DNA of 64,000 bases from the NCBI GenBank assembly GCA_024400635.1, contig JAKSMI010000004.1, forward strand, positions 22,340 to 86,339. Direction: 5' to 3'. Both the position numbers and the translations under genes were made by a program. The notes below the pieces were generated by a model. That model was not told the origin of the DNA, did not search any database, and was given only the letters and a program-made list of their open reading frames with translations. How positions within the stretch are numbered: position 1 is the first letter of the stretch; each line of letters begins with the position of its first letter. This document shows, in pieces, positions 1 through 64,000 of this stretch. The DNA is from Bacteroidales bacterium (GTDB taxonomy: Bacteria > Bacteroidota > Bacteroidia > Bacteroidales > WCHB1-69).

Positions 1-2
1 TC

Positions 3-737
3 GGAGAAAGCGAGGAAAGTGCCAAAGAGTTGGTTCCTGAGCCCCCGAAGTGCGAACCTTGGAATCCAATTCATAAGGCATCTGTTGAAAAAGAAGTGGC
101 TGGCTTTTATATTACAGGTCATCCTCTGGATACTTATAAGCACATCATTGATAATTTTACTACAGCGAAATTGGAGGATTTCAAAGATCCTGAATTCTTT
201 GCCAAACATTCGGGAAGGGATGTCTCCTTTGCGGCTATGGTCGTCAAAGTGGATCATGCAACGACAAAAACGGGAAAACCTATGGGCGTTGTGACATTTG
301 AAGATTATAATTCTTCATGGGTATGGCGACTTTTTAGCGAGGACTTCACGAAATACGAGCATCTTTTCCAAGAAGGAAGTTTCGTTTTTGTCAAAATGAA
401 AATTGATGAGCGTTATATGGGGAAGGGTTATGACGGACCGAAATTTTATAATCAGAAGCCACTTTCATTATGCTATTTGGCAGACGCGTATGATCATCTG
501 TGCAATTCGGTGACACTGGAGATGAGTGTCAATGATGTCTCTATTTCTTCGGCATATTTGATTAAAGAAGCTATTGAAAAATCACAGGAACAGGCTAAAG
601 TTCCGTTCTTTGTCAAGATTTTCGATGGGAATGAAAAATATAGCACGGCCTTTGGCAATGTTTCGTTAAAAATTAATGCGGAAGCATTTATGGCAGCGTT
701 GCATTTGCCCTTTGATTATAAGATTAAGTTGAAATAG
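3..737 (+). CDS. dnaE: DNA polymerase III alpha subunit, C-terminal part (5' end upstream of window)
   Basis: Frame is open from the window edge. Contains VEKEVAGFYITGHPLD and an OB-fold-like tail typical of the DnaE C-terminus. Stop at 735-737. Confidence 0.8.
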   Translation, partial: GESEESAKELVPEPPKCEPWNPIHKASVEKEVAGFYITGHPLDTYKHIIDNFTTAKLEDFKDPEFFAKHSGRDVSFAAMVVKVDHATTKTGKPMGVVTFEDYNSSWVWRLFSEDFTKYEHLFQEGSFVFVKMKIDERYMGKGYDGPKFYNQKPLSLCYLADAYDHLCNSVTLEMSVNDVSISSAYLIKEAIEKSQEQAKVPFFVKIFDGNEKYSTAFGNVSLKINAEAFMAALHLPFDYKIKLK

Positions 738-738
738 T

Positions 739-1503
739 ATGACGGAGAAGGTGTCGATAATCGGTTCTGGCAACATTGCTCATTGGATGGCCTATGCTAT
801 CACATGCCAGGGAATGAAATTGCAGCAAGTCTTTAGCCGACAGATGGAGCATGCGGAGTCGCTTGCCCAAAAGTATAAAGCTTCTGCCATTGATGATTTG
901 TCGCAATTGGATTCCAGTGCCGATTTGTACATCTTTTCAATCAAGGATGACAGTTTGGAGGATGTCTTGAAGCTGTTGCCTTTCAAATTGTCTCTTGCAG
1001 TACATACTGCTGGCGCCTTATCTGTTTCATTGCTAAAAGATTATGCGGAAAACTATGGCATTGTCTATCCTTGTCAAAGCTTGAATAAAGGAATGGATTT
1101 TGAAGGCGTTGAGGTTCCCTTGTGTGTGGAAGGAAATAATGCTGAAACACTGGGAAAATTGATGGAATTTGCATCGAGAATCAGTCCGTTGGCCAAGGCC
1201 GTGAATGAACAACAGCGCTTTGTACTACACCGTGCTGCCATTTTCGGCTGTAATTTTACCAATGTGATGTATGGTATTGCTCACGATTTGATGGAAGAGG
1301 GTAGTGTGGACTGGCAATTGCTTATCCCTTTGTTGCAGAATACTTTGGATAAGGTTAAAACCAATAATCCGCACGACGTGCAGACGGGACCAGCCCACCG
1401 TCACGATGAAAATGTCGTGCGTTTTCACGAAAAAGCTCTCAAGGATGATAAGATAAAGGAAATCTACCGATTGTTAAGTGACTATATAGGGCAAGGTAGG
1501 TGA
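739..1503 (+). CDS. Rossmann-fold NAD(P)-binding protein, DUF2520-like
   Basis: N-terminal IIGSGNIA dinucleotide-binding motif and C-terminal QTGPAHRHD motif, as remembered for DUF2520 proteins. Starts 1 nt after the dnaE stop codon. Confidence 0.55.
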   Translation: MTEKVSIIGSGNIAHWMAYAITCQGMKLQQVFSRQMEHAESLAQKYKASAIDDLSQLDSSADLYIFSIKDDSLEDVLKLLPFKLSLAVHTAGALSVSLLKDYAENYGIVYPCQSLNKGMDFEGVEVPLCVEGNNAETLGKLMEFASRISPLAKAVNEQQRFVLHRAAIFGCNFTNVMYGIAHDLMEEGSVDWQLLIPLLQNTLDKVKTNNPHDVQTGPAHRHDENVVRFHEKALKDDKIKEIYRLLSDYIGQGR

Positions 1504-1539
1504 TGAATTTTTTTATTTATGCCCAAAAGATTTTTTTTG

Positions 1540-1547
1540 TAATTTTG
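1540..1547 (+). promoter_or_regulatory. Bacteroidota-type -7 promoter box (TAnnTTTG)
   Basis: TAATTTTG lies 24 nt upstream of the spt ATG. Confidence 0.45.
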
Positions 1548-1570
1548 CACTCTTAAAAAGTGTTAAAATA

Positions 1571-2755
1571 ATGAAGCCTTTACGAGAGAAACTGTCTAAA
1601 TATACATTGCCGCAACAATTCAAAGAGCAGGGCGTTTACCCTTATTTTACACCGATATCTTCCGAGCAAAATACAGAAGTCGTTGTGAATGGGAAAAAGG
1701 TGTTGATGTTTGGCTCTAATTCGTATTTGGGACTGACAAACCATCCCAAAATCAAGGAAGCGGCAAAGGCGGCCATCGACAAATATGGTTCAGGTTGCGC
1801 AGGTTCCCCGTTTTTGAATGGCACTTTGGACATTCATATTCAGTTACAGAATGAACTGGCTGAATTTATGGGGAAGGATGAAGTAATGTTGTTTTCGGCA
1901 GGTTTTCAGGCTAATTCTGGAGTTATTCCTTGTGTGACAGGTCGTAATGATTTGGTTCTGTTTGATGAACGCGACCATGCATCCATTATTGAAGGTAAGC
2001 AGTTGACTTTTGCCAATACATTCAAGTACAAACACAACAATATGGAGGATCTGGAACGTCTTCTGCGGAAATATCCGGTGGAATTGCCAAAATTGGTGGT
2101 CACCGATGGCGTTTTCTCAATGGAAGGAGATGTTGCCCCGATTCCGGAATTGGTGAGGATTTGCGACAAATACCAGGCGACCTTGATGGTTGACGAAGCT
2201 CACGGTTTGGGAGTCTTCGGCCGCGAGGGTAGGGGCGTTTGTGACCATTTCAACCTTTTGCCGAAAGCGGATCTTGTGATGGGAACGTTCTCTAAATCCT
2301 TGGCATCTGTAGGAGGTTTCATCGCTGCCGACAAGGAAACGGCAAACTATATGAAGCACAACGTGCGTCCATATATTTTTACGGCATCGATTTCGCCAGC
2401 ATCTACCGCTTCGGCTTTGGCGGCATTACATATCATGCGAGCCGAACCTGAAAGACAGCAGGCGTTGTGGGACATTACACATTATGCGATGCAGGCATTT
2501 CGCCAGTTGGGGTTTGAAATCGGCAATACGGAAACTCCTATTATTCCTTTATTTGTCCGCGATAATGAAAAGACTTTCGGTATCACTCACGAATTGTTGG
2601 AAAAAGGAGTGTTTGTAAGCCCTGTCGTTGCTCCAGCTGTGCCATCTGAAGATACGCTCATTCGTATGGCGATGATGGCAACGCATACCAAGGCTCAGGT
2701 GGATTACGCTGTCGATACGATATACAAGTGTTTCAAAGCCAACGAAGTGTTGTGA
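1571..2755 (+). CDS. spt: Serine palmitoyltransferase (alpha-oxoamine synthase family, PLP-dependent)
   Basis: 394 aa. The N-terminus (KLSKYTLPQQFKEQGVYPYF) and the GTFSKSLASVGGF PLP-lysine region closely resemble Bacteroidales Spt as I remember it. Assignment to the BioF/Kbl/Spt family is certain; the Spt subtype is inferred. Confidence 0.75.
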   Translation: MKPLREKLSKYTLPQQFKEQGVYPYFTPISSEQNTEVVVNGKKVLMFGSNSYLGLTNHPKIKEAAKAAIDKYGSGCAGSPFLNGTLDIHIQLQNELAEFMGKDEVMLFSAGFQANSGVIPCVTGRNDLVLFDERDHASIIEGKQLTFANTFKYKHNNMEDLERLLRKYPVELPKLVVTDGVFSMEGDVAPIPELVRICDKYQATLMVDEAHGLGVFGREGRGVCDHFNLLPKADLVMGTFSKSLASVGGFIAADKETANYMKHNVRPYIFTASISPASTASALAALHIMRAEPERQQALWDITHYAMQAFRQLGFEIGNTETPIIPLFVRDNEKTFGITHELLEKGVFVSPVVAPAVPSEDTLIRMAMMATHTKAQVDYAVDTIYKCFKANEVL

Positions 2756-2785
2756 TTTGAAAGTTCGCTTTTACTTGCTTTTCTA

Positions 2786-3244
2786 TTGCTGATTGTTTTC
2801 AGCAATTTTATTGCTTTTCAACGAGTCTATCAAAGAATTGCTTATCATTACAATTTTAAATACACACAATTATATTCTCATTCCACTCCAAGTTTTGAGG
2901 ACGACAATGTGTTTGAGGTGAAAATGCCACTAAAGCAAAACCAAGAATTATCTTACGAAACCAATGGCCCCAAAGACATAAATCTGCCCAAAAATCTGCC
3001 CAAAAATCTGCTTGTATAATCCGAATTAGATAATGCTATTTTGCAAATCCTTGCCGTAAATCCGAAAACGACTTATACGGAATTATCTATACAACTGAAT
3101 GTGGCAAAAGAAACCATTCGCGTTCATATTAAGAAACTACAAGAAAAAGGACTTATAACTCGGATGGGATCCAATAAAAATGGCTACCTGACTTTGACAA
3201 CCTTAATGCGATTTGTTTGTAATATTATAATATTCAACGTTTAA
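2786..3244 (+). pseudogene. 5'-truncated remnant of an AlbA_2/HATPase_c_4/wHTH gene with an in-frame stop
   Basis: YSHSTPSFEDDNVFEVKMPL matches YAHSTPIFEDDNMFEVKIPL of the intact paralog at 6854-8599. The same frame continues through TAA at 3017-3019 into a wHTH segment (SELDNAILQILAVNPKTTYTELS...RMGSNKNGY). The N-terminal roughly 380 aa of the family are missing. Confidence 0.7.
2981..3011 (+). repeat. 12-nt tandem repeat (aatctgcccaaa, about 2.6 units) in the linker of the remnant
   Basis: The direct tandem copies encode (NLPK)n. They sit at the same linker position as the (GEQV)n repeat of the intact paralog. Confidence 0.8.
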
Positions 3245-3407
3245 GAAAAAGTTTCGGGTAACTTGGATGACGCGTAGTCAAAGTCAGGGAAAAAAACTCA
3301 ATTTTTCAACACCTGTTCGCGATTTTTATCTACGTTTGTAGTGTTTTTGCACTTGCTAGTTGAATCTGCAGATTTGCAAATTATGATTGTACTAACAATA
3401 TTTTTTT

Positions 3408-3415
3408 TATTTTTG
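3408..3415 (+). promoter_or_regulatory. Bacteroidota-type -7 promoter box (TATTTTTG)
   Basis: Lies in a 440-bp non-coding stretch, about 90 nt upstream of the nested hairpin at 3505-3619. Confidence 0.35.
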
Positions 3416-3504
3416 CAAACATAAATAAGTATTAACGAAAAAGCAATACATGGTAGAGTAGAATAAACACATTACATATTACAAAAAGCGTTAAGCTTTA
3501 GTCT

Positions 3505-3619
3505 TGTCTTTCGAAACTTAGGAACTTTCAAATGCTATCAAGAGCTAAAGAATAACGTCCGCGTGCTGCGTGGACTTATTTTTATTTGATAGCAGGGTTT
3601 CCTAAGGCCTCGAAAGACA
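3505..3619 (+). other. 115-nt nested inverted repeat; candidate structured RNA or leader
   Basis: The outer helix pairs 3505-3514 with 3610-3619 (10 bp). A second helix pairs 3517-3526 with 3597-3606 (10 bp), and a third pairs 3534-3541 with 3587-3594 (8 bp). The innermost GC hairpin (3557-3563 with 3569-3575) is followed by ttatttttattt, which looks like an intrinsic terminator. Confidence 0.4.
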
Positions 3620-3684
3620 AATAAAATGAGTTCACGTTTTTTTTTGTTGTCTTTTATACCAGATAAGTTCATGTCTGAAGATAA

Positions 3685-3810
3685 AAAACTAAAAGATGTC
3701 CGCTCGTTAACATCATAGGTTTGAGAAATATCATTGCGAGATATATCTTGATAGGATTAATTGCCATCGGTCAATTCATTTTCTTCAAACATTTCATATT
3801 CAACAATTAG
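3685..3810 (+). pseudogene. 3' remnant of a gtrA-like gene
   Basis: The frame ending at TAG 3808-3810 reads ...NIIARYILIGLIAIGQFIFFKHFIFNN*. This parallels the C-terminus of the intact GtrA at 8827-9225 (...LFATALIVICQFLFVKYFTFKK*). It has no start codon or N-terminal helices and ends 3 nt before the GT2 gene. Confidence 0.4.
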
Positions 3811-3813
3811 CCA

Positions 3814-4539
3814 ATGCAAACGACAATCATTATTCCTTGCTACAATGAAGCTTCCAGAATGAAAAAAGAAGAATTCATTCGTTTTGCATCCGAACACCCT
3901 CAGATAGATTTTCTTTTTGTAAATGATGGAAGTACTGACAATACATTATTCGTTTTGCAACAGCTTTCTGAAAAGTATGAACATCTTCATTATTTGAATG
4001 TTCAGCCAAACGGAGGAAAAGCAGAAGCTGTTCGAAAAGGTATGATGTACGCCGCACAAAACCATTTTTCGGATTTTATTGGATTTTGGGATGCAGATCT
4101 TGCAACACCATTATTTGAAATCGAAAATTTTGTTCACAACATTCAACGAAAAGATTTCGATATCGTAACGGGACTACGCTTAATGCGACTTGGGGCAGAC
4201 GTGAAACGAAAATCATCTCGTCATTACCTCGGACGTTGCTTTGCCACCACTGCGGCTATAGCTCTTAAACTTCCCGTTTATGACACCCAATGTGGCGCCA
4301 AACTTTATAAAACATCCATAGTCCCAACTCTTTTTTCAGAACCATTTATCACCCGCTGGTTATTTGATGTAGAATTGTTAGCACGATACAAAAAAGCCTT
4401 TGGCATAGAACAAACAATTAATAAAATTTACGAATATCCTGTATTGGCATGGGAAGACGTAAATGGTTCGCAAGTGAAGACAAAAGACTTCTTCAAAGCA
4501 CCCTATGAACTATGGAAAATCATTAGAAAATATAAATAA
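3814..4539 (+). CDS. Family 2 glycosyltransferase (polyprenyl-phosphate hexosyltransferase-like)
   Basis: Carries the IIIPCYNE start and the VNDGSTD and WDADL (DxD-like) motifs of GT2/GT-A enzymes. 241 aa with no C-terminal TM segments. Confidence 0.75.
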   Translation: MQTTIIIPCYNEASRMKKEEFIRFASEHPQIDFLFVNDGSTDNTLFVLQQLSEKYEHLHYLNVQPNGGKAEAVRKGMMYAAQNHFSDFIGFWDADLATPLFEIENFVHNIQRKDFDIVTGLRLMRLGADVKRKSSRHYLGRCFATTAAIALKLPVYDTQCGAKLYKTSIVPTLFSEPFITRWLFDVELLARYKKAFGIEQTINKIYEYPVLAWEDVNGSQVKTKDFFKAPYELWKIIRKYK

Positions 4540-4554
4540 TTAAACCGAGAACCT

Positions 4555-6657
4555 ATGAAATCAGCATCAATTTATGAAAAACCTTTAGATAAACAATTTT
4601 ATTGGCATATTGCGTTTTACATATTGGCGAGTATTGTTTTGTTATCATTAATTATAACTTCAACAAAAATAGGAATCACAGGAGATGAATTTATTGACGG
4701 AGCTAATGGAAAGTATGCCTTGGAATATTATACCGAAGGAGATACTACTTTTGCAAATTATTCGCAAATACAAGAATTAAAAATACCTTTTCATCAAAAA
4801 TATTACGGTGTTGGTTATGAAATCATTCCTGCTGTCTTTTTAAAATATTTTCACTTGTCTCCAGCAAATGAATACCCATTTAGGCACTTATTATGTGCCT
4901 TATTCGGCTTTTTATTTTTTCTTTTCACAGCTTTAACAGCCCAAAAACTATCAGATTGGCGAGGGGGAACGATAGCATTGTTACTCATTACTTTAACCCC
5001 TGTGGTCTTTGGTCTATCATTCTTCGCGACCAAAGACATACCCTTTGCCGCCGGATTTGCCATCGCCAATTACGCCTTTATTTCCATTTTCCAACATTTA
5101 CCTAAATTTAGAATCATAGACATAATATTGGCAATTATTGGTATAGCTATGGCTGTCAGCATCCGCATAGGGGGAATGCTTCTTGCTCTATACCTTGTTG
5201 TGATATTTATATTCTATCTTATTTTTAACAAACCTACTCGCCAACTTGTTTTTTCAAATCAAAATCATCTCATATTAAAATCCTTAGGTATTGGCACAGG
5301 AATTGTATTCTTCGGATGCTTATTGGGGCTGTCATTTTATCCTAATTTCTTTTATGAAGGGCCATTTAATCATATTCACAATGCTTTAACCTTAGTATCA
5401 AAATTCCCACAACGAATTCCTATGCTCTGGGAAGGAAAACCCATTGATTCTTTAAATTTACCTGATAACTACCTACTTAAAAGCTTTTTATACACTATTC
5501 CATTATTCATTTTCGCCAGTCTCCTGCTATTTTTAGTCAACATTATGAGTGTTTGGAAAAAATACGATAAGGCTGCCATTATTTATTTATTATTCACCAT
5601 TTTACTCCCCATTATTATGATATTAAAATCCGATTCCAATATTTATAATGGGTGGAGGCACGAAACATTTATCTATTCTGGTGTCGTTATTATCGCATCA
5701 ATTGGCCTATTGGAAACGTGGAATTGGTTTGCTGAAAAGAAATGGGGGAAATGGTGGAATATTGCATTCCCTCTAATATTAGTTGGAGTATTATCCCCCA
5801 CATTTATATGGATGGTTCGCAATAACAAATATTGCTATTCATATTATAACAGTTTAGTTGCGAACCCATATCTTAAATATGATATTGATTATTTTGAAAC
5901 AGCACAAACTGTATGTTTAGATTGGCTACTAAAAAATGAACTATCCGACAATCACGACAAATGTCTTATTGGATGCAAGAATTATAATGCGGTTAAATAT
6001 TATAAAACCTTAGAATTATCCACAGATTCTGTCTTTCAAACAAGTTATAAAGGTTTTGCCGAATCCGATTGTGATTATTCTATTTTATCCATTCAATTTT
6101 TAACCAAGAAATACATCAAAAATTTCTTCCCGCCCAAAGGCACCATCCACGTTGAATATGTGGATGGAAATCCAATTTGTGCTGTTGTCAAGCGCAACAA
6201 GTTGGATTCGAAGGGTATTAAGTTAGTACGAGAAGGAAAATTTGCGGAAGGAATGCAGTTACTCGACTCGGCTTACCAATTTGATCCCAACAATTTCGGC
6301 ATCTGGTTTTGGATGGGATATGGCAATTACCAAATTGGCAAATATGAACAATCCATTACCTTTATGGATAAGGCATTGGCTTTCGACCCGAATGAAGATC
6401 AACTCAGAATTGGCAACGAATATAAAGGATTGTCTCTGCACGCGCTAAAACGCTATAAAGAAGCTATTCCAGCCTTACAAACAGCTGAAAGAATGTCCAA
6501 AGACGCCAATGAACAAAGTTTTATAAGAGCAAATATCGGATTGGCTTATTACAATGAAAAGGACTATGCCAACGCAATTCCTTACCTTCAAGCCTGCCTC
6601 AACCAATATCCCCAGTTAAATGGGGCATTGCAAGAATGCATTGCCTTGAAAAAATAA
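4555..6657 (+). CDS. GT-C fold (ArnT/PMT-like) membrane glycosyltransferase with C-terminal TPR repeats
   Basis: 700 aa. The first roughly 430 aa are multi-spanning and paralogous to 10168-11349. The C-terminal roughly 130 aa show TPR-like repeats (GKFAEGMQLLDSAYQFDPNN..., YKEAIPALQTA..., DYANAIPYLQACL). Confidence 0.65.
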   Translation: MKSASIYEKPLDKQFYWHIAFYILASIVLLSLIITSTKIGITGDEFIDGANGKYALEYYTEGDTTFANYSQIQELKIPFHQKYYGVGYEIIPAVFLKYFHLSPANEYPFRHLLCALFGFLFFLFTALTAQKLSDWRGGTIALLLITLTPVVFGLSFFATKDIPFAAGFAIANYAFISIFQHLPKFRIIDIILAIIGIAMAVSIRIGGMLLALYLVVIFIFYLIFNKPTRQLVFSNQNHLILKSLGIGTGIVFFGCLLGLSFYPNFFYEGPFNHIHNALTLVSKFPQRIPMLWEGKPIDSLNLPDNYLLKSFLYTIPLFIFASLLLFLVNIMSVWKKYDKAAIIYLLFTILLPIIMILKSDSNIYNGWRHETFIYSGVVIIASIGLLETWNWFAEKKWGKWWNIAFPLILVGVLSPTFIWMVRNNKYCYSYYNSLVANPYLKYDIDYFETAQTVCLDWLLKNELSDNHDKCLIGCKNYNAVKYYKTLELSTDSVFQTSYKGFAESDCDYSILSIQFLTKKYIKNFFPPKGTIHVEYVDGNPICAVVKRNKLDSKGIKLVREGKFAEGMQLLDSAYQFDPNNFGIWFWMGYGNYQIGKYEQSITFMDKALAFDPNEDQLRIGNEYKGLSLHALKRYKEAIPALQTAERMSKDANEQSFIRANIGLAYYNEKDYANAIPYLQACLNQYPQLNGALQECIALKK

Positions 6658-6717
6658 TATTCCAAAGCAATCTAAAAATACACGATTTTCCACATAACAG
6701 AATTTTTATTATCTTTG
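6580..6717. repeat. 138-bp direct repeat, copy 1 (last 26 codons of the GT-C/TPR gene plus 60 nt downstream)
   Basis: Matches 8633-8770 with 3 mismatches by eye. Includes TATCTTTG at 6710-6717. Confidence 0.9.
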
Positions 6718-6771
6718 ATCCAAAGAAAATTTTATTCTTTACCAACTATCCTAAAATTCAAAATTATTATG

Positions 6772-6779
6772 TAGTTTTG
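6772..6779 (+). promoter_or_regulatory. Bacteroidota-type -7 promoter box (TAGTTTTG)
   Basis: Lies 75 nt upstream of the ATG at 6854. Confidence 0.4.
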
Positions 6780-6853
6780 CAAGTTAGAATATATATCATA
6801 CTTTTGATATAAAATGAAAGTCGTCATTTAGTTGGCGAATACGGTAAAAGAAT

Positions 6854-8599
6854 ATGAATACGCAAGATATAATAAAACTCATAGAGCAAGGCGAAGGTGT
6901 TTCCGTGGAATTTAAAACTGCGAAACACAGTCTTCCTAACAATCTTTTTGAGACTGTTTGCGCATTCTTAAACCACAACGGCGGTCATATCTTGTTAGGC
7001 GTTAAGGATGATGGAACTATTGAAGGCATTCCTTCTGATAACGTTGCTGAAATGTGCAAGGAATTGTCAAACCTAAGCAATAATCCTAATAAAATCGACC
7101 CGCCTTTTTTACTTCAACCGCAAGAATTTGATATAAAAGGCAAAAATGTCATTTACATTTTTGTTCCTTCAAGTTCACAAGTGCATAAAACTTGTGGAAA
7201 AGTGTATGACAGAAGTAGCGATGGTGATTTCGTTCTGAAAAGCCATACGAAAATCTCAGAACTATATCTGAAAAAAAACAATTTCTACAGCGAAAACATC
7301 ATATATCCTTATCTTTACGAAGAACATTTCAAGCCAGGCCTACTTAATAAGGTGAGAAACTTGATACATAGTTTTCATCCAGGACATCCATGGCTGGATT
7401 TGTCAGATAGCGAATTTTACAAGGCTGCTGGTTTATACAGATATGATACTACAAACCACGTAGAAGGCTTTACCCTTGCCGCACTGCTGCTGTTTGGGAA
7501 GGATGAAATCATTCATAGTACATTGCCCTATTACCGAATAGAAGCCATTGTGCGGAAAGAAAATTTGGAGCGATACGATGACCGTATTACGGTAATGTGC
7601 AACTTGATTGACGCCCACGAACAATTGATGGAGTTTATCCGAAAACATTTGCCAGATACTTTCTACATGGAAAAGGATCAGCGCATCTCCATTAGGGAAA
7701 AGCTGTTTAGGGAAATCGTCGCAAACTTGTTGATACATAGAGAGTATTTGAATCCTTCCGTCTCAATGATCACCATCGAAAAGGACAAAGTTTTGGCAGT
7801 CAATGCAAATAAACCACTACATTACGAAAATTTTGAAACCTATAAATACCAATCCTTCCCTAAAAATCCGACTATTGCACTGTTTTTTGTTCAAATAGGA
7901 CGTGCTGAATTTTTGGGAACAGGCATTCGCAACATTGTCAAATACTCAAAAGCTTACGCCCATTCCACTCCAATCTTTGAGGACGACAATATGTTTGAAG
8001 TGAAGATACCGCTTGTTGATGGGGAACAAGTAGGGGAACAAGTAAGGGAACAAGTAAGGGAACAAGTAACGATAATAGAAACAGAATGTGTCATACGGTT
8101 GCTGTCTGTGATTTCTAAAGAACATTCAATCAGTGAACTGATGACTTTATTACAATTGTCTGGAAGACGGAATTTTATTGAAAAATACATTTCTCCAGCC
8201 CTCAAAGATGGCTTGATAGAAATGTCTCAGCCCGACAGTCCCAATAGTCCTACGCAAAAATATCGGCTTACTACCAGAGGGGAACAAGTAAAGGAACAAG
8301 TAGGGGAACAAGTAAGGGAACAAGTAGAGGAACAAGTAGGGGAGCAAGTAACGATAATAGAAACAGAATGTGTCATACGATTGTTGTCTGTGATTTCTAA
8401 AGAACATTCAACTAACGAACTGATGACTTTATTACAATTGTCTGGAAGACGGAATTTTATCGAAAAATACATTTCTCCAGCCCTCAAAGATGGGTTGATA
8501 GAAATGTCTCAGCCTGACAGTCCCAATAGTCCTACGCAAAAATATCGGCTTACGGCTAAGGGGAAACAAATTCAGCAAATAATACTCAACAATGAATAA
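6854..8599 (+). CDS. Schlafen/AlbA_2 domain + HATPase_c_4-like + duplicated wHTH protein (often annotated as RecG-like or putative transcriptional regulator)
   Basis: The N-terminus (GEGVSVEFKTAKHSLPNNLFETVCAFLNHNGGHILLGVKDDGTIEGI) is a typical AlbA_2 signature. REIVANLLIHREY marks the ATPase-like domain. The C-terminal wHTH module is present twice. Confidence 0.7.
   Translation: MNTQDIIKLIEQGEGVSVEFKTAKHSLPNNLFETVCAFLNHNGGHILLGVKDDGTIEGIPSDNVAEMCKELSNLSNNPNKIDPPFLLQPQEFDIKGKNVIYIFVPSSSQVHKTCGKVYDRSSDGDFVLKSHTKISELYLKKNNFYSENIIYPYLYEEHFKPGLLNKVRNLIHSFHPGHPWLDLSDSEFYKAAGLYRYDTTNHVEGFTLAALLLFGKDEIIHSTLPYYRIEAIVRKENLERYDDRITVMCNLIDAHEQLMEFIRKHLPDTFYMEKDQRISIREKLFREIVANLLIHREYLNPSVSMITIEKDKVLAVNANKPLHYENFETYKYQSFPKNPTIALFFVQIGRAEFLGTGIRNIVKYSKAYAHSTPIFEDDNMFEVKIPLVDGEQVGEQVREQVREQVTIIETECVIRLLSVISKEHSISELMTLLQLSGRRNFIEKYISPALKDGLIEMSQPDSPNSPTQKYRLTTRGEQVKEQVGEQVREQVEEQVGEQVTIIETECVIRLLSVISKEHSTNELMTLLQLSGRRNFIEKYISPALKDGLIEMSQPDSPNSPTQKYRLTAKGKQIQQIILNNE
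8021..8560 (+). repeat. In-frame tandem duplication (258 + 282 nt), each copy led by a 12-nt microsatellite
   Basis: Copy 1 (8021-8278) has 4 units of ggggaacaagta-like sequence and copy 2 (8279-8560) has 6 units. The remaining 204-nt module, (TIIETECVIRLL...PTQKYRLT), is nearly identical in both copies. A degenerate third unit start (GKQI) follows. Confidence 0.9.
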
Positions 8600-8632
8600 A
8601 CGGGAAGAGATTTTGAATTTGACATACAAATC

Positions 8633-8770
8633 CCTTACCTACAAGCTTGCCTCAACCAATATCCCCAGTTAAATGGGGCATTGCAAGAATGCATTGCCTT
8701 GAAAAAATAATATTCCAAAGCAATCTAAAAATACACGATTTTCCACATAGCAGAATTTTTATTATCTTTG
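8633..8770. repeat. 138-bp direct repeat, copy 2
   Basis: Matches 6580-6717. It retains an orphan copy of the GT-C/TPR gene's last 26 codons and its stop codon. Confidence 0.9.
8763..8770 (+). promoter_or_regulatory. Bacteroidota-type -7 promoter box (TATCTTTG) inside repeat copy 2
   Basis: Lies 57 nt upstream of the gtrA ATG. An identical box occurs in copy 1 at 6710-6717. Confidence 0.4.
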
Positions 8771-8826
8771 CAGTTTATATTTAGGTTAAAAAAACATAAA
8801 AGAACGAAGCAAAAAGCAGTCTCGCA

Positions 8827-9225
8827 ATGATAGAAAAATTCAAGTTACTACTCCAAAAATATCGCAATTTCATTCTGTATTGCTGTATTGGTGTGATTAA
8901 TACGGGAGTGGATTTCGGCGTGTTTGCATTGTTGGATTGGGCAGGGCTCTATTACATCATAGCTCACGTCATCAGCTATCATTGCGGCATTTTTTGCAGT
9001 TTTTTCCTTAACAGGTATTATAATTTTAAGGTTAAGGACAAACCCGTGCATCGTTTTTTGTCTTTTTACGCTTCCAGTTTAGTGGCCATGGCTCTTAGCG
9101 CCGGACTACTATATCTATTTGTCACGGCATTTGGCTTGCCACACCTACTTGGTAAATTATTTGCCACCGCACTTATTGTCATTTGCCAATTCCTCTTTGT
9201 TAAATACTTTACCTTTAAAAAATAA
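8827..9225 (+). CDS. gtrA: GtrA-family small membrane protein (polyprenyl-phosphate-sugar flippase-like)
   Basis: 132 aa with four predicted TM helices. Carries an N-terminal (F)ILYCCIGVINTGVDFGVF motif typical of GtrA. Confidence 0.7.
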   Translation: MIEKFKLLLQKYRNFILYCCIGVINTGVDFGVFALLDWAGLYYIIAHVISYHCGIFCSFFLNRYYNFKVKDKPVHRFLSFYASSLVAMALSAGLLYLFVTAFGLPHLLGKLFATALIVICQFLFVKYFTFKK

Positions 9226-9229
9226 CAAC

Positions 9230-10156
9230 ATGCTCCTATCCGTAATTGTTCCTTGCTATAATGAAGAACTCGTGGTCCGCGAATCATATAGGCGGCTTAC
9301 AGATGTTTTGCGTCAAACCAACATGGACTACGAATTGATATTTATCAATGATGGAAGCAAAGATCAAACGTTTTCTATATTAAAGGAACTATCCCAAAGT
9401 GACACTGCCGTCAAAATCATCAATTTTGCCAGAAATTTCGGACACCAATGTGCCGTCACGGCCGGCATCAATAATTGCAAAGGAGACCTTGCCGTCATCA
9501 TTGATTCCGACTTGCAAGATCCCCCTGAAGTTATTTTGGATATGCTGGAGATTCAAAAGCGAGAAGATGCTAATGTGGTTTATGGCGTACGTAAAAAACG
9601 AGATGGCGAAACTTGGTTCAAGTTGGTAACGGCAAAATACTTCTATCGCACCTTGAACAAATTGTCAGAAGTCCATTTCCCCGTTGACACAGGCGATTTC
9701 CGTATGATTGACCGCAATATCATTGATTTGTTCAATAGTTTACATGAAAAAAACAAATACATTCGGGGGCTTATCAGTTGGATGGGATATAAACAAGTTC
9801 CTTGTTATTATGATAGAAAGGAACGTTTCGCTGGTGAAACACATTATCCACTGAAAAAAATGCTTAAGTTTGCCCTTACAGGTTTGCTTGGCTTTTCAAA
9901 AAAGCCACTTAAACTTGCATCTGCACTGGGCATTTTGTTTGTCACATTGAGTGTTTTATGTGCCATTATCCTGTTAATTATCAAATTGTGTAATCCTGAT
10001 TTTGTCGTCGGCTTAGGAAATATCGCACTACTCATTTCGTTTATTGGAGGATTGCAATTTATCACAATTGGTATCATTGGCGAATATTTGGCCAATATGT
10101 TTGATGAAGCCAAAGACAGACCTGAATATATCATTAAAAACAAAGTTAATTTTTAA
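9230..10156 (+). CDS. GtrB/ArnC-like family 2 glycosyltransferase (polyprenyl-phosphate glycosyltransferase)
   Basis: Starts at ATG 9230 (MLLSVIVPCYNEE) and carries INDGSKD and DSDLQDPPE motifs plus two C-terminal TM helices. The longer ORF from 9119 overlaps gtrA and is rejected. Confidence 0.75.
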   Translation: MLLSVIVPCYNEELVVRESYRRLTDVLRQTNMDYELIFINDGSKDQTFSILKELSQSDTAVKIINFARNFGHQCAVTAGINNCKGDLAVIIDSDLQDPPEVILDMLEIQKREDANVVYGVRKKRDGETWFKLVTAKYFYRTLNKLSEVHFPVDTGDFRMIDRNIIDLFNSLHEKNKYIRGLISWMGYKQVPCYYDRKERFAGETHYPLKKMLKFALTGLLGFSKKPLKLASALGILFVTLSVLCAIILLIIKLCNPDFVVGLGNIALLISFIGGLQFITIGIIGEYLANMFDEAKDRPEYIIKNKVNF

Positions 10157-10167
10157 TAACGCCTAAA

Positions 10168-11349
10168 ATGAATAACTTTTTCAAAGAAAACAAAAAAAAT
10201 CCGTGGTTTTGGGCATTTACTATTTTAAGCATAGTTCTCTTATTCGCAATGCCAATATTAAGTCTTGATGCCGGCAATAGTGGCGATGAAGACGGGTTCC
10301 AATGGCCATATGCTGAACAGATTTATAATTACTATGCCTCTGGCGGCCAAGATACCACCTGCCTGCAAAATGATGATATGGGTATGCATGGTGGTTTTTT
10401 TGACCAAATGACATACGCTTTCGTGAAATGGTTCAATATAGATGATTACAGTCAGTTCAGACATATCTGCAATGCTTTGTTCGGATGGATTGGCATTCTT
10501 TTTGCAGGACTTTTAGCATACAAACTCATTGGTTGGAGAGCTGCGGTTTTCACACTATTATTGATGTTTTTTTCGCCGCGCTATCTTGGGAACGCATTCA
10601 ACAATCCAAAAGACTTAATTTTTGCCTCTACAATGATGGCAAGCATATACTATGTCGCATGCTTGATAAAAGAGTATCCCAAACCTAAAATATCCACATC
10701 GATCAAGCTTTCTGTATTCGCAGCTTTAGCTATTGTATCTCGTTTTGCTGGATACTTGTTATTTGCCTACTTAGTACTTTTCCTCATTATTTACCACATT
10801 AGATTAAATAAGAAAAATAGTCTAAAAAAAGAAAATGCTAAAACCATTGGTAGATATATTCTTTATGTAACTGGCATAGGAATAGTAACCTTTGGTATAA
10901 GTATCGCATTATGGCCTTATATCATGTCTTCACCCATAAAGACTACGATGAAGATATTTACCGAGATGTCTCAATATACTATTTCTCTCCGCCAGCTCTT
11001 CGAGGGTACTTTGCAGTGGTCCGACGCACTTCCGTGGTACTACACCCCAAAATATATTTTGATGACTATTCCTATCGCCGTGATAGTCGGATTGCTACTA
11101 TTTTTCATTTTCTGCTGGCGCAAAAAGGAAGACCGCTTCTGGGCATTTGTCGTGTTCTTCACATTCTTCTTCCCCGTGTTCTGGATTGTCTATACCCACG
11201 CCAATGTTTATGGCGGCTGGCGTCATGCGATGTTCGCCTACCCTCCTATGGTCGTGGCCGCAGGTTGGGGTTTCGATGCCCTTTTGAAATGGGTGGAAGA
11301 AAAGTGGATGGTGGAAAATAAAGAAATGAGAACTGAGATTTGTGATTAG
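10168..11349 (+). CDS. GT-C fold (ArnT/PMT-like) membrane glycosyltransferase, probably C-terminally truncated
   Basis: Paralogous to residues 1 to about 390 of the 700-aa protein (FRHICNALFGW vs FRHLLCALFGF; GGWRHAMFAYP vs NGWRHETFIYS). It ends about 10 residues after the point where the paralog continues for another roughly 300 aa. Confidence 0.6.
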   Translation: MNNFFKENKKNPWFWAFTILSIVLLFAMPILSLDAGNSGDEDGFQWPYAEQIYNYYASGGQDTTCLQNDDMGMHGGFFDQMTYAFVKWFNIDDYSQFRHICNALFGWIGILFAGLLAYKLIGWRAAVFTLLLMFFSPRYLGNAFNNPKDLIFASTMMASIYYVACLIKEYPKPKISTSIKLSVFAALAIVSRFAGYLLFAYLVLFLIIYHIRLNKKNSLKKENAKTIGRYILYVTGIGIVTFGISIALWPYIMSSPIKTTMKIFTEMSQYTISLRQLFEGTLQWSDALPWYYTPKYILMTIPIAVIVGLLLFFIFCWRKKEDRFWAFVVFFTFFFPVFWIVYTHANVYGGWRHAMFAYPPMVVAAGWGFDALLKWVEEKWMVENKEMRTEICD

Positions 11350-11413
11350 GGGTATGAGTGAGTTGTGAAGTTGTGCACCCTTCTAGGCAGGGCGGTTGCC
11401 AAAGCACTCAAAA

Positions 11414-12349
11414 TTAAAAAGGAGTCTTATCGCCGAGATAACATAAAATATTGTTATCCAAATAGATGGATTGTAATTTCTGCATTTTTTCAGTCGAAAC
11501 ATCGCCGCCTGTGGCGTAATCGTAGCTTAAGCCCAATTGCTCCCATTTGGTTTGTCCCAAACGATGAAATGGCAATAAGTTTATTTCATACAATCCATTT
11601 TCTTTCATGAAGTCAATAGTTTTCAACGCATTGTCTTCCGAGTCGTTGTATTCTCCAATGATGGGCGTGCGTAATACCAATCGGCCATTCCACCGACTTG
11701 TTTTTAGTGTGGCAATATTGTTAAGGATGAGATTGTTGGAAACTCCAGTTCCTGCTTTATGCTGTGTGTCATCCATGTTCTTTACATCAATGAAAGCGAA
11801 ATCCACAAGTGGCATGATATCTAAAAAAGTACTTTGTGGTATGTACGCTGATGTCTCTATGGCTGTGTGAATTTGCATTTTCTTGCAGGCTTGTAGCACG
11901 GCTTTCAAAAATTGCGGTTGTAACATCGGGTCACCGCCGCTGAAAGTGACGCCGCCATCATTGCCCCAATGGCAAAAGTCTCGGCGCAAAATCGTCATCA
12001 CGTCTTCTACGGAATATTCCTTGCCGCAGACACGCAAAGCATTGGCAGCGCACGTTTGGGTACACTCGAAAGTAGTACACTCTTGACAAATATCCCATGA
12101 GACTTGTGGACCATCCTCGTTGAATGTCAGTGAGTTGTGGGTGCATTTGTTTTCACAGGCACGGCAGCCCGACGACCATTTGCAAACACGCCCGGCAAAC
12201 ATCAGGTGCGCCTTCAAAGCAAAATTTTCAGGATTGGAACACCATCGGCAACGCAACGGACAACCAGCGAAGAATATTGTCGTCCTACAACCCGGTCCAT
12301 CATGAACCGAAAAGGCTTGTACGTCAAAAATTATTCCCTTTGGCGCCAT
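11414..12349 (-). CDS. hpdA: Glycyl-radical enzyme activating protein (radical SAM)
   Basis: Carries a CRTTIFFAGCPLRCRWCSNPE radical-SAM cluster motif plus extra Cys-rich ferredoxin-like inserts. It is the last gene of the B-C-A order. Confidence 0.75.
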   Translation of the reverse strand: MAPKGIIFDVQAFSVHDGPGCRTTIFFAGCPLRCRWCSNPENFALKAHLMFAGRVCKWSSGCRACENKCTHNSLTFNEDGPQVSWDICQECTTFECTQTCAANALRVCGKEYSVEDVMTILRRDFCHWGNDGGVTFSGGDPMLQPQFLKAVLQACKKMQIHTAIETSAYIPQSTFLDIMPLVDFAFIDVKNMDDTQHKAGTGVSNNLILNNIATLKTSRWNGRLVLRTPIIGEYNDSEDNALKTIDFMKENGLYEINLLPFHRLGQTKWEQLGLSYDYATGGDVSTEKMQKLQSIYLDNNILCYLGDKTPF

Positions 12350-12393
12350 AAATGTTAATTGTTGAAAACGAAAAAAATGTAACTAAAACGCTT

Positions 12394-12663
12394 TCATCTC
12401 TCATCTCTCATTTCAAAGTATTCGCAAGATCCAGCACCGCAAGAGGCGTATGCCCAATTGGGCTTTTCGAAACCTTCGCAGGTGCCTAAACCATGGCTGT
12501 CGGGATCTTTGAAGTGAGTACAGCAACCACATTTGGGAGCCATCACGAATTTGGGACAAGCATCGCTGCCTTTGCCATCAATCGGCAACATCATTTTGGT
12601 CAGTGCGCACATGCCCTTTTCACAATCCAGATAAGTATAATTTTTGCAATCTATATGTTTCAT
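12394..12663 (-). CDS. hpdC: 4-hydroxyphenylacetate decarboxylase small (gamma) subunit, Cys-rich Fe-S protein
   Basis: 89 aa. MKHIDCKNYTYLDCEKGMCALTK...CPKF...CGCC...LGTC...WAYASCGAGSC closely resembles the clostridial HpdC sequence as I remember it. Confidence 0.7.
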   Translation of the reverse strand: MKHIDCKNYTYLDCEKGMCALTKMMLPIDGKGSDACPKFVMAPKCGCCTHFKDPDSHGLGTCEGFEKPNWAYASCGAGSCEYFEMRDER

Positions 12664-12686
12664 TATGAAAGTTTTTCAATGGGTTA

Positions 12687-15377
12687 TTAGTTGTCGTATT
12701 CGGTTCTGTAAATAACTTCGTCTTGGATGGGTTTTCCGATTTCGCACCAATATTGGGTGAATCCTGCCACACGCACCATCAGGTCTCTATAATTTTCAGG
12801 TTTGGCTTGTGCCGCCCGTAAAGTGTTAGAATCCACAATGTTGAATTGGACGTGGAAGCCTCCTTTGCGCATATAGGAACGAACGATGTCGAGCAGTTTT
12901 CGAGTGCCTTGAATGCCTTTTACGGCAGATGGGTGAAGTTTGAGGTTCATCTGAGCATTCTGCTGTGTGCCGTGATCGTATACTGTTGCCGACTGGAAGA
13001 TGGCGTAGATGCCGTTCTTGTCGGTGCCTGCCGCTGCGGAAACGGAACCATCGGAGTAGGTCGTGCCGGCCAAACGGCCTGCGGCATCAGCCAAAGTGAC
13101 AAAACCTTGTGGACCATGTGTTGAAACTGAAATCTGGCACATGTAAAGTGGCTTGCCATAATAGGATTCGTATGAACGTGTCAAGTCAAACATGGTGTCT
13201 TCATACCATTTTAAGAATTGGTCAGCTTCCCAATCGGCATTGCCGAATTTCGGCGCATTGATACAGTCGGCGAAAATTTGTTCGTATTTGCCGGCCAAGT
13301 CTGTGGCTTCACGAAAATCGGGTGAGAAAACACCGGTTTCGTAAGAAGTCTTGAAACCGAAGTTATGCAACATCGCATCTAACATTTCCTCCAATGTGTA
13401 TTTCTTGTCTTTGAAAACATTCTTGTACAACGATGCCAAAGAATTAATGAAGGTAATGGTGCCACATGATTCGAAATTGATGGTGGCGTTGTAGCGTCCA
13501 CCCATCATGCCGAGGTCGCGGCCCTTGGTGAAGCAGTCGGGCTTTAATAATGAATTAACAATGGGCATACAGTGCTTGCGCCAGATGTCCATCTGCAAAT
13601 TGTTGACTTTGTTCAGTGCGTTGATGATCATTTTGAGATAGTTAACCCATTCATTTTGAATGGTTTCCAAACTATCAAGCTCTTTGTTGTGGGCTGGTAG
13701 AATCTGACGTTTCATACGATGGTCGTAGCCATTGGTGAGCACCAATTCAAGAACTTTGGGCAGCCCGACGAAGTGAACGCCGGAACCGGCCGTTGGTCCA
13801 GCTCCACCAGGAATCCAGTAGGTTTTGCCATTGTAGTTGAGCGGCAGGAAGCATCCTGGAGATGATTCGAGACAGCCTCCCAAGCACCAGGCGCGTGCGT
13901 CCTGCAGATTCATGCCTTCCGGACCGTAATTCAACATCATGAAATTAATGCCGTCTTGATTGTTCATCCATGCAGGATAACCCATGCCGAGTTTTGTGCA
14001 GGATGCCGCCTTCATCAGAAAGTCTTCAGGAGTTTTTTCGTCATAAAGGATAGACAAGGTCGGTTGTGTTGTTCGGCAGCGCATGCCAGCTTCAATAATC
14101 AGATATTCCAGTGGAGTAACGGCAGTCAGGCCATCGCGGTTGAGGCCGCCCAGTGACAGGTTGTTGAAAGTGTTGCCCGACAACACGCCACCCGTTACAC
14201 CCGCTGATGCGAAACATTCAATGCTGGTTATCTTAATGCGGTAGAATTCAAGCAGTTCTATAACTTCTTCTTCTGTGGTAATGCCGTCGGCAATGTCTTT
14301 TTCGTAGAATGGTTGAAGCACTTGACCCAAACGGCCGATAGACTGTCCTGATTGTGGATCTTCGTTGACAACACCGTAATGGCAGCAAAGTGTCAGCTGC
14401 AAAGCTTGACGGAAGGTGGAGGGAGCCTTGTGTGCGATGTGAGACATCACGGCTTCTATATCTTCGTAATTTTTCTTGAAAGCAGGATCCGTTTCAATGC
14501 TGGCAAGATAGTGTGCGCGGTCTGCGTAATTCTGACACCATTTGCTCATTCCCTGGGCCAAAATCTTCATGGCAACATAGTAGTATCCGCGACCCATGCC
14601 GAGAATACCGTCGCTGTCGGCTTCGCCCATCGTTTCTGTAATGCGTTGATTGCAAAGTTCGATGATGCCGTCCCACCCGTATTGCAGAGGAAGATAGTAG
14701 TTCATCACTTCGCGACCTTGCGGAATGCAGTAGGAGTCGAACATGCAAAGCACAGACTCCATGATGTTTTGTTCCAACGCGTAATCGGGTGTGTATTGGG
14801 CATATTTGTTACTCAGCTCTTCCACTGAATTGCCGTCCCAAGGTTTCGAAACGCGGACCAACACCGGAATTTCCTCTTTGCGCATGCCGAATTTTTTGGC
14901 AATGGAGATGATATTGCCATAGCTTTTGGTTACGTTGCCTCCGCCATCGCCAACGATGGAAACGGCATCAGCTTCTGATTCTGCCGGAGCATCGGCTTCG
15001 GCCATAAGTGCCTCTGCTTGAGCATTGAAAAAACTGGCGGTTACCCATGGGAATGGGAATGCACCACGCACGTTGCGGGTTTTGTTCATCACCAATCTTT
15101 CGTATGGCTGAATCGTTGGTGTAAGGTGCGATAAGGCGGCCGCCATGGCTTTGGCACGCCTTACAATAGTAATGTCTCCATCATTCTCTTGCCAAACACG
15201 GTTGTACCAATACGGGTACTCCATGTCCACTGTGTTTTTCAGCGTATAGTAAATCTCCATCAGCTTTTCACATCCTTCAGCTTTTTGCGGAATGTTTTCC
15301 AATGCCGAATACTTGTCTTCTTCCATTTCAATGCCGTGCTGCTTGAGCAATTCGTTCAGCTTATCTTCATTCGTCAT
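12687..15377 (-). CDS. hpdB: Glycyl-radical enzyme, 4-hydroxyphenylacetate decarboxylase large subunit type
   Basis: 896 aa with a C-terminal RVAGFTQYW glycyl-radical motif and a GGCLE thiyl-Cys/Glu loop. Adjacent to the small subunit and the activase. Confidence 0.7.
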   Translation of the reverse strand: MTNEDKLNELLKQHGIEMEEDKYSALENIPQKAEGCEKLMEIYYTLKNTVDMEYPYWYNRVWQENDGDITIVRRAKAMAAALSHLTPTIQPYERLVMNKTRNVRGAFPFPWVTASFFNAQAEALMAEADAPAESEADAVSIVGDGGGNVTKSYGNIISIAKKFGMRKEEIPVLVRVSKPWDGNSVEELSNKYAQYTPDYALEQNIMESVLCMFDSYCIPQGREVMNYYLPLQYGWDGIIELCNQRITETMGEADSDGILGMGRGYYYVAMKILAQGMSKWCQNYADRAHYLASIETDPAFKKNYEDIEAVMSHIAHKAPSTFRQALQLTLCCHYGVVNEDPQSGQSIGRLGQVLQPFYEKDIADGITTEEEVIELLEFYRIKITSIECFASAGVTGGVLSGNTFNNLSLGGLNRDGLTAVTPLEYLIIEAGMRCRTTQPTLSILYDEKTPEDFLMKAASCTKLGMGYPAWMNNQDGINFMMLNYGPEGMNLQDARAWCLGGCLESSPGCFLPLNYNGKTYWIPGGAGPTAGSGVHFVGLPKVLELVLTNGYDHRMKRQILPAHNKELDSLETIQNEWVNYLKMIINALNKVNNLQMDIWRKHCMPIVNSLLKPDCFTKGRDLGMMGGRYNATINFESCGTITFINSLASLYKNVFKDKKYTLEEMLDAMLHNFGFKTSYETGVFSPDFREATDLAGKYEQIFADCINAPKFGNADWEADQFLKWYEDTMFDLTRSYESYYGKPLYMCQISVSTHGPQGFVTLADAAGRLAGTTYSDGSVSAAAGTDKNGIYAIFQSATVYDHGTQQNAQMNLKLHPSAVKGIQGTRKLLDIVRSYMRKGGFHVQFNIVDSNTLRAAQAKPENYRDLMVRVAGFTQYWCEIGKPIQDEVIYRTEYDN

Positions 15378-15451
15378 TATAAAAATATTTTTAGTATTAT
15401 TTGTGTTATCTAATTGATATATAAGTTGTTGTGTTAATAATGTTTAGATTG

Positions 15452-15459
15452 CAAATTTA
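15452..15459 (-). promoter_or_regulatory. Bacteroidota-type -7 promoter box (TAAATTTG on minus strand)
   Basis: Lies 75 nt upstream of the hpdB ATG. Confidence 0.35.
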
Positions 15460-15583
15460 CAAAAAAAAACTATAATATTTTATGTGATAAATATAGTTGA
15501 ATTGTTGAGTTGTTTTGTCTGAAAGGCAACACAACATAGTAACTGGTTCCACCAATCAAGGAGAAAAACATCTTACTGTTGGC

Positions 15584-15622
15584 AAAAAAACGCCGCCAAA
15601 GATAAATCTTCAGCGGCGTTTT
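15584..15622 (-). terminator. Rho-independent terminator
   Basis: A 10-bp stem (15587-15596 with 15613-15622, aaaacgccgc/gcggcgtttt) is followed by a T-run on the minus strand. It lies 20 nt downstream of the 15643 stop. Confidence 0.65.
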
Positions 15623-15642
15623 CGAAATGTTGAATAAAAATC

Positions 15643-16266
15643 TTATTTCAAGTTGTGGTTTTGAAGCGATTTGGTGTATTCTTCAATTTGTTTATTTAAT
15701 GCTTCATGTTCTTTCTCGCTTTTTTCCATGGCAGCTTTCATTTTTTCCATCGCTTTGTCATTTTTTGCCTTTTCTTTGTTGGCTTTTTCCAAATCTTTCT
15801 TCAATTGCGCAATCTTTTCTTCCAACTGATATTTTTCAATGGCTTGAGGAAATTTTGTGGACATGAAATTTTTGATGCTGTTGGCCGTATTGGCATCTGA
15901 CGATGATGAAATCATATTGTCGTAACCATAGCTGACAATCATAACAATGTCGGAAGAAAGGTCTTTTTTCTTTCCTTTTTGAATTGTGGTAAGATAAATG
16001 TCGTATTTGTTGTCACCAATCAAAGGACAGGCCTGTCCTTGGTAAACGACAAAACCGGAGGCGTTTTTGCTTTTTCCAAAGTTGATTTCCTTGAAATAGT
16101 TTTGAACAGAATTCATTGCCACTTTGCTATCAACGCCTTTAATGTTGATTACAAAACCATTGGCCTTGCTTTTGTTAAAATCGATGATTTGTTCTTCAAC
16201 AGTCTGTGCCATTGCAAATCCTGATGCTATAATGGCAAACATTACAAATGCGAAAATTTTTTTCAT
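15643..16266 (-). CDS. Secreted protein with C-terminal coiled coil (function unknown)
   Basis: Starts at ATG 16266 (MKKIFAFVMFAIIASGFAMAQ signal peptide). The C-terminal roughly 60 aa are Lys/Glu-rich with heptad-like spacing. Confidence 0.55.
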   Translation of the reverse strand: MKKIFAFVMFAIIASGFAMAQTVEEQIIDFNKSKANGFVINIKGVDSKVAMNSVQNYFKEINFGKSKNASGFVVYQGQACPLIGDNKYDIYLTTIQKGKKKDLSSDIVMIVSYGYDNMISSSSDANTANSIKNFMSTKFPQAIEKYQLEEKIAQLKKDLEKANKEKAKNDKAMEKMKAAMEKSEKEHEALNKQIEEYTKSLQNHNLK

Positions 16267-16391
16267 GGGATTAATTTTTTTATTGATTATTAACTTTGAT
16301 TTTAATTCCTTATATATTTGAAATTGCAAATATAAGATTTTTTTTCTTACATTTGATGAATTGAATTTGTGTTTTTTGATTTATTTAAGTG

Positions 16392-16399
16392 TATTTTTG
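16392..16399 (+). promoter_or_regulatory. Bacteroidota-type -7 promoter box (TATTTTTG)
   Basis: Lies 26 nt upstream of the dut ATG at 16425. Confidence 0.45.
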
Positions 16400-16424
16400 C
16401 ATTCATAAAAAATTTATTCTAAAA

Positions 16425-16862
16425 ATGATGAATTGCAAAATTGTCAATAAGTCTAAAAATGCGACCCCGGCATACGCTACAGCACAAAGTGCTGGTATGG
16501 ATTTGAGAGCCGATTTGTCAGAATCATTGATTATTCAACCTTTAGAAAGGAAAATTGTTCCTACGGGACTTTATATAGAACTTCCTGTCGGCTATGAAGC
16601 TCAGATTCGCCCGCGTAGTGGTCTCGCTGCAAAACAGGGTATTACCGTGCTTAATAGTCCCGGGACAATCGACGCGGACTACCGAGGTGAGATCAAGGTG
16701 ATTCTAGTCAACCTTTCCAATGTTCCTTTCGAAATCCAAAACGGAGAACGCATTGCACAAATGGTCATCGCAAAACACGAAACAGTACAATGGATTGAAG
16801 TGGATGAATTATCGGATACTGAACGTGGCGCCGGTGGTTTCGGAAGTAGTGGCGTGAAATAG
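16425..16862 (+). CDS. dut: dUTP diphosphatase
   Basis: Carries the [25 protein letters not shown] and GGFGSSG dUTPase motifs. Confidence 0.9.
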
Positions 16863-16863
16863 T

Positions 16864-18198
16864 TTACTTTGATTGCAAAATGCAATCTTCCAGAATTTTA
16901 AGAGCCTCATCTACGGGAATGATTTCCGAGACGCGCTGCTTGCCTTTATAAACTGCAGCTAAACCATTGGTGGCACCAACAATGCCGTAGTCGGCATCGG
17001 CCATTTCGCCCGGCCCATTAACGATGCATCCCATTACGCCGATTTTTAGGCCTGGATAGCTTGAAAACCTTTCTTTAACTTTGGCTAATATGCTTTCAAT
17101 GTCGTATTGTGTTCGTCCGCACGATGGGCAGGCAATGAATTCTGTCTTCGTCATCTTTAGCCGACAGGCTTGCAAAATGCTTTCAGTCAATTGTTTGTTT
17201 TCATCTTCTGAAAAATATGGATTGTCAATTTTGATGTCTTCTATATTTTTCTGATAATGATGAAAACCGCAAACAGCAGCAGCTCCAGCAATCCAAAGAT
17301 CATGTTTTTTTTCTTTTTTTGTATAATAAATAATGTGATTATCAATATGATAATCTTCATCTTTAACGTTTTTTACTGCTTCAATCAAGGCGTGGGCAAA
17401 AGGCGTTTCGTTTTCTGGCTTTTCAGTCAGCGAAACACGTATGGTGTCACCGATGCCCATCATCAACAAGGCACCAATACCTGCTGCGGATTTTACCCGA
17501 CCATCTAAACCGTTGCCAGCTTCGGTAACGCCAAGATGTAAGGGATAAACGCTGCCGTGCTGTTTCATCATTTCGTGAAGGAGCAAAGTTGCCTCCATCA
17601 TTACATTCACATTGCTGGCTTTCATGGAAAAGACCATGTTGTGAAAGTCGTTTTTTTTGCAGATGTCCAGCCATTCCATCGCAGACATGGCCATGGCTTT
17701 CGGCGTGTTCCCGTAGCGACTGACGATGCGGTCGCTCATAGAACCGTGATTGATGCCGATACGTAATACCGTGTTGTGTTGCCGACAAACTTCAAATAGT
17801 GGTTTGGCTTTGGCTTCCATCGCATCCAGTGAGGATTTGTATTCCAAATCACTGAGTTCCAAATGTTTGAAATTTCGTTTATCGGTGTAATTTCCAGGAT
17901 TTATTCTTACTTTTTCAACAATGGCAGCGGCGGCTTCGGCAACTTTAGGGTTGAAATGAACATCAGCAATGAGAGGCGTGGCAATTCCATCAGCTCTCAA
18001 TTGTGCTTTGATTTGACGCAGAGGAACTATTTCTTTCATTGAAGGAACAGTCAGTCTCACCATTTCAGCTCCAGCGGCTATCATTCGTTTGCATTGAGCT
18101 ACCGTAGCGTCAACATCTTCTGTGGCAGTGTTAGTCATAGACTGCACCACAACGGGATTTCCGTCTCCTAACTTGACATTCCCGATATGAATAGTCAT
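16864..18198 (-). CDS. ispG: 4-hydroxy-3-methylbut-2-enyl diphosphate synthase
   Basis: VVVQSMTNT, the TIM-barrel region, and the C-terminal CPSCGRT...GCIVNGPGE Fe-S motifs. Confidence 0.85.
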   Translation of the reverse strand: MTIHIGNVKLGDGNPVVVQSMTNTATEDVDATVAQCKRMIAAGAEMVRLTVPSMKEIVPLRQIKAQLRADGIATPLIADVHFNPKVAEAAAAIVEKVRINPGNYTDKRNFKHLELSDLEYKSSLDAMEAKAKPLFEVCRQHNTVLRIGINHGSMSDRIVSRYGNTPKAMAMSAMEWLDICKKNDFHNMVFSMKASNVNVMMEATLLLHEMMKQHGSVYPLHLGVTEAGNGLDGRVKSAAGIGALLMMGIGDTIRVSLTEKPENETPFAHALIEAVKNVKDEDYHIDNHIIYYTKKEKKHDLWIAGAAAVCGFHHYQKNIEDIKIDNPYFSEDENKQLTESILQACRLKMTKTEFIACPSCGRTQYDIESILAKVKERFSSYPGLKIGVMGCIVNGPGEMADADYGIVGATNGLAAVYKGKQRVSEIIPVDEALKILEDCILQSK

Positions 18199-18239
18199 AG
18201 TGTTATGAAATTTATCAGTTCACAGGCGGCAGTTGCCGA

Positions 18240-18998
18240 TTACAGCATTGAATCGATGAGTTTGTTGTCTTCGATGCAAATGGTTCGAGACGTAAATTTA
18301 TCAATCATGCTGAAATTGTGCGTGGCCATCAAAACGGTCGTATGGTTGGTCTTGTTGATTTCGTGGAAAATCTTGAAGATTTCTTCTGAAGTAATCGGAT
18401 CCAAATTCCCGGTGGGTTCGTCGGCAAGGATGATTTCGGGATTGTTGAGCAAGGCTCTGGCAATGCAGACTCGTTGTTGTTCGCCACCTGACAATTGGTG
18501 TGGATAACGGAAATCCTTTGTGGCCAAGCCGACCATTTCAAGAACTTCTTCGCAACGATTACCCATGGCAACCTTATCTTTCCAGCGTGTGGCTTTCAAG
18601 ACATACATCAGATTTTCCAAGACCGTCATATCTGACAATAATTGGTAATCTTGAAAAACCATGCCCATGCTTTTGCGGAGTTGCGGGATTTGGCGTTTCT
18701 TCAGTTTCAGCAGGTTGTATCCGTTGATGTAGGCTTCGTCACCTTGGGCTGGAACTTCTGCAATCAACGTTTTCAATATTGAAGACTTTCCACTGCCGGT
18801 TTTGCCAATCAGATAGACAAACTCACCTTTTTTGACATTCATGGTTACTTGTGGAAGAATCAGAATGTTACGTTGATAGATGTCAACATTCTTTAATGAA
18901 ATGACCAATTCTTCTTTGGATGTTTCTTGTAATTCTTGAGTCTGCGGTACACTCTGCTGTTCTTGCGATTCCAAGGTTTCGATATTTTCGTCAGCCAT
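18240..18998 (-). CDS. ftsE: Cell-division ABC transporter ATP-binding protein FtsE-like
   Basis: Walker A (GKTGSGKSS), the LSGGEQQR signature and Walker B (ILADEPTGNLD). It has a roughly 30-aa acidic N-terminal extension. Confidence 0.7.
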   Translation of the reverse strand: MADENIETLESQEQQSVPQTQELQETSKEELVISLKNVDIYQRNILILPQVTMNVKKGEFVYLIGKTGSGKSSILKTLIAEVPAQGDEAYINGYNLLKLKKRQIPQLRKSMGMVFQDYQLLSDMTVLENLMYVLKATRWKDKVAMGNRCEEVLEMVGLATKDFRYPHQLSGGEQQRVCIARALLNNPEIILADEPTGNLDPITSEEIFKIFHEINKTNHTTVLMATHNFSMIDKFTSRTICIEDNKLIDSML

Positions 18999-19041
18999 AG
19001 CTCTGAAAATTGATGATGATTAATACGATGTGTATATCCGA

Positions 19042-21024
19042 TTATGCATCGATGTTGGCATATCTTGCGTTCTGTTCTATGAATTCGCGACGTGGTGGAA
19101 CTTCGTCACCCATCAGCATGGCAAAGACACGGTCCGCATCTGCTGCGTTTTCGATGGTTACTTGTCGCAACGTACGACTATGAGGATCCATGGTTGTAGA
19201 CCACAGTTGCTCATCGTTCATTTCACCCAAACCTTTGTAGCGTTGAACGTGCAAGCCTGCTTCGTTGGCTCCGTTGTTGGTCATTTCGTTCACCAACGCG
19301 ATACGTTCTTCATCCGACCACGCGTATTTTGCGTTGGTGCCTTTTTTGATAAGGTAGAGTGGGGGAGTTGCTATGTAAACGTGACCTTCTTCGATAAGTT
19401 CTTTCATGTGGCGGAAGAAGAAGGTCAAAATCAAAGTCGCGATATGACTGCCATCGACATCAGCATCGGTCATGATGATGACTTTGTGGTAGCGTAACTT
19501 CGACATATTCAATGCTTTGCTGTCTTCTTCTGTCCCGATGGTTACGCCGAGGGCGGTATAGATGTTTTTGATTTCTTCGCTTTCAAGAACACGGTGTTGC
19601 ATGGCTTTTTCCACGTTCAGGATTTTACCACGCAATGGCAGAATCGCCTGGTGCTTGCTGTCGCGGCCTTGTTTTGCCGTACCACCAGCAGAATCACCCT
19701 CGACGAGGAACAATTCGCATTCTTCAGCATTCTTTGAAGAACAATCTGACAATTTGCCAGGAAGACCTCCACCACTGAAAACACTCTTACGCTGTACCAA
19801 CTCGCGAGCCTTGCGTGCCGCGTTGCGTGCGGTTGCTGCCAAAATTACTTTTTCTACAATTTCTTTGGCATCTTTAGGATTCTCTTCAAGATAGTAAGTC
19901 AGCATTTTACCAACAATACGGTCAACAATACCTTTGACTTCGTCGTTGCCGAGCTTGGTCTTGGTTTGTCCTTCGAACTGTGGTTCTGCCACTTTTACCG
20001 AGATGATGGCTGTAAGGCCTTCGCGGAAGTCGTCGCCGGAAATCTCGATTTTCTGCTTGGTCAACTTCTCAAGCATCTTGCTTTCGTCAGCATATTTTTT
20101 CAGAGTTCTGGTAAGGGCTGTGCGAAAACCAGAAAGGTGTGTTCCACCTTCTATGGTGTTGATGTTGTTGACGTATGAATGGATGTTTTCGGTGAACGAA
20201 GTATTGTATTGCATGACGATTTCCACTGGAACGCCTGTTTCGGCGCCGTCGTCTTCCATGTACATGGGGTGTTCCATGATTTTTTCGCGCCCACCATCTA
20301 AATATTGGATGAAATCCTTAAGTCCATCTTTGGAATAGAAGGTCTCGCTCATCGGATTGCCATTGTCGTCTTTAACTCGCATGTCGGTAATGCTCAGTGT
20401 GATGCCTTTGTTAAGGAAAGCGAGTTCCTTCATGCGGGTTGCCAATGTCTGATAGCAGTATTCGTTTACGATGAAGATGGTATCGTCAGGCTTAAACCAG
20501 ATGAGCGTGCCGCGCTTGTCGGTTTTCCCTATTTCCTTGACGGGATATTTGGGATGGCCATATTCGTATTCCTGCATATAGTGAACGCCTTCGCGGAAGA
20601 CTTCTGCGCGCAGACTCTTTGATAAGGCGTTGACACAAGATACACCAACGCCGTGCAAACCGCCGGAAACCTTGTAGGAATCTTTGTTGAATTTGCCACC
20701 GGCATGAAGTACCGTAAGAACGACTTCCAATGCTGATTTCTTTTCCTTTTCGTGCCATCCTGTGGGAATGCCACGCCCATTGTCCAGAACGGAAATTGAA
20801 TTGTCTTCGTAGATGGTGACTTCTATTCGGTTGCAGTGGCCGGCGAGAGCTTCGTCAATGGAATTGTCAACCACTTCATATACCAAATGGTGCAGGCCTC
20901 GGACGCCGACATCGCCAATATACATGGCTGGACGTTTTCTTACCGCTTCCAAACCCTCCAACACCTGGATGTTTTCGGCTGTGTATTCTTGCTCTTGTGT
21001 TTTGTCTTTTTCTAATTCACTCAT
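19042..21024 (-). CDS. gyrB: DNA gyrase subunit B
   Basis: YTAENIQVLEGLEAVRKRPAMYIG, the LVEGDSAGG Toprim region and the C-terminal NARYANIDA tail. Confidence 0.95.
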   Translation of the reverse strand: MSELEKDKTQEQEYTAENIQVLEGLEAVRKRPAMYIGDVGVRGLHHLVYEVVDNSIDEALAGHCNRIEVTIYEDNSISVLDNGRGIPTGWHEKEKKSALEVVLTVLHAGGKFNKDSYKVSGGLHGVGVSCVNALSKSLRAEVFREGVHYMQEYEYGHPKYPVKEIGKTDKRGTLIWFKPDDTIFIVNEYCYQTLATRMKELAFLNKGITLSITDMRVKDDNGNPMSETFYSKDGLKDFIQYLDGGREKIMEHPMYMEDDGAETGVPVEIVMQYNTSFTENIHSYVNNINTIEGGTHLSGFRTALTRTLKKYADESKMLEKLTKQKIEISGDDFREGLTAIISVKVAEPQFEGQTKTKLGNDEVKGIVDRIVGKMLTYYLEENPKDAKEIVEKVILAATARNAARKARELVQRKSVFSGGGLPGKLSDCSSKNAEECELFLVEGDSAGGTAKQGRDSKHQAILPLRGKILNVEKAMQHRVLESEEIKNIYTALGVTIGTEEDSKALNMSKLRYHKVIIMTDADVDGSHIATLILTFFFRHMKELIEEGHVYIATPPLYLIKKGTNAKYAWSDEERIALVNEMTNNGANEAGLHVQRYKGLGEMNDEQLWSTTMDPHSRTLRQVTIENAADADRVFAMLMGDEVPPRREFIEQNARYANIDA

Positions 21025-21056
21025 AATCAGTATCTTCCTTTAATTTCTATAAAAAG

Positions 21057-21064
21057 CAAATATA
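21057..21064 (-). promoter_or_regulatory. Bacteroidota-type -7 promoter box (TATATTTG on minus strand)
   Basis: Lies 33 nt upstream of the gyrB ATG. Confidence 0.4.
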
Positions 21065-21162
21065 CGATTTTTTTTTGAAATATAGAACTTTTTTTTATAA
21101 AAAAAGTAGAGATTTTTGCTTCAAGCAAGCCGTAAGTCACCACAAAGGAATGAGCAAAATTC

Positions 21163-22062
21163 TCATCGCTCAACACATCTGTTTTTCCAAATGAAATAAA
21201 TGCCTATTACCGTTAAAATCAAAGAAACGGCTAAGATGTACTTGTAATAATGGATGTCGGATAACTGCAACAATTCGGTGTCATAACCGCGCCGCAACAT
21301 GACGAATTCGGTAATCAAACTCATGCTGTTGTGCATGAAGTGAGCCAGAATAGGCAGCCATATAGAGCCGCTCCAGTAAACCAAATATCCCAAATAGGCT
21401 CCTAACAACATTCTGGAAATGAACCCGCTGATTTGAAAATGTATGGCGCTGAAAATGAATGCCGTAATCCAGATGGCGACGTGAGGATTCCTTATCCATT
21501 GATGTAGAAATGGTTGGAGAGTGCCGCGGAATAGCAACTCTTCGCCCAAGGCGGGAATAATGGCCATCAATACAATGTTGAGGAGGAAAATGCTGATACG
21601 AGTGTCTTTGCACATCAGCATGATGATTTCCTGATTCTGTTCTTCCATCGTTCGCATCCATTTTTCAATGCGATACATGGAGTCGGGGAGATGTAGCCCG
21701 TCAAACCATTCGGCAAGACCTAAAACCAAAGGCAATATTGCCAACGACATCACGATGACAATGTCCATCATCCGGTAATTGGGCTTCTTGTTTAATTTGT
21801 TGTATGAAAAGAAATTGCCGTTTGAACAGTACGCAAACAATAGGGCTGGCCCCATGAAAGTACCTACAGAACCGAAAAACTGGCTGATGCGCATGAAGCC
21901 GGCCTGCTGTGCTTCCGGTAATTGAAAGTAGATGAAAGTTCCATAAACCAAACTGGCTATCAGGGTTCCCAATGCTGAAAAAATCAACATTCCTGCAAAT
22001 ACAAATAGCAGAAAATAACAAATCTGTACGAAACGGTTTTTGCCTTCAAAAAATGATGCCAT
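21163..22062 (-). CDS. CPBP-family intramembrane metalloprotease (CAAX protease-like)
   Basis: Polytopic protein with EELLFRG and FSAIHF/H-containing helices. Confidence 0.7.
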   Translation of the reverse strand: MASFFEGKNRFVQICYFLLFVFAGMLIFSALGTLIASLVYGTFIYFQLPEAQQAGFMRISQFFGSVGTFMGPALLFAYCSNGNFFSYNKLNKKPNYRMMDIVIVMSLAILPLVLGLAEWFDGLHLPDSMYRIEKWMRTMEEQNQEIIMLMCKDTRISIFLLNIVLMAIIPALGEELLFRGTLQPFLHQWIRNPHVAIWITAFIFSAIHFQISGFISRMLLGAYLGYLVYWSGSIWLPILAHFMHNSMSLITEFVMLRRGYDTELLQLSDIHYYKYILAVSLILTVIGIYFIWKNRCVER

Positions 22063-22131
22063 GATAAATTGTTATAAGAGAACTGATGTTTGAAAAATCA
22101 AGAGGTTAAGGGACTGATTTGTTGAAAATCC

Positions 22132-23922
22132 CTATTCGACAAACGCAATTATTTCCCCTTTTGTTACCTTCTGTCCCTGGTCTACAACCACCTCTACGAG
22201 TTTTCCGCTGTAAAGGGTATGGACTTCTTCGAGACCGTAGAACGCATTGACCCAACAAACGATATCGCCTTCTTTGAGATTGCTGCCCAATGGTTTACTC
22301 ATAGATGGCTCGTTGACAGACAATTCCCAGAGAATCTGTCCAGAGACGGGGGCGACAACAGCCTTGGCATTGGGATGTTTCTCTTCCACTCTGGCAATGA
22401 GTTCTTGTCTTGTAACCTCTGGGGCTTTGATTTCCTTAATGACAACTTGTATGTTGGATTTTTTCTTGGCTTCTTCCAGTTCGGCCTCGAATTTCTTCTT
22501 GGCAATGCCTGATCGATAATCAAGGTATTGGCGCTCATGCATGGCATATTCAAACAACTCTTCGTCATCCTGGCCGCGATCCCAACCTTGTTCTTCCATC
22601 AGTTTGATGTATTTGGGAAGTTCATCGGGATAGTTGTCTTGAGGAACGCCGGTGAAAAATTCATAGCCGTTTTCCTTGGCGAGTTCGATAATTTCTGGAG
22701 CGAGTGTGCCGGGAAGCTTTCCGGTTTTGCCCAAAATCATATCCCATGTGTTCTTGTCCATTTGCGAGAAACGGGGCTTGCCTTGCGCCATCTGCATGAT
22801 ATTCATCAAAGCGATATTCTTAACGTATTGGCTGAAAGGCGTTACCAATGGGGGATTGCCTACTTTGGGCCATACATACTGTACTTCCTGGAACATGGCA
22901 ACGAGCAGTTCGTCTTCGCTCAATTCTTTTTTGCCGGCGTTGCGGAGAAACATGTTGATTCCGTTTTGCGCACCGCGAAGGTCGGCCATTAACGAGCCCA
23001 TCATGCCGCCGGGAAGACCGCAACCCACAAGAAGTGAGGTGCAGATTTTGTTCTTCGGGTTGATGAAGTAACCAAGAAAATCGTCCATGAACTTCTGGGT
23101 GAGGGCACGGGCCTGCATGTAGGCATTCATGTTGATTTCGGGAACGTCAAAGCCAGCGTCTTTCAACATGGCTTGTACCGTGATTACGTCAGGATGAACC
23201 ATCCCCCAAGAAAGGGGCTCCATCGCAACGTCGATAATGTCGCCACCGTTTTTGCATACTTCCAAAACGGAAGCCATAGAGAACCCCGGACCTGTGTGCC
23301 CGTGGTATTGTACGCGGATGTGCGGGTATTTTTCCTTGATGGATTTTACCAAGCGTCCCAACATGACGGGACGACCAACACCAGCCATATCCTTCAAGCC
23401 GATTTCATCGCAGCCGTATTCCACACACTTGTCGACAACGCCCATATAATATTCTACGGTATGTATTTCAGAATAGGTGATGCTAAGTGCGGCTTGAGAA
23501 ATCATTCCGGCTTCTTTGGCATATTTGATGGACCATTCGAGGTTGCGGTGGTCGTTGAGTCCACAAAATGAACGGGCAATGTCAACTCCTTGTGCTTTCT
23601 TGACTTTGAACATCAGACGGCGGACATCCTTAGGCACTGGATTCATTCGCAGTCCGTTGAGCGCGCGTTCGAGCATCTGTGTCTTGATGCCTGCTTCGTT
23701 GAAATGTCTGCACCAACGACGTACTGAGGTGTTGGGGTTTTCACCATAAAGCAGATTGACTTGCTCGGCAGCACCGCCATTGGTCTCAACACGGCTGAAA
23801 CACCCCATCTCGATGATGACAGGCGCAATTTCCTCTAACTGATCCACGCGGGGGACGTATTTCCCTGATGACTGCCACATGTCCCGGTATACCAAACAAA
23901 ATTCAATTTTCTTTTTCTCCAT
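22132..23922 (-). CDS. Carboxyltransferase (oxaloacetate decarboxylase alpha / transcarboxylase 5S-like) with a degenerate biotinyl-like C-terminal domain
   Basis: An HMGL-like TIM barrel with LKDMAG and HGHTGPG motifs. The usual RDAHQS motif reads RDMWQS. In the C-terminal barrel-sandwich domain, NAFYG replaces EAMKM, so there is no biotinyl-lysine. Confidence 0.65.
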   Translation of the reverse strand: MEKKKIEFCLVYRDMWQSSGKYVPRVDQLEEIAPVIIEMGCFSRVETNGGAAEQVNLLYGENPNTSVRRWCRHFNEAGIKTQMLERALNGLRMNPVPKDVRRLMFKVKKAQGVDIARSFCGLNDHRNLEWSIKYAKEAGMISQAALSITYSEIHTVEYYMGVVDKCVEYGCDEIGLKDMAGVGRPVMLGRLVKSIKEKYPHIRVQYHGHTGPGFSMASVLEVCKNGGDIIDVAMEPLSWGMVHPDVITVQAMLKDAGFDVPEINMNAYMQARALTQKFMDDFLGYFINPKNKICTSLLVGCGLPGGMMGSLMADLRGAQNGINMFLRNAGKKELSEDELLVAMFQEVQYVWPKVGNPPLVTPFSQYVKNIALMNIMQMAQGKPRFSQMDKNTWDMILGKTGKLPGTLAPEIIELAKENGYEFFTGVPQDNYPDELPKYIKLMEEQGWDRGQDDEELFEYAMHERQYLDYRSGIAKKKFEAELEEAKKKSNIQVVIKEIKAPEVTRQELIARVEEKHPNAKAVVAPVSGQILWELSVNEPSMSKPLGSNLKEGDIVCWVNAFYGLEEVHTLYSGKLVEVVVDQGQKVTKGEIIAFVE

Positions 23923-24099
23923 GATAAAATCCTTATTGTTATTTTATTTATAGTGTTGATAATGAGTATTCTATGTTAAGAATAATCGCTTTTCGATAAC
24001 GAATGCAAATATAATCAAAATTTTGAAGATTTCGCTTTCAAAATTTGATAAAAATCAATATAAAAAATGTTATTTTTGTTGCTCTATGACATTTTTTTC

Positions 24100-24107
24100 T
24101 ATTTTTG
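24100..24107 (+). promoter_or_regulatory. Bacteroidota-type -7 promoter box (TATTTTTG)
   Basis: Lies 44 nt upstream of the pdxJ ATG. Confidence 0.4.
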
Positions 24108-24150
24108 CAAAAATGTTGTTTTTTTATTCATTTAAGAACCAATTTTTAAT

Positions 24151-24873
24151 ATGAAAAATAATACAAGGCTTAGTGTCAACATCAACAAAGTGGCTACGCT
24201 GAGAAATGCTCGCGGTGGTAATATGCCCGATGTGCTAAAAGTGGCAATGGATTGTGAACGTTTTGGAGCTCAGGGGATTACGGTTCACCCTCGTCCGGAT
24301 GAACGTCATATTCGTTATCAGGATGTCTACGATCTGAAGAAAATTGTCACTACGGAATTCAATATAGAAGGTTATCCGTGTGAGAAATTCATCAACTTGG
24401 TGATGGATGTGAAACCGACCCAGGTGACTTTGGTGCCCGATCCACCAGAAGCCCTGACTTCCAATGCCGGTTGGGACACAATTAAAAATGCTCATTTTTT
24501 GACTAAGGTCATCGAGGGGTTTCATCGAGAAGGTATTCGTACCAGCATTTTCGTTGATGCCAATCCGGAAATGATTGTTGCGGCAAAGGCAACGGGTACG
24601 GATCGTGTGGAATTATATACCGAAAGTTATGCCCGCAATTATCCCGCGGATCCAGAGGGTGCCATTCGCGATTTCGTGACAGCGGCAAAGGAGGCGCAAA
24701 AACAGGGAATTGGACTGAATGCCGGCCACGACTTGTCGTTGGTGAATTTGAAGTATTTCAATCAGAATATTCCAGGATTGCTTGAGGTTTCCATAGGTCA
24801 TGCCTTGATTTGCGATGCTCTTTATTTAGGTCTTGAAAAAACCGTTAAGGATTATCTCCGTCAGTTGCGTTAA
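24151..24873 (+). CDS. pdxJ: Pyridoxine 5'-phosphate synthase
   Basis: [29 protein letters not shown] and NAGHDL motifs. Confidence 0.9.
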
Positions 24874-24874
24874 G

Positions 24875-25735
24875 ATGAGTAGAGCGTATGTTTTTCCCGG
24901 TCAAGGCGCTCAATTTGTCGGAATGGGGCAGGACTTGTACGATTCTTCAGACAAGGCACGACAATTGTTTGAGGAAGCTAATGAAGTTTTGGGTTTTGAC
25001 ATTACATCGATGATGTTTTCCGGTACCGATGATGATTTGAAGCAGACTAAGGTGACGCAGCCAGCGGTTTTCATTCATTCGGTTATTGCCGCTATGGCGC
25101 TGGAAGATTTTTGTCCGGCAGCCGTGGCCGGTCATTCCTTGGGCGAATTTTCCGCATTGGCGGCCATCGGCTGCCTCTCTTTTGCCGACGGACTTCGCCT
25201 GGTGGCAAAGCGTGCCGCCGCCATGCAAAAGGCTTGCGAATCCCAGAAGTCGACAATGGCGGCCGTAGTCGGAGGCACAGATGAAGATGTTATTGCTGCT
25301 TGCAACGCCGTTGATGAAATTGTCGTCGCCGCCAATTTCAACTGCCCGGGGCAAATCGCTATTTCTGGCACCTTGTCAGGTATAGAAAAAGTGTCCCAAT
25401 CACTGAAGGGAAAAGTGAAAAGAATCTTGCCGTTGAAGGTCGGCGGCGCCTTCCATTCTCCGTTGATGGAACCTGCCCGTCTGGAATTGGCTCAAGCCAT
25501 CGCTGCTACAACTTTTTCAAAACCCCGCTGCCCAATTTATCAAAATGTCGATGCCCATGCCCATACTGATGTCGATGACATTAAACAAAATTTGATGTCT
25601 CAGTTGACATCGCCTGTCCTATGGACACAAACCATTCTGCAAATGCACCATGACGGTTTTGACGATTTTATTGAACTTGGCCCTGGAACAGTACTCTCCG
25701 GACTGATCAAGAGAATAATAGTGCGGCCGAATTGA
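24875..25735 (+). CDS. fabD: Malonyl CoA-ACP transacylase
   Basis: Starts at ATG 24875 (MSRAYVFPGQGAQ), 1 nt after the pdxJ stop. Carries the GHSLGEFSA active-site motif. Confidence 0.9.
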   Translation: MSRAYVFPGQGAQFVGMGQDLYDSSDKARQLFEEANEVLGFDITSMMFSGTDDDLKQTKVTQPAVFIHSVIAAMALEDFCPAAVAGHSLGEFSALAAIGCLSFADGLRLVAKRAAAMQKACESQKSTMAAVVGGTDEDVIAACNAVDEIVVAANFNCPGQIAISGTLSGIEKVSQSLKGKVKRILPLKVGGAFHSPLMEPARLELAQAIAATTFSKPRCPIYQNVDAHAHTDVDDIKQNLMSQLTSPVLWTQTILQMHHDGFDDFIELGPGTVLSGLIKRIIVRPN

Positions 25736-25815
25736 AACAAACGAACGAAGCAACGTGATCTATATCTTTCTCAATTTATCATTTTGCTTTCTTGATTTCG
25801 TAATTTAAAAATTTG

Positions 25816-25823
25816 TATCTTTG
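25816..25823 (+). promoter_or_regulatory. Bacteroidota-type -7 promoter box (TATCTTTG)
   Basis: Lies 24 nt upstream of the ATG at 25847. Confidence 0.45.
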
Positions 25824-25846
25824 CAATCTGTTTAAAAGAATGTATT

Positions 25847-27001
25847 ATGATTTACTTAGACAATTCCGCAACCACGTATCCGAAACCTGCTGAGGTTTAC
25901 GATTTTATGAATAATTATTACCGTACTCACGGTGTTAGTCCTGGCCGTTCCGGCTTTGATGCCGCTATAGAAACTGGCGAGTTGGTCGAAAATACTCGCA
26001 AAATGCTGACCAAACTCTTCAATGGTGGTGATGATGCTAATCGCTTGACTTTCAGCTATAACGCGACAGATTCATTGAATATCCTGATTCAAGGTCTTGT
26101 GGAAAAAGGTGCACACGTTATCACTACGATGTTGGAACACAATTCTGTTCTTCGTCCTTTGTATGTGATGGAACAGCGTGGCTTGATTGAGGTTACCTAT
26201 CTCCCTTTCGATAAGCACGGCTATGTTGATCCTGATGACGTGAAGAAAGCTATTAAGCCCAATACGAAATTTGTGGTTTGTACGCAGTGCTCTAACGTCA
26301 TCGGTACTGTTCAACCCATTGCCGCCATCGGTAAAATCTGTAAGGAAAATGGTCTGATTTTCGTTGTTGACGGTAGTCAGGGCGCGGGTGCCAATACAAT
26401 GGATATGATTAACTATGGTGTTGATTGCTATGCTTTTACGGGTCATAAATGTTTGATGGGACCTACCGGAATTGGAGGCTCTTATGTTCGCGAAGGTGTA
26501 ACCATTAATCATACCCGCTTTGGCGGTACGGGCGTTCGTTCGGCATATCCAGCTCATCTTGAGGAATATCCTTATCGTCTCGAAGCTGGAACCATGAATC
26601 TTCTTGGCGTTGCCGGTTTGCATGCAGGTGTAAAATGGGTGATGGAACATGGTGTGGAAAATCTCCATAACCAGGAAATGAAACTTTGGGAAAAACTTCG
26701 TCTCGGTATCAAGGACGTTCCTGGTGTTACGTTGTATTGTGCAGAATCCGTGGAGAATCATAATCCTGTGATGTCTCTCAATATCAATGGTTTCGAGGCT
26801 GGTGATGTGGGAACGATGCTGGATGTTGACTACGATATCGCTTGCCGTACGGGTTTGCAATGTGCTCCAAAGGTTCATCAGGGTATTGGCACAATCGATA
26901 TACATGGTACGGTGCGTCTCAGTATAGGTGCCTTCAACACCGAGGCCGATATCGATACCGCCATCAAGGCTATCAAAGAAATTGCTGCTATTAAGAATTA
27001 A
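25847..27001 (+). CDS. Class V aminotransferase-fold PLP enzyme (cysteine desulfurase family)
   Basis: IYLDNSATTYPKP start and FTGHKCLMGPTGIGG PLP-lysine motif. Confidence 0.75.
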   Translation: MIYLDNSATTYPKPAEVYDFMNNYYRTHGVSPGRSGFDAAIETGELVENTRKMLTKLFNGGDDANRLTFSYNATDSLNILIQGLVEKGAHVITTMLEHNSVLRPLYVMEQRGLIEVTYLPFDKHGYVDPDDVKKAIKPNTKFVVCTQCSNVIGTVQPIAAIGKICKENGLIFVVDGSQGAGANTMDMINYGVDCYAFTGHKCLMGPTGIGGSYVREGVTINHTRFGGTGVRSAYPAHLEEYPYRLEAGTMNLLGVAGLHAGVKWVMEHGVENLHNQEMKLWEKLRLGIKDVPGVTLYCAESVENHNPVMSLNINGFEAGDVGTMLDVDYDIACRTGLQCAPKVHQGIGTIDIHGTVRLSIGAFNTEADIDTAIKAIKEIAAIKN

Positions 27002-27636
27002 GACAGTCTCAACATGATTTGAATCTGATAATATTCATTCTTTTCGATGATGTTTAATCGATGTTTGTGCCGATAATGAAGTTGAAGCATTTTTTGTAAT
27101 GACTTCAAACCAGATTGCAGAGAATGATTTTTGTAGATGTCAAAATTGTTTTCACAGACGAATAATAATTTCTGATCCTCAACGGTTATGTTCAAGTGAA
27201 TGTAGCCGTTGTGTTTTTTTACTCTTTTGAAACAATTATTGATGATGTCATCTAAAAGAGCTGGAACAATCATTAATTCAGGATTGAAATCATTTGGAAA
27301 TGTATATTTAAATTCAACGTTTTTTGCTAATTGTTTGGTATATAAGTGAATGGATTCTTCCCAATGAGCTAATTCCTGAGATAGCGGTACCAACAATTTG
27401 TCAATATGTTCAACATAGTACCGGATGTAATTGGCCGTATCGATAATGATGGTGGATAATTCCTTATTGATATTATATAGGTTGACGTGGATGTTGGTGA
27501 GACGATTGAATAGAAAATGTGGAGTCATTCTCATGCGTAATAACATGCTTTCCAATTGCTTGCATTTGATGCTTTTATAATGGAAAAGTATTAATGTCGC
27601 CACATTTGTGACAATTAAAAACAAGATAATCAGCAT
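26998..27636 (-). CDS. LytS/YehU-type sensor histidine kinase, short form
   Basis: One N-terminal TM helix, then MTPHFLFNRLTN (His_kinase family motif) and an ATPase-like C-terminus. No LytTR partner is adjacent. Confidence 0.6.
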   Translation of the reverse strand: MLIILFLIVTNVATLILFHYKSIKCKQLESMLLRMRMTPHFLFNRLTNIHVNLYNINKELSTIIIDTANYIRYYVEHIDKLLVPLSQELAHWEESIHLYTKQLAKNVEFKYTFPNDFNPELMIVPALLDDIINNCFKRVKKHNGYIHLNITVEDQKLLFVCENNFDIYKNHSLQSGLKSLQKMLQLHYRHKHRLNIIEKNEYYQIQIMLRLS

Positions 27637-28544
27637 AAATTGTTGTTTGGAACTTTCTTTTTCTGGACAAGAAAAATTCCAACAATAACGATGATTATGC
27701 CGAGAATTTTGTAAAGCGGAAAATCTTCCTGCAATATAAAAAATGATAAAATGGCTGTGACAATGGGAATTAGGTTGGTGAAAATACAGGCTTTGCCAAT
27801 GCCGAAACGTCGCATTCCTTGCAAATAAAACATGAAAGCCATTGCTGAACAGAAAATGGCAAGGGGAATGATGCAGTAGATATTGGGAGCTGAAAATAGT
27901 GAAATTAGTTGATTGTCAAGGCTTTGTGAATCGTTTAAAATGAATATGAGAGGCGTGAACAATGCCAATCCAATCATGTTCTGGTAGGTGACGGTCACAA
28001 TGGGGTTGTAGTGTTCTGGAAATTTACGCAGGTGAAAAGTATAACCAACCGATGCCAAAACAGCACCAAAAGCCAATAAAACACCTAATGTGCTTGCTGA
28101 TGCATCCTTGAAAGATGGGAAAAGTAGCACAAATATACCTATGAATGTGCAGAATACCCCCAAAAGATTTAGTTTGCTAAAGTTTTCTTTAAAATAAAAT
28201 AGTGATAAAAATGCCGTTGCAATGGGAATGGTGGCCACAATGATTGAAACCACGGACGCATCGCAATGCAGTAGGCTGTAAGTTTCAAATATGAAGTATA
28301 AAAATGGTTCGAAAAAACTGAAACATACCAATGTCCACAGGTCTTTCCTTTTGATTTTCATTTCTTTTCTGAAGAAAAGCAGACTGATGATTAAGAAAAA
28401 CAGACTGGCTACGACAAGTCTGGCAAAGACAATGCACACTGGTGTGGCACTCAGGAGCAGTCGTTTTGTGAAAATGAAGGAACTGCCCCAAAAGATGGCT
28501 GAGCATACCAGCATTAAATAGAAAATCCAATCCTTGTTTTTCAT
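27630..28544 (-). CDS. DMT-superfamily transporter (EamA)
   Basis: 304 aa with about 10 TM helices arranged as two EamA-like halves. Confidence 0.7.
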   Translation of the reverse strand: MKNKDWIFYLMLVCSAIFWGSSFIFTKRLLLSATPVCIVFARLVVASLFFLIISLLFFRKEMKIKRKDLWTLVCFSFFEPFLYFIFETYSLLHCDASVVSIIVATIPIATAFLSLFYFKENFSKLNLLGVFCTFIGIFVLLFPSFKDASASTLGVLLAFGAVLASVGYTFHLRKFPEHYNPIVTVTYQNMIGLALFTPLIFILNDSQSLDNQLISLFSAPNIYCIIPLAIFCSAMAFMFYLQGMRRFGIGKACIFTNLIPIVTAILSFFILQEDFPLYKILGIIIVIVGIFLVQKKKVPNNNLC

Positions 28545-28552
28545 TTTTTTGA

Positions 28553-28588
28553 CAAAAAAAAAGAGGATTGCAGAAATCCTCTTTTTTA
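28553..28588 (-). terminator. Rho-independent (bidirectional-looking) terminator
   Basis: A 9-bp stem (aagaggatt / aatcctctt, 28561-28583) is flanked by an A-run and a T-run. It lies 17 nt downstream of the secG stop. Confidence 0.7.
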
Positions 28589-28604
28589 TGGATGATAAAT
28601 TTGA

Positions 28605-28898
28605 TTACTCTTCTGCGGTTTCGTCAACCAATTCGGTTTGCTGTTGTGAAGCGTAAGGATCGTTGGCTTTGAATTCATTCTTTACCATGAAAGCGCAAAC
28701 AAAGCACATTACCATAATGAATGCTGCCAGCCCCCATGTGGCTTTTTCAAGAAAGTCGGTAGTTTTTCTAACACCCATAATTTGGTTTGAACCGGCAAAA
28801 TTCGAAGCGAGACCACCACCTTTTGAATTCTGAATCAGAACGATAAAGGCTAAGATGATACATGCTAAAATGATTAATACAACTACAAATGTCAACAT
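28605..28898 (-). CDS. secG: Preprotein translocase subunit SecG
   Basis: 97 aa with two TM helices and the LIQNSKGGGL motif. Confidence 0.8.
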   Translation of the reverse strand: MLTFVVVLIILACIILAFIVLIQNSKGGGLASNFAGSNQIMGVRKTTDFLEKATWGLAAFIMVMCFVCAFMVKNEFKANDPYASQQQTELVDETAEE

Positions 28899-28904
28899 CT
28901 TTTT

Positions 28905-29594
28905 TTAATTTTCTTGATTATTATTTTTTTCGTTTTTTATCCTCTCAATTTGGGCTGCAAAGATACTACTTTTTTCTGGATAAATCAAACTTAATTTTTT
29001 CAACATTTTGATGGCCTTACCAGTGTATCCTTGATCTGCATAAATTATTGCTAATGTTTTACTTACGATTTCTTCATCTTCTATAAGACTTCCTTCGGAA
29101 TAGTTTGCCAGCGGATCGTGGTTTATAGGAGTTTTTTTGATTGTCGGAGGATCATTGCTGAATTTTTCAATCAATGAATCGATGACATGAGTTTGTTCTT
29201 TTGTTTCAGCCGCAGGCTCTTGAACCAGCTGATTCTCAACAGGAAGTATTTCATCAACATTGGATTTCGTTTCTTGTGAAACTGGTCCTGAGTTTTCTTC
29301 TTGTGCATGTTGTGAATCAACATCTGTCGATTTCAATAATTTGTCAATGGCACTTGGCTTTTGTCCGAGTTGAAACTGATGAAACCGATGCTTATTGTAA
29401 ATTCCTAATAGTAATTTTGCTTTGTTTCGGTCGTATTCTTTGGAATTGTTTTGCTGTAGTAATTTGAGATACAGTAGGTTAAGTGTGTTTGCACACGGAT
29501 ATTTGTGATGAAGGTTGATCAGCTTTTGCTCAAGTTCTTTTTGACTGTCTTGCAATGAGTTTGGAAAATAGTCTGAAAGTATGATTTTATCCAT
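28905..29594 (-). CDS. Hypothetical protein with a TPR-like C-terminal segment
   Basis: ATG at 29594 (MDKIILSDY); the track start at 29603 is TTG. The C-terminal AIIYADQGYTGKAIKMLKKLSLIYPEK looks TPR-like. It sits between the LptE-like gene and secG. Confidence 0.5.
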   Translation of the reverse strand: MDKIILSDYFPNSLQDSQKELEQKLINLHHKYPCANTLNLLYLKLLQQNNSKEYDRNKAKLLLGIYNKHRFHQFQLGQKPSAIDKLLKSTDVDSQHAQEENSGPVSQETKSNVDEILPVENQLVQEPAAETKEQTHVIDSLIEKFSNDPPTIKKTPINHDPLANYSEGSLIEDEEIVSKTLAIIYADQGYTGKAIKMLKKLSLIYPEKSSIFAAQIERIKNEKNNNQEN

Positions 29595-29596
29595 AT

Positions 29597-30103
29597 TTAC
29601 CAATTTACAAATGCTTTATTGAAGATGTCGTCTGACAAAGCATCGTTGATTTCTGAAACCAACGACGATTCAACGGAGGTGAAATTCTGATTGCTGGGGT
29701 AGTCGGCATAGCGGGAAAAGGATTGTTCGAAATCTTGTTCTTCGTCGAAAGTGTTGGTGAATCGCACACGTACTGAAATGGTTAGTCGGTTCATGGCGGC
29801 CGCATCGTTGCCTTGAATGGCAATAGGTGAAATGGAGTAGTTCGTGATTTCGCCTTCGATGCTGTAATCACCGCCCACATTATTGATGATGGTCAGAGGT
29901 GTTTGGTCTTGAATCTTGTTTTTCAATGCGGTGGTAAAATCCTGACTCAGGGTGGGATTAACCAGTGAGGAATTGTTGGTGAAAGTTTGTACATACACCG
30001 TTTTCGCCCGTGGGTCAACGGTGCCGCCGGTCAAAGATACTGTTAATCGGCATCCCGTCAGCAATATGCATAATACCATTAATACCCCGAATTTTCTCAT
30101 CAT
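29597..30103 (-). CDS. LptE-like outer-membrane lipoprotein
   Basis: Lipobox LLTGC, 168 aa. The size and position upstream of secG match my memory of the Bacteroidota LptE family, with no stronger motif evidence. Confidence 0.45.
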   Translation of the reverse strand: MMRKFGVLMVLCILLTGCRLTVSLTGGTVDPRAKTVYVQTFTNNSSLVNPTLSQDFTTALKNKIQDQTPLTIINNVGGDYSIEGEITNYSISPIAIQGNDAAAMNRLTISVRVRFTNTFDEEQDFEQSFSRYADYPSNQNFTSVESSLVSEINDALSDDIFNKAFVNW

Positions 30104-30240
30104 TTTTTTTATCTTATTTCTTATTGGTGCTGTCTTTCAGATAGATAATTGATTTTAACTTCTTTCCCCGAAGACTACGTCCTCGGTTACTAATTGTACT
30201 GTCTTTCAGACAGATTTCGGCAGCTCATAATTCGAATCTC

Positions 30241-30302
30241 TTAGTTCCTTAATTTCTTAGTTCTTTAGTTTCTTCGTTTCTTCGTTTCTTCGTTTCTTAG
30301 TT
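30241..30302. repeat. Low-complexity tandem 8-mers (tttcttcg x3 flanked by ttcttagt-like units)
   Basis: Read directly from the sequence. Lies in the 242-bp spacer between the sigma-54 activator gene and the LptE-like gene. Confidence 0.8.
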
Positions 30303-30345
30303 AAAAAACATCCTCCCCATAAAAAACATCATAAATCACCCCTTT

Positions 30346-31626
30346 TTAGATCTCCAACTCCTTAATTTTCCTATATAGAGTTCTTTCAGAAATTCCCAAT
30401 TCTTTGGCAGCGGCAGCCCTTTTATTTCCATTTCTCAGTAATGCTTTGATAATCAAATCTTTTTCATGATCTTCTAATGATAAGCTTGTGTCATTATCTT
30501 CTTCAGATACATTATTGATTTTAGTGCTTGCATTGCTTTCGCTTACGATTTCAGAATCCCAATACTGATTATTTTCTTCATCTGCGGCAGGGTAGGTGAT
30601 TGTGGTTCCATCCTGCTGTAAATTAATTAATCTGGTACTGTTGATGTTGTGAATCTGTTGGAAATCCTGTTGTAATTGTGTGGGTTTGATGTCCCCGTTG
30701 ATGATGTGTTTTACCAATTCTCGTAGTTCTGTCACTTCGCGTTTCATATCTGCCAACAGATTGAAAATGATTTCACGTTCAAAGGGATTGTCGATATGAT
30801 TTTCAGAATGAGCCAAAACTGGCAGTTGTGAAGCTGTTGGACTAATCAGATAGTGGCTGAGGGTTTCTTCGTTGATGAGTCTTTGTGGCTCAATCAGAGA
30901 CATTTGTTCAGTGACGTTTTTCAGTTGTCGGATATTGCCGGGCCAACTGTAATTTGCGAGAGCCTCTTTGGCGCCATCGGTGAGGTTGATTTGTGGGAAA
31001 TTGTATTTCTCGGCACATTCTGATGCGAAATATATAAATAGAGGATAAATGTCCTCTTTTCTTTGTCTCAGCGATGGTACGGAGATGGGTACGGTATTCA
31101 GACGATAGAACAGGTCTTCTCTAAATTTTCCGTTGGCGATGCTGTTGGCAAGATTAACATTGGTGGCAGAAATGACTCGGACATCGGTTTTTTGAACCTG
31201 AGCAGATCCGACTTTCATGAATTCGCCAGTTTCGAGCACACGGAGTAAGCGAACTTGTGTTGCGATGGGAAGATCGCCGACTTCATCGAGAAAAATGGTA
31301 CCTTTGTTGGCCACCTCGAAATAACCTTTGTGGTCTTCCGTGGCTCCGGTAAAGGCACCTTTGACGTGCCCGAAAAGTTCAGAATCGATCGTTCCTTCGG
31401 GTATGGCTCCGCAGTTGACAGCAAAATAGGGTCCGTGTTTGCGGCGGCTGAACTCGTGGATGATTTTCGGAAAGTTTTCTTTGCCGACGCCGCTTTCACC
31501 AGTCACCAAAACCGATAAGTCCGTGGGGGCCACTTGTACGGCAATACGTATCGCCCGCTCCAATTCAGGGTTGAAGCCGATGATGCCGAAGCGCTGCTTG
31601 ATGGTTTTGATGTCGATGTTGGCCAT
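30346..31626 (-). CDS. Sigma-54-dependent transcriptional activator (AAA+ EBP, no receiver domain)
   Basis: GESGVGKE Walker A, GAFTGA loop, and a C-terminal Fis-type HTH (AAKELGISERTLYRKIKEL). Confidence 0.85.
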   Translation of the reverse strand: MANIDIKTIKQRFGIIGFNPELERAIRIAVQVAPTDLSVLVTGESGVGKENFPKIIHEFSRRKHGPYFAVNCGAIPEGTIDSELFGHVKGAFTGATEDHKGYFEVANKGTIFLDEVGDLPIATQVRLLRVLETGEFMKVGSAQVQKTDVRVISATNVNLANSIANGKFREDLFYRLNTVPISVPSLRQRKEDIYPLFIYFASECAEKYNFPQINLTDGAKEALANYSWPGNIRQLKNVTEQMSLIEPQRLINEETLSHYLISPTASQLPVLAHSENHIDNPFEREIIFNLLADMKREVTELRELVKHIINGDIKPTQLQQDFQQIHNINSTRLINLQQDGTTITYPAADEENNQYWDSEIVSESNASTKINNVSEEDNDTSLSLEDHEKDLIIKALLRNGNKRAAAAKELGISERTLYRKIKELEI

Positions 31627-31650
31627 TTTTACTGTTTTCTTATTGATAAA

Positions 31651-31687
31651 ACATACTTGAAATCGGACGGGCCGACTTCAAGTATGT
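31651..31687 (-). terminator. Hairpin terminator downstream of glyA
   Basis: An 11-bp stem (acatacttgaa / ttcaagtatgt) followed by tttta on the minus strand. Confidence 0.5.
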
Positions 31688-31715
31688 AAAATTTATGCTT
31701 GTGATGAACTGTCTA

Positions 31716-32996
31716 TTACCAAGCGTTCAAAGGACGTTGAGACATCATGGCATTGACTTTGCCTCTTACTTTATCAACAACGCTGGTGTCGCCGAGGTGG
31801 CAGAGAACATCATCGATGAGTTCAACGATAACGCCCATGTCGGCTTCTTTCAATCCTCGGGTGGTGATGGCAGGTGTGCCGATACGCAAACCGCTGGTCA
31901 TGAAAGCACTGCGGCTGTCGAATGGAACCATGTTCTTGTTAACGGTGATGTCTGCTGCTACCAATGCGTTTTCAGCTTCCTTACCTGTCATTTCGGGGAA
32001 TTTGGTGCGAAGGTCGATGAGCATCAAATGGTTGTCGGTGCCGTTGCTGATGACCTTGTAGCCTTTGTCAATGAATGCGGAGCACATGGTCTTGGCATTC
32101 TTCATCACTTGCTGTATGTATTGATCGTAACCACTGGTCAATGCTTCGCCGAATGCGACAGCCTTAGCAGCGATGACGTGTTCCAACGGACCACCTTGTA
32201 CGCCTGGGAAGACGGCGCTGTCGAGGAGTGCGCTCATTTTCTTGATTTCGCCCTTGGGTGTGGTTTTGCCCCAGGGGTTGTCAAAATCTTCACCCATCAG
32301 AATCATACCGCCACGAGGTCCACGAAGGGTTTTGTGTGTGGTAGTGGTGACGATGTGGCAATATTTAACGGCATTGTTAAGATAGCCCTTGGCAATCAAA
32401 CCGCTGGGGTGGCTGATGTCGCCCATCAGGATTGCACCGATTTTGTCGGCAATCTGACGCATGCGTGCCCAATCCCAGTCACGGCTATATGCGGAAGCAC
32501 CACCGATGATGAGTTTGGGTTTCGTTTCCAGTGCGCGAGCTTCCATCTTGTCATAGTCAATCATACCGGTTTCTTCTTCTACGCTGTAATCAACGACATT
32601 GAACATGATACCGGAGAAGTTGACAGCACTACCATGGCTTAAGTGACCACCGTGGTTCAAGTTCATACCCATGAAAGTATCACCTGCATTAAGGCAGGCC
32701 ATGAAAACTGCCATGTTGGCTTGTGCGCCACTGTGAGGTTGAACGTTAGCCCAGCAAGCACCGAAAAGCTCTTTCGCACGTTCGATGGCGATGGTTTCAC
32801 TTTGATCAACTACTTGGCAACCACCATAATAACGTTTTCCAGAATATCCTTCAGCATATTTGTTGGTCATCACTGAACCCATAGCTTCCATCACTTGTTC
32901 GCTAACGAAGTTCTCTGATGCAATCAGTTCAATGCCATTGGTCTGGCGTTCTCTTTCCTTCTGGATAAGATCGAAAATTTGAGTGTCTCTTGTCAT
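31716..32996 (-). CDS. glyA: Serine hydroxymethyltransferase
   Basis: ELIASENF, the [17 protein letters not shown]-lysine motif, 426 aa. Confidence 0.95.
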
Positions 32997-33052
32997 TGTA
33001 TTTCGTTTTTATATTGGTAATTAATGATTAAATTTCATCGTAAAATTGCATG

Positions 33053-33060
33053 CAAAGATA
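33053..33060 (-). promoter_or_regulatory. Bacteroidota-type -7 promoter box (TATCTTTG on minus strand)
   Basis: Lies 57 nt upstream of the glyA ATG. Confidence 0.4.
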
Positions 33061-33136
33061 CAAAAAATATTCATTGGGGTATCCTTTGTGTTTTTGTATT
33101 TTGCAATGTTTGATTTTGTGAAAAATTGATCCTATT

Positions 33137-34360
33137 CTATAAGGATAAACAATCGTCCAATGCTTGTGTAAGTGCCTGCTTGTCAAGTTGTTGTCCGATG
33201 AATACGATTTTTTGCATTCGGTCTCCGTATTGATCGTCCCAATCGCGGCGGAGTCCGGGTTCCTTTTCCATCATTTCGGCAAGTTCAGAAGGTCTCATTG
33301 TGGCGTACCACAAACCGACATCTTTGAGTGAAAGCTGTTTGCCCGCTTGTTCAAATAGATAGCAACGGTCATATTCATCCCTGAAATAGCAGATACCTTT
33401 GGCACGGATGACATTTTTCGGCAGTGATGACACGAATTCATCAAAGCGTCCCAAGTTAAAAGGACGGCGGCGATAATAAACGAATGTACCGATGCCGTAT
33501 TCTTCAACCTCGCCGCCTTCGTGCTCATGGTCATGATGGTGATGATGATGCTGATGATCGTGTTCTTCCTCCTCGTCTTCATGATGGTGATGGTGTTCAT
33601 GTTCATCATCGTCGTCATCATCGTCGTCGTGATGTTTTTCTATTTCGCGAATCCATGTGGCAGAGGTGGCGACTTTTTCAAAATCGAACATCTTCGTATT
33701 TAAAATCTTATCAAAATCCACATTGCCATAATCGCATTCAATGATTTCTGCCGAGGGTTGCAATGCACGAACGATTTCTTTCAGGCGTCTTAGTTCTGAT
33801 GGAGCGATTTCAGAAGCTTTGTTTAGCAGGACGATATTGCAGAATTCGATTTGTTGGATAACTAAGCGTTCGAGGTCATCATCACCAAGATTCGTTTTTA
33901 ACAAATCATCGCCGCAAGAAAATTCGCTTTGCATGCGTAGAGCATCAACAACGGTTACAACGCAGTCGAGACGAGGAACGCCGTGCTGGATGAAATCCTT
34001 ACCCATCACGGGAATAGAGCAGATGGTCTGTGCGATGGGGTCGGGCTCGCAAATGCCACTGGCTTCAATTATGATGTAGTCGAATCGTTCCATCGCAATG
34101 ATGTCTGTGATTTGCTTGACGAGATCCATTTTCAGCGTACAGCAAATGCAACCATTTTGCAATGCGACCAAGCTGTCGTCGTTTTGGCCGACAATACCGC
34201 CTTTTTGTATTAGGTCCGCATCAATATTCACTTCGCCAATGTCATTGACGATGACCGCAAATTTGATGCCTTGATTGTTGGATAAAATCCTATTCAGCAA
34301 TGTCGTTTTTCCGCTGCCCAAATATCCTGTCAAAAGCAGCACTGGAGTTTCTTTTTTCAT
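33137..34360 (-). CDS. COG0523/CobW-family GTPase metallochaperone with a His/Asp-rich insert
   Basis: GYLGSGKTT P-loop, a CICC metal motif, and an HHDDDDDDDDEHEHHHHHEDEEEEHDHQHHHHHHDHEHE stretch encoded at about 33535-33650. Confidence 0.8.
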   Translation of the reverse strand: MKKETPVLLLTGYLGSGKTTLLNRILSNNQGIKFAVIVNDIGEVNIDADLIQKGGIVGQNDDSLVALQNGCICCTLKMDLVKQITDIIAMERFDYIIIEASGICEPDPIAQTICSIPVMGKDFIQHGVPRLDCVVTVVDALRMQSEFSCGDDLLKTNLGDDDLERLVIQQIEFCNIVLLNKASEIAPSELRRLKEIVRALQPSAEIIECDYGNVDFDKILNTKMFDFEKVATSATWIREIEKHHDDDDDDDDEHEHHHHHEDEEEEHDHQHHHHHHDHEHEGGEVEEYGIGTFVYYRRRPFNLGRFDEFVSSLPKNVIRAKGICYFRDEYDRCYLFEQAGKQLSLKDVGLWYATMRPSELAEMMEKEPGLRRDWDDQYGDRMQKIVFIGQQLDKQALTQALDDCLSL

Positions 34361-34416
34361 AGCTTTGATTTTTAGAATTTAGTTTCACTGAAAACAAACC
34401 TTAACATCTTAGTTTC

Positions 34417-37053
34417 TTAATCCAACAGCCCCATTCTCTGTAAAATCGCCTGCAATTCTTCCGTGGTTTTAACCTTGACATCTCTGGGTTTGCCGGCACG
34501 TTCGGCGGGACCGACAATGCCGAATTCTTCCAACTGGTCCATGATTCGTCCTGCACGGTTGTAACCTAATTTCAACTTGCGTTGAATGTTTGATGTTGAT
34601 CCTTGCTGTGAATTGACAACCAAAGTGGCTGCTTCCATGAAGTAAGAGTCAATTTCGTCGGAGTTGAATTCTTCGCCTTCATTGTCAGAGTTGCGGTCGT
34701 CGCTGGTATCGGGGACATCTGGTAAGTAGAACGGTTCTGGATAGGCCTGCTGTTCTTCGATGAAATTGGCAATGCGTTCCACTTCAGGGGTGTCAACGAA
34801 TGCGCATTGCAAACGAATTAGATCGCTGCCGGTGGAGATGAGCATATCGCCCTTGCCAATCAGCTGGTTGGCACCGCTGCCGTCGAGAATGGTGCGGGAG
34901 TCGACCACTGACGTTACGCGGAAGGCGATACGTGCGGGGAAGTTGGCCTTGATGGTACCCGTGATGATGTTCACGGAAGGACGCTGGGTTGCAATGACTA
35001 AGTGTATGCCAACGGCACGGGCCAGCTGGGCCAAACGGGCAATAGGCATTTCCACATCGCGGCCCGCGGTCATGATCAAATCACCGAATTCGTCAATGAT
35101 GAGCACGATGTAGGGAAGATAGCGGTGACCGGCGGCCGGTGACAATTTGCGTGCGCAGAACTTGGCGTTGTATTCCTTGATATTTCTGGTCTTTGCTAAT
35201 TCCAGCAAATCGTAACGCTGATCCATTTCAACGCATAATGAATTGAGTGTACGGACAACCTTCTTGGTGTCGGTGATGATGGCCTTGTCAACATCGGGTA
35301 ATTTGGCCAGATAATGATTTTCGATGGCCGCGTATAAGGTGAACTCAACTTTCTTCGGGTCAACAAGCACGAACTTGAGTTCTGACGGGTGTTTGGTGTA
35401 AAGCAATGAGGTGATGACGGCATTCAAACCGACGGACTTGCCTTGTCCGGTGGCACCAGCCATCAAAACGTGTGGCATCTTGGCCAAGTCAACGACAAAA
35501 GGCTCGTTGCTAATGGTCTTGCCCAAAGCAATCGGCAGGGCGAACTTGTTGTTTTTGAATTTGTCTGATGACAGCACTTCCTTCATCGAAACGATGTTGG
35601 GAGTTTTGTTCGGCACTTCGATACCGATGGTTCCACGACCGGGAATCGGAGCGATGATACGAATGCCCAAAGCGGACAAACTCAAGGCAATGTCGTCTTC
35701 CAAATTCTTGATTTTGCTGATACGCACGCCTGGGGCTGGGACGATTTCGTAAAGCGTAACCGTAGGACCAACGGTGGCCGTGATATTTTGAATGCTGATA
35801 CCGAAGTTGTTGAGTGTTTGCTCAATGCGAACTTTCTTTTCGGTCAGTTCTTTACGCATTTGGTCTTCGCTGGCTTCCTTGTTGGGGTAATCTTCCAGCA
35901 AATCCAAAGAGGGAAATTCATAGAACGACAAGTCTTTGCGTGGGTCGTAATCTTCCAATGGCTCTTGTGGTACTTGACTGTCTTCGGCAACTTCTTCGTT
36001 TTCAGTGGTTTCCATATCCGAAGACTCGTCGTCAGGAAAAATATCTTCAACATTGGCATCGTTTCCGCCATCGGCAATCTTGATGTCGAAAGGAACTTCG
36101 TCATAGACTTTTTTGTTGCTTTCGACAAGTTTAGGTTGGAAGATGTCTTCTTGCTCTGTCATTGGTTCTGGTGCAACTTGCTGTTTTTCAGGTTCATCAA
36201 AGGTGAAAACTTTGCCGCGATACTCGTCGCTTAATTCGTTGAGATTGCTAATGTATTGATCTCCAAGTTTTGTGTCTTCAGTTTGAGGCTCAAATTTCGG
36301 AGCGTCTTTTTTGTTCTTTTTTAAGAAACTGAAAAGTCCATTTTTGTTGGATTTTTTCTGATTATCAGCATCTTCTTTCTTATCACTCTCTTTATCTTTC
36401 TTTGAGAAAAATGACAGCAGACATTCTATGGAAACATTATAACACAAAATGAGCAGTATGAGGAGCAGGGCCGCAACGATAAGCACGGCTACGATTTTGC
36501 CAGTATAACTGATGAGTAGGTCGGAAAAATATACGCCAAATGTGCCAGCTAAAAATTCCGCATCAGAGTGGAAGAGTACCAAGCCGACGCCCATGGTGAT
36601 AGAAAGCCATGCCATTGTCAACAGGGTGGTAAGGGTGGTGCGAACAAGAGGTAGTGGCTTTTTCTTGAAGGTGAGATTCAAACCGTAGAGGAAAAATAGA
36701 AAGGCAAAACCGATGGCAAAGATGCCCATGCAGCTGTCGACAAAAATGTGGGCGATGTGCGCACCTACCGAACCAGCTACGTTGCCAGGTGTTGTTGCTG
36801 AGGAAATGTAAGACAGGTCTTCCGCATGGTGAATGCATGTCGAAACCAAAGAAACGGCCAGCAATAATGAAAACAGTATCAGGATGATACCGTAGATTTG
36901 GCAGGCTTTGGTGCCGAAAATACCTTCGGAATTAGTTTTTTTACCAGCACTTTTCCCACTTTCCTTGGCCTTGCTTCTCTTGCTTGAAGCCTTGGCTTTG
37001 GCGTGGTTGGTGACTTTTTTTGAAGAATGGGTGCTATGTTGTGCTTTATACAT
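34417..37053 (-). CDS. ftsK: DNA translocase FtsK
   Basis: N-terminal TM helices, an acidic linker, an AAA motor (GATGQGKS) and a C-terminal gamma wHTH. ATG at 37053; the track start at 37089 is TTG. Confidence 0.9.
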   Translation of the reverse strand: MYKAQHSTHSSKKVTNHAKAKASSKRSKAKESGKSAGKKTNSEGIFGTKACQIYGIILILFSLLLAVSLVSTCIHHAEDLSYISSATTPGNVAGSVGAHIAHIFVDSCMGIFAIGFAFLFFLYGLNLTFKKKPLPLVRTTLTTLLTMAWLSITMGVGLVLFHSDAEFLAGTFGVYFSDLLISYTGKIVAVLIVAALLLILLILCYNVSIECLLSFFSKKDKESDKKEDADNQKKSNKNGLFSFLKKNKKDAPKFEPQTEDTKLGDQYISNLNELSDEYRGKVFTFDEPEKQQVAPEPMTEQEDIFQPKLVESNKKVYDEVPFDIKIADGGNDANVEDIFPDDESSDMETTENEEVAEDSQVPQEPLEDYDPRKDLSFYEFPSLDLLEDYPNKEASEDQMRKELTEKKVRIEQTLNNFGISIQNITATVGPTVTLYEIVPAPGVRISKIKNLEDDIALSLSALGIRIIAPIPGRGTIGIEVPNKTPNIVSMKEVLSSDKFKNNKFALPIALGKTISNEPFVVDLAKMPHVLMAGATGQGKSVGLNAVITSLLYTKHPSELKFVLVDPKKVEFTLYAAIENHYLAKLPDVDKAIITDTKKVVRTLNSLCVEMDQRYDLLELAKTRNIKEYNAKFCARKLSPAAGHRYLPYIVLIIDEFGDLIMTAGRDVEMPIARLAQLARAVGIHLVIATQRPSVNIITGTIKANFPARIAFRVTSVVDSRTILDGSGANQLIGKGDMLISTGSDLIRLQCAFVDTPEVERIANFIEEQQAYPEPFYLPDVPDTSDDRNSDNEGEEFNSDEIDSYFMEAATLVVNSQQGSTSNIQRKLKLGYNRAGRIMDQLEEFGIVGPAERAGKPRDVKVKTTEELQAILQRMGLLD

Positions 37054-37149
37054 GATTTTATGGATTCTTTTTTTATTAAGAAACCACAAAATTACGTTAA
37101 TTTTTACTTATATATGTATAATAATAAAAAGAATGCTAACAGCAGAATG

Positions 37150-37716
37150 TTAATGCAATTCATAGCTGTTGATAAGATGGTTGAACTCTTCCATCTCCAT
37201 TTTCATTAGAGCACAATCAGTTTTTTTATAACTCAATACGATGCGGGCGAAGCCTTGTGCCGCCTTCTTTTTGGCAGTTAAGGTGACGACATAATACTTG
37301 CCATCATCCTTGATGCTGTAATTGGCATTGTTGGCGGTGGCAATGCTCTCAACTTGACCGGTAAATGCCTGACACAAGAAGTTGGCCAGTTTTTTCATTG
37401 GCGCATTCTTGGTGAGGTCGTATTTGACCTCTTTCCCGTTGGCGATGACTTGCATCTTGTTGCCATCCAATACGAAACGGTCTGTGGCTGGTTTTGTGTA
37501 TGTCATTTTTAGCTGACCGGGAGCTTTGAACGTTAGAGAGCCGTTCATCTCAACCTTGACCTTGGCAGCGTTGGTACGGATGTGCGTGAATTTGCTTTCT
37601 ACCGATGTGTGTTTTTTGCCGGCAGCACTGATCTTGTTCAAAATGTCATTGTCATTTCCTGCAAAAAGGGAAATGACAAGAAAAAAAATCATCAAAAAAC
37701 TGATTGTCTTTTTCAT
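37150..37716 (-). CDS. LolA-like outer-membrane lipoprotein carrier protein
   Basis: 188 aa with a signal peptide. Size and beta-rich composition fit the LolA family, and it sits between the MMPL gene and ftsK. Confidence 0.55.
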   Translation of the reverse strand: MKKTISFLMIFFLVISLFAGNDNDILNKISAAGKKHTSVESKFTHIRTNAAKVKVEMNGSLTFKAPGQLKMTYTKPATDRFVLDGNKMQVIANGKEVKYDLTKNAPMKKLANFLCQAFTGQVESIATANNANYSIKDDGKYYVVTLTAKKKAAQGFARIVLSYKKTDCALMKMEMEEFNHLINSYELH

Positions 37717-37718
37717 TT

Positions 37719-40202
37719 TTACTTTCTGGTATTTAATTTTAGAATTTTCTTGTGAACGAAGTCTATTTTATTTAACTGTCTAAATAAGAATGGCTGTAAA
37801 CTATAGGAAATCAAAATGTTGGCACTCATGCCGATGAGAGTGCATGCACCAACGGAATAGACGGCTGGATGCTTGGCGAAAAGCAGTGAAACCAGTACTA
37901 CGATGAGAATGAATGCTGAAAATGAAATGGCGGTTTTGTGGTAGGTGAGAATGCTGTCGGAATGGCCTTGCTCACTGGCAATAAGTCCGCTCATGATGAA
38001 AATGCTGTAGTCAACGCCGACACCGAAAATGATGCTCGCTACAATGATGTTGATGAGATTGAACTGCAAGCCTAACATCGCCATCATGCCTTGAACAATA
38101 TACCAACTGAGAAACATCGGCAAAAAGGACAATAGAGCCAATGTGATGCTTCGATACGATATTAGTAGTACAATCAATACGAAAATCGAAGAGATGAATA
38201 GTACAACGTTGAAATTGTCGTGAATGATGGCTATCATTCCATCGGTATAATAAAATGGGTCTGTAACGATGGCATGGGGTTGTACGCTTACCACGTCACT
38301 GATTTCATCCACATCGGATGGCTCTGATAATACCGATGTGAAAACCAGATAGTTGCTGTCGACCTTCTCAACAAAGTTGCTGGATAGTTCCACTGGAAAA
38401 ATACCAGATTCCATCAGCGATTCTGCTTCGTAATCGGCTTCTGCCAAGGCATAGAACGGGTCGAAAATGTCGGGTTCCAAGCCGTTCTTTTGGGCGGCGG
38501 AGCTGACAAGAGCACGAACTTCGCTGATTCTCTGTGGACTCCAGTATGCTTTCCATCGGTCGATGTTGGCCTGTTGTTCGTCCAATGGCAGGAACAGACC
38601 GGCGACACTCGAATACTGTTTTACAATGCCTTTGTTTTGCAAAGAATCAAGCACATCGTCAATGCGGGCGTTATGGGACATGGCTTCATCAAAAGTCTTT
38701 CCCGAGGCGGCATAGAAAGTGGCTTGGTATCCCTTGTTGACTTTCTCGTTGTAAATCTGTTGCGAACGTGCTGTCTGTTTGGATATGTAGCCAATATTGT
38801 TCAGGTCGTTGTCAAATTGCACTTTCCGCGAAGCGAAAATACAAACCACACTCCATATCACAATGATGCCGATAAGGACGTGGTATTTGTCCAAAGTAAT
38901 CGTGTTGATTTTTTCCAAGATCTGGAAAGCGCGCTTGTTGTGCAAATTCCTGTTTTTGTAAAAGAATTGTGGTAGGAAAATCAGGGCACTCAAAGTTGTG
39001 CCAACGAGGGCAAAAGTGGCAAACAGACCAAAATCCTTCAGCAGGTCGCTGCTGGTGAAATATAAGCCGGCAAAGGCACCGATGGTGGTGAGGCAACTTA
39101 AGCAAACAGGTGTTGATTGCTCTCTCAATACGGTTACAGGCGATGTGACGTACTTGTAATGTGTTAGAATGTGCATGACGTAGCTCATTGCGATGCCCAT
39201 CACCACAGTCCCAACGCCAATGGCTAGCATTGAAATCGAACCTCTGAACCAATACATGCATGCCATGGAAAACAGCAAACCATAAACCAATGGGAAGAGT
39301 AGTAATAGTATGGTGGATTTGTTTCTGTAGCACAATAAGATGACGAGAATAATGATAATCAGAGAGATGCTCATTGTCAAAGCCAAATCTTTGCGGACCT
39401 GGCTGGAATTGCCGGAACTGAGAACTGAATTGCCGTGATAAAGGATTTCTATGCCCGGATGTTTTTGTTCATACTGCTTAGCTGTGGCGTTGATCATCGC
39501 AATCAGACTGGCGCAAGAACGAGAGTCCAAGTAGTTGAAACTTGGTGTGATAAAGGCCAAAGAAACGGTGCTGTCGGATGAAAACAAATGTTTGTCAATA
39601 ATGGTATATCCTGCCATTTGTTTGGTGGCATTGTTAACTTGTCCCATCATGGCGTTGCGAAGTCCGGCGGGATCGTAACAAATCATCGTGGTAACATTTC
39701 CCGTGAAATCCTCACTCATCAAGGACAGATTCTGTTCCATCTGTTGTTCAATGGCTTCAGCTGTCAATAAGGTGTCGAAGGCAGGGTAGACGTCTTCGTT
39801 TATCAAACTGGGAAAATGCGACAGCAAATAGTCCAACCCATTGATGGTCCAGTCGTCTTCAATACGATATAAAACGTTGGCAATGAAATGTTGGGAGCTG
39901 TCTCTTGCCAATAGCATTTCGAAGAATTCGTCGTTGGCTAGGGCTAGTTCTTCGGCAGAAAGCGACTGGCCTTCTTTGGTCGTAAACTGGACGAATATCT
40001 TGTCTTTAATGCTCATCTGCTCGAAAGCGAGGACGCCTTTTTCAGACTGCTCGGTTTTGGGCAGCAATTTGGCGATGTCTTCTTCATATTTTAGCTGAAA
40101 AGCGAAAAATGCAAAAACGAGAGTGGTGATGATCATTGAACACCACATGAATACCGGATGTTTCTCCAAAAACAAGTAGATGGAAACGAAAAATTTAGCC
40201 AT
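37719..40202 (-). CDS. MMPL/RND-superfamily exporter
   Basis: 827 aa with two blocks of about 6 TM helices separated by large loops. Its stop codon abuts the start codon of the LolA-like gene. Confidence 0.65.
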   Translation of the reverse strand: MAKFFVSIYLFLEKHPVFMWCSMIITTLVFAFFAFQLKYEEDIAKLLPKTEQSEKGVLAFEQMSIKDKIFVQFTTKEGQSLSAEELALANDEFFEMLLARDSSQHFIANVLYRIEDDWTINGLDYLLSHFPSLINEDVYPAFDTLLTAEAIEQQMEQNLSLMSEDFTGNVTTMICYDPAGLRNAMMGQVNNATKQMAGYTIIDKHLFSSDSTVSLAFITPSFNYLDSRSCASLIAMINATAKQYEQKHPGIEILYHGNSVLSSGNSSQVRKDLALTMSISLIIIILVILLCYRNKSTILLLLFPLVYGLLFSMACMYWFRGSISMLAIGVGTVVMGIAMSYVMHILTHYKYVTSPVTVLREQSTPVCLSCLTTIGAFAGLYFTSSDLLKDFGLFATFALVGTTLSALIFLPQFFYKNRNLHNKRAFQILEKINTITLDKYHVLIGIIVIWSVVCIFASRKVQFDNDLNNIGYISKQTARSQQIYNEKVNKGYQATFYAASGKTFDEAMSHNARIDDVLDSLQNKGIVKQYSSVAGLFLPLDEQQANIDRWKAYWSPQRISEVRALVSSAAQKNGLEPDIFDPFYALAEADYEAESLMESGIFPVELSSNFVEKVDSNYLVFTSVLSEPSDVDEISDVVSVQPHAIVTDPFYYTDGMIAIIHDNFNVVLFISSIFVLIVLLISYRSITLALLSFLPMFLSWYIVQGMMAMLGLQFNLINIIVASIIFGVGVDYSIFIMSGLIASEQGHSDSILTYHKTAISFSAFILIVVLVSLLFAKHPAVYSVGACTLIGMSANILISYSLQPFLFRQLNKIDFVHKKILKLNTRK

Positions 40203-40332
40203 AAAATTATGCTTTACATTGTGCGGATATAGTTGCGCACATCACCCTCGGTAACGAAGGTTTCATTGTTTAGTTGTTTAATTGTTTAGTTGTTTGATTT
40301 AAAGTTGTAAGTCTTTTAATGGTTAATTCAGT

Positions 40333-40583
40333 TTACTGATTTCTCGCCACTTTCATGCTGCCGGTGCGTTTGAAATCTTCTTTGCGGACGCTGATTTGGG
40401 CAATTTTGCCGTTGGCAAGACAATGGTGTTCTCTTTATAATTATAGGTGACTTCCAAATTGGAAACAGCAGGTAGTTCTGCATATTCTTTTTCAATCCAT
40501 TCCAAAAATTCAGAAACAGTGGGAATATAACGCAGCCTTGCTTTTTCATCTTCAGGAATAGAATCATAGAAGTAATCTTTCAT
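40333..40583 (-). pseudogene. Small gene with an apparent frameshift (function unknown)
   Basis: The ORF from ATG 40583 (MKDYFYDSIPEDEKARLRYIP...) becomes low-complexity after about 40415. Another frame continues plausibly (ANGKIAQISVRKEDFKRTGSMKVARNQ*) to 40333. The total length of 251 nt is not a multiple of 3. Confidence 0.3.
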
Positions 40584-40710
40584 AATTAATGTATTTTAAC
40601 TTTTTCATATTCTTGATTAATACCTAATTAAAATTTTTAATTACGATAAATAAACAAATGCAATATTACAAAAAAATATGTTTCATTTCTCTTTTGGCGG
40701 ATAATTTTTG

Positions 40711-40718
40711 TACTTTTG
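40711..40718 (+). promoter_or_regulatory. Bacteroidota-type -7 promoter box (TACTTTTG)
   Basis: Lies 23 nt upstream of the ATG at 40741. Confidence 0.45.
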
Positions 40719-40740
40719 CCTTCTCAATAAAATATCCACA

Positions 40741-41241
40741 ATGATATCAATAGATATGAACCAAGAACCCACACTTAACGCCCACAACAAAGACGAATTT
40801 CCGCCAGCGCATACGGCGGAGCATTTGCTGAATCAGACCATGGGAAGAATGTTCGGCTGCGAGCGCAGTCGCAATACCCACGTCGAACGCAAGAAAAGCA
40901 AGATCAACTTCCTCTTGGAACGACCGCTTACGCAAGAAGAAGTGGCTGCCGTGGAGAGCAAAATCAATGAACTCATTGCCGCGGACCTACCCGTAACCTA
41001 CGAGTTTGTCACTCGCGACAATATTCCCGAAGGCGTAACCCTTGCCAAACTTCCAGAGAACGCGAGCGACGCCTTGCGTCTGGTACGCATTGGCGACTAC
41101 GACATTTGCGCCTGCTTAGGCACGCATGTGGCTTCAACCAAGGAAATCGGCACTTTCCGCATCACTTCCACCTCCTGGACACCTCTGGAAACCGGCGGCA
41201 GCTTTAGAATCGTCTTTAGAACTGAAATTAGTGAGCAGTGA
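40741..41241 (+). CDS. AlaX-like tRNA editing domain protein (tRNA_SAD)
   Basis: HTAEHLL and CACLGTHV zinc/editing motifs; 166 aa. Confidence 0.7.
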   Translation: MISIDMNQEPTLNAHNKDEFPPAHTAEHLLNQTMGRMFGCERSRNTHVERKKSKINFLLERPLTQEEVAAVESKINELIAADLPVTYEFVTRDNIPEGVTLAKLPENASDALRLVRIGDYDICACLGTHVASTKEIGTFRITSTSWTPLETGGSFRIVFRTEISEQ

Positions 41242-41332
41242 ACAGTGAGCAGTGAATTGTGAATCGTTTAGTAGAGACGCACATCCGTCCCTGTGTCTTA
41301 TTTAGCGAGCATAGCGAGCGGAAGGTTTATTT

Positions 41333-41701
41333 TTAATAAAACAGATGCTGCTTGCTCTTATTTACCCAGCCGGCTTCGTATTTGTAACTCGTGAAATAGA
41401 CTTTGATGTCGGCATCGTATTTATAATCAGTGAAATAAATCTTCTTTTTGGCATCATATTTATAGTCGGTAAAATACCATAAACCTTTGTTGCCTTCAAC
41501 TTCGTATTTGTAATTGCATTTGTAAACGATTAGGTCCGCCTCGTACTTGTACTGCGTTACATATACTTTTACATCAGCATCGTATTTATACTGAGTCGAA
41601 TAAACCAACTGGGCAAAACTCGTTGCCGGTAGGAAGCTGATGAACGTAATCGTCAGTGCTATAATGATTTGTACTAGTTTTCCTTTGAAAATATTATTCA
41701 T
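41333..41701 (-). CDS. Small secreted tandem-repeat protein (YKY[DE]AD repeats; possibly DUF6150-like)
   Basis: ATG at 41701 and a signal peptide ending SFAQ. It has 5-6 repeats of about 13 aa ([ST]xYKY[DE]ADxKVY[FV]) and a C-terminal AGWVNKSKQHLFY. Confidence 0.6.
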   Translation of the reverse strand: MNNIFKGKLVQIIIALTITFISFLPATSFAQLVYSTQYKYDADVKVYVTQYKYEADLIVYKCNYKYEVEGNKGLWYFTDYKYDAKKKIYFTDYKYDADIKVYFTSYKYEAGWVNKSKQHLFY

Positions 41702-41814
41702 GATTTTAAAAATTTGAAAGTGCAAAGATAATGAATTGTGTTTAATTGATGAATCTTTGATTTATTTCTCGGCAAAAATCTGATAAAAATTGGTGTTCGT
41801 ATTTAATATTTTTG

Positions 41815-41822
41815 TACTTTTG
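41815..41822 (+). promoter_or_regulatory. Bacteroidota-type -7 promoter box (TACTTTTG)
   Basis: Lies 30 nt upstream of the ATG at 41852. Confidence 0.45.
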
Positions 41823-41851
41823 CAGATTATTATCATTAAATAGGAATTAAT

Positions 41852-42769
41852 ATGAAAAAAACGTTGACACTCCTCCTGATAGCCGTACTTTCGTGCGTCC
41901 TTTTCTCTTCATGCAATAAATACGAGGAGTCGATGTATAACAAGTCAAAACATCAGATTCAATATGTCTGGTACAAAAGCAATGTTGGCGATCCTAACGA
42001 AACCTTTACCTATGACAAACATCATTTGCTGACAGACATAACCATCCTTGATACTGCGCATATTGGCGGAGTTCTTGCTGAGAATTATAAGTTTGAATAC
42101 AATAAGGATAAAACCGTTAGTAAAGTTTTTTATACTGATGGTGATTTAGAAGAAACCATTACTTTTGCCTATCTCAACAAGTACGTGAAATATATGTCCT
42201 ATTCCATCAATGGCGAAGTTAGACTATTGTGCAACTTTTATCGTGATGATGAAAAAGCGGCAAAAATCACCCGTATCACAGAGGTTTATGACCATACGTT
42301 TTTCGAAGATATGCATCTCTTGAGTGCCACAAGCCTTTATAATCGTTTTATTGGTAATCTTCAAGAAATGAGAGATTTATCAACATCAATGAATAGTAAG
42401 GCTTTAACTCTATATTGCAATAAGACGGTCACTTATCAGGGTGAGAATGTGGTTTCCCTCGAATCAGAATATCCCGATTTGCTAAAGAAGGTGGTCGTTA
42501 ATTTTTCCTATGCGGATGTCATGAATCCTTATTACGGACTCAATTATGCTTATTCAGACGAACTGCTGGGATTTTCTCGGAACATGCCTGCTGAAAAAAC
42601 AATTTCCACTTATTATGGTGGCAATTTAACAGAATCAGAAATTATTGCCTACGATTACAAAGATGTGAATAAGGACAAATATCCTCGAATGTTCACTTCT
42701 GCGTCAAGCAAGGATGCGGGCATCGCTTTCAAAACATATATCCATTACTTTAGTGAATATCAAGACTAG
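41852..42769 (+). CDS. Lipoprotein of unknown function
   Basis: Signal peptide with a lipobox (LFSSC). No motif recognised. Confidence 0.6.
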   Translation: MKKTLTLLLIAVLSCVLFSSCNKYEESMYNKSKHQIQYVWYKSNVGDPNETFTYDKHHLLTDITILDTAHIGGVLAENYKFEYNKDKTVSKVFYTDGDLEETITFAYLNKYVKYMSYSINGEVRLLCNFYRDDEKAAKITRITEVYDHTFFEDMHLLSATSLYNRFIGNLQEMRDLSTSMNSKALTLYCNKTVTYQGENVVSLESEYPDLLKKVVVNFSYADVMNPYYGLNYAYSDELLGFSRNMPAEKTISTYYGGNLTESEIIAYDYKDVNKDKYPRMFTSASSKDAGIAFKTYIHYFSEYQD

Positions 42770-42775
42770 ACTGTA

Positions 42776-43432
42776 ATGAAGATTCAAAAGGAAGGGCTTC
42801 CCATTATTTGCATTATGACCATTTTAATAGCGGTCATTCTCTGCTTCGATTTTCTTTTTTTATCTCTCCATTGGTGCGTCAGCGTAATTCTTAGTATTGC
42901 TCTGTTGGCATTCTTGTATATGATTATTCGATTTTTCAGGAATCCCAAACGTATCGTTAATAGAACAGAAGACGGTATCCTTTCGCCTGCTGACGGTACG
43001 ATTGTCAATGTCGAAAAGGTTTATGAAAAGGAATATTTCAAAGACGAACGCATCATTGTGTCGATTTTTATGTCGGCCCACAACGTTCATGTCAACAGCT
43101 ATCCCATTGATGGCGTGGTAGATTATGTCGGCTATCATCCGGGAAAATATCTCATCGCCAAGTTGCCGAAATCTTCAACTGATAACGAACATAATTCCGT
43201 GGTGGTCAAACAGAGCGAAGACCGTGTGGTGCTTTTCCGTCAAATTGCTGGTTTCGTCGCCCGCCGCATCGTTTGTTATGCCGAACCGGGCATGATTGTT
43301 AAGCAGGGCGATGAAATGGGAATGATTAAATTCGGTTCCCGCGTGGATGTGTTCCTTCCTCTTGATGCCACTGTCGAAGTGAAAATCGGTGACAGTGTCA
43401 GATCGAAAAAAAGCGTCTTAGCTTATTTCTGA
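42776..43432 (+). CDS. psd: Phosphatidylserine decarboxylase family protein
   Basis: 218 aa with N-terminal TM helices and the FGSR self-cleavage-type motif near the C-terminus. Confidence 0.7.
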   Translation: MKIQKEGLPIICIMTILIAVILCFDFLFLSLHWCVSVILSIALLAFLYMIIRFFRNPKRIVNRTEDGILSPADGTIVNVEKVYEKEYFKDERIIVSIFMSAHNVHVNSYPIDGVVDYVGYHPGKYLIAKLPKSSTDNEHNSVVVKQSEDRVVLFRQIAGFVARRIVCYAEPGMIVKQGDEMGMIKFGSRVDVFLPLDATVEVKIGDSVRSKKSVLAYF

Positions 43433-43433
43433 G

Positions 43434-45407
43434 ATGAAAATCAGCATAGTTATTGTCAATTATAATGTACAGCATTTTCTGGAACAATGCTTGCACTCGG
43501 TATTTGTTGCCTTGGAAGGCATTGATGGTGAAGTGTGGGTGGTGGACAATAACTCCGTTGATGGTTCCTTGGCCATGTTGGAGCGGAAGTTTCCACAGGT
43601 GAAACTCATTGCCAACAAGGAAAATGTGGGTTTCGCCCGTGCCAATAACCAGGCCATCCGCCAAGCTGTCGGCGAATATGTGCTCCTCCTCAATCCCGAT
43701 ACATTGGTCGAACCCGATACGTTTCGACTTTGCCTCGACTTCATGGACCAAACTCCTGATGCCGGTGGCTTGGGGGTCAAAATGCTTGACGGAAACGGCA
43801 ATTTCCTGCCCGAGTCCAAACGAGGCCTGCCCGTGCCTTCCGTGGCTTTTTACAAGATTTTCGGACTGTCGAAGCTCTTCCCGAAATCAAAGAAATTCGG
43901 AGCTTACCACTTGACATATCTTGATAAGGACGAAATTCATTCCGTCGATGTACTGTCCGGTGCTTTTATGCTGATGCGTAAAAGTGTCTTGGATAAGGTT
44001 GGGCTGCTTGATGAGGATTATTTTATGTATGGTGAAGACATTGACCTGTCATATCGTATTACTTTGGGCGGCTATAAGAATTACTATTTTCCAAAGACCA
44101 GGATTATCCATTATAAAGGAGAAAGCACCAAGAAAAGCAGTGTCAATTACGTTTATGTTTTTTACAATGCAATGCGGATTTTTGCTGAAAAGCATTTTTC
44201 CAATAAGAATGCCCGCCTTTTCGGATGGCTTATCAATTTGGCCATTGCTTTTCGCGCGTCTTTGGCTGTGTTGAGTCGTTTTTTTAAAGCCGTTCTTTTG
44301 CCTTTGGTAGATGCCGCGGTGATTTGTGGAGGCGTCTTCGCTTTGTCTAAGTATTGGGAAATCAATATTTTAATGGAAAGGAATAGCAGTTTTCCTCCAA
44401 TTTATCGAAGAGTGTTTATTCCGTTATACATTCTTATATGGATATTGTCGATGGCTTGCTGTGGCGGTTATCGGAAACCATTTGCCGCTCGTAAAGCCAA
44501 CAAGGGAATTCTGATAGGTACTGTCATCATTTTGCTGATTTATTCCTTGTCTCCCGAAACCTACCGATTTTCTCGTGCCGTGACGATTTTCGGTGCAATG
44601 TGGACCATTCTCGGCGTGAATATGGTACGCTATCTGATGCGTAAATTAAATATAGGAAGTGCGATTTTCGGAGGCAAAGACAAACGCCGTATTGCCGTCG
44701 TCGGTGGTAATGGCGAGGTACAGCGTGTGGCAACGTTAGTTCGAATCGTTAATAGGAAATGTGATTTTATCGGACTTGTCTTTGATGATTATGATTCTGA
44801 TAATCAAGAAAATAAATTTAGTTATTTAGGTAAAAAATCTCAACTGAAGGATATCATCAGCATCTATCGCATTAACGAATTGGTTTTTTGTTCAAAGGAT
44901 TTGACAGCGGATGCGATTATCAGTCTGATGACGCAGCTTCAGGATTGCCAGGTGGAATACAAGATTGCGCCAGAGGAAAGCGATTCGATCATCGGCAGCA
45001 ACAGTATCAATACTTATGATGAAATTTATGCTGTATCGGTCAACAGCTTGACAACGCCGCAAAATCGCCGCAGGAAACGTTGTTTTGATATTCTGTCGGC
45101 GCTTTTATTGGGACTGTTTTTACCCATTGATGTCTGGTTTGTAAGCGACAAGGGAGGTTTCGTTCGCAACATTGTGAAAGTGCTATGTGGCCGCAAGAGT
45201 TGGGTGGGGGTGCGCGGTAGTGCCGATGCGGACCAACTGTCTGAAATTAAAAACGGGGTGTTGTCCCCAGCCGACGCCTTTCATCTGGCACAGGAAGATG
45301 CCTCTATTCTTCACAAAATCAATATGATGTATGTGAAGGATTATTCCATCGGAAGCGATTTCAATATTTTATGCAAAGGATTCGGATTTTTAGGAAGACA
45401 GGACTAA
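43434..45407 (+). CDS. GT2 glycosyltransferase fused to a TM region and a degenerate polyprenyl-phosphate sugar transferase-like tail
   Basis: The N-terminus (ISIVIVNYNVQHFLEQCL, VDNNSVDGS, NPDT) is GT2. A central block of about 5 TM helices follows. The C-terminus (RRKRCFDILSALLLGLFLP ... GRKSWVG ... YVKDYSIGSDFNIL) resembles the ends of the Bac_transf domain, but the core is missing. Confidence 0.6.
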   Translation: MKISIVIVNYNVQHFLEQCLHSVFVALEGIDGEVWVVDNNSVDGSLAMLERKFPQVKLIANKENVGFARANNQAIRQAVGEYVLLLNPDTLVEPDTFRLCLDFMDQTPDAGGLGVKMLDGNGNFLPESKRGLPVPSVAFYKIFGLSKLFPKSKKFGAYHLTYLDKDEIHSVDVLSGAFMLMRKSVLDKVGLLDEDYFMYGEDIDLSYRITLGGYKNYYFPKTRIIHYKGESTKKSSVNYVYVFYNAMRIFAEKHFSNKNARLFGWLINLAIAFRASLAVLSRFFKAVLLPLVDAAVICGGVFALSKYWEINILMERNSSFPPIYRRVFIPLYILIWILSMACCGGYRKPFAARKANKGILIGTVIILLIYSLSPETYRFSRAVTIFGAMWTILGVNMVRYLMRKLNIGSAIFGGKDKRRIAVVGGNGEVQRVATLVRIVNRKCDFIGLVFDDYDSDNQENKFSYLGKKSQLKDIISIYRINELVFCSKDLTADAIISLMTQLQDCQVEYKIAPEESDSIIGSNSINTYDEIYAVSVNSLTTPQNRRRKRCFDILSALLLGLFLPIDVWFVSDKGGFVRNIVKVLCGRKSWVGVRGSADADQLSEIKNGVLSPADAFHLAQEDASILHKINMMYVKDYSIGSDFNILCKGFGFLGRQD

Positions 45408-46690
45408 GCAAAACCGTTTTAGGCTTGGCTTTGCCTAATATTATCACCAACATCACGGTGCCTTTGTTGGGTATGGTGGATTTGGCCATTGTGGGGCACA
45501 TTGGCAATGCCACATACATCGGTGCCATCGCTTTGGGGACGATGATTTTCAATTTGATTTATTGGAATTTCGGCTTTTTGCGTATGGGGACCAGTGGTTT
45601 TACGGCGCAAGCTTATGGCGCTGGAGATCTTGATGAAGCATTGCGAATTATGGTCAGAGGAGTGGCTATCGCACTGTCGGCGGCGGCACTGCTCATCATT
45701 TTGCAGTATCCTATCGCCCTCTTGTGCCGCCGCCTCATCAACAGCAGTCCGGAAGTCATGGAACTGGCCCTCACGTATTTCTTTGTCCGTATTTGGGCGG
45801 CACCTGCCACCCTCGGACTCTACGTTTTCAAAGGCTGGTTCATCGGAATGCAAAACTCCAAAGATCCCATGTGGATAGCTATCATATTAAACATCATCAA
45901 TATCGTGTTCAGTTTGCTATTCGTCATGGTTTGGCACCTGGGGATAAAAGGTGTCGCGTTGGGTACCGTTCTGGCCCAATATTCCGGACTGCTGATGGCT
46001 TTGGTGTTGTGGCGCGTGAAATATGGTCATTTGCGCCACCATTTCGATATCAAAGGCAGTTTGCATTGGACGGAAATGAAACGATTTTTCAGAGTCAATG
46101 GCGATATTTTCTTGCGGACACTCTGCTTGGTGGCTGTCTTCACGTTCATTCCAGCCATTTCAGCTTCGATGGGCGACAGCATTTTGGCGGCCAACACCTT
46201 GCTGATGCAGCTGTTTACCCTATTTTCCTATATTATGGATGGCTTTGCATATGCGGGCGAGTCGTTGGTGGGACGCTTTATCGGTGCCAAGGACCAGCAG
46301 AATCTGGCGAAAACAATACGCTGCCTGTTGCGTTGGGGAATGCTGCTGACGCTCTTGTTTACAGTGCTGTATGCTTTCTGGGGCGAAGCGATTCTGTCGC
46401 TGCTTACCAATGATGCCGATGTCATTGCTGAAGCCATGCAATATATGCTTTGGACACTGCTCGTGCCGATTACGGGCTTTAGCGCATTTCTGTTTGACGG
46501 TATTTACATTGGTGCAACCGCCTCTAAATCAATGCGAAATATTATGTTTATTGCCACGGCGGCCTTCTTTGCGGCTTATTACGCCTTGAATCCTTTTTTA
46601 TTTAATAATGGCTTGTGGATTGCCTTCTTGATTTTCCTCACTTTGCGTGGCGTTTTGATGTGGGCACGGTGGAGAGAAGAACTAAACTAA
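45371..46690 (+). CDS. MATE-family efflux transporter
   Basis: 439 aa with 12 TM helices and the N-terminal LALPNIITNITVPLLGMVD motif. Overlaps the previous gene by 37 nt. Confidence 0.75.
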   Translation: MQRIRIFRKTGLSKTVLGLALPNIITNITVPLLGMVDLAIVGHIGNATYIGAIALGTMIFNLIYWNFGFLRMGTSGFTAQAYGAGDLDEALRIMVRGVAIALSAAALLIILQYPIALLCRRLINSSPEVMELALTYFFVRIWAAPATLGLYVFKGWFIGMQNSKDPMWIAIILNIINIVFSLLFVMVWHLGIKGVALGTVLAQYSGLLMALVLWRVKYGHLRHHFDIKGSLHWTEMKRFFRVNGDIFLRTLCLVAVFTFIPAISASMGDSILAANTLLMQLFTLFSYIMDGFAYAGESLVGRFIGAKDQQNLAKTIRCLLRWGMLLTLLFTVLYAFWGEAILSLLTNDADVIAEAMQYMLWTLLVPITGFSAFLFDGIYIGATASKSMRNIMFIATAAFFAAYYALNPFLFNNGLWIAFLIFLTLRGVLMWARWREELN

Positions 46691-46923
46691 TGATTATTCT
46701 CCAGGCCATGATACGCTTGAAAATAATGCTACAGGATTTTCTGTTGTTCCAGCCGGTTACTACGGACAGATTTTCAGCAGTTTCCGTTACGGTGCGTATT
46801 TTTGTCCGCTACGCAGTATGATAGCAATCATGCCTATTGTCGGCGTTTGACCTACTTTCAAACCTTCGTTAACAGAAGTTTCCTGAACTATGAATATGCC
46901 TTTTCAGTCCGTTGTGTGAAAAA

Positions 46924-48300
46924 TTAATGATTTATCACCAACTTCGGCTCATTCAACCTTATCCGCATCCACTTCAACAACGCGGCTTTTTGCTCTTCAC
47001 TCATGTCTTGTTTTGATTCTATGAATAGGGTGGGGATGGTGTCAGGTTTCATTGTCGTGGTGTTGGTATATACCAAACGCGAAACGGAAAAAGATGTGAT
47101 TTGCGGATATTGAACAGCTAATTCTTTGGCAATTTGCATGTTGGTTTCTGAATTGGTGCCAACACGGTTCAGCTCATTCTCCAATGATTTGATTTTTTCA
47201 TTGCGTTCTGCCAACAGTGCGTCTTTCTTTTCAAGCATATTCCCTATCAATTCTGATTCATTAATCGGATCAAAAGTATTGTTCGTCTGACGTACTATCA
47301 GATTGGCCTTGGGCAAGCTGTACTGCTTATGCATAATACTCTGCATCAAGGCAACATCTTCTTCCGAAATTTCACGTCCAATGATGGATAGGGTTATTTC
47401 TTGATTCTTCCGGCTGTATTCCTTCTTTACCGCAACTATCTGTGAATCTTCGAAATAGGGCTGATCTTGAATCTCTGTGACGAATTTGTTGGCTGATGAG
47501 TTGAACGAACTTTCCCTGACCACTTGGATGGCGATAATGATGCTCGGAATGATGACGATTATCGAAAACAAACTGATGTATCGTTTAACGGTTTTTGCCC
47601 TTGCCGCATCTTGATATTTTGTCTTTGGGAAATGTAAATATCTGACTATGATATAAGTAGATAGGGCAATGAAGAACGAATTGATGAAGAATAGATAGAA
47701 GGCTCCGAAAAAGTATTTGAACTGCGCGGTGGCAAGTCCGTAACCCGCCGTGCACAATGGCGGCATCAATGCGGTGGCAATGGCGACGCCAGAAATGACG
47801 GTGAAGTTCTGCGAGCGGCGTGAGGTGGCAATGATACCGGCTGCGCCACCAAAGAAGGCGATTAGTACATCAAAAATGGTAGGTCTTGTTCTTGCCAACA
47901 ACTCCGATTGTGCATCGCCCAATGGTGATAACAAAAAATAGGCAAAGGATGCCAATAGGCTGATTAACACCATGATACATAGATTGTTGAGGGATTTCTT
48001 CAGCAGGTCTGTATCCGATATGCCAATGGCAAGGCCGATGCCGTTGATAGGCCCCATCAAAGGGGAAATGAGCATGGCACCAATGATGACAGCCGTGGAG
48101 TTTACATTCAAGCCAATGGAGGCGACGATGATGGCAAAAAACAAAATCCATACATTCACCCCTTTGAAAACTACAGAACTGCTAATGCTGCTGACGGTGG
48201 CTTCATAATCAGTGTCCTCGTGAATGCGTATGGTCTTCTTGAACCATGCCAGCAGATTCCGCCACCAACGTACCCAAGTTGACTGTCCTTTCTTTTCCAT
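46924..48300 (-). CDS. DUF389-family membrane protein with an extended C-terminal domain
   Basis: GAMLISPLMGPI and the hydrophobic core as remembered for DUF389/TIGR00341 proteins. The last roughly 190 aa are soluble. Confidence 0.55.
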   Translation of the reverse strand: MEKKGQSTWVRWWRNLLAWFKKTIRIHEDTDYEATVSSISSSVVFKGVNVWILFFAIIVASIGLNVNSTAVIIGAMLISPLMGPINGIGLAIGISDTDLLKKSLNNLCIMVLISLLASFAYFLLSPLGDAQSELLARTRPTIFDVLIAFFGGAAGIIATSRRSQNFTVISGVAIATALMPPLCTAGYGLATAQFKYFFGAFYLFFINSFFIALSTYIIVRYLHFPKTKYQDAARAKTVKRYISLFSIIVIIPSIIIAIQVVRESSFNSSANKFVTEIQDQPYFEDSQIVAVKKEYSRKNQEITLSIIGREISEEDVALMQSIMHKQYSLPKANLIVRQTNNTFDPINESELIGNMLEKKDALLAERNEKIKSLENELNRVGTNSETNMQIAKELAVQYPQITSFSVSRLVYTNTTTMKPDTIPTLFIESKQDMSEEQKAALLKWMRIRLNEPKLVINH

Positions 48301-48570
48301 ATTTTTATCTTTGTAAATTATTGAAATTCAAAAATATTCCATTTTACAGGATTGCAAAGGCAAAAATACACATTTATTGCTTATGTATGAATAAGATATC
48401 GTATTTTTTTCAAAGGTGTTTAATGTTAATTGTTTATTGTTTATTTTCCTCGTCCTATATAGGCCCGCACTTCACGGTCGTTATACAGGCGGATGAAGGT
48501 TTTCATTTCAATCTACATTTATTTAGCATTTTGGCGTTAGGATTATATTGTCTATCGGACGTTATCTTTT

Positions 48571-49278
48571 TTATATTCCCCATTTGCTTGATATTTCGCG
48601 ACAGTACTCTTCATGTTGTTGTATGATAGTTGTGTTATCACCATTTGCAACAGCTTTTTCCAATTCGCAAATTATTTCCATTTTATCGCCGTAGGCGGCG
48701 GATCTCTCCGTTTGCAAGGAATCTAAAATGGAGACAACTTGATTTGGGTAGATGACAAACGTATTTTCGGGGATATTGCTGACATCCCGCAATATTGAAG
48801 TTCCGTAAAATACGACAACTGAATAAAATGGGACATCTTTGTTTTTGGTGAAACGTTGCTTCAATGCTTGTATATGCCCATCGTTCTGTTTTACGGGATT
48901 GTAAAACCGGTGTTTTTCCCGCCCGTATGCCAGAACTTGAGTCCATTGCTCCTGATTCCCTTTCCCAAATATCCATCCGCTGTAATCTTTCACTTCAAAA
49001 ACGATGATGCCTGCTTTTGTGGCGACAACAACATCTATTTGAGAATATTTTCCTTCAGTTCTTTTTACATACAGGTCGTGATAAATTGCCTTTGGATGAA
49101 TCCCATGTTTCAACAATTGTAAAACCAAATCCCGCTCCGACCATGTTCCTCTATCCAAGCGGGTGACAGTTGCGAGTAATTTTCTGTCTTCCCTTTTTTG
49201 CTTTATCGTAAGATATATCTTGAAAGATACAGCGATAAGGAGTGCGACAACCGCTACTGTCATTATAATGTCTGTCAT
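48571..49278 (-). CDS. NERD (nuclease-related) domain protein with an N-terminal TM helix
   Basis: A TM helix, then GTWSERDL...YHDLYV...YSQIDVVVATKAGIIVFEVKDYSGWIFG, which is the typical NERD core (D...EVK). Confidence 0.7.
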   Translation of the reverse strand: MTDIIMTVAVVALLIAVSFKIYLTIKQKREDRKLLATVTRLDRGTWSERDLVLQLLKHGIHPKAIYHDLYVKRTEGKYSQIDVVVATKAGIIVFEVKDYSGWIFGKGNQEQWTQVLAYGREKHRFYNPVKQNDGHIQALKQRFTKNKDVPFYSVVVFYGTSILRDVSNIPENTFVIYPNQVVSILDSLQTERSAAYGDKMEIICELEKAVANGDNTTIIQQHEEYCREISSKWGI

Positions 49279-49332
49279 GCTGCAATTTGTGTTTTATAAT
49301 GTACAATGGTTTGTTTTCCTGATTTTTTTTTC

Positions 49333-49367
49333 AATTCTTTCCAATATTTTAAAGATTGGAAAGAATT
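49333..49367. repeat. 35-bp palindromic element, copy 1 (aattctttccaat-N9-attggaaagaatt)
   Basis: 13-bp perfect arms. A near-identical copy lies at 50538-50572. Confidence 0.85.
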
Positions 49368-49436
49368 TTATTTAAAGACCTGCTCCACGTTCCTGCGGTT
49401 GCCGTCGATGGTGATTTGGATTTTATCCTGATTGAA
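49368..49436 (-). pseudogene. Fragment of an ndpA-like 3' region (left half of the split site)
   Basis: Reads FNQDKIQITIDGNRRNVEQ/VFK*. It matches RLDQKIQIIIDGNRENVEQ of the full gene up to the 9-bp core at 49379-49387, then diverges. Confidence 0.65.
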
Positions 49437-50288
49437 TCAAATGGCATCATCGTCTTTCGATTTCTTTTCGCCTTTCAGGGCTTTCTTTTCGTCGCTTTTC
49501 AAACGGCGTTCAACCTTTTTCACATCCTCAGCCGGTGGAAGATTTTCTGGCACGATTCCTCTTTCAATCAGCATTTTCCTAACGGCAAGATTGTTGTCAA
49601 CATGTTCCTTTTCAATGCTTTGCTCGCCCGACAAATCCTTAGCCTGAACATTGACGCTTGTCATTTCGGCTGCAAAATCCTTTGCCTTAATGCTGATTGT
49701 CGGTAGAAAATCGGCTATGGGACGACTATTTGGCACACCCATTTTTCTTTTCAGTTGCTGCGTGGTCAGATGGAACAAGGCTTGGTCGCCTTTCGAGCGG
49801 ATAATGGCAAATCCTTGGTCGTTCACACCTCTTTCATAAAGCACACCCGAAAGCTTCTTTTCCGTTTCCTGCAATTTTGCACGCGCTTTCACACGCTCCG
49901 CTTCCAACAGTCTCTGTTCCACAAGTTCAGCGCGGCGCGTCTGCACGGCAAAATAAGTCTGTGCAAATGCGATTTGCGGTTTCCGAGGGTCTCCGTTTTG
50001 TGCAATAAGATAGCAAGCGTAACGAGTCAGAAGGATGTCATCTATCTCATGCTGAGCACCTTTACCTGCTTCTATCACCTTGCTGACGTCAGCAAAGTGA
50101 TCCGATACTTTATTGCCAGCATTCCGGCATGATTCTTTTGCTTTGTCAACCGCATTCATAAAATTACGCCATTGCGAGTATCCCAAAATCGGATACAATT
50201 CTCTTGCGCTCCAACATTCCACGCCTTCCACCTCGGCCGCAGCCTGCTCAAACTGCTCAAACAACTGTTTTACTTCTTCTGTTTTCAT
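49437..50288 (-). CDS. dinD: DNA damage-inducible protein D
   Basis: [18 protein letters not shown]...[33 protein letters not shown] closely parallels E. coli DinD. ATG at 50288 (MKTEE) is conserved in the duplicated fragment; the track start at 50309 is GTG. Confidence 0.8.
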
Positions 50289-50367
50289 ATTTATTTTGAT
50301 TTGGTTCACATTTCTTGCCGGTAATACACCTTATAGAACTTGCCCCTTTCGTCCTCGCCCTGCTCCA
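50225..50367. repeat. 143-bp direct repeat, copy A (ndpA 3' end, spacer and the first 21 codons of dinD)
   Basis: Aligns with 52575-52717 at about 90 percent identity (about 14 mismatches by eye, mostly in the 17-nt spacer). Confidence 0.85.
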
Positions 50368-50524
50368 TCACATTGAATGGGCGAGGATAGCCATTGAAAT
50401 ACAGCCAATTCTGTTTAAGGAGGGGAACATCGCTGCTCAATTTTCCCCTAACGTCCGTTGTTATCGCCATCTTGGTAATATTGTATGATTGGTTCTGCAA
50501 AAATATCCAATGTTTTATCTTCAT
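50306..50524 (-). pseudogene. Chimeric ORF whose last 20 codons are an ndpA 3' end (right half of the split site)
   Basis: The C-terminus ([19 protein letters not shown]) equals the end of the full gene. The upstream 52 aa are unrelated. Confidence 0.6.
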
Positions 50525-50537
50525 TTTATTTCACTCC

Positions 50538-50572
50538 AATTCTTTCCAATGTTTTAAAGATTGGAAAGAATT
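50538..50572. repeat. 35-bp palindromic element, copy 2
   Basis: Has the same 13-bp arms as 49333-49367. The loop differs at one position. Confidence 0.85.
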
Positions 50573-50630
50573 TATGTGCTTTTCAATTTACAATTTATAA
50601 TGAACACTGTGCAATGGTTTGAGCTTACGA

Positions 50631-51356
50631 TTACCAATTTATATTGTTTTCCAACGCCTCAACGTATTTTTTGTACAGGCAGATGAAAATTTCGTCAATT
50701 AATATCAAAATGGCAAAACGAAAGAAATAATTATGATAGATGTAATCGGAACTTGCTAATGTATCAAGTGTTGGTAAGTTTTGTTGATATGATGTTAGGT
50801 TATGGGCACAACGGTTGCGGTGCTTATAAACAATTTCATCGTATGATTTATGTAGGTCGGATTGAAATAGTATGTAAGTATCTTTTTGTTTTTGTTTGAT
50901 CTGATTATCCTTTAATATTGTGTTGTTTGACTTAAAATATGAGAAACTTTCTTGTTGAGCGGCTCGTAACAGATTGGGATTGTCTAAAATATTAAGAACT
51001 ATATTTTTAACGTCCTTAACATTTGCTGTAATAACATCTATATCGAACTGGGGGATTCGTTTGATTAAATCTTTATATATGTTGTTCTTACTACAATAAT
51101 CAGAATGCTCTCCGTAATTCTTATTATTCAGATATTCATACCGATACTCATAATCATTCGTGGCCATTTCCCAGCATATACACTTCATTTTTTGCTCTTG
51201 CGCACCTGTCATTTTTAAGAAAACCGATTGCATAATGTAATCGCACAATGGATATGTTTCAATACCGCTTCCAATACCTCGGATGGCATTAACACTATCT
51301 TCCAAAATCTTTGAGAGAGGCGTTGTTATGAATTTATAATGCTGGCTCTTGTACAT
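50631..51356 (-). CDS. HEPN-like protein (R-x4-H motif)
   Basis: KHRNRCAHN (RNRCAH = R-x4-H) lies in an alpha-helical protein of 241 aa. ATG at 51356 overlaps the DUF262 stop by 23 nt; the track start at 51395 is TTG. Confidence 0.55.
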   Translation of the reverse strand: MYKSQHYKFITTPLSKILEDSVNAIRGIGSGIETYPLCDYIMQSVFLKMTGAQEQKMKCICWEMATNDYEYRYEYLNNKNYGEHSDYCSKNNIYKDLIKRIPQFDIDVITANVKDVKNIVLNILDNPNLLRAAQQESFSYFKSNNTILKDNQIKQKQKDTYILFQSDLHKSYDEIVYKHRNRCAHNLTSYQQNLPTLDTLASSDYIYHNYFFRFAILILIDEIFICLYKKYVEALENNINW

Positions 51357-52542
51357 AGTCTTTGTAGATATTGATTGATGCTTTGATTCTCTCAACAGTA
51401 TATTTTAGAGCGTTTGGTGCTCGCTTATGGGCCTCTGATTTAAAATTGGCATCATTGATTTTATTCTTAATAGCAGAATCGAGATCATCCTTGTTTGTAA
51501 TATCAATAGTTTTCCCCTTAATAATAACATAGTAAATCAACCCGAGTAAATACATGTCGGCATCAATGATTGTGTTAAAGTCCTTTGGTATTGATAAATT
51601 GTTTAACGCTGACCTTAGTGCGTCAAGTCTGCTCGTAATATCATTATCTGGATTAGGAAAAACAAATGTTATTGCTGGGAATTTTTGGTGGTCTTTTTTC
51701 TCTTCCACAATAGTTGTAATAAATTCAGAAAAATATTCTTCTCGTTTTCTGCCATAGCCATAAGCCACTTTTGTAGTATTGGGATCATTTAATTTACAAA
51801 AATCAAAAAGATATGCCAAATAACGCACAAAGTCAGGATTTTTAGGTTCTGAATTTTGCATAATTGTAATACTCTTAAGAACACCTGAATCCAATAATTT
51901 CGTGTACTTTCCATTTAGGAAATATAATGCTCGGCGGCTCTCCTCTGGTAGCAATACTTTTCCTAATGTATTGATGTGCTTAAAAATACGTGAATAATAT
52001 TTTTGTTGTTCGTTTTGGTCTGAAGTGTTAGATACGATATAAGAGAATCCTAAAAAAGTATCTTCCAAAACCTCATCAGAAATTGTCTCCGCTAGATCAT
52101 CATATCGGTCGTCAGTTGCTATCTTTTGTCTTATGTTTTCTATATTCTTGCCCATCCCTAACAATTCATCAAATCTCCATTCCAAAATAGTTTTGTCTTC
52201 ACCTTCCGAGTCCATTCCATCATCACCCTCAGCAAGAGAATTTTCTTTTAATTTGAATTTTCCTGCATTAGGATACTTTTTTATACAAGCAAGGAGAATA
52301 CTTGTTAGGCGTTGTTGCCCATCAATGATGTAATTGTGCGTTTTGCCATCGCTTGCGGTAAAAGCACCTATTGTAATAGGCGGGACAAAGTCTTTATCTC
52401 TCAAAGACTGAATTAGTTTTTTTATACTTTCCTGATTCCAACAAAACTTCCTTTGATAACGCGGTAATTCAATATTGCCACTCAACATTAAACCAATCCA
52501 ATGTTTTAGTGAGTATTCTCCATAATAAACTCTATTTTTCAT
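51334..52542 (-). CDS. DUF262 (ParB/Srx-like) protein without a DUF1524/HNH domain
   Basis: ELPRYQRKFCW and IIDGQQRLTS hallmark motifs. The C-terminal roughly 200 aa were not recognised and no H-N-H motif was seen. ATG at 52542; the track start at 52548 is TTG. Confidence 0.7.
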   Translation of the reverse strand: MKNRVYYGEYSLKHWIGLMLSGNIELPRYQRKFCWNQESIKKLIQSLRDKDFVPPITIGAFTASDGKTHNYIIDGQQRLTSILLACIKKYPNAGKFKLKENSLAEGDDGMDSEGEDKTILEWRFDELLGMGKNIENIRQKIATDDRYDDLAETISDEVLEDTFLGFSYIVSNTSDQNEQQKYYSRIFKHINTLGKVLLPEESRRALYFLNGKYTKLLDSGVLKSITIMQNSEPKNPDFVRYLAYLFDFCKLNDPNTTKVAYGYGRKREEYFSEFITTIVEEKKDHQKFPAITFVFPNPDNDITSRLDALRSALNNLSIPKDFNTIIDADMYLLGLIYYVIIKGKTIDITNKDDLDSAIKNKINDANFKSEAHKRAPNALKYTVERIKASINIYKDYVQEPAL

Positions 52543-52554
52543 ATTCAATCCTCC

Positions 52555-52638
52555 TTAATTATTCATTGTTAATTCTTCCACCTCGGCGGCGGCTTGTTCA
52601 AACTGCTCAAACAACTGTTTTATTTCTTCTGTTTTCAT
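52555..52638 (-). pseudogene. 5' fragment of a second dinD copy
   Basis: [21 protein letters not shown] matches the first 21 codons of dinD. Then comes the unrelated ELTMNN*. Confidence 0.75.
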
Positions 52639-52717
52639 ATTTATGCTGTCTTAATTTACATTTCCTGCTGGTAATACACCTTATAGAACTTGCCCCTTTC
52701 GTCCTCGCCCTGCTCCA
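52575..52717. repeat. 143-bp direct repeat, copy B
   Basis: See copy A at 50225-50367. Confidence 0.85.
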
Positions 52718-53696
52718 CGTTCTCGCGGTTGCCGTCGATGATGATTTGGATTTTCTGGTCCAATCGAATGACACGCTTGTAGCTGCGTTGTTGCTTCTTG
52801 CGTGCCGATTCAGAAATGGTAAATTGGTCATCAATGGCGATTTGGCTTTCTTCTTCGTATGCGCGCTTGTACAGATGGAATTTTTCAATCACCTCTGGCT
52901 GTTCGATGACTTCGTTGGCAAACTCCTCAATGTCGAAAGTGTCCTTTTCCTTGAAAAACTTTAATGACTTGTTAAGCAGGTCGATTTGGTCGGCTTTAGT
53001 TACCTCAAATTCGTTAGGCAGTTCCTTTGTGACAAAATCCTTTGCAAAAGTCATGAAATTCTGCGTGTTGGCGTATTCGTCTTTACGCTGGCGCACGTGC
53101 AGGAAATCGTCCACCCAATATTGCGCTTCAATGCCTTTGTTGGTATTATCAACTACCGCCACGACATAACCGTTTTCCTTTTCCTTATTGAAAATCAGGC
53201 AGCCTTTATCCAATTTCTTGATATTGATGCCTTTTTCGCTTTCCAAATTGAAACTGTTGTTTTCGTGCAGCACCTTGAGGAAAGTGTCTTTGTTTTCCGA
53301 CTTGAACAAGCCGACCGCATCCATTGTTTCGCCATCCAAAATGCAATCCTTGAAATAGACGGTATAAAACTCACCGCCTTTGATTTTCGGATGTGTGCTT
53401 TGTTCGTAAAGATGCTTTGCCAGATTCACCGACTGATCATATAGCGCATCGGGATTGTCGAAAATACGGGAAACGTAGGTGTAAACAGCGTTAAGTTCAA
53501 GCTCGCTTTCGTGAAAAAATTCGAAATATTCGTTGGTGGTGAAAGGTGAGATATAATATAATAATAAAAGGTCTTTTAATCTATCATCTATATTTACAAA
53601 TGTATTAGATAATATTATTCCATCATCCGCAACTTTATTTCCGACAAAATGTAATGTAACATTTTGAATTTTTGATTCCAAGAATATTGCACTCAT
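52656..53696 (-). CDS. Nucleoid-associated protein, NdpA/YejK (NA37) family-like
   Basis: 346 aa. The N-terminus (IQNVTLHFVGNK) and overall pattern fit my memory of Bacteroidota NA37-family proteins. Its start overlaps the upstream stop codon as ATGA. Confidence 0.6.
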   Translation of the reverse strand: MSAIFLESKIQNVTLHFVGNKVADDGIILSNTFVNIDDRLKDLLLLYYISPFTTNEYFEFFHESELELNAVYTYVSRIFDNPDALYDQSVNLAKHLYEQSTHPKIKGGEFYTVYFKDCILDGETMDAVGLFKSENKDTFLKVLHENNSFNLESEKGINIKKLDKGCLIFNKEKENGYVVAVVDNTNKGIEAQYWVDDFLHVRQRKDEYANTQNFMTFAKDFVTKELPNEFEVTKADQIDLLNKSLKFFKEKDTFDIEEFANEVIEQPEVIEKFHLYKRAYEEESQIAIDDQFTISESARKKQQRSYKRVIRLDQKIQIIIDGNRENVEQGEDERGKFYKVYYQQEM

Positions 53697-54832
53697 CGTT
53701 TTTGCTGTTTTAAGTATTCCAAAAAGTTGTTATATACAACATTTTTTTGTCTATCCATCTCTGAAAGCAATTTTGATTTCAGTTTGTTTTTATCAGTTGT
53801 GCTTAGTCTTTTTTCTGAACTTAATTGTGAAATATTCATTTCAAATTCAGCATTACCAAATTTGTTAGGATAATCCGGAAAGCCTAAACTGATAGTAAAT
53901 TTACCTTTTTCTCCCCTGTAATTATATGAAAATACGGCATCCATATTCCATAGAATAATGGAATTATGATATTTGGTATCTTTCATAAAAAACTTATCAT
54001 TCAATGATTCTCCAGACAACAGAATCTTTTTCATTTTATCCATCCAAATAATTTCTTCAGGAAGGGCTGAATTATCATCCGGTTTGATTGAAATATCCTT
54101 TATGTTTTCGCAAGTAAAGTTGTCATTTTCTAAATGAGTTGTCAACCGGTAAAAAAACGCGAATCTCTCATTATTTGAAAATTCAGAAAAAATAATTTTC
54201 TTTAGTTTTGCATCTTGCGCAACAATTCCTTTCTCTTTAAATTTTTGAATTTGTTGTTTAATAATTTGTTCTGCAATCTCTTTCGTTTCTGGCGCAGTAT
54301 GAGTTATTTTAATATGTCCCTTACCATTCTCATTAATAATTTCGACTTTCCCTGGAAATTCATTTTTCTGCTCATACCATGATTTATTTCTATCATAGCG
54401 AATAATTGTAAAGTCAGCAATTAAGTGTTCTGGATTGTTGTCAACTTTCGTAAAACGAGTTGGATACTTTAATTCACAAGAAGGCAAGTTTTTCTTTAAG
54501 AAATCATTAATATCAACATTATTACAATCAGGGTGAAACAATGTTGCATTTGGATTAAATTCTATTTCTCTTGAAAACTTTTTTTCATTATCTTCTCTCT
54601 CAGATAACGACAATCTCACTTCTTCAAATTCTTTGGGCGACAATAAAAGTGTTTGCAGAATAGGTACGGTGTATGATTTGTCGTTATTAAGTGCAAATAC
54701 TCCACGTTCTTTTAATATCCGGTGTATTTCCGCATTAGAAATAGAACTCTGGTTAACAAAACCTCGGAGCATTTCTCCAAAAGGCAACATCTTATCAATA
54801 TCGTTTTGACTTACATTCATATTAATACACAT
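53693..54832 (-). CDS. Hypothetical protein, 379 aa, no recognisable domain
   Basis: A long ORF, AT-rich and Lys/Asn-rich. ATG at 54832 overlaps the upstream gene by 11 nt; the alternative ATG at 54820 lies 1 nt after its stop. Confidence 0.6.
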   Translation of the reverse strand: MCINMNVSQNDIDKMLPFGEMLRGFVNQSSISNAEIHRILKERGVFALNNDKSYTVPILQTLLLSPKEFEEVRLSLSEREDNEKKFSREIEFNPNATLFHPDCNNVDINDFLKKNLPSCELKYPTRFTKVDNNPEHLIADFTIIRYDRNKSWYEQKNEFPGKVEIINENGKGHIKITHTAPETKEIAEQIIKQQIQKFKEKGIVAQDAKLKKIIFSEFSNNERFAFFYRLTTHLENDNFTCENIKDISIKPDDNSALPEEIIWMDKMKKILLSGESLNDKFFMKDTKYHNSIILWNMDAVFSYNYRGEKGKFTISLGFPDYPNKFGNAEFEMNISQLSSEKRLSTTDKNKLKSKLLSEMDRQKNVVYNNFLEYLKQQKR

Positions 54833-55754
54833 TTAAAAGATTTCTGTAATTCTCCACGGTAACAGTTTTTGTAAATTCATTATCCTGAAAACCTTGTTTC
54901 GATTCTGCTACAATGTTTTTATGCAACAAATTATTATAATCTGGGAAAGCTATAATCACATCTCCTACCCAATTTGATGATATATCTTTTGCTAGTCCCA
55001 TTAAACGTTTCAGGTCTGCGGCTTCAAAATTATCTATACTTGCCAATAACAAAGCTATTTCTTTTTCGTTGCTCTTTTTCATCAACTTTATTGGAATGAT
55101 ACTTGAATTCAGATATTCAACAGGAAGGATTGAGCCTGTATTATTCCTGTTTTGTGGATTTAAATTTTGACCTGTTGCTGGATAATAAAAGAAATAGTTA
55201 TATTCTGTTTTTGATTTGATATAACTCATCACTTCTAAGATAAAACCAACTCGTTTGTTATCCATGATATAAATAGTATTATTCTTGAAAGAATCAATTC
55301 GTACAGTTGACACTGCATTAATTAAATCATCATAACCATCTTCGCTATTATTCAACCAAAATAGTACTCCAACATCATTAATTGTTGTTGGATGAAAGTT
55401 GGGTATTATTGAATCTTTTTGCGGAGAACAATCAAAACATTCAATAGTGTTAATTAAGTCCAGCATATACTTTTTAAAAGTACTTTGTGGACTATTGGGA
55501 TATTTATCATTACTATATTTTGATGATATTACGATATTGTTTAATTGTCCATCAACAAGAGGATTCATGTAGGAATATAAGAAATCTATCCCATGTGTTC
55601 TTGCTGGTTCTCCTTTAGAATTTAAATGTTCCCCATTCTGTTGAGAGCAATCAATTTGAATTCCTTTTGCCAAATCTGACCATCCTATTACGGATAAGAA
55701 TCTTTCGACGACAGATTCTCCGTATTCTCCTATTTTTTTAGACCATTCACCCAT
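54822..55754 (-). CDS. Hypothetical protein, 310 aa, possible PD-(D/E)xK-like N-terminal core
   Basis: GEYGESVVERFLSVIGW...HGIDFLYS...NIVISSKY resembles a nuclease-fold G-x-x-GE ... D ... (E/S)xK arrangement. This is weak evidence, read by eye only. Confidence 0.55.
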   Translation of the reverse strand: MGEWSKKIGEYGESVVERFLSVIGWSDLAKGIQIDCSQQNGEHLNSKGEPARTHGIDFLYSYMNPLVDGQLNNIVISSKYSNDKYPNSPQSTFKKYMLDLINTIECFDCSPQKDSIIPNFHPTTINDVGVLFWLNNSEDGYDDLINAVSTVRIDSFKNNTIYIMDNKRVGFILEVMSYIKSKTEYNYFFYYPATGQNLNPQNRNNTGSILPVEYLNSSIIPIKLMKKSNEKEIALLLASIDNFEAADLKRLMGLAKDISSNWVGDVIIAFPDYNNLLHKNIVAESKQGFQDNEFTKTVTVENYRNLLNVY

Positions 55755-55795
55755 AGTTATTTGATTTATTTATTTGTTGTTATTTCCGTATATTT

Positions 55796-58237
55796 TTATT
55801 TCCCAATTCTTTCCACATACCTTTTCAGCATCTCCATTTCCTTGCGTTTCATATAGTTTTCCATGAAAACATAGTCCGGCTCGCCTTTGGAATTTACTGG
55901 AAGCATGATAGTAAACGAATTTAAGCGATTTGAATTTATTGAATGTCCGTGCCCGAAAAACTCTTCTTGCATGGAAATGCAACGAGACAAAAACACCTGT
56001 ATGTGCTTTGACAGTTCTTGTTTAGGATACAAAGCCGTAACATGACTATCTAACGCAAAATCAAATGGCTGGTAGTAGGCTAAACCTGCACCACCGTCAC
56101 CATCATTGTTGAGAGTGACACAATGTCCCTGATACAAATTTTGTGTCTCAACAAAAGACCTCAAACCATTATTCACTTTTCTTGCAGAAACCAAAGGCAC
56201 ATCTCCATCTTGCAAAGAATTCATATCTGTTTGATTTCCTTTATTCGGAGTGAACAATTTTATTAATCTAAAAGGTTTCCATTCTTTATTATCAATTCGT
56301 TCTATTTTCGGCAATTCACCAATTCGTTCCCTTCTTTCTGAATTATCAAACAAATACCCGCGTCCGTGGGCAATCATGTTAAACTCAAAAGTGAGGTAGT
56401 CGGCCATTGTCTTTTCAAAGTCGGCTTCGGTCGGGATGTCCTCGTTGAAATAATAGAACGAATGCAGCCATTCATCTTCGGCTTCAACGGTGGAAGTCAC
56501 CATGAAGTCGTTGGTGGTATGCCTGCCCATCAGCCAACATTCCAACAAAAGTTTCTTGCGCTCCTTGGCTTGCTCGGTCGGCAGCAGCCCCAAATGCGGA
56601 AACACCACAAAGCCGTCATCCTTAAAGTTAATGAACTTACTGTATTTGTTTTTCGGGTGCGGACGATGAGCGGTGAAAACGGCAATCACGGGATTGGTGC
56701 CAACGCCGTAGAAAGTCTGAGGATTCAAGGTTATCACGCCTTCCAAAGTATGGTTTTCCAGAATATAGCGTTTGTCGATTTTGTCTTCCTTGGTTTTACC
56801 TACCATAGTGCTTTGTGGCACAATCACCACGCAACGTGCGCCATCGGCCAACGAATCAAGCAAATGGCAGATGAATTTCAATTCCGTAAGTTCGGCTGTC
56901 GTTTTGTTTTTGCCTTGCGAATAAGGCGGATTCATGAAACCGACGGTGAAGTTTTTCTTTCGCAGTTCCTCGGCTGGCTGTTTCAGAAAATCGGCACAAA
57001 TCAGATTGCTTTTTCCATCGCCGCGCAAAATCATGTTGGTTGTGGCAATCGAAAACATATCGTCACGCAACTCAATGCCATGCAAACGCTCTTTCTTTAT
57101 GGTGTGCTGTTCGTCGCGGCTCGCATTTTTCAACATTCGGTGCATGGCCGAAATCAGGAAGCCGCCCGTGCCGCAACAAGGGTCAAAGACTTTGTCGGTC
57201 GGTTTCAAATCGGCTAAATCGACAAAAAGCTCCGTAATGTGTTTCGGTGTCAGCACAACGCCCAATGTCTGTCCGTCGCCACCACTGTAACGGATAAACT
57301 CGCCATAGAAACGCCCCAAGACATCTTCAGGCGAATTGTTGCAAATGGCGGTGAGGATATTAGAATAAAGATATTCAGCAAAATAACGCAATGGTGACTT
57401 GCCCAATTTGGAACTGAACTCCGATAAATGCGGACGGTTTTTTATCAGTCGGAACTGGTCGAGAACCTTTTCCTTTTTCACTTGCGGCTGAACGTGAACG
57501 CTGTCCATGTGTTTTGAAAGGGCATCAAAAATTTTGTCGCCGTCAGTCTCTCCGTTTTCCCGCGAAGCGGTCAGTTGCTCAGTGTCGAAATTCTGTTCCT
57601 GCAAGGCAAGCAAGATGGCAGACACCACCAAAGGTTTTTCCGAATCGCCCAACTGTCCGTAATTGCGCAAATCCTCATGCAGTTGTCCGGCACGTTTCAG
57701 AATCACTTCCAATTCCGCCTGTTCCACAGTCTTGCTGCCCAAGACCTCAGTGCGATAATAATTGGTGATTTTTTCAGCCGTAAAATTCTCAAAACTCTTT
57801 ACTTTTTTGAGAATCTGATAGCCGTTCTCACTCACGAAAATAGGACGAATGATGATTCTTTCATCCTGCGTGCCCGAACAGCCAAAGGCAAAGACCTTTT
57901 TGAAATGCGTCTTTTCAATGATGTTCAGGGCATAATGCAAGGCACCGTTTTCTGCATAGTTAGTCACGCTTGATGTGTCCATTAGAAGCGTGTCCTCTCT
58001 TTCGTTCATGTATTTTGCCTGCTTCGTCTGGTCGGCCTTATCCTCGATGACGATGATAAACTCGCCAGATTGAGCGACAAATTCAGGGAATCCGGTTTTG
58101 CCCGTTCCTCGTTTCGAAGACGTTTTGAGGGCTTCATTGATTTCCTCAATCTGGCTGCCATTCATCGTAAAATCGAGGCCAGCCTTTGTGAGCAATTGCG
58201 CCACAATGAAATCGGTTTTCTTCTCGTAGTCAGTCAT
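55796..58237 (-). CDS. Single-chain restriction-modification enzyme, Type IIG/IIB-like (nuclease-like N-domain + N6-adenine methyltransferase + HsdS-like TRD)
   Basis: The N-terminus (GFPEFVAQSGEFIIVIEDKAD) has a PE...ExK pattern. FDPCCGTGGF is SAM motif I and FMNPPY is motif IV. The C-terminal roughly 190 aa look like a TRD. ATG at 58237; the track start at 58240 is GTG. Confidence 0.7.
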   Translation of the reverse strand: MTDYEKKTDFIVAQLLTKAGLDFTMNGSQIEEINEALKTSSKRGTGKTGFPEFVAQSGEFIIVIEDKADQTKQAKYMNEREDTLLMDTSSVTNYAENGALHYALNIIEKTHFKKVFAFGCSGTQDERIIIRPIFVSENGYQILKKVKSFENFTAEKITNYYRTEVLGSKTVEQAELEVILKRAGQLHEDLRNYGQLGDSEKPLVVSAILLALQEQNFDTEQLTASRENGETDGDKIFDALSKHMDSVHVQPQVKKEKVLDQFRLIKNRPHLSEFSSKLGKSPLRYFAEYLYSNILTAICNNSPEDVLGRFYGEFIRYSGGDGQTLGVVLTPKHITELFVDLADLKPTDKVFDPCCGTGGFLISAMHRMLKNASRDEQHTIKKERLHGIELRDDMFSIATTNMILRGDGKSNLICADFLKQPAEELRKKNFTVGFMNPPYSQGKNKTTAELTELKFICHLLDSLADGARCVVIVPQSTMVGKTKEDKIDKRYILENHTLEGVITLNPQTFYGVGTNPVIAVFTAHRPHPKNKYSKFINFKDDGFVVFPHLGLLPTEQAKERKKLLLECWLMGRHTTNDFMVTSTVEAEDEWLHSFYYFNEDIPTEADFEKTMADYLTFEFNMIAHGRGYLFDNSERRERIGELPKIERIDNKEWKPFRLIKLFTPNKGNQTDMNSLQDGDVPLVSARKVNNGLRSFVETQNLYQGHCVTLNNDGDGGAGLAYYQPFDFALDSHVTALYPKQELSKHIQVFLSRCISMQEEFFGHGHSINSNRLNSFTIMLPVNSKGEPDYVFMENYMKRKEMEMLKRYVERIGK

Positions 58238-58601
58238 CACTTTACCTTATTATCTATGTTTCAATCTTACAAAACGTCAGCGGCATAAAACCCGCTTAAA
58301 TATTTTGATTATTTTCGTTTAAAAAGTTGCGTATATCATTGATTACAAGTGCTTTTTTTAGTGCATAAAACCAAACGACCAACAGTCTCTAACACGCGCA
58401 ACTTGGCTGCAAAGTTCGCAAAATTTCCTGACATCTGTAAGAGATTCTCTAAAAAATTATCAACAGGCATGGGATATAAGTTGCCGGTCGGTTTTAAAAC
58501 TTGTGAAAGTTAAAATTTTTCTTTACATTTTACGTGATATATTATTTTTATTTCTATTTTTTCAGTCAAATTAACAATTACATATTCAGTTAATGAAAAC
58601 C

Positions 58602-58735
58602 GTCAGCTGACACGGCTGAACAGACATTGATGTCGGCAAAAACTGTCAGGCGACGAAAAAAACAGACATTAATGTCGAAAAATTTGTCAAACGGTGCGCA
58701 GGAATAGACATTAATGTCAATATCATAAACAGACA
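58602..58735. promoter_or_regulatory. Phased array of GACA/TGTC palindromes (operator- or iteron-like)
   Basis: gtcagctgac starts at 58602, gacattgatgtc at 58623, and gacattaatgtc at both 58665 and 58707. The last three are exactly 42 bp apart. TGTC/GACA half-sites sit about 21 bp out of phase at 58644, 58685 and 58732. Confidence 0.55.
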
Positions 58736-58762
58736 ATGAAAAAACCTTAAAATAAACATATC

Positions 58763-59416
58763 ATGAAACAGCTTGTAAGGATAATCCAGAATTTCAAGAT
58801 TGTAGGTGCGACGCACACGATCATCACAATTGTAAACAGTTATGACAACAAGGAACAGGTGAAGGCATTGACGGACAGGCTCGGTGTCTTGTGCGACCAG
58901 TTTGTGGACATCAACAAGGAGTTCGTTGACGGCAGCAATATGCGTGCGGCGGATAAGAACGTCGATGCGATGTTCCGCACGGTGAAGATGCTTGCTGATG
59001 CGTATTCACGATGGCCGGAGGCTGATGTCCAGTCAGCCGCGAAACATCTGTATGGCATGGTTTCGGAATACGGACATTTCAGCAGGAAGAGCTATGACGA
59101 GAAGCCTGTGGCGGTGGAATCGTTGGTGACGGACCTCGGCAAAGACGGGGTGAAGGACATGGTGGCGCTGATACCCGGGCTGCCGGCGGCCGTGGACAAG
59201 CTCAAGGAGTACGGTGAGGCTATGGCGGCAAGCCATTACGAACACAGCAGCCTCGTCTCCGCAAAAATGTCGCAGGCCAAGTCGCGCGACATCGTCCGGC
59301 AGATCGCCGGCATCCTCAACGACGAGCTTTTGGTACTGCTCAACGCCGCAGCCATCGAGGACCAGAACAACACCAATAAGAGCACCGGCTTTTCCGTCCG
59401 CTGTCTAAGGGACTAA
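58763..59416 (+). CDS. Helical hypothetical protein (possibly DUF6261-like) ending in a GFSVRCLRD tail
   Basis: Visibly GC-richer than its surroundings. The tail matches the usual C-terminus of FISUMP-domain proteins, which suggests a fusion or remnant. Confidence 0.45.
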   Translation: MKQLVRIIQNFKIVGATHTIITIVNSYDNKEQVKALTDRLGVLCDQFVDINKEFVDGSNMRAADKNVDAMFRTVKMLADAYSRWPEADVQSAAKHLYGMVSEYGHFSRKSYDEKPVAVESLVTDLGKDGVKDMVALIPGLPAAVDKLKEYGEAMAASHYEHSSLVSAKMSQAKSRDIVRQIAGILNDELLVLLNAAAIEDQNNTNKSTGFSVRCLRD

Positions 59417-59431
59417 TCATCAAAATAAACC

Positions 59432-59465
59432 AAGCCATTTCCATGCGTGAGCGGGGAAATGGCTT
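59432..59465 (+). terminator. Hairpin downstream of 58763-59416
   Basis: An 11-bp stem (aagccatttcc / ggaaatggctt) with a 12-nt loop and a weak T-tract. Confidence 0.35.
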
Positions 59466-59578
59466 ACCTTAATATAATTACATCTGTTCTCCAAAACGTA
59501 TTTATAATTATTGCTAAGTTCTACTTAGAAGTGCAATATTTTTTTTCTCGGAAAGAATGCCGTATAATGATTTTATTG

Positions 59579-59586
59579 TATTTTTG
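59579..59586 (+). promoter_or_regulatory. Bacteroidota-type -7 promoter box (TATTTTTG)
   Basis: Lies 62 nt upstream of the ATG at 59648. Confidence 0.4.
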
Positions 59587-59647
59587 CAACTCAATTCATA
59601 ACAAAAAATCCATCGGTTTTTTCGGGGCCAAAACAATATTTATAATT

Positions 59648-60895
59648 ATGAAAAACTTCAAACTTTCAATCCTTTTCGTAAGCGTTATGCTTATGATTTG
59701 CTCTTGCGGAAACAAGAAAACTGCAGAAGAACCTGCTCTTAATCCCAATATGCAGTACCGTGAACTCGGTTCTACTGGCATCAAAGTGGCTGAAATCGGT
59801 ATCGGTTGCTCTGCCTTCGGTTACATGGATACCACTCAAAGCTACGAATTTATGACGGTTGCCCTTGAAGGCGGTGTCAACTATATGGACTTATACGATG
59901 CAGATCCGACGGTACGCAGCAATATCGGTTATGCTCTTCGTGGCCGCCGCGACCAGATGAACATCCAAGGCCATATCGGCAATTATTGGAACAACGGACA
60001 GTACGAACGTACCCGTGATATGGATAAGGTGAAAGCCGGCTTCGAAGATCTACTTCAACGTCTTGAAACTGACCATATTGAAGTGGGCATGCTTCACATC
60101 AGCGATGATATGGAAGACTGGAATGCTATCGCTAATGGTCCTATGATTGAATATGCTCAGCAACTGAAAGATGAAGGTAAAATCAAACATATCGGTATGA
60201 GCAGCCATAATGCGGAAGTGGCTCTTGCTGCTGCAAAAAGTGGTCTCGTTGAAGTCATCATGTTCAGCTTGAATCCTGCCTTCGACTTGATTCCTTCTGG
60301 TTTAAGTGTTTGGGATTCCACAAGTTATACTCAGATGATGAGCGGCATCGATCCTGTCCGTGTTGAGTTGTACGACTATTGCGCACAGCACAACATCGCC
60401 ATCACTGTTATGAAGGCTTTCGGTGGTGCCGGCGGACAATTGATGGATGCGTCAAGATCTCCTCTGAAAGTGGCTTTGTCTCCAGCTCAGTGCCTTGCAT
60501 ACGCTTTGGCTAAGCCATGCGTGGCAACTGTTGTCTGCGGCGCTAAGACCATCGATGAACTCAAAATAGACTTGGCATACGAACAGGCTTCCGAAAGCGA
60601 CAAAGACTATTCTGCCGTGCTGAATGGGGAAGGACAACATAGTGGCGAAAGTGCCTGCACCTATTGCAATCACTGTTCTCCTTGTCCGCAAGGTATTGAC
60701 ATTGCAAAAGTTAACGAATTGCTCGACCAGGCAACAGCTGGAGACCAAGTTCCTGAAAACGTAGTTAAAGAATACAAAGCATTGGCTCATAAGGCCGGTG
60801 AATGCACGCAATGCGGCGCATGCGAAAGCCGTTGCCCATTCGGCGTTTCTATCCGCGAAAGAATGAAGGAAGCTCAACGCGTTTTTGGCGAATAA
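59648..60895 (+). CDS. Aldo/keto reductase with a C-terminal 4Fe-4S ferredoxin-type domain and a lipoprotein-like signal
   Basis: ATG at 59648 (MKNFKLSILFVSVMLMICSCG). An AKR core is followed by CTYCNHCSPCP and CTQCGACESRCP cluster motifs. Confidence 0.7.
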   Translation: MKNFKLSILFVSVMLMICSCGNKKTAEEPALNPNMQYRELGSTGIKVAEIGIGCSAFGYMDTTQSYEFMTVALEGGVNYMDLYDADPTVRSNIGYALRGRRDQMNIQGHIGNYWNNGQYERTRDMDKVKAGFEDLLQRLETDHIEVGMLHISDDMEDWNAIANGPMIEYAQQLKDEGKIKHIGMSSHNAEVALAAAKSGLVEVIMFSLNPAFDLIPSGLSVWDSTSYTQMMSGIDPVRVELYDYCAQHNIAITVMKAFGGAGGQLMDASRSPLKVALSPAQCLAYALAKPCVATVVCGAKTIDELKIDLAYEQASESDKDYSAVLNGEGQHSGESACTYCNHCSPCPQGIDIAKVNELLDQATAGDQVPENVVKEYKALAHKAGECTQCGACESRCPFGVSIRERMKEAQRVFGE

Positions 60896-61992
60896 AACTG
60901 CTGTGCCACTATCCAGGCACTTGCCCAGGCGAAAAACAGATTATATCCCCCACATAGACCGTCTATGTCCAACATTTCTCCAAGGACATAGACGTTTTTT
61001 AGTTTTTTTAACTCGAAGTTTTTATCTATTTCTTCCACTTTGATGCCCCCATGACATACCTGGGCGAATTCAAAATCGTAAACACCTTTGATGTCAAACT
61101 TCAAATTTCTGATACTGAAAGGATTGCGTTCGTAATATTGAACTAATTTTGGGTGAATCAATCCTTTGAAACTGTTGAATTGCTGCCAATGACGACGCTC
61201 ATCGTAATCAGGATCATCAGGTATCAAATCAAAGTGAATAGAACAATTCCCTTTGTCTTTCAATCGATTATAATAAGCTGAAAGATTGAGAATTACAATT
61301 CCAGAAACCCCATCATCCTTGAAGGTGATTTCGCCGGTTTCGGAATATATAAGTTGCTGCTTTTGGAACAAACTGCAACGGGCTTTGCAGCGACAACCCG
61401 ATAGCGATTTAGGATATTTTAAGAGTTTAAAACCTACCAAAGATGGTTGAAATTCATTTTTCTGAATCTTAAAATCTGTTAAACAGTCTCCTATATCAAT
61501 TCTGTTTTTGGCAATGACTCCTGCCGGACTGCCCGTAGCCCAAATCAATTTGTCAAACTTTATTTCTAAATTGTTGATTTTGAAATAATTATTGGTTTTA
61601 ACGAATTTTGACACGAAATAGTCGTATTCAAAATGAACATTCTGGTGTAGATTTTCGAGCAGAACATCAAGGACAGTTTGAGAAAAGAAAGTGGCAGGGT
61701 AGACTCTTCCTTCTTCGTCGGTGCTCATCCTAAGTCCCATGTTTTCAAATTCCCGAGCTATGGTTTGAGGTGTCACGCGACATAATAAATCAGCGATGAA
61801 TGCTGAATTGTTGTAGCATTCACCGCTGATGTGTGTATTGAAAATGTTGGCCTTTCCGCCGCCTGATGCTTTGATTTTGAAGCCGGGTTTGCTGTTTTTC
61901 TCGAAGATGTATATCTGAAGATCCTTATTTTTGGCAATAAGTTTTGCTAAAAACAAGCCTGCAGCACCAGCACCGACAATCGCGATATTCAT
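60874..61992 (-). CDS. HI0933/BaiN-family FAD-dependent oxidoreductase
   Basis: [15 protein letters not shown] motif, [11 protein letters not shown], and a C-terminal [12 protein letters not shown] motif. Confidence 0.65.
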
Positions 61993-62010
61993 CAGGACGA
62001 TTTTGAATGC

Positions 62011-63015
62011 TTATTTTTGCATTTCTTTAGCCAGTTTTTCAGTCAACAAAGGAATAACCTTGTTCAAATCGCCAACGAGGCCAAGGTCTGCCACCTGGAA
62101 GATAGGAGCATACTTGTCTTTGTTGATGGCGATGATGAAGTCGGATTCTTCCATACCTGCCAAGTGCTGGATGGCACCGGAAATACCGCAAGCGAAATAA
62201 ACGTTTGGACGTACGGTCTTACCGGTTTGTCCAACCTGACGGTCGTGAGGCATAACGCCGGCATCGACCATGGCACGTGAAGAAGAAACCTGTCCACCGA
62301 GAACGTCAGCGAGAGCTTGCAATTTCTTGAAACCTTCGGCGCAGCCAACGCCACGTCCACCAGAAACCAGAATCTTGGCAGCCTGGATGTCAACGGCATT
62401 CTTTTCTTCCTTGACGGTCTTCAGCAATTTGACTTTGAATTTGCTGCTGTCGAATTGAGGTTGGAAATCAATGACTTCACCTTTGCGGTTGGCATCGCGA
62501 ACCATTTTCTGCATTACACCAGGACGTACGGTAGACATCTGAGGACGATGTTCGGTACACATAATGGTAGCCATCAAGTTGCCACCAAATGCGGGACGGG
62601 TCATCATTAACTGTTTGTCTTCTGATACTTCCAATTTGGTGCAGTCTGCAGTCAGACCAGTACCAAGGCGGGCTGCCAATCTTGGAGCCAGGTCACGGCC
62701 GATGGTTGTGGCACCGAACATCAGAATGCTGGGCTGGAATTTCTGAACCATCTGATAGATGGCCTGTGAATATTGTTCTGTGAGATAGTCTTTCAATTCT
62801 GGAGTGTCCATGCAAATGACTTCATCAGCACCCATTTCGATGAGGAATTGGGCGTGTTTCTTCACCTGGTCGCCAGCAAGGATAGCCACCACCTTTTCGT
62901 TCAGGTCAGCAGCCAAATCGCGTGCTTTTCCCAACAGCTCCAATCCAACGGACTGGATTTCGCCTTCGCGTTGTTCTACGAAAACATATACGTTTTTATA
63001 ATCTGTCTTTTCCAT
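62011..63015 (-). CDS. etfA: Electron transfer flavoprotein alpha subunit
   Basis: The C-terminal FAD-binding region ([18 protein letters not shown]). Confidence 0.85.
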
Positions 63016-63049
63016 AATTACAATATTATATTATACCGACTGTTGCCGA

Positions 63050-63832
63050 TTAGATGATGTGTTTTTCTTTTAACTTACTGATGATGATGTTGCAAGCTTC
63101 TTCGGCATCGACTTCGAAAGTTTCGCCGGCACCTTTTTGCGCCTTGGTGAAAGATTTCTTCACGCGGGTGGGGGAGCCTGACAAACCTAATTTTTCTTTG
63201 GCAACGTCAATCTTGTCTGCCGTCCAGATTTCAACCTCTTTGTCGAAGGCTTCCATGATGCCGGCAACACTCATGTAGCGAGCCTTGTTGGCGGTAGCCA
63301 AAACAGTGAGAAGGCAAGGCATTTCCACAGAAAGCATCTGATAACCATTTTCCGTTTCTTTCTTAATGGTCAGATTCTTGCTTCCATCATATTCAATGCC
63401 TGTAACGTAAGAAATCTGTGGCAATTGGAGGTGTTCTGCCATTTCAGGACCTACCTGTGCGGTATCACCATCAATAGCCTGACGACCACCGATGACAAGG
63501 TCGTAGTCCATGCAACGCAACGCGCCAGCCAAAGCATTGGAAGTAGCTAAAGTGTCAGCGCCAGCAAATGCTCTGTCTGTCAATAAGATAGCGCGATCTG
63601 CGCCCATGGCGAATGCTTCACGAAGGATGGCTTCTGCCTGTGGAGGTCCCATCGTGATGACGGTAACTTCCGCTCCGTATTGGTCTTTCAAGCGGAGTGC
63701 CATTTCCAAACCGCCTTTGTCATCTGGGTTCATAATACTGGGAACGCCATCACGGATGAGGGTGCCTGTAACCGGATTTATTTTAATTTCGGTGGTATCC
63801 GGAACCTGTTTTATACATACTACAATTTTCAT
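63050..63832 (-). CDS. etfB: Electron transfer flavoprotein beta subunit
   Basis: MKIVVCIKQVPDT start and GRQAIDGDTAQVGP motif. Confidence 0.85.
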   Translation of the reverse strand: MKIVVCIKQVPDTTEIKINPVTGTLIRDGVPSIMNPDDKGGLEMALRLKDQYGAEVTVITMGPPQAEAILREAFAMGADRAILLTDRAFAGADTLATSNALAGALRCMDYDLVIGGRQAIDGDTAQVGPEMAEHLQLPQISYVTGIEYDGSKNLTIKKETENGYQMLSVEMPCLLTVLATANKARYMSVAGIMEAFDKEVEIWTADKIDVAKEKLGLSGSPTRVKKSFTKAQKGAGETFEVDAEEACNIIISKLKEKHII

Positions 63833-63840
63833 AATTTTTT

Positions 63841-64000
63841 CTATTTTAATAATTTACCAGCGATGACCATACGTTGAACTTCAGATGTGCCTTCATAAAT
63901 TTCGGTAATCTTAGCATCACGCATCATTCTTTCAACAGGATATTCACGGGTGTAACCGTAACCACCGTGGAGCTGAACGGCCTTGGTAGTAACTTCCATT
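63841..64000 (-). CDS. Acyl-CoA dehydrogenase, C-terminal fragment (5' end beyond window)
   Basis: The minus strand reads ...[46 protein letters not shown]. It lies upstream of etfBA. Confidence 0.8.

Follow-up and report, generated by a model that had tools for sequence, protein, structure and literature searches.

Defence islands occupy hotspots between conserved core genes, which are filled by homologous recombination and by homology-facilitated illegitimate recombination, as in E. coli, in Pseudomonas and in natural transformation. The locus described here resembles such hotspots in its variable cargo, which comprises RM, GAPS4, GmrSD_N, Fic, DinD, NERD and TIR genes, and in its conserved anchors, namely NA37, trkA and type I RM genes. 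It lies in a 64-kb window, the whole stretch of Bacteroidales DNA that was analysed, where a dinD gene is found between direct copies of a 9-base core and had been proposed to be an integrated cassette that can still be excised as a circle. Judging from sequence comparison, we consider it probable, though far from secure, that the three core sites were left by past recombination and inherited as scars within a mosaic anti-phage island, and that dinD is not an active cassette.

Organisation of the locus

The window contains exactly three copies of the core, CCTGCTCCA, located at 49379, 50359 and 52709 and always on the plus strand, compared to 0.29 copies expected from shuffling (three or more copies in 0 of 100 shuffles). 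These copies are mutual homologues and not independent hits. Alignment of the three pieces of the ndpA 3′ end placed the switch in homology at the core, which confirmed the original prediction of a break in NA37/ndpA 3′ homology at this point in all three places. Two direct repeats accompany the sites, one of 143 nt (50225-50367 and 52575-52717, 90% identity) and one shorter (49379-49424 and 52709-52754, 93% identity). All features below are on the minus strand, except the palindromes and Y, which are given without strand.

The intact NA37 gene (ndpA/YejK-like, 52656..53696; Pfam PF04245, E = 1.9e-33) is the single copy in the source genome (G000). Its start overlaps the stop of GapS4b, and GAPS4 is described in the literature as a two-gene system. 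Site S1 is the 3′ end of this gene, with R1 at 52656-52708, the core at 52709-52717 and L1 at 52718-52758, the order that had been correctly predicted. A dinD 5′ remnant (52572..52643) follows between ndpA and the GmrSD_N gene, within the 52575-52717 copy of the 143-nt repeat. The GmrSD_N/NsnA-like gene and its partner occupy 50631..52548 (Pfam PF03235; PADLOC NsnA), the former at 51334-52548 and the 254-aa partner at 50631-51395. Beyond them, alignment with positions 7960-8090 of the related locus L088 delimits a conserved, promoter-like leader linker (…CCATTGCACAGTGTTCATTATAAATTGTAAATTGAA, 50582..50630), which stands directly 5′ of the Fic start codon in relatives and resembles leaders found 5′ of Fic, NERD and other cargo genes. 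The upstream copy of a 35-bp palindrome lies at 50537..50573 (13-bp stem, 9-nt loop; fold z = -3.6).

Site S2 is a small ORF of 72 aa (sORF, 50306..50524) composed of X (50368-50524), the core (50359-50367) and R2 (50306-50358), and the sequence agrees that only the right half and core (50306-50367) are present upstream of dinD. The dinD gene itself (49437..50288), with Bro-N and DinD C-terminal domains, matched NCBIfam NF008573 over its full length (2e-109; score 365 bits, cut-off 242) and the PADLOC candidate PDC-S13 (PDLC04919, 2e-120); its start is most likely ATG 50288, not GTG 50309. Site S3 (49379..49445, core 49379-49387) is an ndpA fragment, L2, in frame with dinD, plus the core, which is joined to Y (TCTTTAAATAA). 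Y and the downstream palindrome copy together span 49332..49378 (palindrome 49332-49368; fold z = -2.8). The predicted start of the core-plus-left-half fragment at 49379 held, but its end at 49436 did not, as ndpA homology runs ~6-9 nt further and takes in the dinD stop, whose TGA aligns in frame with an ndpA CGA codon. The last codons and stop of dinD are thus derived from ndpA-like sequence, and dinD homologues end ~10 aa earlier. The remaining features are a NERD-domain gene (48571..49278; Pfam PF08378, 1.2e-27) and a ~70-nt Fic 5′ remnant (48436..48506), which was recognised by alignment to L088 and by a weak tblastn match with the Fic of L090 (15 aa, 80% identity, E = 0.022). Rfam had no family match between 48300 and 53000.

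Exact matches of the ndpA and dinD proteins of the window were confined to the source assembly. The dinD gene body alone matched phage and plasmid collections at ~70%, with no ndpA fragments attached there. No copy of X was present in a sample of 400 genomes from the order, and a search of the family and its relatives matched only the window itself. Among 1.84 billion proteins the X query had one real homologue, of X+R form, and the sORF protein search likewise returned only X+R forms. A tblastn hint that X might be a degenerate ndpA C-terminus was discarded, as a profile of the ndpA L region scored X no higher than the level of 5000 shuffles. Neither the core-R string nor the core itself was found again in the 2.43-Mb genome.

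Comparison with related loci

The searched collections held only a handful of related loci. In the nearest relatives, L088 matched the window from 58268 to 50617 at 92% and then ran directly into Fic, and L090 had the same gene order, continuing to trkA. The GmrSD_N pair sits at an identical junction in both and is directly followed by an intact Fic; the window keeps only the Fic remnant, after NERD. This comparison shows that dinD directly after ndpA is an older arrangement, with the GmrSD_N pair inserted into the dinD 5′ end in an event common to the close relatives. What the window has in addition is a single 2.07-kb block just before the Fic start (48507..50581; palindrome, sORF, dinD, L2-core-Y, palindrome, leader and, as its last gene, NERD), which ends in leader and palindrome linkers and not in cores. 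Short ATTGAA repeats are found at the block ends, just 5′ of the Fic ATG, and the ORFs of the block had no match among transposase families. Cargo also differed on both sides of NA37 among relatives (L088-L090, L097-L099).

Parts of this block were found separately elsewhere. The X-core-R unit recurs in L084 and L085/L086 at 88-91% nucleotide identity. L084 has the palindrome, X, core and R followed by trkA, with neither dinD nor L-core-Y. L085/L086 match the window from 50570 to 49436 at 91% and then diverge, such that the sORF-dinD module occurs there without a second core, and the downstream ndpA fragment (L is 30 nt in L085) ends 16 nt short of the core position. X had near-neutral dN/dS (0.56-0.77) and carries a frameshift in L085. 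The L-core-Y junction, with homologous Y, was present in G076:C23 on a longer ndpA remnant and without dinD, in the non-permuted order ndpA′ (85 aa), L, core, Y, palindrome, Fic, hsdR′, leader, half palindrome, R end, trkA; its right end derives by deletion from the arrangement seen in L084. In G075:C101 the L-core-R of ndpA is unsplit, and the same palindrome module follows it after ~40 nt. We considered whether the 40 nt that follow R in this contig could be what is left of X, in which case an adjacent empty site would be present, and rejected this reading (alignment no better than that of 15% of shuffles). Pattern scans of DNA for core-Y-palindrome matched only G076 among genome contigs and nothing among metagenome contigs, and a scan of metagenome contigs for the X end had no match. 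These comparisons show the 2.07-kb block itself to be older, as most of it (palindrome through the end of dinD) is found again at 91% identity among other metagenome contigs and each of the two core junctions occurs by itself in other genomes.

Breakpoints of ndpA fragments relative to the core were at -250 (G076), -83 (G018), -57 (window) and -36 (G075:C101), and the right-side breakpoint of L085 was at -16. In this family, fragments of the ndpA 3′ end of varied length are common, each preceded by a different cargo gene. Hinting at a hotspot, an independent ndpA replacement in G077, where the context is unrelated, has its end no more than ~4 nt from the core. The copies of X-core-R and L-core-Y in other genomes are homologous by descent; one independent event, that of G077, falls near the core and five other breakpoints fall elsewhere. 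The original prediction had named scattered breakpoints in related islands as the outcome that would speak against it, and this is largely what we found.

Probable gene conversion between the repeats

Counted from the core, the first 47 nt of R1 and R2 do not differ. Compared with R2, the R of L084 has 12 differences in 62 nt, while its X is 88% identical. The dinD patch at S1 had 89% identity to the real dinD 5′ end at S2, compared to 57% to the same spot in L088/L090, and the adjoining ndpA 3′ end had 97% identity to L088, suggesting that the S1 dinD remnant is a gene-conversion patch. The 143-bp repeat appears, on these identities, to have been homogenised by gene conversion. A conversion tract can start only at the core because homology begins there.

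Origin of the core sites

The reading of the sites as inherited scars would have the island grow around the genome's single NA37/ndpA as a conserved anchor, with foreign DNA repeatedly joined through homologous recombination within conserved sequence (ndpA, linkers) on one side and by an illegitimate join on the other, each event leaving a truncated ndpA 3′ end. Consistent with such a hotspot mosaic, we found conserved anchors, variable cargo, nested truncated anchor fragments with differing cuts (-250, -83, -57, -36 and 0) and gene conversion between duplicated segments. Most simply, the junctions of X with core-R and of L-core with Y would mark the right and the left end, respectively, of a single old palindrome-bounded insertion, placed in the ndpA 3′ end at TGGAGCAGG with 9 bp duplicated. 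A later tandem duplication or unequal crossover, creating the novel joint between dinD and L2, would have given the permuted order around dinD, and gene conversion between this genome's two copies would then have sharpened the 143-bp repeat. We infer that the permuted order derives from the non-permuted one. That the two core junctions are both ends of one old insertion may be the case, and a single ancient recombination at a 9-bp microhomology would still account well for the pair. As a counterpoint, an exact 9-bp overlap of junctions is also the outcome of a site-specific or target-duplicating mechanism.

Alternatively, a tandem ndpA-dinD-ndpA-dinD array could have decayed by independent deletions and replacements, with the shared 9 bp a coincidence, which we regard as unlikely. 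Circular permutation together with a novel in-frame joint between dinD and L2 is characteristic of tandem duplication, and the many other ndpA remnants have scattered breakpoints. The L-core-Y junction could also be a simple deletion of ~95 bp upstream of the palindrome module, unrelated to the X-core-R junction, because G075:C101 retains the unsplit L-core-R near that module. However, by the profile test X has no relation to ndpA or dinD, and Y belongs to the palindrome module, such that two replacements would need to have ended on the same 9 bp; by our rough estimate, two independent breakpoints within ~250 nt coincide this closely only ~3-7% of the time. G076 and L084 further place both junction types at the ends of one Fic-bearing segment beside trkA, and a single event therefore fits better than coincidence.

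Cassette integration at the core, as originally proposed, would involve a ~980-bp circle (R-dinD-L, with a reconstituted ndpA 3′ end) that entered a palindrome-flanked X-core-Y ORF through recombination that was either site-specific or based on the 9-bp microhomology, with the enzyme acting in trans, and that can still be excised. This predicts an empty site …CCATTCAATGTGA-TGGAGCAGG-TCTTTAAATAAAATTC… and a circle junction …GGCAACCGCAGGAAC-GTGGAGCAGG-GCGAGGACGAAAGG… with L2 and R2 variants. The topology itself stood, as X-core-R and L-core-Y are formally reciprocal with a 9-bp overlap that forms a direct repeat in the same orientation, and the G077 breakpoint would fit a preferred site. Six tyrosine-recombinase (PF00589) matches were found in the genome, five of them over the Pfam cut-off, all on contigs other than C34; serine recombinases (PF00239) had no match anywhere in the genome. 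The excisable circle fared worse, and comparative genomics did not support it. The boundaries of the 2.07-kb block that separates the window from its nearest relatives are not cores, which counts against the circle, and the modules were inherited separately (X-core-R without dinD in L084, sORF-dinD without a second core in L085/L086, L-core-Y without dinD in G076). Neither protein searches nor DNA pattern scans of the genome and metagenome contigs returned an X-core-Y empty site, the genome has no other core copy, and the claim that the window lacks a recombinase gene extends to the whole of contig C34, which has no PF00589 match. We consider integration and excision of dinD at the core improbable.

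The palindromes, and not the core, might be the recombination sites, bounding defence cassettes that are moved, as in integrons, by a dedicated recombinase recognising the hairpin. Palindrome pairs flank a Fic gene in five genomes, 1354-1387 bp apart, and 11 of 152 genomes of the family, the source genome and 10 others, have the palindrome at gene boundaries. Homology between L085 and the window starts inside the palindrome, and a deletion in L090 and G076 ends in it. Because the palindrome has a perfect AT-rich stem (13 bp, with a 9-nt loop) directly after stop codons, a terminator or RNA hairpin would explain it just as well. There are one or two copies per genome (two in the 2.43-Mb source genome and none besides), no integrase is nearby and the cassettes have their own leaders, which together make the palindromes very improbable as recombination sites. 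A keyword search of the literature returned no paper of apparent relevance to the palindrome and leader linkers. Least probable of all, Bacteroidales islands would use trans-acting recombination in which the 9-bp NA37 core and the 35-bp palindromic linkers act as att-like sites for the gain and loss of single defence genes (dinD, Fic and NERD among them), resembling an integron with no linked integrase.

Discussion

As inherited scars, the core sites would make this locus a worked example of defence-island assembly without a mobility gene, built from an anchor (NA37), short linkers, nested gene-end scars and gene conversion. For the annotation of Bacteroidales hotspots, it cautions against taking direct repeats that flank a defence gene as a sign that the gene is a mobile cassette. 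Should the 9-bp site or the palindromes turn out to be genuine recombination sites, they would point to a new route of defence-gene exchange in gut Bacteroidales, which the present data do not support.

Among known systems, a transposon with a 9-bp target-site duplication is matched by the 9-bp direct repeat at the junctions of the segment, which is non-permuted in the G076/L084 comparison. Unlike a transposon, the segment has no transposase and its ends are asymmetric (Y-palindrome versus X); by inspection, the ends that adjoin the cores (TCTTTAAATAA… and …CCATTCAATGTGA) do not form inverted repeats. Integron attC cassettes are similar in that short palindromes bound single-gene units that vary among genomes, but here there is no IntI, the perfect stem shows none of the features of attC, the genes carry leaders of their own and copy numbers are very low. 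Integrative elements that target gene 3′ ends (attL/attR; ICE, IME and CIME accretion) also have direct repeats of the target 3′ end, an intact gene on one side and an incomplete copy on the opposite side, and the look of tandem accretion. The locus differs from them in having no integrase, in a block that is absent from relatives yet bounded by something other than the repeats, and in a repeat extent that varies between genomes. It shares with defence hotspots the lack of a mobility gene and the nested, truncated anchor 3′ ends that remain as scars, and differs from them in that two of its scars share an exact 9-bp overlap and that a conserved 35-bp palindrome with a leader recurs between its cargo genes.

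Core sites in the NA37/ndpA region

The host genome, a 2.43-Mb Bacteroidales metagenome-assembled genome, encodes one NA37 gene. Gene order was read in minus-strand orientation, with every gene of interest on (-), and runs from a Type IIG RM gene (55796-58240) through GapS4a (54822-55754), GapS4b (53693-54832) and the NA37/ndpA-like gene (52656-53696) to a 72-nt dinD 5' remnant (52572-52643), a GmrSD_N/NsnA-like gene (51334-52548) and its 254-aa partner (50631-51395). A leader separates the partner gene from the first copy of a 35-bp palindrome (50537-50573), which is followed by a small ORF of 72 aa (sORF; 50306-50524), dinD (49437-50288), an ndpA fragment (49379-49445), the second palindrome copy (49332-49368) and a NERD gene (48571-49278). 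The dinD stop TGA lies in frame opposite an ndpA CGA (Arg) codon in the alignment, so the last two dinD codons and the stop (49437-49445) are ndpA-derived; dinD is ~10 aa longer than its homologues.

The 9-bp core, CCTGCTCCA, is present in three copies in the window and nowhere else in it, and these copies, the palindrome pair and the repeats of 143 nt and 46 nt all match the original description. We denote the sites S1 (L1-core-R1, the intact ndpA end), S2 (X-core-R2, the sORF end) and S3 (L2-core-Y, after dinD), where L and R are the halves of the ndpA 3' end, X is the part of the sORF before the core and Y joins the core to the downstream palindrome. The three-core pattern is real rather than a product of chance. 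No further palindrome or core-R copies were found in the host genome.

Junctions in other genomes

Both junction types were recovered from other loci. Querying 1.84 billion proteins with X alone returned a sole real homologue, a 66-aa protein composed of X plus R. Its locus (L084; 88% nucleotide identity to the window) has the order Type IIG RM, four TIR genes, palindrome, X-core-R and trkA, and dinD is absent. Two further loci, L085 and L086, match window positions 50570-49436 at 91% identity, a stretch that opens within the palindrome and closes at the dinD stop, and continue past the stop with 270 nt of other DNA and a 30-nt L fragment stopping 16 nt before the core. In L085 this GC-rich insert (9036-9305, ~270 nt, directly 3' of the dinD stop) contains several hairpin-forming repeats and looks like a small MITE/REP-like repeat element. 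Searching the whole family with the ndpA-end/dinD-start junction as query recovered contig G076:C23, where an 85-aa ndpA remnant leads into L-core*-Y-palindrome, then Fic and trkA; core* is slightly mutated and Y is homologous to that of the window. The presence of S2 and S3 types in other loci, each without the other, indicates that they are inherited modules that did not form in the host genome.

The closest relatives, L088 and L090, have the RM/GapS4/ndpA/GmrSD_N pair as in the window and then a leader running straight into Fic; in L088, the ndpA protein is 99% identical and DNA is 92% identical over 7.7 kb. Compared with these loci, the window has an additional 2.07-kb block (50581 to 48507; palindrome, sORF, dinD, L2-core-Y, palindrome, leader, NERD) placed exactly before the Fic ATG, and the block ends fall in the leader, within short ATTGAA repeats, not at cores. 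A degenerate 70-nt Fic 5' remnant (MKTFIRLYNDREVRA…) persists at 48436-48506, downstream of NERD, where L088 and L090 have an intact Fic. A reading of dinD as a cassette in an att site is disfavored because S2 and S3 are inherited separately and the extra block is not core-bounded, and present-day mobility of the dinD segment is unsupported. No tyrosine recombinase was found on the host contig and no serine recombinase anywhere in the host genome.

The sORF and the palindrome

X showed no resemblance to ndpA. Its dN/dS was near neutral (0.56-0.77) compared to 0.08 for dinD, and it is frameshifted in L085; the sORF probably does not function as a gene. The palindrome, AATTCTTTCCAAT-N9-ATTGGAAAGAATT, folds into a 13-bp stem. 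Palindrome pairs 1354-1387 bp apart surround a Fic gene (~434 aa) in five genomes (G008:C1:6052-7440, G052:C41, G053:C35, G066:C10 and G074:C102; loci L069-L072 and L075). The ORF just upstream ends like hsdM in G052, G053 and G074, and the Fic stop codon lies within the loop of the second palindrome copy in G008 and G066. The palindrome is a recurrent linker that may act as a terminator or as a recombination site.

One old insertion or two breaks

Between Fic and trkA, G076 and L090 share an hsdR 5' fragment, a leader, half a palindrome and the last 13 nt of R, followed by the same 115 nt found after R in L084; this spacer is a deletion derivative of pal-X-core-R-trkA. The hsdR fragment spans 46 codons (L090 7483-7623; also in L060, the G076:C23 locus), with the ndpA-type R end directly upstream of trkA. 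trkA forms the other hotspot border in relatives and is missing from the window. A single Fic-bearing segment in G076 therefore has L-core-Y on its left and X-core-R remains on its right, the outcome expected if a segment had entered an ndpA 3' end at TGGAGCAGG and duplicated the 9 bp. We infer that S2 and S3 may mark opposite ends of a single old insertion. Alternatively, L-core|Y could have arisen as a deletion of ~95 bp, given that in G075:C101 the same palindrome module is preceded, ~40 nt away, by an L-core-R that is not split. By our rough estimate, two breakpoints placed independently over ~250 nt would lie no more than 9 nt apart in ~3-7% of cases. One old insertion at the core, through microhomology or with target duplication, is plausible.

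Overall, the breakpoints are scattered. ndpA 3' remnants after unrelated cargo are a frequent finding in the family, with joints at -250 nt from the core (a 444-aa gene, G076), -83 (a dam fragment, G018), -57 (dinD, window), -36 (an OLD-type ATPase, G075:C101) and 0 (X), and a right-hand break at -16 in L085. One independent event lies ~4 nt from the core at most: in G077, a membrane-protein gene replaces the whole of ndpA between its usual neighbors, a 247-aa gene and a methyltransferase gene, and R alone is kept, with homology from CAGGGCGAGG. In the G018 locus (L066, G018:C31, ~7250-7690), the first ~95 codons of the Dam-type methyltransferase gene run out of frame into an ndpA 3' fragment of 145 nt, and an ABC/AAA-type ATPase gene lies upstream.

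Probable gene conversion at the ndpA ends

In L088 and L090, too, ndpA and GmrSD_N are separated by a dinD-like remnant; both the adjacency of ndpA to dinD and the insertion of GmrSD_N are therefore old. The window remnant is 57% alike to theirs, against 97% identity for the adjoining ndpA end, and 89% alike to the real dinD at S2. R1 equals R2 over 47 nt from the core, while R2 differs from the L084 R at 12 of 62 positions, mostly synonymously, with X there 88% identical. Together, these identities point to conversion of one ndpA end by another within the same genome. A conversion tract starts only where homology starts, which would sharpen the apparent break at the core. The core sites are best read as inherited recombination scars at an NA37-anchored defence hotspot, sharpened by gene conversion.

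NA37 and associated defence modules

In six loci from close relatives (L088, L089, L090, L097, L098 and L099), NA37 invariably comes last, behind a two-gene module of variable content with stop/start overlaps: GapS4a/b, 301+176 aa, 347+500 aa or DUF6731+158 aa. Type IIG RM precedes the module in five of the six and in the window (52656-58240); L097 has an unassigned 600-aa gene in its place. Several defence systems may share NA37 as their third component, or it may serve only as the anchor of the hotspot.

Follow-up and report, generated by a model that had tools for sequence, protein, structure and literature searches.

Two diverged ndpA-dinD junctions in a Bacteroidales defence island suggest homology-anchored stacking of defence modules

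A defence island lacking a recombinase gene was found in a 64-kb stretch of Bacteroidales DNA (the window), where a Type IIG restriction-modification (R-M) gene, GAPS4a, GAPS4b and an NA37/NdpA-like gene (ndpA) are followed by variable cargo (Table 1). In the island, the junction of ndpA and dinD occurs twice, as direct repeats X and X' on either side of a cassette encoding a DUF262 protein and an all-alpha partner protein. We favour, with a probability of roughly 55%, the explanation that the repeats represent the ndpA-dinD junctions of two lineages, which came to lie in one chromosome as defence modules were stacked through homology to an anchor gene. Recombination would be anchored in the conserved block upstream (Type IIG R-M, GAPS4a, GAPS4b, ndpA): incoming DNA with its own ndpA 3' end and new cargo would cross over within ndpA, its far end would join without homology inside or just past the resident ndpA tail, and the resident tail and cargo would be shifted downstream, not replaced. 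The newest module would thus comprise an ndpA 3' end, a dinD stub (left by an earlier insertion at dinD codon 22), DUF262, the Rx4H partner protein and motif M. Behind it would lie the older module, composed of P, an ndpA tail, dinD, Y' and a hairpin, with NERD and a Fic stub next. We infer this order of events, and the non-homologous joints would stem from homology-facilitated illegitimate recombination rather than from a circular intermediate.

Table 1 Features of the island, listed along the minus strand (positions refer to the window)
Feature	Position	Strand	Evidence and remarks
Type IIG restriction-modification enzyme	55796-58240	-	Pfam N6_Mtase + Methylase_S; PADLOC REase_MTase_IIG, E = 8.9e-173; left edge of the island
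GAPS4a (54822-55754) and GAPS4b (53693-54820)	53693-55754	-	Predicted two-gene anti-phage system
NA37/NdpA-like gene (ndpA)	52656-53696	-	Conserved anchor; Pfam NA37, E = 1.9e-33
Upper repeat X	52575-52717	-	ndpA tail, 17-nt spacer, dinD codons 1-21
Dead dinD stub ORF	52555-52638	-	27 codons: 21 from dinD + ELTMNN*; stops just 5' of the DUF262 ribosome-binding region
DUF262 (GmrSD_N-only) protein	51334-52542	-	First cassette gene; Pfam GmrSD_N, E = 6.5e-23
All-alpha partner protein (Rx4H)	50631-51356	-	241 aa; RNRCAHN motif
Motif M	50591-50621	-	31 nt; upstream of the Fic start in relatives, severed from Fic here
Hairpin hp1	50537-50573	.	37 nt: 13-bp stem, 9-nt loop; 97% identical to hp2
Segment P	50368-50536	-	Orphan, 169 nt; supplies the N-terminal 52 codons of ORF72 (50306-50524)
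Lower repeat X'	50225-50367	-	Displaced ndpA tail (50306-50367), spacer, 5' end of intact dinD
dinD (DNA damage-inducible protein D, Bro-N), intact	49437-50288	-	Pfam Bro-N, E = 2.5e-11; PADLOC PDC-S13, E = 2e-120
Y', orphan ndpA fragment (codons ~314-328)	49379-49424	-	93% identical to 52709-52754; 12 nt past the dinD stop
Hairpin hp2	49332-49368	.	37 nt, 97% identical to hp1; M' next
M', second partial copy of motif M	49283-49313		Before NERD
NERD-domain protein	48571-49278	-	Pfam NERD, E = 1.2e-27; inserted between M' and the Fic start region
Fic (Bro-N/Fic) 5' stub	48441-48506	-	21 codons and ~16 nt upstream

The first-pass annotation had reported 143-nt direct repeats of about 90% identity, and a repeat search of the window recovered them exactly (90%, ungapped, spacing 2350), while pairwise alignment revealed edges that were sharp, in register and of the same extent in both copies. 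As had also been claimed, each copy reads, on the minus strand, from the last ~20 codons of ndpA with its stop codon across a 17-nt spacer into dinD, of which it contains the first 64 nt (21 codons). The cassette interrupts dinD at codon 22, and the upper copy closes with the dead dinD stub. The identity was unevenly distributed, with a perfect block of 60 nt (TGGAGCAGG...TATTACC) followed by a stretch in which 69 of 83 nt matched. Both states of at least 10 of the 14 differing positions were present in other lineages. Furthermore, the dinD part of the upper stub corresponded to the dinD allele of locus L136 (one mismatch) and the dinD 5' part of the lower copy to that of locus L002 (no mismatch). 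X and X' are therefore two distinct, pre-existing alleles of one ndpA-dinD junction.

These shared polymorphisms contradict a duplication of the 143 nt in situ, whether through an unusually long target duplication or through local tandem duplication, with 10% divergence accruing afterwards, since private mutations would then be expected. Although both flanking genes are intact, as after a staggered cut, and two cases of ~142 nt occur in one window, a local divergence of 10% is too high next to 3.6 kb that are 100% identical to a sister strain, and we know of no mechanism that yields a target duplication of 140 bp; we consider such an origin extremely improbable. A transposon insertion, which would be recognised by a short (2-15 bp) identical target-site duplication, terminal inverted repeats and a transposase, was rejected in agreement with the first-pass annotation: the repeats measure 143 nt at 90% identity, the insert ends carry no terminal inverted repeats, and the region from 40.7 to 64 kb encodes neither integrase nor transposase.

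Comparison with the sister strain (L133) located the exchange. Its Type IIG enzyme shares 98% amino acid identity with that of the window, and the GAPS4a and GAPS4b products are 100% identical to L133 genes with precomputed PF26115 (PDDEXK_GAPS4) and PF26110 (GAPS4b_N) domains; the GAPS4 assignment was made through these domains, as the Pfam copy searched directly is without the two models. Adjacent genes for GAPS4a (PD-(D/E)xK) and GAPS4b, as present here, define the GAPS4 system, which is described in bioRxiv 10.1101/2025.09.07.674715. At its stop, GAPS4b shares 4 nt with the start of ndpA. Window and L133 were 100% identical from ~56400 to 52831, a position inside ndpA. From 52830, where the two first differ, to its end at 52656 (~175 nt), ndpA belonged to a different haplotype (9 mismatches, ~95% identical), and beyond ndpA L133 carries a 74-77% allele of the same cassette, identities ranging from 64 to 92% through it. 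This succession of 100%, ~95% and 64-92% identity indicated a crossover in the 3' part of ndpA, suggesting that the ndpA tail travels with the cargo. Together with the shared polymorphisms, the haplotype switch at 52830/52831 fits the earlier proposal that two diverged ndpA-dinD modules had recombined.

Displacement is characterised by a homologous crossover in the upstream anchor and by orphaned 3' fragments of the anchor kept with the older cargo, and both were observed: two orphan ndpA 3' fragments lie in the window (the X' tail and Y'), and a third was found in locus L048. Relatives carry different cargo 3' of ndpA, namely RhuM (six loci), DUF3990 or AAA_21, and dinD remnants of unequal length, which further supports stacking. 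In L003, a decayed dinD 5' remnant of ~20 nt precedes a REase-ARP nuclease, and in L133 such a remnant, ~25 nt long, precedes the cassette.

A non-homologous joint with short microhomology would be a further mark of displacement, and the joint between P and TGGAGCAGG is abrupt. P resembled none of the fetched loci significantly, nor ndpA, dinD or the sequences flanking the hairpins. The first-pass annotation had described the lower ndpA stub as fused to an unrelated ORF; indeed, the first 52 residues of ORF72 are not NA37-like (-2 bits against the NA37 profile, no better than 500 shuffles). It is the notion of a fresh scar that had to be given up: at least five distinct ORF72-like proteins with the same P/tail junction (77-97% amino acid identity) occur in other assemblies (including P0361, P0364, P0366 and P0367), so that the junction is old and ORF72 could be a real small gene, which counts against stacking.

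The downstream dinD is intact (97% amino acid identity in L136; NCBI uses the name DinD for members of its 90%-identity cluster). Y', the duplicated hairpin, the duplicated motif M and the Fic 5' stub had escaped the first-pass annotation. The block dinD-Y-hairpin-M is colinear with L136 (92.9% over 1009 nt), where it stands behind an OLD-like gene and Fic directly occupies the position held by NERD in the window. Motif M lies directly 5' of the Fic ATG in L132, L133 and L136, and the Fic stub is 81-84% identical to the Fic gene start in these three loci; the Fic proteins of L132 and L136 match Pfam Fic. The hairpin hp1 has a folding energy of -16.6 kcal/mol (z = -5.1). In a strict scan of all fetched loci, only the window (two copies) and L048 contained the hairpin, which in L048 adjoins the orphan ndpA 3' fragment behind another gene of the OLD family; L136 has a more diverged copy.

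Integration into the 3' end of a gene with supply of a replacement tail is a classical pattern, and the fragments might accordingly be read as attL, attI and attR sites with core TGGAGCAGG, left by site-specific integrative elements that target the ndpA 3' end (tandem accretion, CIME-like). The start of X' and the end of Y' share the same 9 nt, and the L048 stub recurs by the one hairpin in an unrelated context with the same starting base. However, 9 nt are all that X' and Y' have in common, the dinD-Y stub of L136 ends 9 nt earlier, without the core, and we estimate that two random breakpoints in a target of ~120 nt fall within 9 nt of each other ~15% of the time. The P/core junction is old and widespread and the Y'/hairpin junction lineage-specific, suggesting separate events. 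Moreover, no integrase was found in 40.7-64 kb or on the L048, L133 and L136 contigs, and none of the other ndpA loci (42 tested) contained a local duplicate of the ndpA tail, which renders this account very improbable. An integron cassette array, defined by an IntI integrase, attI and attC hairpins at cassette 3' ends, was rejected as well: two units do end in a hairpin, but no integrase is present, and the two hairpin copies are 97% identical simple palindromes, absent after NERD. A more far-reaching idea, that the ndpA tail and the conserved hairpin constitute a dedicated, recombinase-independent or trans-acting capture site for defence cassettes in Bacteroidales, integron-like in that units end in a hairpin, and that ORF72 is a functional small protein working with DinD, seems highly improbable to us.

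A possible but doubtful alternative to stacking is a Campbell-type event, in which a 2.35-kb circle (P, the 143-nt junction segment, DUF262, the partner protein, M and hp1) recombined once with a resident ndpA-dinD junction inside the 60-nt block. Like a Campbell integrant, the insert is flanked by two direct repeats of equal extent, with sharp edges in register, and both neighbouring genes are intact. The perfect block and the diverged 83 nt look as if a crossover had occurred in the former, leaving remainders from donor and recipient; a perfect block at one repeat end would equally result from one crossover with a circle, which speaks against stacking. The only other repeat pair of similar size in the window, flanking AlbA_2 (6576-6717 and 8629-8770), shows the same layout, as the first-pass annotation had noted, with a 102-nt perfect core; its repeats are 142 nt long (97% identical), not 138. 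On the other hand, the conserved NdpA C-terminus is encoded in the 60-nt block, whose sequence is the same in L133, so that purifying selection could explain it. No circular form, circle junction or function for replication or integration was found, and the two repeats represent diverged alleles. A circle already bearing the junction segment presupposes an earlier copy and would explain spread, not origin; Y', the second hairpin and the Fic stub are left unaccounted for.

Distribution also speaks against such a circle. The empty site anticipated in relatives (ndpA with uninterrupted dinD) did not turn up in 47 ndpA loci, 80 metagenomic dinD loci or exact-protein look-ups; L002 has the ndpA-dinD junction on a contig that stops at dinD +54, 10 nt short of the breakpoint. 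In support of stacking, cassette and dinD block were each found separately elsewhere. ndpA-dinD is not a general module, dinD standing alone as cargo in many contexts. Nor does the cassette depend on ndpA/dinD homology: DUF262, the Rx4H all-alpha protein and Fic stand behind era in four contigs (L129-L132), and no flanking repeats surround the cassette at these loci, in L133 or in L136. Against stacking, the recipient state that it predicts (ndpA, intact dinD, Y', hairpin) was not represented among the genomes recovered.

An assembly artefact, in which the common 60-nt block or the hairpins led to a false join between two strains, or between a small element and a chromosome, had to be weighed because the source is apparently a metagenome and the assembly, given more than 560,000 Logan contigs in the source run, probably a metagenome-assembled genome (MAG). 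The M/hp1/P/X' junctions were seen in this assembly only, and the same-run Logan contigs L001, L134 and L135 all break within the repeats. Such breaks are, however, expected at an exact 60-nt repeat in a k=31 graph and are no sign of error. L001 independently confirms the X-to-DUF262 junction, L133, from another sample, the succession of ndpA, stub and cassette, L136 that of dinD, Y, hairpin and M, and the ORF72 homologs in other assemblies the P/tail junction; some molecule must, moreover, contain the unique segment P in physical linkage with the block. We thus regard an artefact as very unlikely.

Stacking of modules has a precedent in Rhs, CDI and T6SS loci, where a constant upstream gene precedes a series of orphaned 3' pieces and their displaced cargo, a layout ascribed to homology-facilitated illegitimate recombination (Kirchberger 2017, PMC5361080; also Jackson 2009). 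According to the account in PMC5361080, this process has been shown experimentally in transformable bacteria, with joint microhomologies of 3-10 nt (de Vries and Wackernagel 2002; Prudhomme 2002; Meier and Wackernagel 2003, cited therein), and can lead to duplication or loss of recipient sequence close to the anchor. Our locus shares with the displacement arrays a constant upstream anchor gene, incoming modules that each bring a 3' end of this gene, older modules shifted downstream with a short orphaned anchor piece, and the lack of an encoded recombinase. It differs in that the anchor is an NA37/NdpA-like gene ending a GAPS4 operon instead of a polymorphic toxin, in that the displaced cargo consists of stand-alone defence-type genes (dinD, the DUF262 pair, NERD, Fic) instead of immunity genes, and in that the duplicated piece also covers the start of the next gene. 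As in homology-facilitated illegitimate recombination, one homologous crossover (in ndpA, ~52830) is combined with one joint without homology (P/TGGAGCAGG); unlike the experimental cases, it is read here from the sequence of an uncultured Bacteroidales organism. In defence-island hotspots of Vibrio, E. coli and Pseudomonas pangenomes, cassettes turn over between conserved core genes, mostly by clean replacement. The island resembles these hotspots in its variable cargo between conserved flanks and in allele exchange by flanking homology with mosaic identity profiles, whereas here the replaced module was kept, and the order of events is recorded in diverged direct repeats and several stubs.

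We consider the locus a well-preserved but fairly ordinary example of defence-island growth without transposase or integrase, whose fragments would keep a stepwise record of module gain in which no mobile-element enzyme took part. The landing pad would be the conserved gene ending the GAPS4 operon, older cargo being pushed downstream rather than lost, and the displacement logic of polymorphic-toxin loci may thus also hold for anti-phage islands in uncultured Bacteroidales from gut and rumen. More such events could be sought with three markers: orphan ndpA tails, the hairpin and gene-start stubs.

The cassette itself starts with a DUF262 5' leader (AATTAACAATGAATAATTAA, beginning at ~52574) that is common to L133 and similar in L129. 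The best PADLOC match of the DUF262 protein was NsnA (E = 5.9e-16). GmrSD_N (residues 24-210) was the sole domain found, the C-terminal half giving no Pfam match and no nuclease domain being recognised there, and a GmrSD-type restriction enzyme, which combines DUF262 with a C-terminal DUF1524 HNH-type nuclease, was accordingly rejected. The partner protein had been labelled HEPN, a class recognised by an Rx4-6H motif in an all-alpha four-helix core. In favour of this label, RNRCAHN is invariant in 44 homologs (R180, A184, H185, N186) and the AF2 model is all-helical (pLDDT 81). However, the protein had no Pfam or PADLOC match and no Foldseek match to the PDB below E = 1, and no Pfam domain was found among the 120 homologs listed; HEPN-likeness is suggested by the motif only. 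The locus flags two associations for testing, both unsurprising to a specialist: NA37 may be the third gene in some GAPS4 systems, and DUF262, Fic and the Rx4H protein may form a conserved trio.

A repeat search of the window returned X (upper copy, 52575-52717) and X′ (lower copy, 50225-50367) as ungapped 143-nt direct repeats with 90% identity and a spacing of 2350 nt. Pairwise alignment showed that similarity drops abruptly at either edge, so the pair described in the first-pass annotation is real. On the minus strand, which carries all genes at the locus, each copy comprises the last ~20 codons and the stop of NA37/ndpA, a 17-nt spacer and the 5′-terminal 64 nt of dinD. Identity is unevenly distributed, with a 60-nt perfect block followed by 69 matches in 83 nt. 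The repeats belong to a defence island (48.3-58.3 kb) with conserved-looking DUF389 and DUF6261 genes as neighbours. From high to low coordinates the island reads Type IIG R-M, GAPS4a, GAPS4b, NA37/ndpA, dinD stub, DUF262 and a 241-aa partner (the Rx4H protein), followed by a 31-nt motif M, hairpin hp1, the orphan segment P (169 nt), ndpA tail with dinD, the ndpA fragment Y′, hairpin hp2, motif copy M′, NERD and a Fic stub. No integrase or transposase was found between 40.7 and 64 kb.

Features of the repeat locus and its island (window coordinates)
Feature	Position	Strand	Remark
Type IIG R-M	first gene of island in minus-strand order	minus	PADLOC E = 8.9e-173
GAPS4 pair	between Type IIG R-M and ndpA	minus	identical L133 copies carry PF26115 PDDEXK_GAPS4, PF26110 GAPS4b_N
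Dead ORF at X end	52555-52638	minus	27 codons; stops just before DUF262
DUF262 gene	after dinD stub	minus	GmrSD_N only
ORF72	50306-50524	minus	end within X′
dinD, intact	49437-50288	minus	start within X′
Y′	49379-49424	minus	46-nt ndpA fragment, 93% identical to 52709-52754
hp2	after Y′		97% identical to hp1
Fic 5′ stub (Bro-N/Fic)	48441-48506	minus	21 codons, after NERD

Alignment with the same region of other genomes revealed that both states occur elsewhere at at least 10 of the 14 positions at which X and X′ differ, which is not expected from private mutation after an in-situ duplication. The dinD part of the upper stub (TTTGAACAAGCCGCCGCCG) corresponds, with one base different, to the functional dinD of locus L136, while the lower copy (TTTGAGCAGGCTGCGGCCG) matches L002 at every base; in the spacer, the lower copy resembles L003 and the upper one L002 and L133. 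The divergence between the copies (90% identity) is about that between the dinD genes of the window and L136 (92.9%). Judged by these sequence comparisons, X and X′ are two alleles. The source assembly is probably a MAG, and Logan contigs of the same run end inside the repeats, as expected for a 60-nt exact repeat. Independent samples confirmed every junction type except M/hp1/P.

The sister strain L133 (Logan contig, run SRR21151047) shares IIG (98% aa identity), GAPS4a (100%), GAPS4b (100%) and NA37 (99%) with the window and continues after NA37 with DUF262 (74%), the partner protein (77%), M and a Fic gene. At the nucleotide level, L133 and the window are 100% identical from ~56400 to 52831, differ at 9 positions over the final 175 nt of ndpA and share 64-92% identity across the cassette. 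This profile places a crossover inside ndpA and indicates that the ndpA tail is inherited with whatever follows it. Upstream of ~56400, within the Type IIG R-M gene (56400-58240), identity falls from 100% to 90-98%, so the 3.6 kb of complete identity, with a limit at either end, form a recombination tract in their own right. Ahead of the cassette leader (AATTAACAATGAATAATTAA, common to both strains), the ndpA gene of L133 is followed by a stub that differs from that of the window, in which unrelated sequence succeeds a decayed dinD start of ~25 nt. In L003 (ndpA 86%), ~20 nt of decayed dinD start are kept ahead of a REase-ARP nuclease. An ndpA-dinD junction is thus ancestral in the clade, in which dinD has been disrupted on at least three occasions, each time at another position. 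An uninterrupted ndpA-dinD pair, the empty site by which the first-pass annotation proposed to check its reading, did not appear in related genomes: ndpA with intact dinD was absent from exact-protein look-ups with ndpA, dinD, DUF262 and GAPS4a (whose only hits were L133 and the same strain), from the ndpA genome scan and from the dinD metagenome scan. In L002, ndpA and the spacer are followed by 54 nt of dinD before the contig runs out; because this is short of the +64 breakpoint, the locus is not a proven empty site.

Upstream of the repeats, GAPS4a, GAPS4b and the NA37/NdpA-like gene form one tight operon (52656-55754, minus), also present in L012, L015, L016 and L133, in which the GAPS4b stop and the ndpA start overlap. 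GAPS4 is described as a two-gene anti-phage DNase system in a preprint in which NA37 goes unmentioned (bioRxiv 10.1101/2025.09.07.674715). The trio also occurs in Treponema and Campylobacter MAGs (ndpA 67-70%, the two GAPS4 proteins 23-63% identity), and in L003, another close relative, the upstream partners of ndpA are instead DUF6731 and a membrane protein.

The cassette and the dinD block each exist separately. At four loci (L129-L132), DUF262, the partner protein and Fic lie directly behind era; L132 has the complete Fic gene and L129 a stub of 35 codons. A full Fic gene follows motif M in L132, L133 and L136, and DUF262, the partner protein and Fic together look like a conserved module. 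In the window, the entire hp1-to-NERD stretch separates the M of the cassette from the Fic stub, with NERD following M′ and preceding the Fic start region. L136 has the order Type I S subunit, OLD-like ATPase, dinD (97% aa), 12 nt, Y, hairpin, M, Fic and der, where Y is a 37-nt segment 100% identical to the intact ndpA of the window. In L048, an OLD-family gene is followed by an ndpA stub that has the same start base as Y and runs through the stop, with the hairpin 36 nt on. Flanking repeats were found neither at the era loci nor at L133 or L136, and none of 42 other ndpA loci had local ndpA-tail duplicates. The dinD gene is widespread, and no ndpA lay upstream in any of the 80 homologs examined from metagenomes (73-84% aa); dinD was also the only match in plasmid and phage collections. 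At other loci the gene behind ndpA is RhuM (in six), DUF3990, AAA_21 or another. In L006-L010 and L031 (72-76% ndpA clade), a 322-330-aa ORF starts 7-10 nt after ndpA, and its L007 copy matches Pfam Virulence_RhuM (E = 3.6e-106), a family that, as DinD, is often embedded in restriction-modification loci. The partner protein gave no match in Pfam, PADLOC or PDB fold searches, the fold search yielding nothing below E = 1; its putative "HEPN" label derives solely from the invariant motif RNRCAHN and from a structure model that is all-alpha.

The locus is most simply explained by sequential displacement: incoming DNA of a different lineage, with an ndpA 3′ end and cargo, would recombine homologously in ndpA, its far end would join non-homologously within the resident tail region, and the resident remainder would shift downstream. 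One round would have left Y′ behind dinD and another the tail (X′) behind hp1 and P, and the upper stub would record an even older event in the donor lineage, in which the cassette entered dinD at codon 22. The proposed pattern matches that of displacement loci in Rhs/CDI/T6SS systems, where it is ascribed to homology-facilitated illegitimate recombination (PMC5361080), and the locus is best filed as a further example of this known type of recombination-driven mosaic. The first-pass annotation, which had proposed Campbell-type integration or recombination between diverged ndpA-dinD modules, was partly right. A Campbell-type event, in which a 2.35-kb circle crosses over once inside the 60-nt perfect block, would fit the repeat geometry equally well, but leaves the origin of such a circle and the other fragments of the locus unexplained.

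X′ opens and Y′ closes with an identical 9-nt sequence (TGGAGCAGG), which first suggested a site-specific crossover core. This reading is weakened by the L136 stub, which ends 9 nt earlier, and by the different ages of the Y′ and P/tail junctions, the latter being old, since ORF72 homologs with 77-97% aa identity occur in other assemblies. Moreover, by our own estimate two random breakpoints in a ~120-nt target would fall this close ~15% of the time. A possible extension of Y′ into the dinD 3′ end, by which the stop of dinD itself would come from ndpA, was rejected (p = 0.2-0.6 against shuffles).

ORF72, in which P is fused to the C-terminal tail of NdpA, carries a protein annotation and is open in at least five distinct sequences of other assemblies (66-72 aa). 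It may represent either a genuine small gene that precedes dinD or a neutral scar. Its 5′ part had been called unrelated to ndpA, and indeed a profile built from 31 NA37 homologs gave the first 52 residues a score of -2 bits, which did not exceed the level of 500 shuffles. A tblastn match extending to residues 11-71 had raised the option that ORF72 is the C-terminus of a diverged second ndpA, which the negative profile search did not bear out. The idea that P is a degenerate copy, either of the hairpin/M region or of the L048 spacer, was likewise rejected, since local alignments did not surpass shuffles. A search of 1.8 billion representatives with the 53 aa from P returned, besides an ORF72 homolog, only two repeat proteins that are of low complexity and eukaryote-like. 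The hairpin (folding z = -4.5 to -5.1) is without a U-tract on the coding strand; we infer that it may serve as a terminator.

The similar repeat pair reported at the AlbA_2 locus also exists (6576-6717 and 8629-8770; 142 nt, 4 mismatches, 102-nt perfect core) and takes in the final 82 nt of a TPR/PMT_2 gene together with the 60 nt that follow. It brackets an AlbA_2/Schlafen-HATPase_c_4-Fic-like_C gene (6854-8599) between the TPR/PMT_2 gene and GtrA. No empty site was found there, the GtrA look-up giving only a Logan contig of the same sample (L135) that starts inside the right copy. The AlbA_2 gene has an internal 276-nt tandem duplication (8021-8578, 91%), each copy headed by runs of the 12-nt unit GGGAACAAGTAA. 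A 32-aa fragment at 2858-2953, in a 1-kb gap after an aminotransferase gene, is 56% identical to AlbA_2 residues 363-394, which suggests a decayed paralog. Overlapping 9-nt-phase repeats rich in CATGAT/GATGGT (33508-33636), inside a minus-strand ORF (33137-34360), probably represent a His/Asp-rich low-complexity stretch. At 41373-41604, between ORFs 40708-41241 and 41852-42769, a 67-nt unit occurs four times (39/87-nt spacing, 64-76% identity), possibly as a short-repeat protein motif.

Follow-up and report, generated by a model that had tools for sequence, protein, structure and literature searches.

The gene pair and its surroundings

The window analysed here is a 64,000-nt stretch of DNA from a Bacteroidales bacterium (GCA_024400635.1, contig JAKSMI010000004.1, positions 22,340 to 86,339 of the forward strand), in which two consecutive genes on the minus strand encode a 402-aa DUF262 protein (gene A, 51334-52542) and a 241-aa partner modelled as all-helical (gene B, 50631-51356), both open reading frames (ORFs) being read from ATG. 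Alternative TTG codons would give proteins of 404 aa for gene A (from 52548) and 254 aa for gene B (from 51395); since aligned homologues begin with MYxSxH and MxNRVYYG, the ATG starts are favoured for both genes. According to the ORF coordinates, the end of gene A overlaps the start of gene B by 23 nt (51334-51356, minus strand), which suggests translational coupling, and a Shine-Dalgarno-like AAGGAGG was read in the sequence 7 nt 5' of the gene A ATG (52550-52556, minus strand). No convincing sigma-70 promoter was found for the gene pair, the promoter and terminator scan being uninformative in this region. Re-reading the sequence bore out an earlier, sequence-only reading of this DNA with respect to both ORFs, the YQR..W and DGQQR motifs of gene A, the RNRCAH motif of gene B and the 23-nt overlap. 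Its remark that both genes are AT-rich compared with their flanks holds as well, with a GC content of 0.30-0.36 over 50500-52500 versus 0.44-0.48 towards dinD and 0.41-0.42 towards NA37, and the GAPS4 genes farther upstream are as AT-rich as the pair (0.28-0.32).

Defence genes in the window comprise a type IIG restriction-modification (RM) gene, GAPS4a/b, DinD (PDC-S13) and NERD. A repeat search and alignment revealed two copies of a 143-nt direct repeat (90% identity) on the minus strand, which bracket a cassette of about 2.2 kb (50368-52574) containing the pair. The upstream copy (52575-52717) covers the final 19 codons of NA37, a spacer and some 21 codons from the start of dinD, which is cut down here to an ORF of 27 codons; in the downstream copy (50225-50367), what is left of the NA37 3' end is joined to an intact dinD start. 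The repeat search also returned a 37-nt palindrome 58 nt 3' of the gene B stop (50537-50573, minus strand), with a second copy after dinD (49332-49368), which could act as a terminator or mark the edge of the cassette. A near-identical empty site, i.e., NA37-dinD without the cassette, was not found among 40 relatives: other genera have NA37 genes of just ~65-71% identity, and the remaining 9 species of the genus have none.

Gene A is a DUF262 protein with a helical extension and no DUF1524 domain

Gene A carries the motifs PRYQRKFCW (residues 27-35) and IIDGQQRLTS (residues 72-81, with DGQQR at 74-78), and its only Pfam match is GmrSD_N (residues 24-210, E 6.5e-23). Neither DUF1524 nor HNH is matched in Pfam at E<=0.01, and the invariant columns of the gene A alignment contain no His-Me-type motif. 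In the AF2 model (pLDDT 80.5), residues 238-394 are nearly all helix, and the top Foldseek matches are BrxU (E 1.1e-3), ParB-N and sulfiredoxin. The sequence-only reading was thus right that this DUF262 protein lacks the DUF1524/His-Me nuclease, and its C-terminal half did not turn out to be a recognisable DUF1524 or HNH domain.

That half had been called unrecognised, which no longer holds. The best PADLOC match of gene A, NsnA, extends nearly over its full length (E 5.9e-16, residues 21-374, profile positions 60-359 of 385), and an hhalign comparison with PD-T4-2_A-like proteins, defined as those matching PD-T4-2_A at 1e-37 to 6e-60, covers residues 9-281 (98.6%, E 5.7e-16). On the basis of these two alignments, the C-terminal half is most likely a helical DNA-binding extension of the NsnA/PD-T4-2_A type, in which the helical region after DUF262 was named ParBDB by Li et al. 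2025 (PMC12065111). The PADLOC PD-T4-2_A model itself matches gene A at E 6.8e-8, confined to the N-terminal motif (residues 29-85). Judged by these profile comparisons, gene A represents a clade homologous to, but separate from, PD-T4-2_A-like proteins.

Gene B probably belongs to an unnamed HEPN family

Gene B has the motif H-R-N-R-C-A-H-N at residues 179-186, with RNRCAH at 180-185. Across 72 homologues, R180, N181, A184, H185 and N186 are invariant, together with E54, Q55, K56 and D221, and RNR[CIVLST]AHN was found in 75 of 80 loci. The homologue alignment furthermore shows an invariant N-terminal block, TGxxEQKxKCxCW...D..YR, and, in the centre, a hypervariable insert that adds up to ~70 residues, the insert-prone region being ~100-165. 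The AF2 model of gene B is all-helical (pLDDT 80.8, pTM 0.84) and places the motif at the C-terminal end of a helix (residues 166-185), which is followed by a low-confidence loop and a further helix (residues 210-237).

The family is large, comprising 1602 clusters when grouped at 90% identity and 492 representatives at 50%. Gene B has no match in NCBIfam, PADLOC, PHROGs or, up to E = 10, Pfam, no sequence relative of the family was found in the PDB (the family profile gave spurious I-OnuI matches alone), and the 150 matches listed by a profile search against 1.84 billion representatives are all core members of the gene B family, with none among them bridging to a named family. In addition, Foldseek searches of the gene B model against PDB and BFVD returned no significant match to HEPN or any other fold (best E > 1).

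With respect to a HEPN assignment, only two Pfam families recur among the gene B relatives, both sub-threshold, namely Abi_2 (3/33 and 6/145 members, best E 3.4e-5) and HEPN_MAE_28990 (2/145 and 5/72, best E 1.9e-4). These add up to 16 matches in 250 member scans of three sets that may share members, every scored HEPN match lies under its gathering score, and the window's own gene B protein has none. One Abi_2 match spans residues 40-186 (147 residues, profile positions 44-180 of 184) at 20.1 bits, against a cut-off of 25.6. The other families seen in at least 2 members, zf-C3HC, RPA_interact_C and DUF6711 (scan at E<=1) and GOLD_2 (3/72), do not recur across sets. When the gene B family was aligned to small Abi_2 and RiboL-PSP alignments with hhalign, RNRCAH fell onto RNxxAH, which is consistent with a HEPN but not significant (probability 3-5%, local, 16-31 columns).

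The gene B motif fits the HEPN pattern Rx4-6H (typically R-[NHDQ]-x-x-x-H), and the AF2 model, a predicted and not a solved structure, matches the layout described for HEPNs (PMC3710099), with the motif at a helix end, a loop, a final long helix and a variable insert before the motif. Given the invariant R-N-x-x-A-H-N, its helix-end position after a variable insert and the Abi_2/MAE_28990 matches, gene B is most likely a divergent HEPN of a family unnamed in databases, and a putative HEPN-type RNase effector. The HEPN assignment made in the sequence-only reading therefore stands as the best reading, at sub-threshold sequence level, and finds no counterpart in the Foldseek comparison of the fold. 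The profile searches it had proposed yielded GmrSD_N for gene A and nothing in Pfam for gene B.

We considered whether gene B could instead be a non-nuclease helical adaptor or specificity subunit, with RNxxAHN used for binding and the DUF262 protein acting by ParB-type DNA clamping, silencing or nicking. This would agree with the missing fold match to HEPN structures, the sub-threshold state of all HEPN profile matches, the treatment of ParB-fold domains as possible DNases (PMC3710099) and the insert, whose up to ~70 extra residues a specificity module might have. It is nonetheless unlikely in our estimation, as R, N, A, H and N are wholly invariant across phyla in the exact HEPN consensus, the modelled motif lies where HEPN helix 3 predicts, and homologous DUF262 proteins elsewhere have bona fide HEPNs as partners in the equivalent position.

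The pair is conserved across phyla and patchy among relatives

A full-length gene A homologue abuts or overlaps the start of gene B in 76 of the 77 loci with enough upstream sequence, and this arrangement recurs in 16 of 16 further loci from metagenomes or genomes. Judged by estimated boundaries, the two genes overlap by ~4-17 nt in most of the 76 paired loci, and DGQQR is kept in 72 of the 76 gene A homologues. Taken together with the size of the gene B family at both identity levels, this pairing indicates that the two ORFs do not adjoin by chance. Record titles of the paired loci name Bacteroidota genera, Streptococcus, Gilliamella, Desulfobulbus and Nodosilinea, and metagenome-assembled genome labels add Campylobacter, Lachnospiraceae, Ignavibacteria and Lentisphaerae. 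The A-B pair is thus obligate, involves one DUF262 clade and spans genera from several phyla. Within gut Bacteroidales (Segatella, Phocaeicola, Prevotella) the gene pair family is abundant, and its range extends beyond Bacteroidota, for example to Streptococcus, Gilliamella and Nodosilinea.

Among the neighbours of the pair at other loci are CBASS, type I RM, Abi_C and a STAND-like NTPase, as well as integrases and a conjugative element. Of 61 related genomes just 2 carry the pair, one of them the window's own; it is patchy among relatives and has an accessory, defence-island distribution. The search for conserved DUF262-HEPN gene pairs that had been suggested from the sequence alone was therefore rewarded, with a HEPN-like partner in 76/77 loci, often near defence genes.

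Comparison with known DUF262 systems

The closest known architecture is PD-T4-2, listed as "DUF262, HEPN" from E. coli ECOR65 and validated against T4 (Vassallo 2022, Table S1), where it protects E. coli, the native strain included (Vassallo et al. 2022). Both are two-gene operons in which a ~360-400-aa DUF262 protein without DUF1524 comes first and a small protein, a HEPN in PD-T4-2 and a probable one in gene B, directly after it, gene A is homologous to PD-T4-2_A-like proteins, and both lie in defence islands or mobile DNA. They differ in that the PADLOC PD-T4-2_A model covers just the N-terminal motif of gene A, and in the partner, since gene B is longer (241 aa versus ~150 aa, estimated from the 1540 nt of both PD-T4-2 ORFs), is unmatched by PF18735, PF18737 or any PADLOC model, and has its own invariant N-terminal block and hypervariable insert. 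The silence of the PADLOC PD-T4-2 B model on gene B is not diagnostic, because bona fide RiboL-PSP HEPN partners escape this model too. In Bacteroidota, such RiboL-PSP/MAE_28990 HEPNs occupy the same slot 3' of the ~365-aa DUF262 proteins that formed our PD-T4-2_A-like set.

Anantharaman et al. 2013 (PMC3710099) already reported RiboL-PSP-HEPN and MAE_28990 HEPNs "in operon with ParB", i.e., an RNxxAH HEPN beside a ParB/DUF262 gene. Gene B relatives weakly match Abi_2 and MAE_28990 of the families described there (RiboL-PSP-HEPN, MAE_28990 and the Abi2/AbiD/AbiF clade), but the gene B family stays under all their Pfam thresholds and forms a separate, tightly conserved clade. The replacement of the DNase by a HEPN, put forward from the sequence alone, had thus been listed in 2013 for ParB operons and validated in 2022 for PD-T4-2; what is already catalogued is the architecture, and not the gene B protein family. 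The A-B pair is a PD-T4-2-like architecture with a different partner family, and the concept itself is published.

Menshen (NsnABC) likewise contains a ParB-DUF262 plus ParBDB protein, NsnA (PMC12065111). However, gene A matches NsnA far less strongly than the PD-T4-2_A/NsnA-like proteins checked (1e-63 to 1e-82), there is neither an NsnB ABC ATPase nor an NsnC (inPIN plus effector), and the gene that follows A in 76/77 loci is HEPN-like. In the window, gene A is followed by gene B, then a hairpin and then dinD, and no ATPase gene was seen beside the pair in the loci examined. Identity with Menshen was rejected as NsnB and NsnC are missing. With GmrSD, BrxU and SspE, gene A shares the N-terminal, ParB/Srx-like DUF262 NTPase domain with DGQQR, BrxU being its best Foldseek match, but a GmrSD-type enzyme was rejected because DUF1524 is absent; the effector is a separate and probably RNA-directed protein.

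Proposed function and alternatives

We consider it reasonably probable that the A-B pair is a self-contained, horizontally mobile two-gene anti-phage conflict module of PD-T4-2 architecture with a HEPN-type effector. With its ParB/DUF262 NTPase domain and a helical extension for DNA binding, gene A would sense invading, possibly modified, DNA. An NTP-driven conformational change in A would then release or activate B, whose RNxxAHN would form an RNase site, probably as a dimer like other HEPNs. Active B would cleave cellular and/or phage RNA, and phage production would be halted. We thereby infer a HEPN fold and RNase activity for gene B, an interaction of A with B, the trigger and an abortive-infection outcome.

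The pair could also be a toxin-antitoxin or addiction module, in which a constitutive HEPN-like toxin is restrained by the DUF262 protein and the pair mainly stabilises the mobile DNA around it, with any phage defence being incidental. The tight overlap of the genes, in which the putative neutraliser precedes the toxin, the frequent presence of the pair on integrative/conjugative elements and beside IS fragments, and the NTPase-as-antitoxin logic proposed for ParA-HEPN dyads (Anantharaman 2013, PMC3710099) point in this direction. Against this, DUF262 is a nucleic-acid sensor in GmrSD, SspE and BrxU (PMC12065111, PMC10952713), PD-T4-2 with its equal architecture protects its native strain from phage, and the pair lies within a defence island in the window, so that we give this alternative a low probability. 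That the pair is the tail of an upstream RM-GAPS4-NA37 operon and functional just with those genes is highly improbable: it is on the same strand, with the truncated 27-codon dinD' as the sole ORF between NA37 and gene A and with no convincing promoter, but it recurs in 76/77 loci of other records, of which those with listed neighbours lack GAPS4 and NA37, has its own strong Shine-Dalgarno sequence, and is set off as a discrete insertion by the 143-nt repeats. Since it recurs in loci without GAPS4, dependence on the GAPS4 operon upstream was rejected.

Within the conflict-module reading, the pair might be a distinct defence system and not a mere PD-T4-2 homologue, a proposal that we hold tentatively and rate at slightly below an even chance. 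Here, a dedicated DUF262/ParBDB clade would gate an undescribed HEPN family, and the insert that separates the N-terminal block from the catalytic helix would serve as a rapidly evolving module for specificity or for docking of the sensor.

Significance

As the ParB/DUF262 plus HEPN principle is already published and validated, the surprise for specialists is limited. DNase-less DUF262 systems (PD-T4-2, Dazbog, Menshen) have been described as largely uncharacterised (PMC12065111). PADLOC 2.0 would miss the present pair, and neither Pfam nor NCBIfam offers a model for gene B, an annotation gap that a definition of the family would close. The pair furthermore offers a compact two-protein model for the control of an RNase by a ParB-type NTPase sensor. 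If it is indeed a distinct system, DNA sensing by a ParB-type NTPase would be coupled to RNA cleavage via an effector family that defence finders have missed.

Gene A encodes a DUF262 protein with a probable ParBDB-type extension

Gene A (51334-52542, minus strand) encodes a DUF262 protein of 402 aa from its ATG (404 aa from an alternative TTG start at 52548), and gene B (50631-51356, minus strand) encodes its partner, 241 aa from ATG (254 aa from an alternative TTG start at 51395). Both ATG starts match start positions in homologues, with AAGGAGG lying 7 nt upstream of that of gene A. These data confirm the sequence-only reading of two overlapping minus-strand ORFs (overlap of 23 nt), with the DUF262 motifs PRYQRKFCW and IIDGQQRLTS in gene A and RNRCAH, within HRNRCAHN, in gene B. 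The AT-richness reported for the pair holds against the immediate flanks (GC of 0.30-0.36 versus 0.41-0.48), but not against the GAPS4 genes further upstream, which are equally AT-rich.

The sole Pfam match in gene A is GmrSD_N (residues 24-210, E = 6.5e-23), with no DUF1524 found by Pfam and no His-Me nuclease among the best Foldseek matches of its AF2 model, in agreement with the proposed absence of the DUF1524 nuclease partner domain. A GmrSD-type enzyme is ruled out, since the pair lacks DUF1524, as is Menshen (NsnABC), since it lacks NsnB and NsnC. The C-terminal half, previously considered unrecognised, is most likely a known ParBDB-type extension, i.e., a helical DNA-binding extension, and neither a new domain nor a degenerate DUF1524. 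This reading is based on the best PADLOC match, the Menshen sensor NsnA (residues 21-374, E = 5.9e-16), on the alignment of a gene A profile (34 homologues) with Bacteroidota PD-T4-2_A-like proteins, which reaches well past the Pfam domain (residues 9-281, 98.6% probability, E = 5.7e-16), on an AF2 model (pLDDT 80.5) with a ParB/Srx-like N-terminal half and a nearly all-helical C-terminal half, and on its best Foldseek matches, BrxU (E = 1.1e-3), ParB-N domains, and sulfiredoxin. In NsnA, Li et al. (2025, PMC12065111) described ParB-DUF262 joined to a helical domain that binds DNA, ParBDB, which is also found mid-protein in GmrSD and SspE; among the DUF262 systems that lack DUF1524 they named PD-T4-2, Dazbog, and Menshen. 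DGQQR is kept in 72/76 gene A homologues.

Gene B is a probable HEPN protein of an unmodeled family

The gene B protein of the window has no match in Pfam (up to E <= 10), NCBIfam, PADLOC, or PHROGs, and a PDB sequence search returned nothing. Its family nevertheless comprises 1602 clusters at 90% identity and 492 representatives at 50% identity (E <= 1e-3), 285 of them below 1e-30. Across 72 homologues from many genera, G51, E54, Q55, K56, K58, W62, R72, S85, K90, R180, N181, A184, H185, N186, Q191, and D221 are invariant, and RNR[C/I/V/L/S/T]AHN is present in 75/80 loci, in line with the consensus RNx[I/C]AH shared by the Abi2, RiboL-PSP, and MAE_28990 HEPNs used for comparison. The AF2 model (pLDDT 80.8, pTM 0.84) is all-helical: helix 166-185 carries the motif at its C-terminal end, and a low-confidence loop then leads to a long final helix (210-237). 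The stretch ahead of the motif helix (residues ~100-165) is hypervariable, and relatives carry inserts of as many as ~70 residues there. This layout agrees with the HEPN description in the 2013 survey of Anantharaman et al. (PMC3710099).

Member-by-member Pfam scans of the family gave Abi_2 matches in 3/33 and 6/145 members (best E = 3.4e-5) and HEPN_MAE_28990 matches in 2/145 and 5/72. Only HEPN families recur across member sets; zf-C3HC, RPA_interact_C, and DUF6711 (E <= 1 scan), as well as GOLD_2 (3/72), had two or more matches in individual scans and never across sets. The one Abi_2 match inspected covers residues 40-186 (profile 44-180 of 184) and thus extends beyond the motif alone, at 20.1 bits, under the Pfam gathering cutoff of 25.6. 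With hhalign against our own Abi_2 and RiboL-PSP alignments, RNRCAH fell on the catalytic motif every time, in short alignments of 3 to 5% probability. The HEPN assignment of the sequence-only reading draws on the motif, the helical layout, and the recurring subthreshold matches, while Foldseek found no significant match for the model in PDB or BFVD; we consider membership in the HEPN superfamily probable. A noncatalytic gene B partner, with the DUF262 protein as the effector, would fit the lack of a Foldseek match but is improbable given the conserved motif residues.

The two genes form an obligate module in several phyla

Gene A and gene B belong together as an obligate module. The 11 contigs examined for three gene B homologues and the 5 examined for three gene A homologues all carried this overlapping gene pair, in unrelated surroundings. 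The search for conserved DUF262-HEPN gene pairs suggested earlier, a scan of species-representative genomes, recovered a full-length gene A homologue in 76 of the 77 gene B loci with enough upstream DNA (E = 1e-61 to 1e-201), mostly overlapping the gene B start by an estimated 4-17 nt. By record name, hosts include Bacteroidota (Segatella copri, Phocaeicola, Prevotella, Pedobacter, Flavobacterium, Capnocytophaga, and Mucilaginibacter) as well as Streptococcus oralis, Gilliamella, Desulfobulbus, Nodosilinea, and Saccharospirillum, together with MAGs labelled Campylobacter, Lachnospiraceae, Ignavibacteria, and Lentisphaerae. Closer to the window, the pair is present in 2/61 relatives, counting the window's own genome, and in none of 9 other species of the genus.

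Elsewhere, the pair neighbors CBASS (SMODS + SAVED), type I RM, Abi_C, and a 1957-aa STAND-like NTPase, along with tyrosine integrases, IS66 fragments, and a conjugative element; such genes are typical of defence islands and mobile DNA. A plain toxin-antitoxin or addiction module is an unlikely alternative reading of the pair. The pair recurs in loci without GAPS4, which effectively excludes a dependence on the GAPS4 operon upstream.

The cassette is bracketed by direct repeats

In the window, a type IIG RM fusion (55796-58240) precedes GapS4a (54822-55754) and GapS4b (53693-54832; both NCBIfam antiphage models, E ~1e-108), followed by the gene for an NA37/YejK-like nucleoid-associated protein (NA37; 52656-53696). 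The pair lies between NA37 and dinD, with DinD (PADLOC PDC-S13) and a NERD protein downstream. Direct repeats of 143 nt (50225-50367 and 52575-52717, 90% identical), each holding the last 19 NA37 codons, a spacer, and the first ~21 dinD codons, bracket the cassette; because they duplicate the NA37-3'/dinD-5' junction, the pair stands as a discrete insertion of ~2.2 kb. What remains of dinD in the upstream copy is a 27-codon truncated dinD' ORF ending in the gene A SD. The cassette looks to have been inserted or exchanged by recombination at the NA37 3' end.

Just downstream of dinD (49379-49424), a further 46 nt of NA37 3' coding sequence (52709-52754) recur at 93% identity, and the same 37-nt palindrome follows both dinD (49332-49368) and gene B (50537-50573). 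What lies downstream of NA37 seems to be a set of modular cassettes, each closing with a hairpin and an NA37-3' remnant. A 72-aa ORF (50306-50524) is probably not a gene, its C-terminus being the duplicated NA37 tail and the remainder cassette-end spacer. Other genera of the family have NA37 homologues with ~65-71% DNA identity; none were found in 9 other species of the genus.

A separate branch of a known theme

Pairing a DUF262/ParB sensor with a HEPN effector on a separate protein is a published and validated concept. The ParB-HEPN theme was recorded earlier by Anantharaman et al. (PMC3710099), and Vassallo et al. (2022) isolated PD-T4-2 ("DUF262, HEPN") from E. coli, validating it against T4 and by deletion in its native strain, ECOR65; in Mariano and Blower (2023) it appears under DUF262 as well as under PF18735. 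The annotation of another validated E. coli system, PD-lambda-5, reads "ParB/HEPN, ..." (Vassallo 2022, Table S1), so that ParB-HEPN coupling recurs among experimentally confirmed systems. The PD-T4-2 architecture is independently confirmed by Bacteroidota genomes in which RiboL-PSP/MAE_28990 HEPN genes follow ~365-aa DUF262 genes matching PD-T4-2_A at 1e-37 to 6e-60. The PADLOC PD-T4-2_B model misses these bona fide HEPN partners too, and its silence on gene B is thus uninformative. The idea of a split variant with a HEPN protein in place of the DNase was correct in outline, although already published.

Within this theme, the pair studied here forms its own branch: gene A belongs to a distinct clade that scores weakly in PADLOC (PD-T4-2_A matches its N-terminal motif only, E = 6.8e-8), and the gene B family has no model in any library searched. 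The pair is hence already catalogued as an architecture, but not for its gene B family. Another variant of the theme is a Bacteroidota locus (L030, G155:C4, 59-2349) encoding a 414-aa DUF262 protein (DGQQR) and then a 347-aa HEPN with RNDCAH, which matches RiboL-PSP/MAE_28990 and has an additional beta-rich extension of ~130 aa at its C-terminus.

For a sensor-effector pair of this kind, the ParB-DUF262 and helical domains of gene A would provide DNA binding, and the protein would also hydrolyze NTP. On recognizing invading, possibly modified, DNA, it would change conformation and so release or activate the HEPN-like gene B protein, whose R180/H185 site may cleave RNA, leading to growth arrest or abortive infection.

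The novelty lies in the family itself, an abundant DUF262 and HEPN-like pair in several phyla that escapes the annotation and defence-finder models searched (Pfam, NCBIfam, PADLOC, and PHROGs for gene B).
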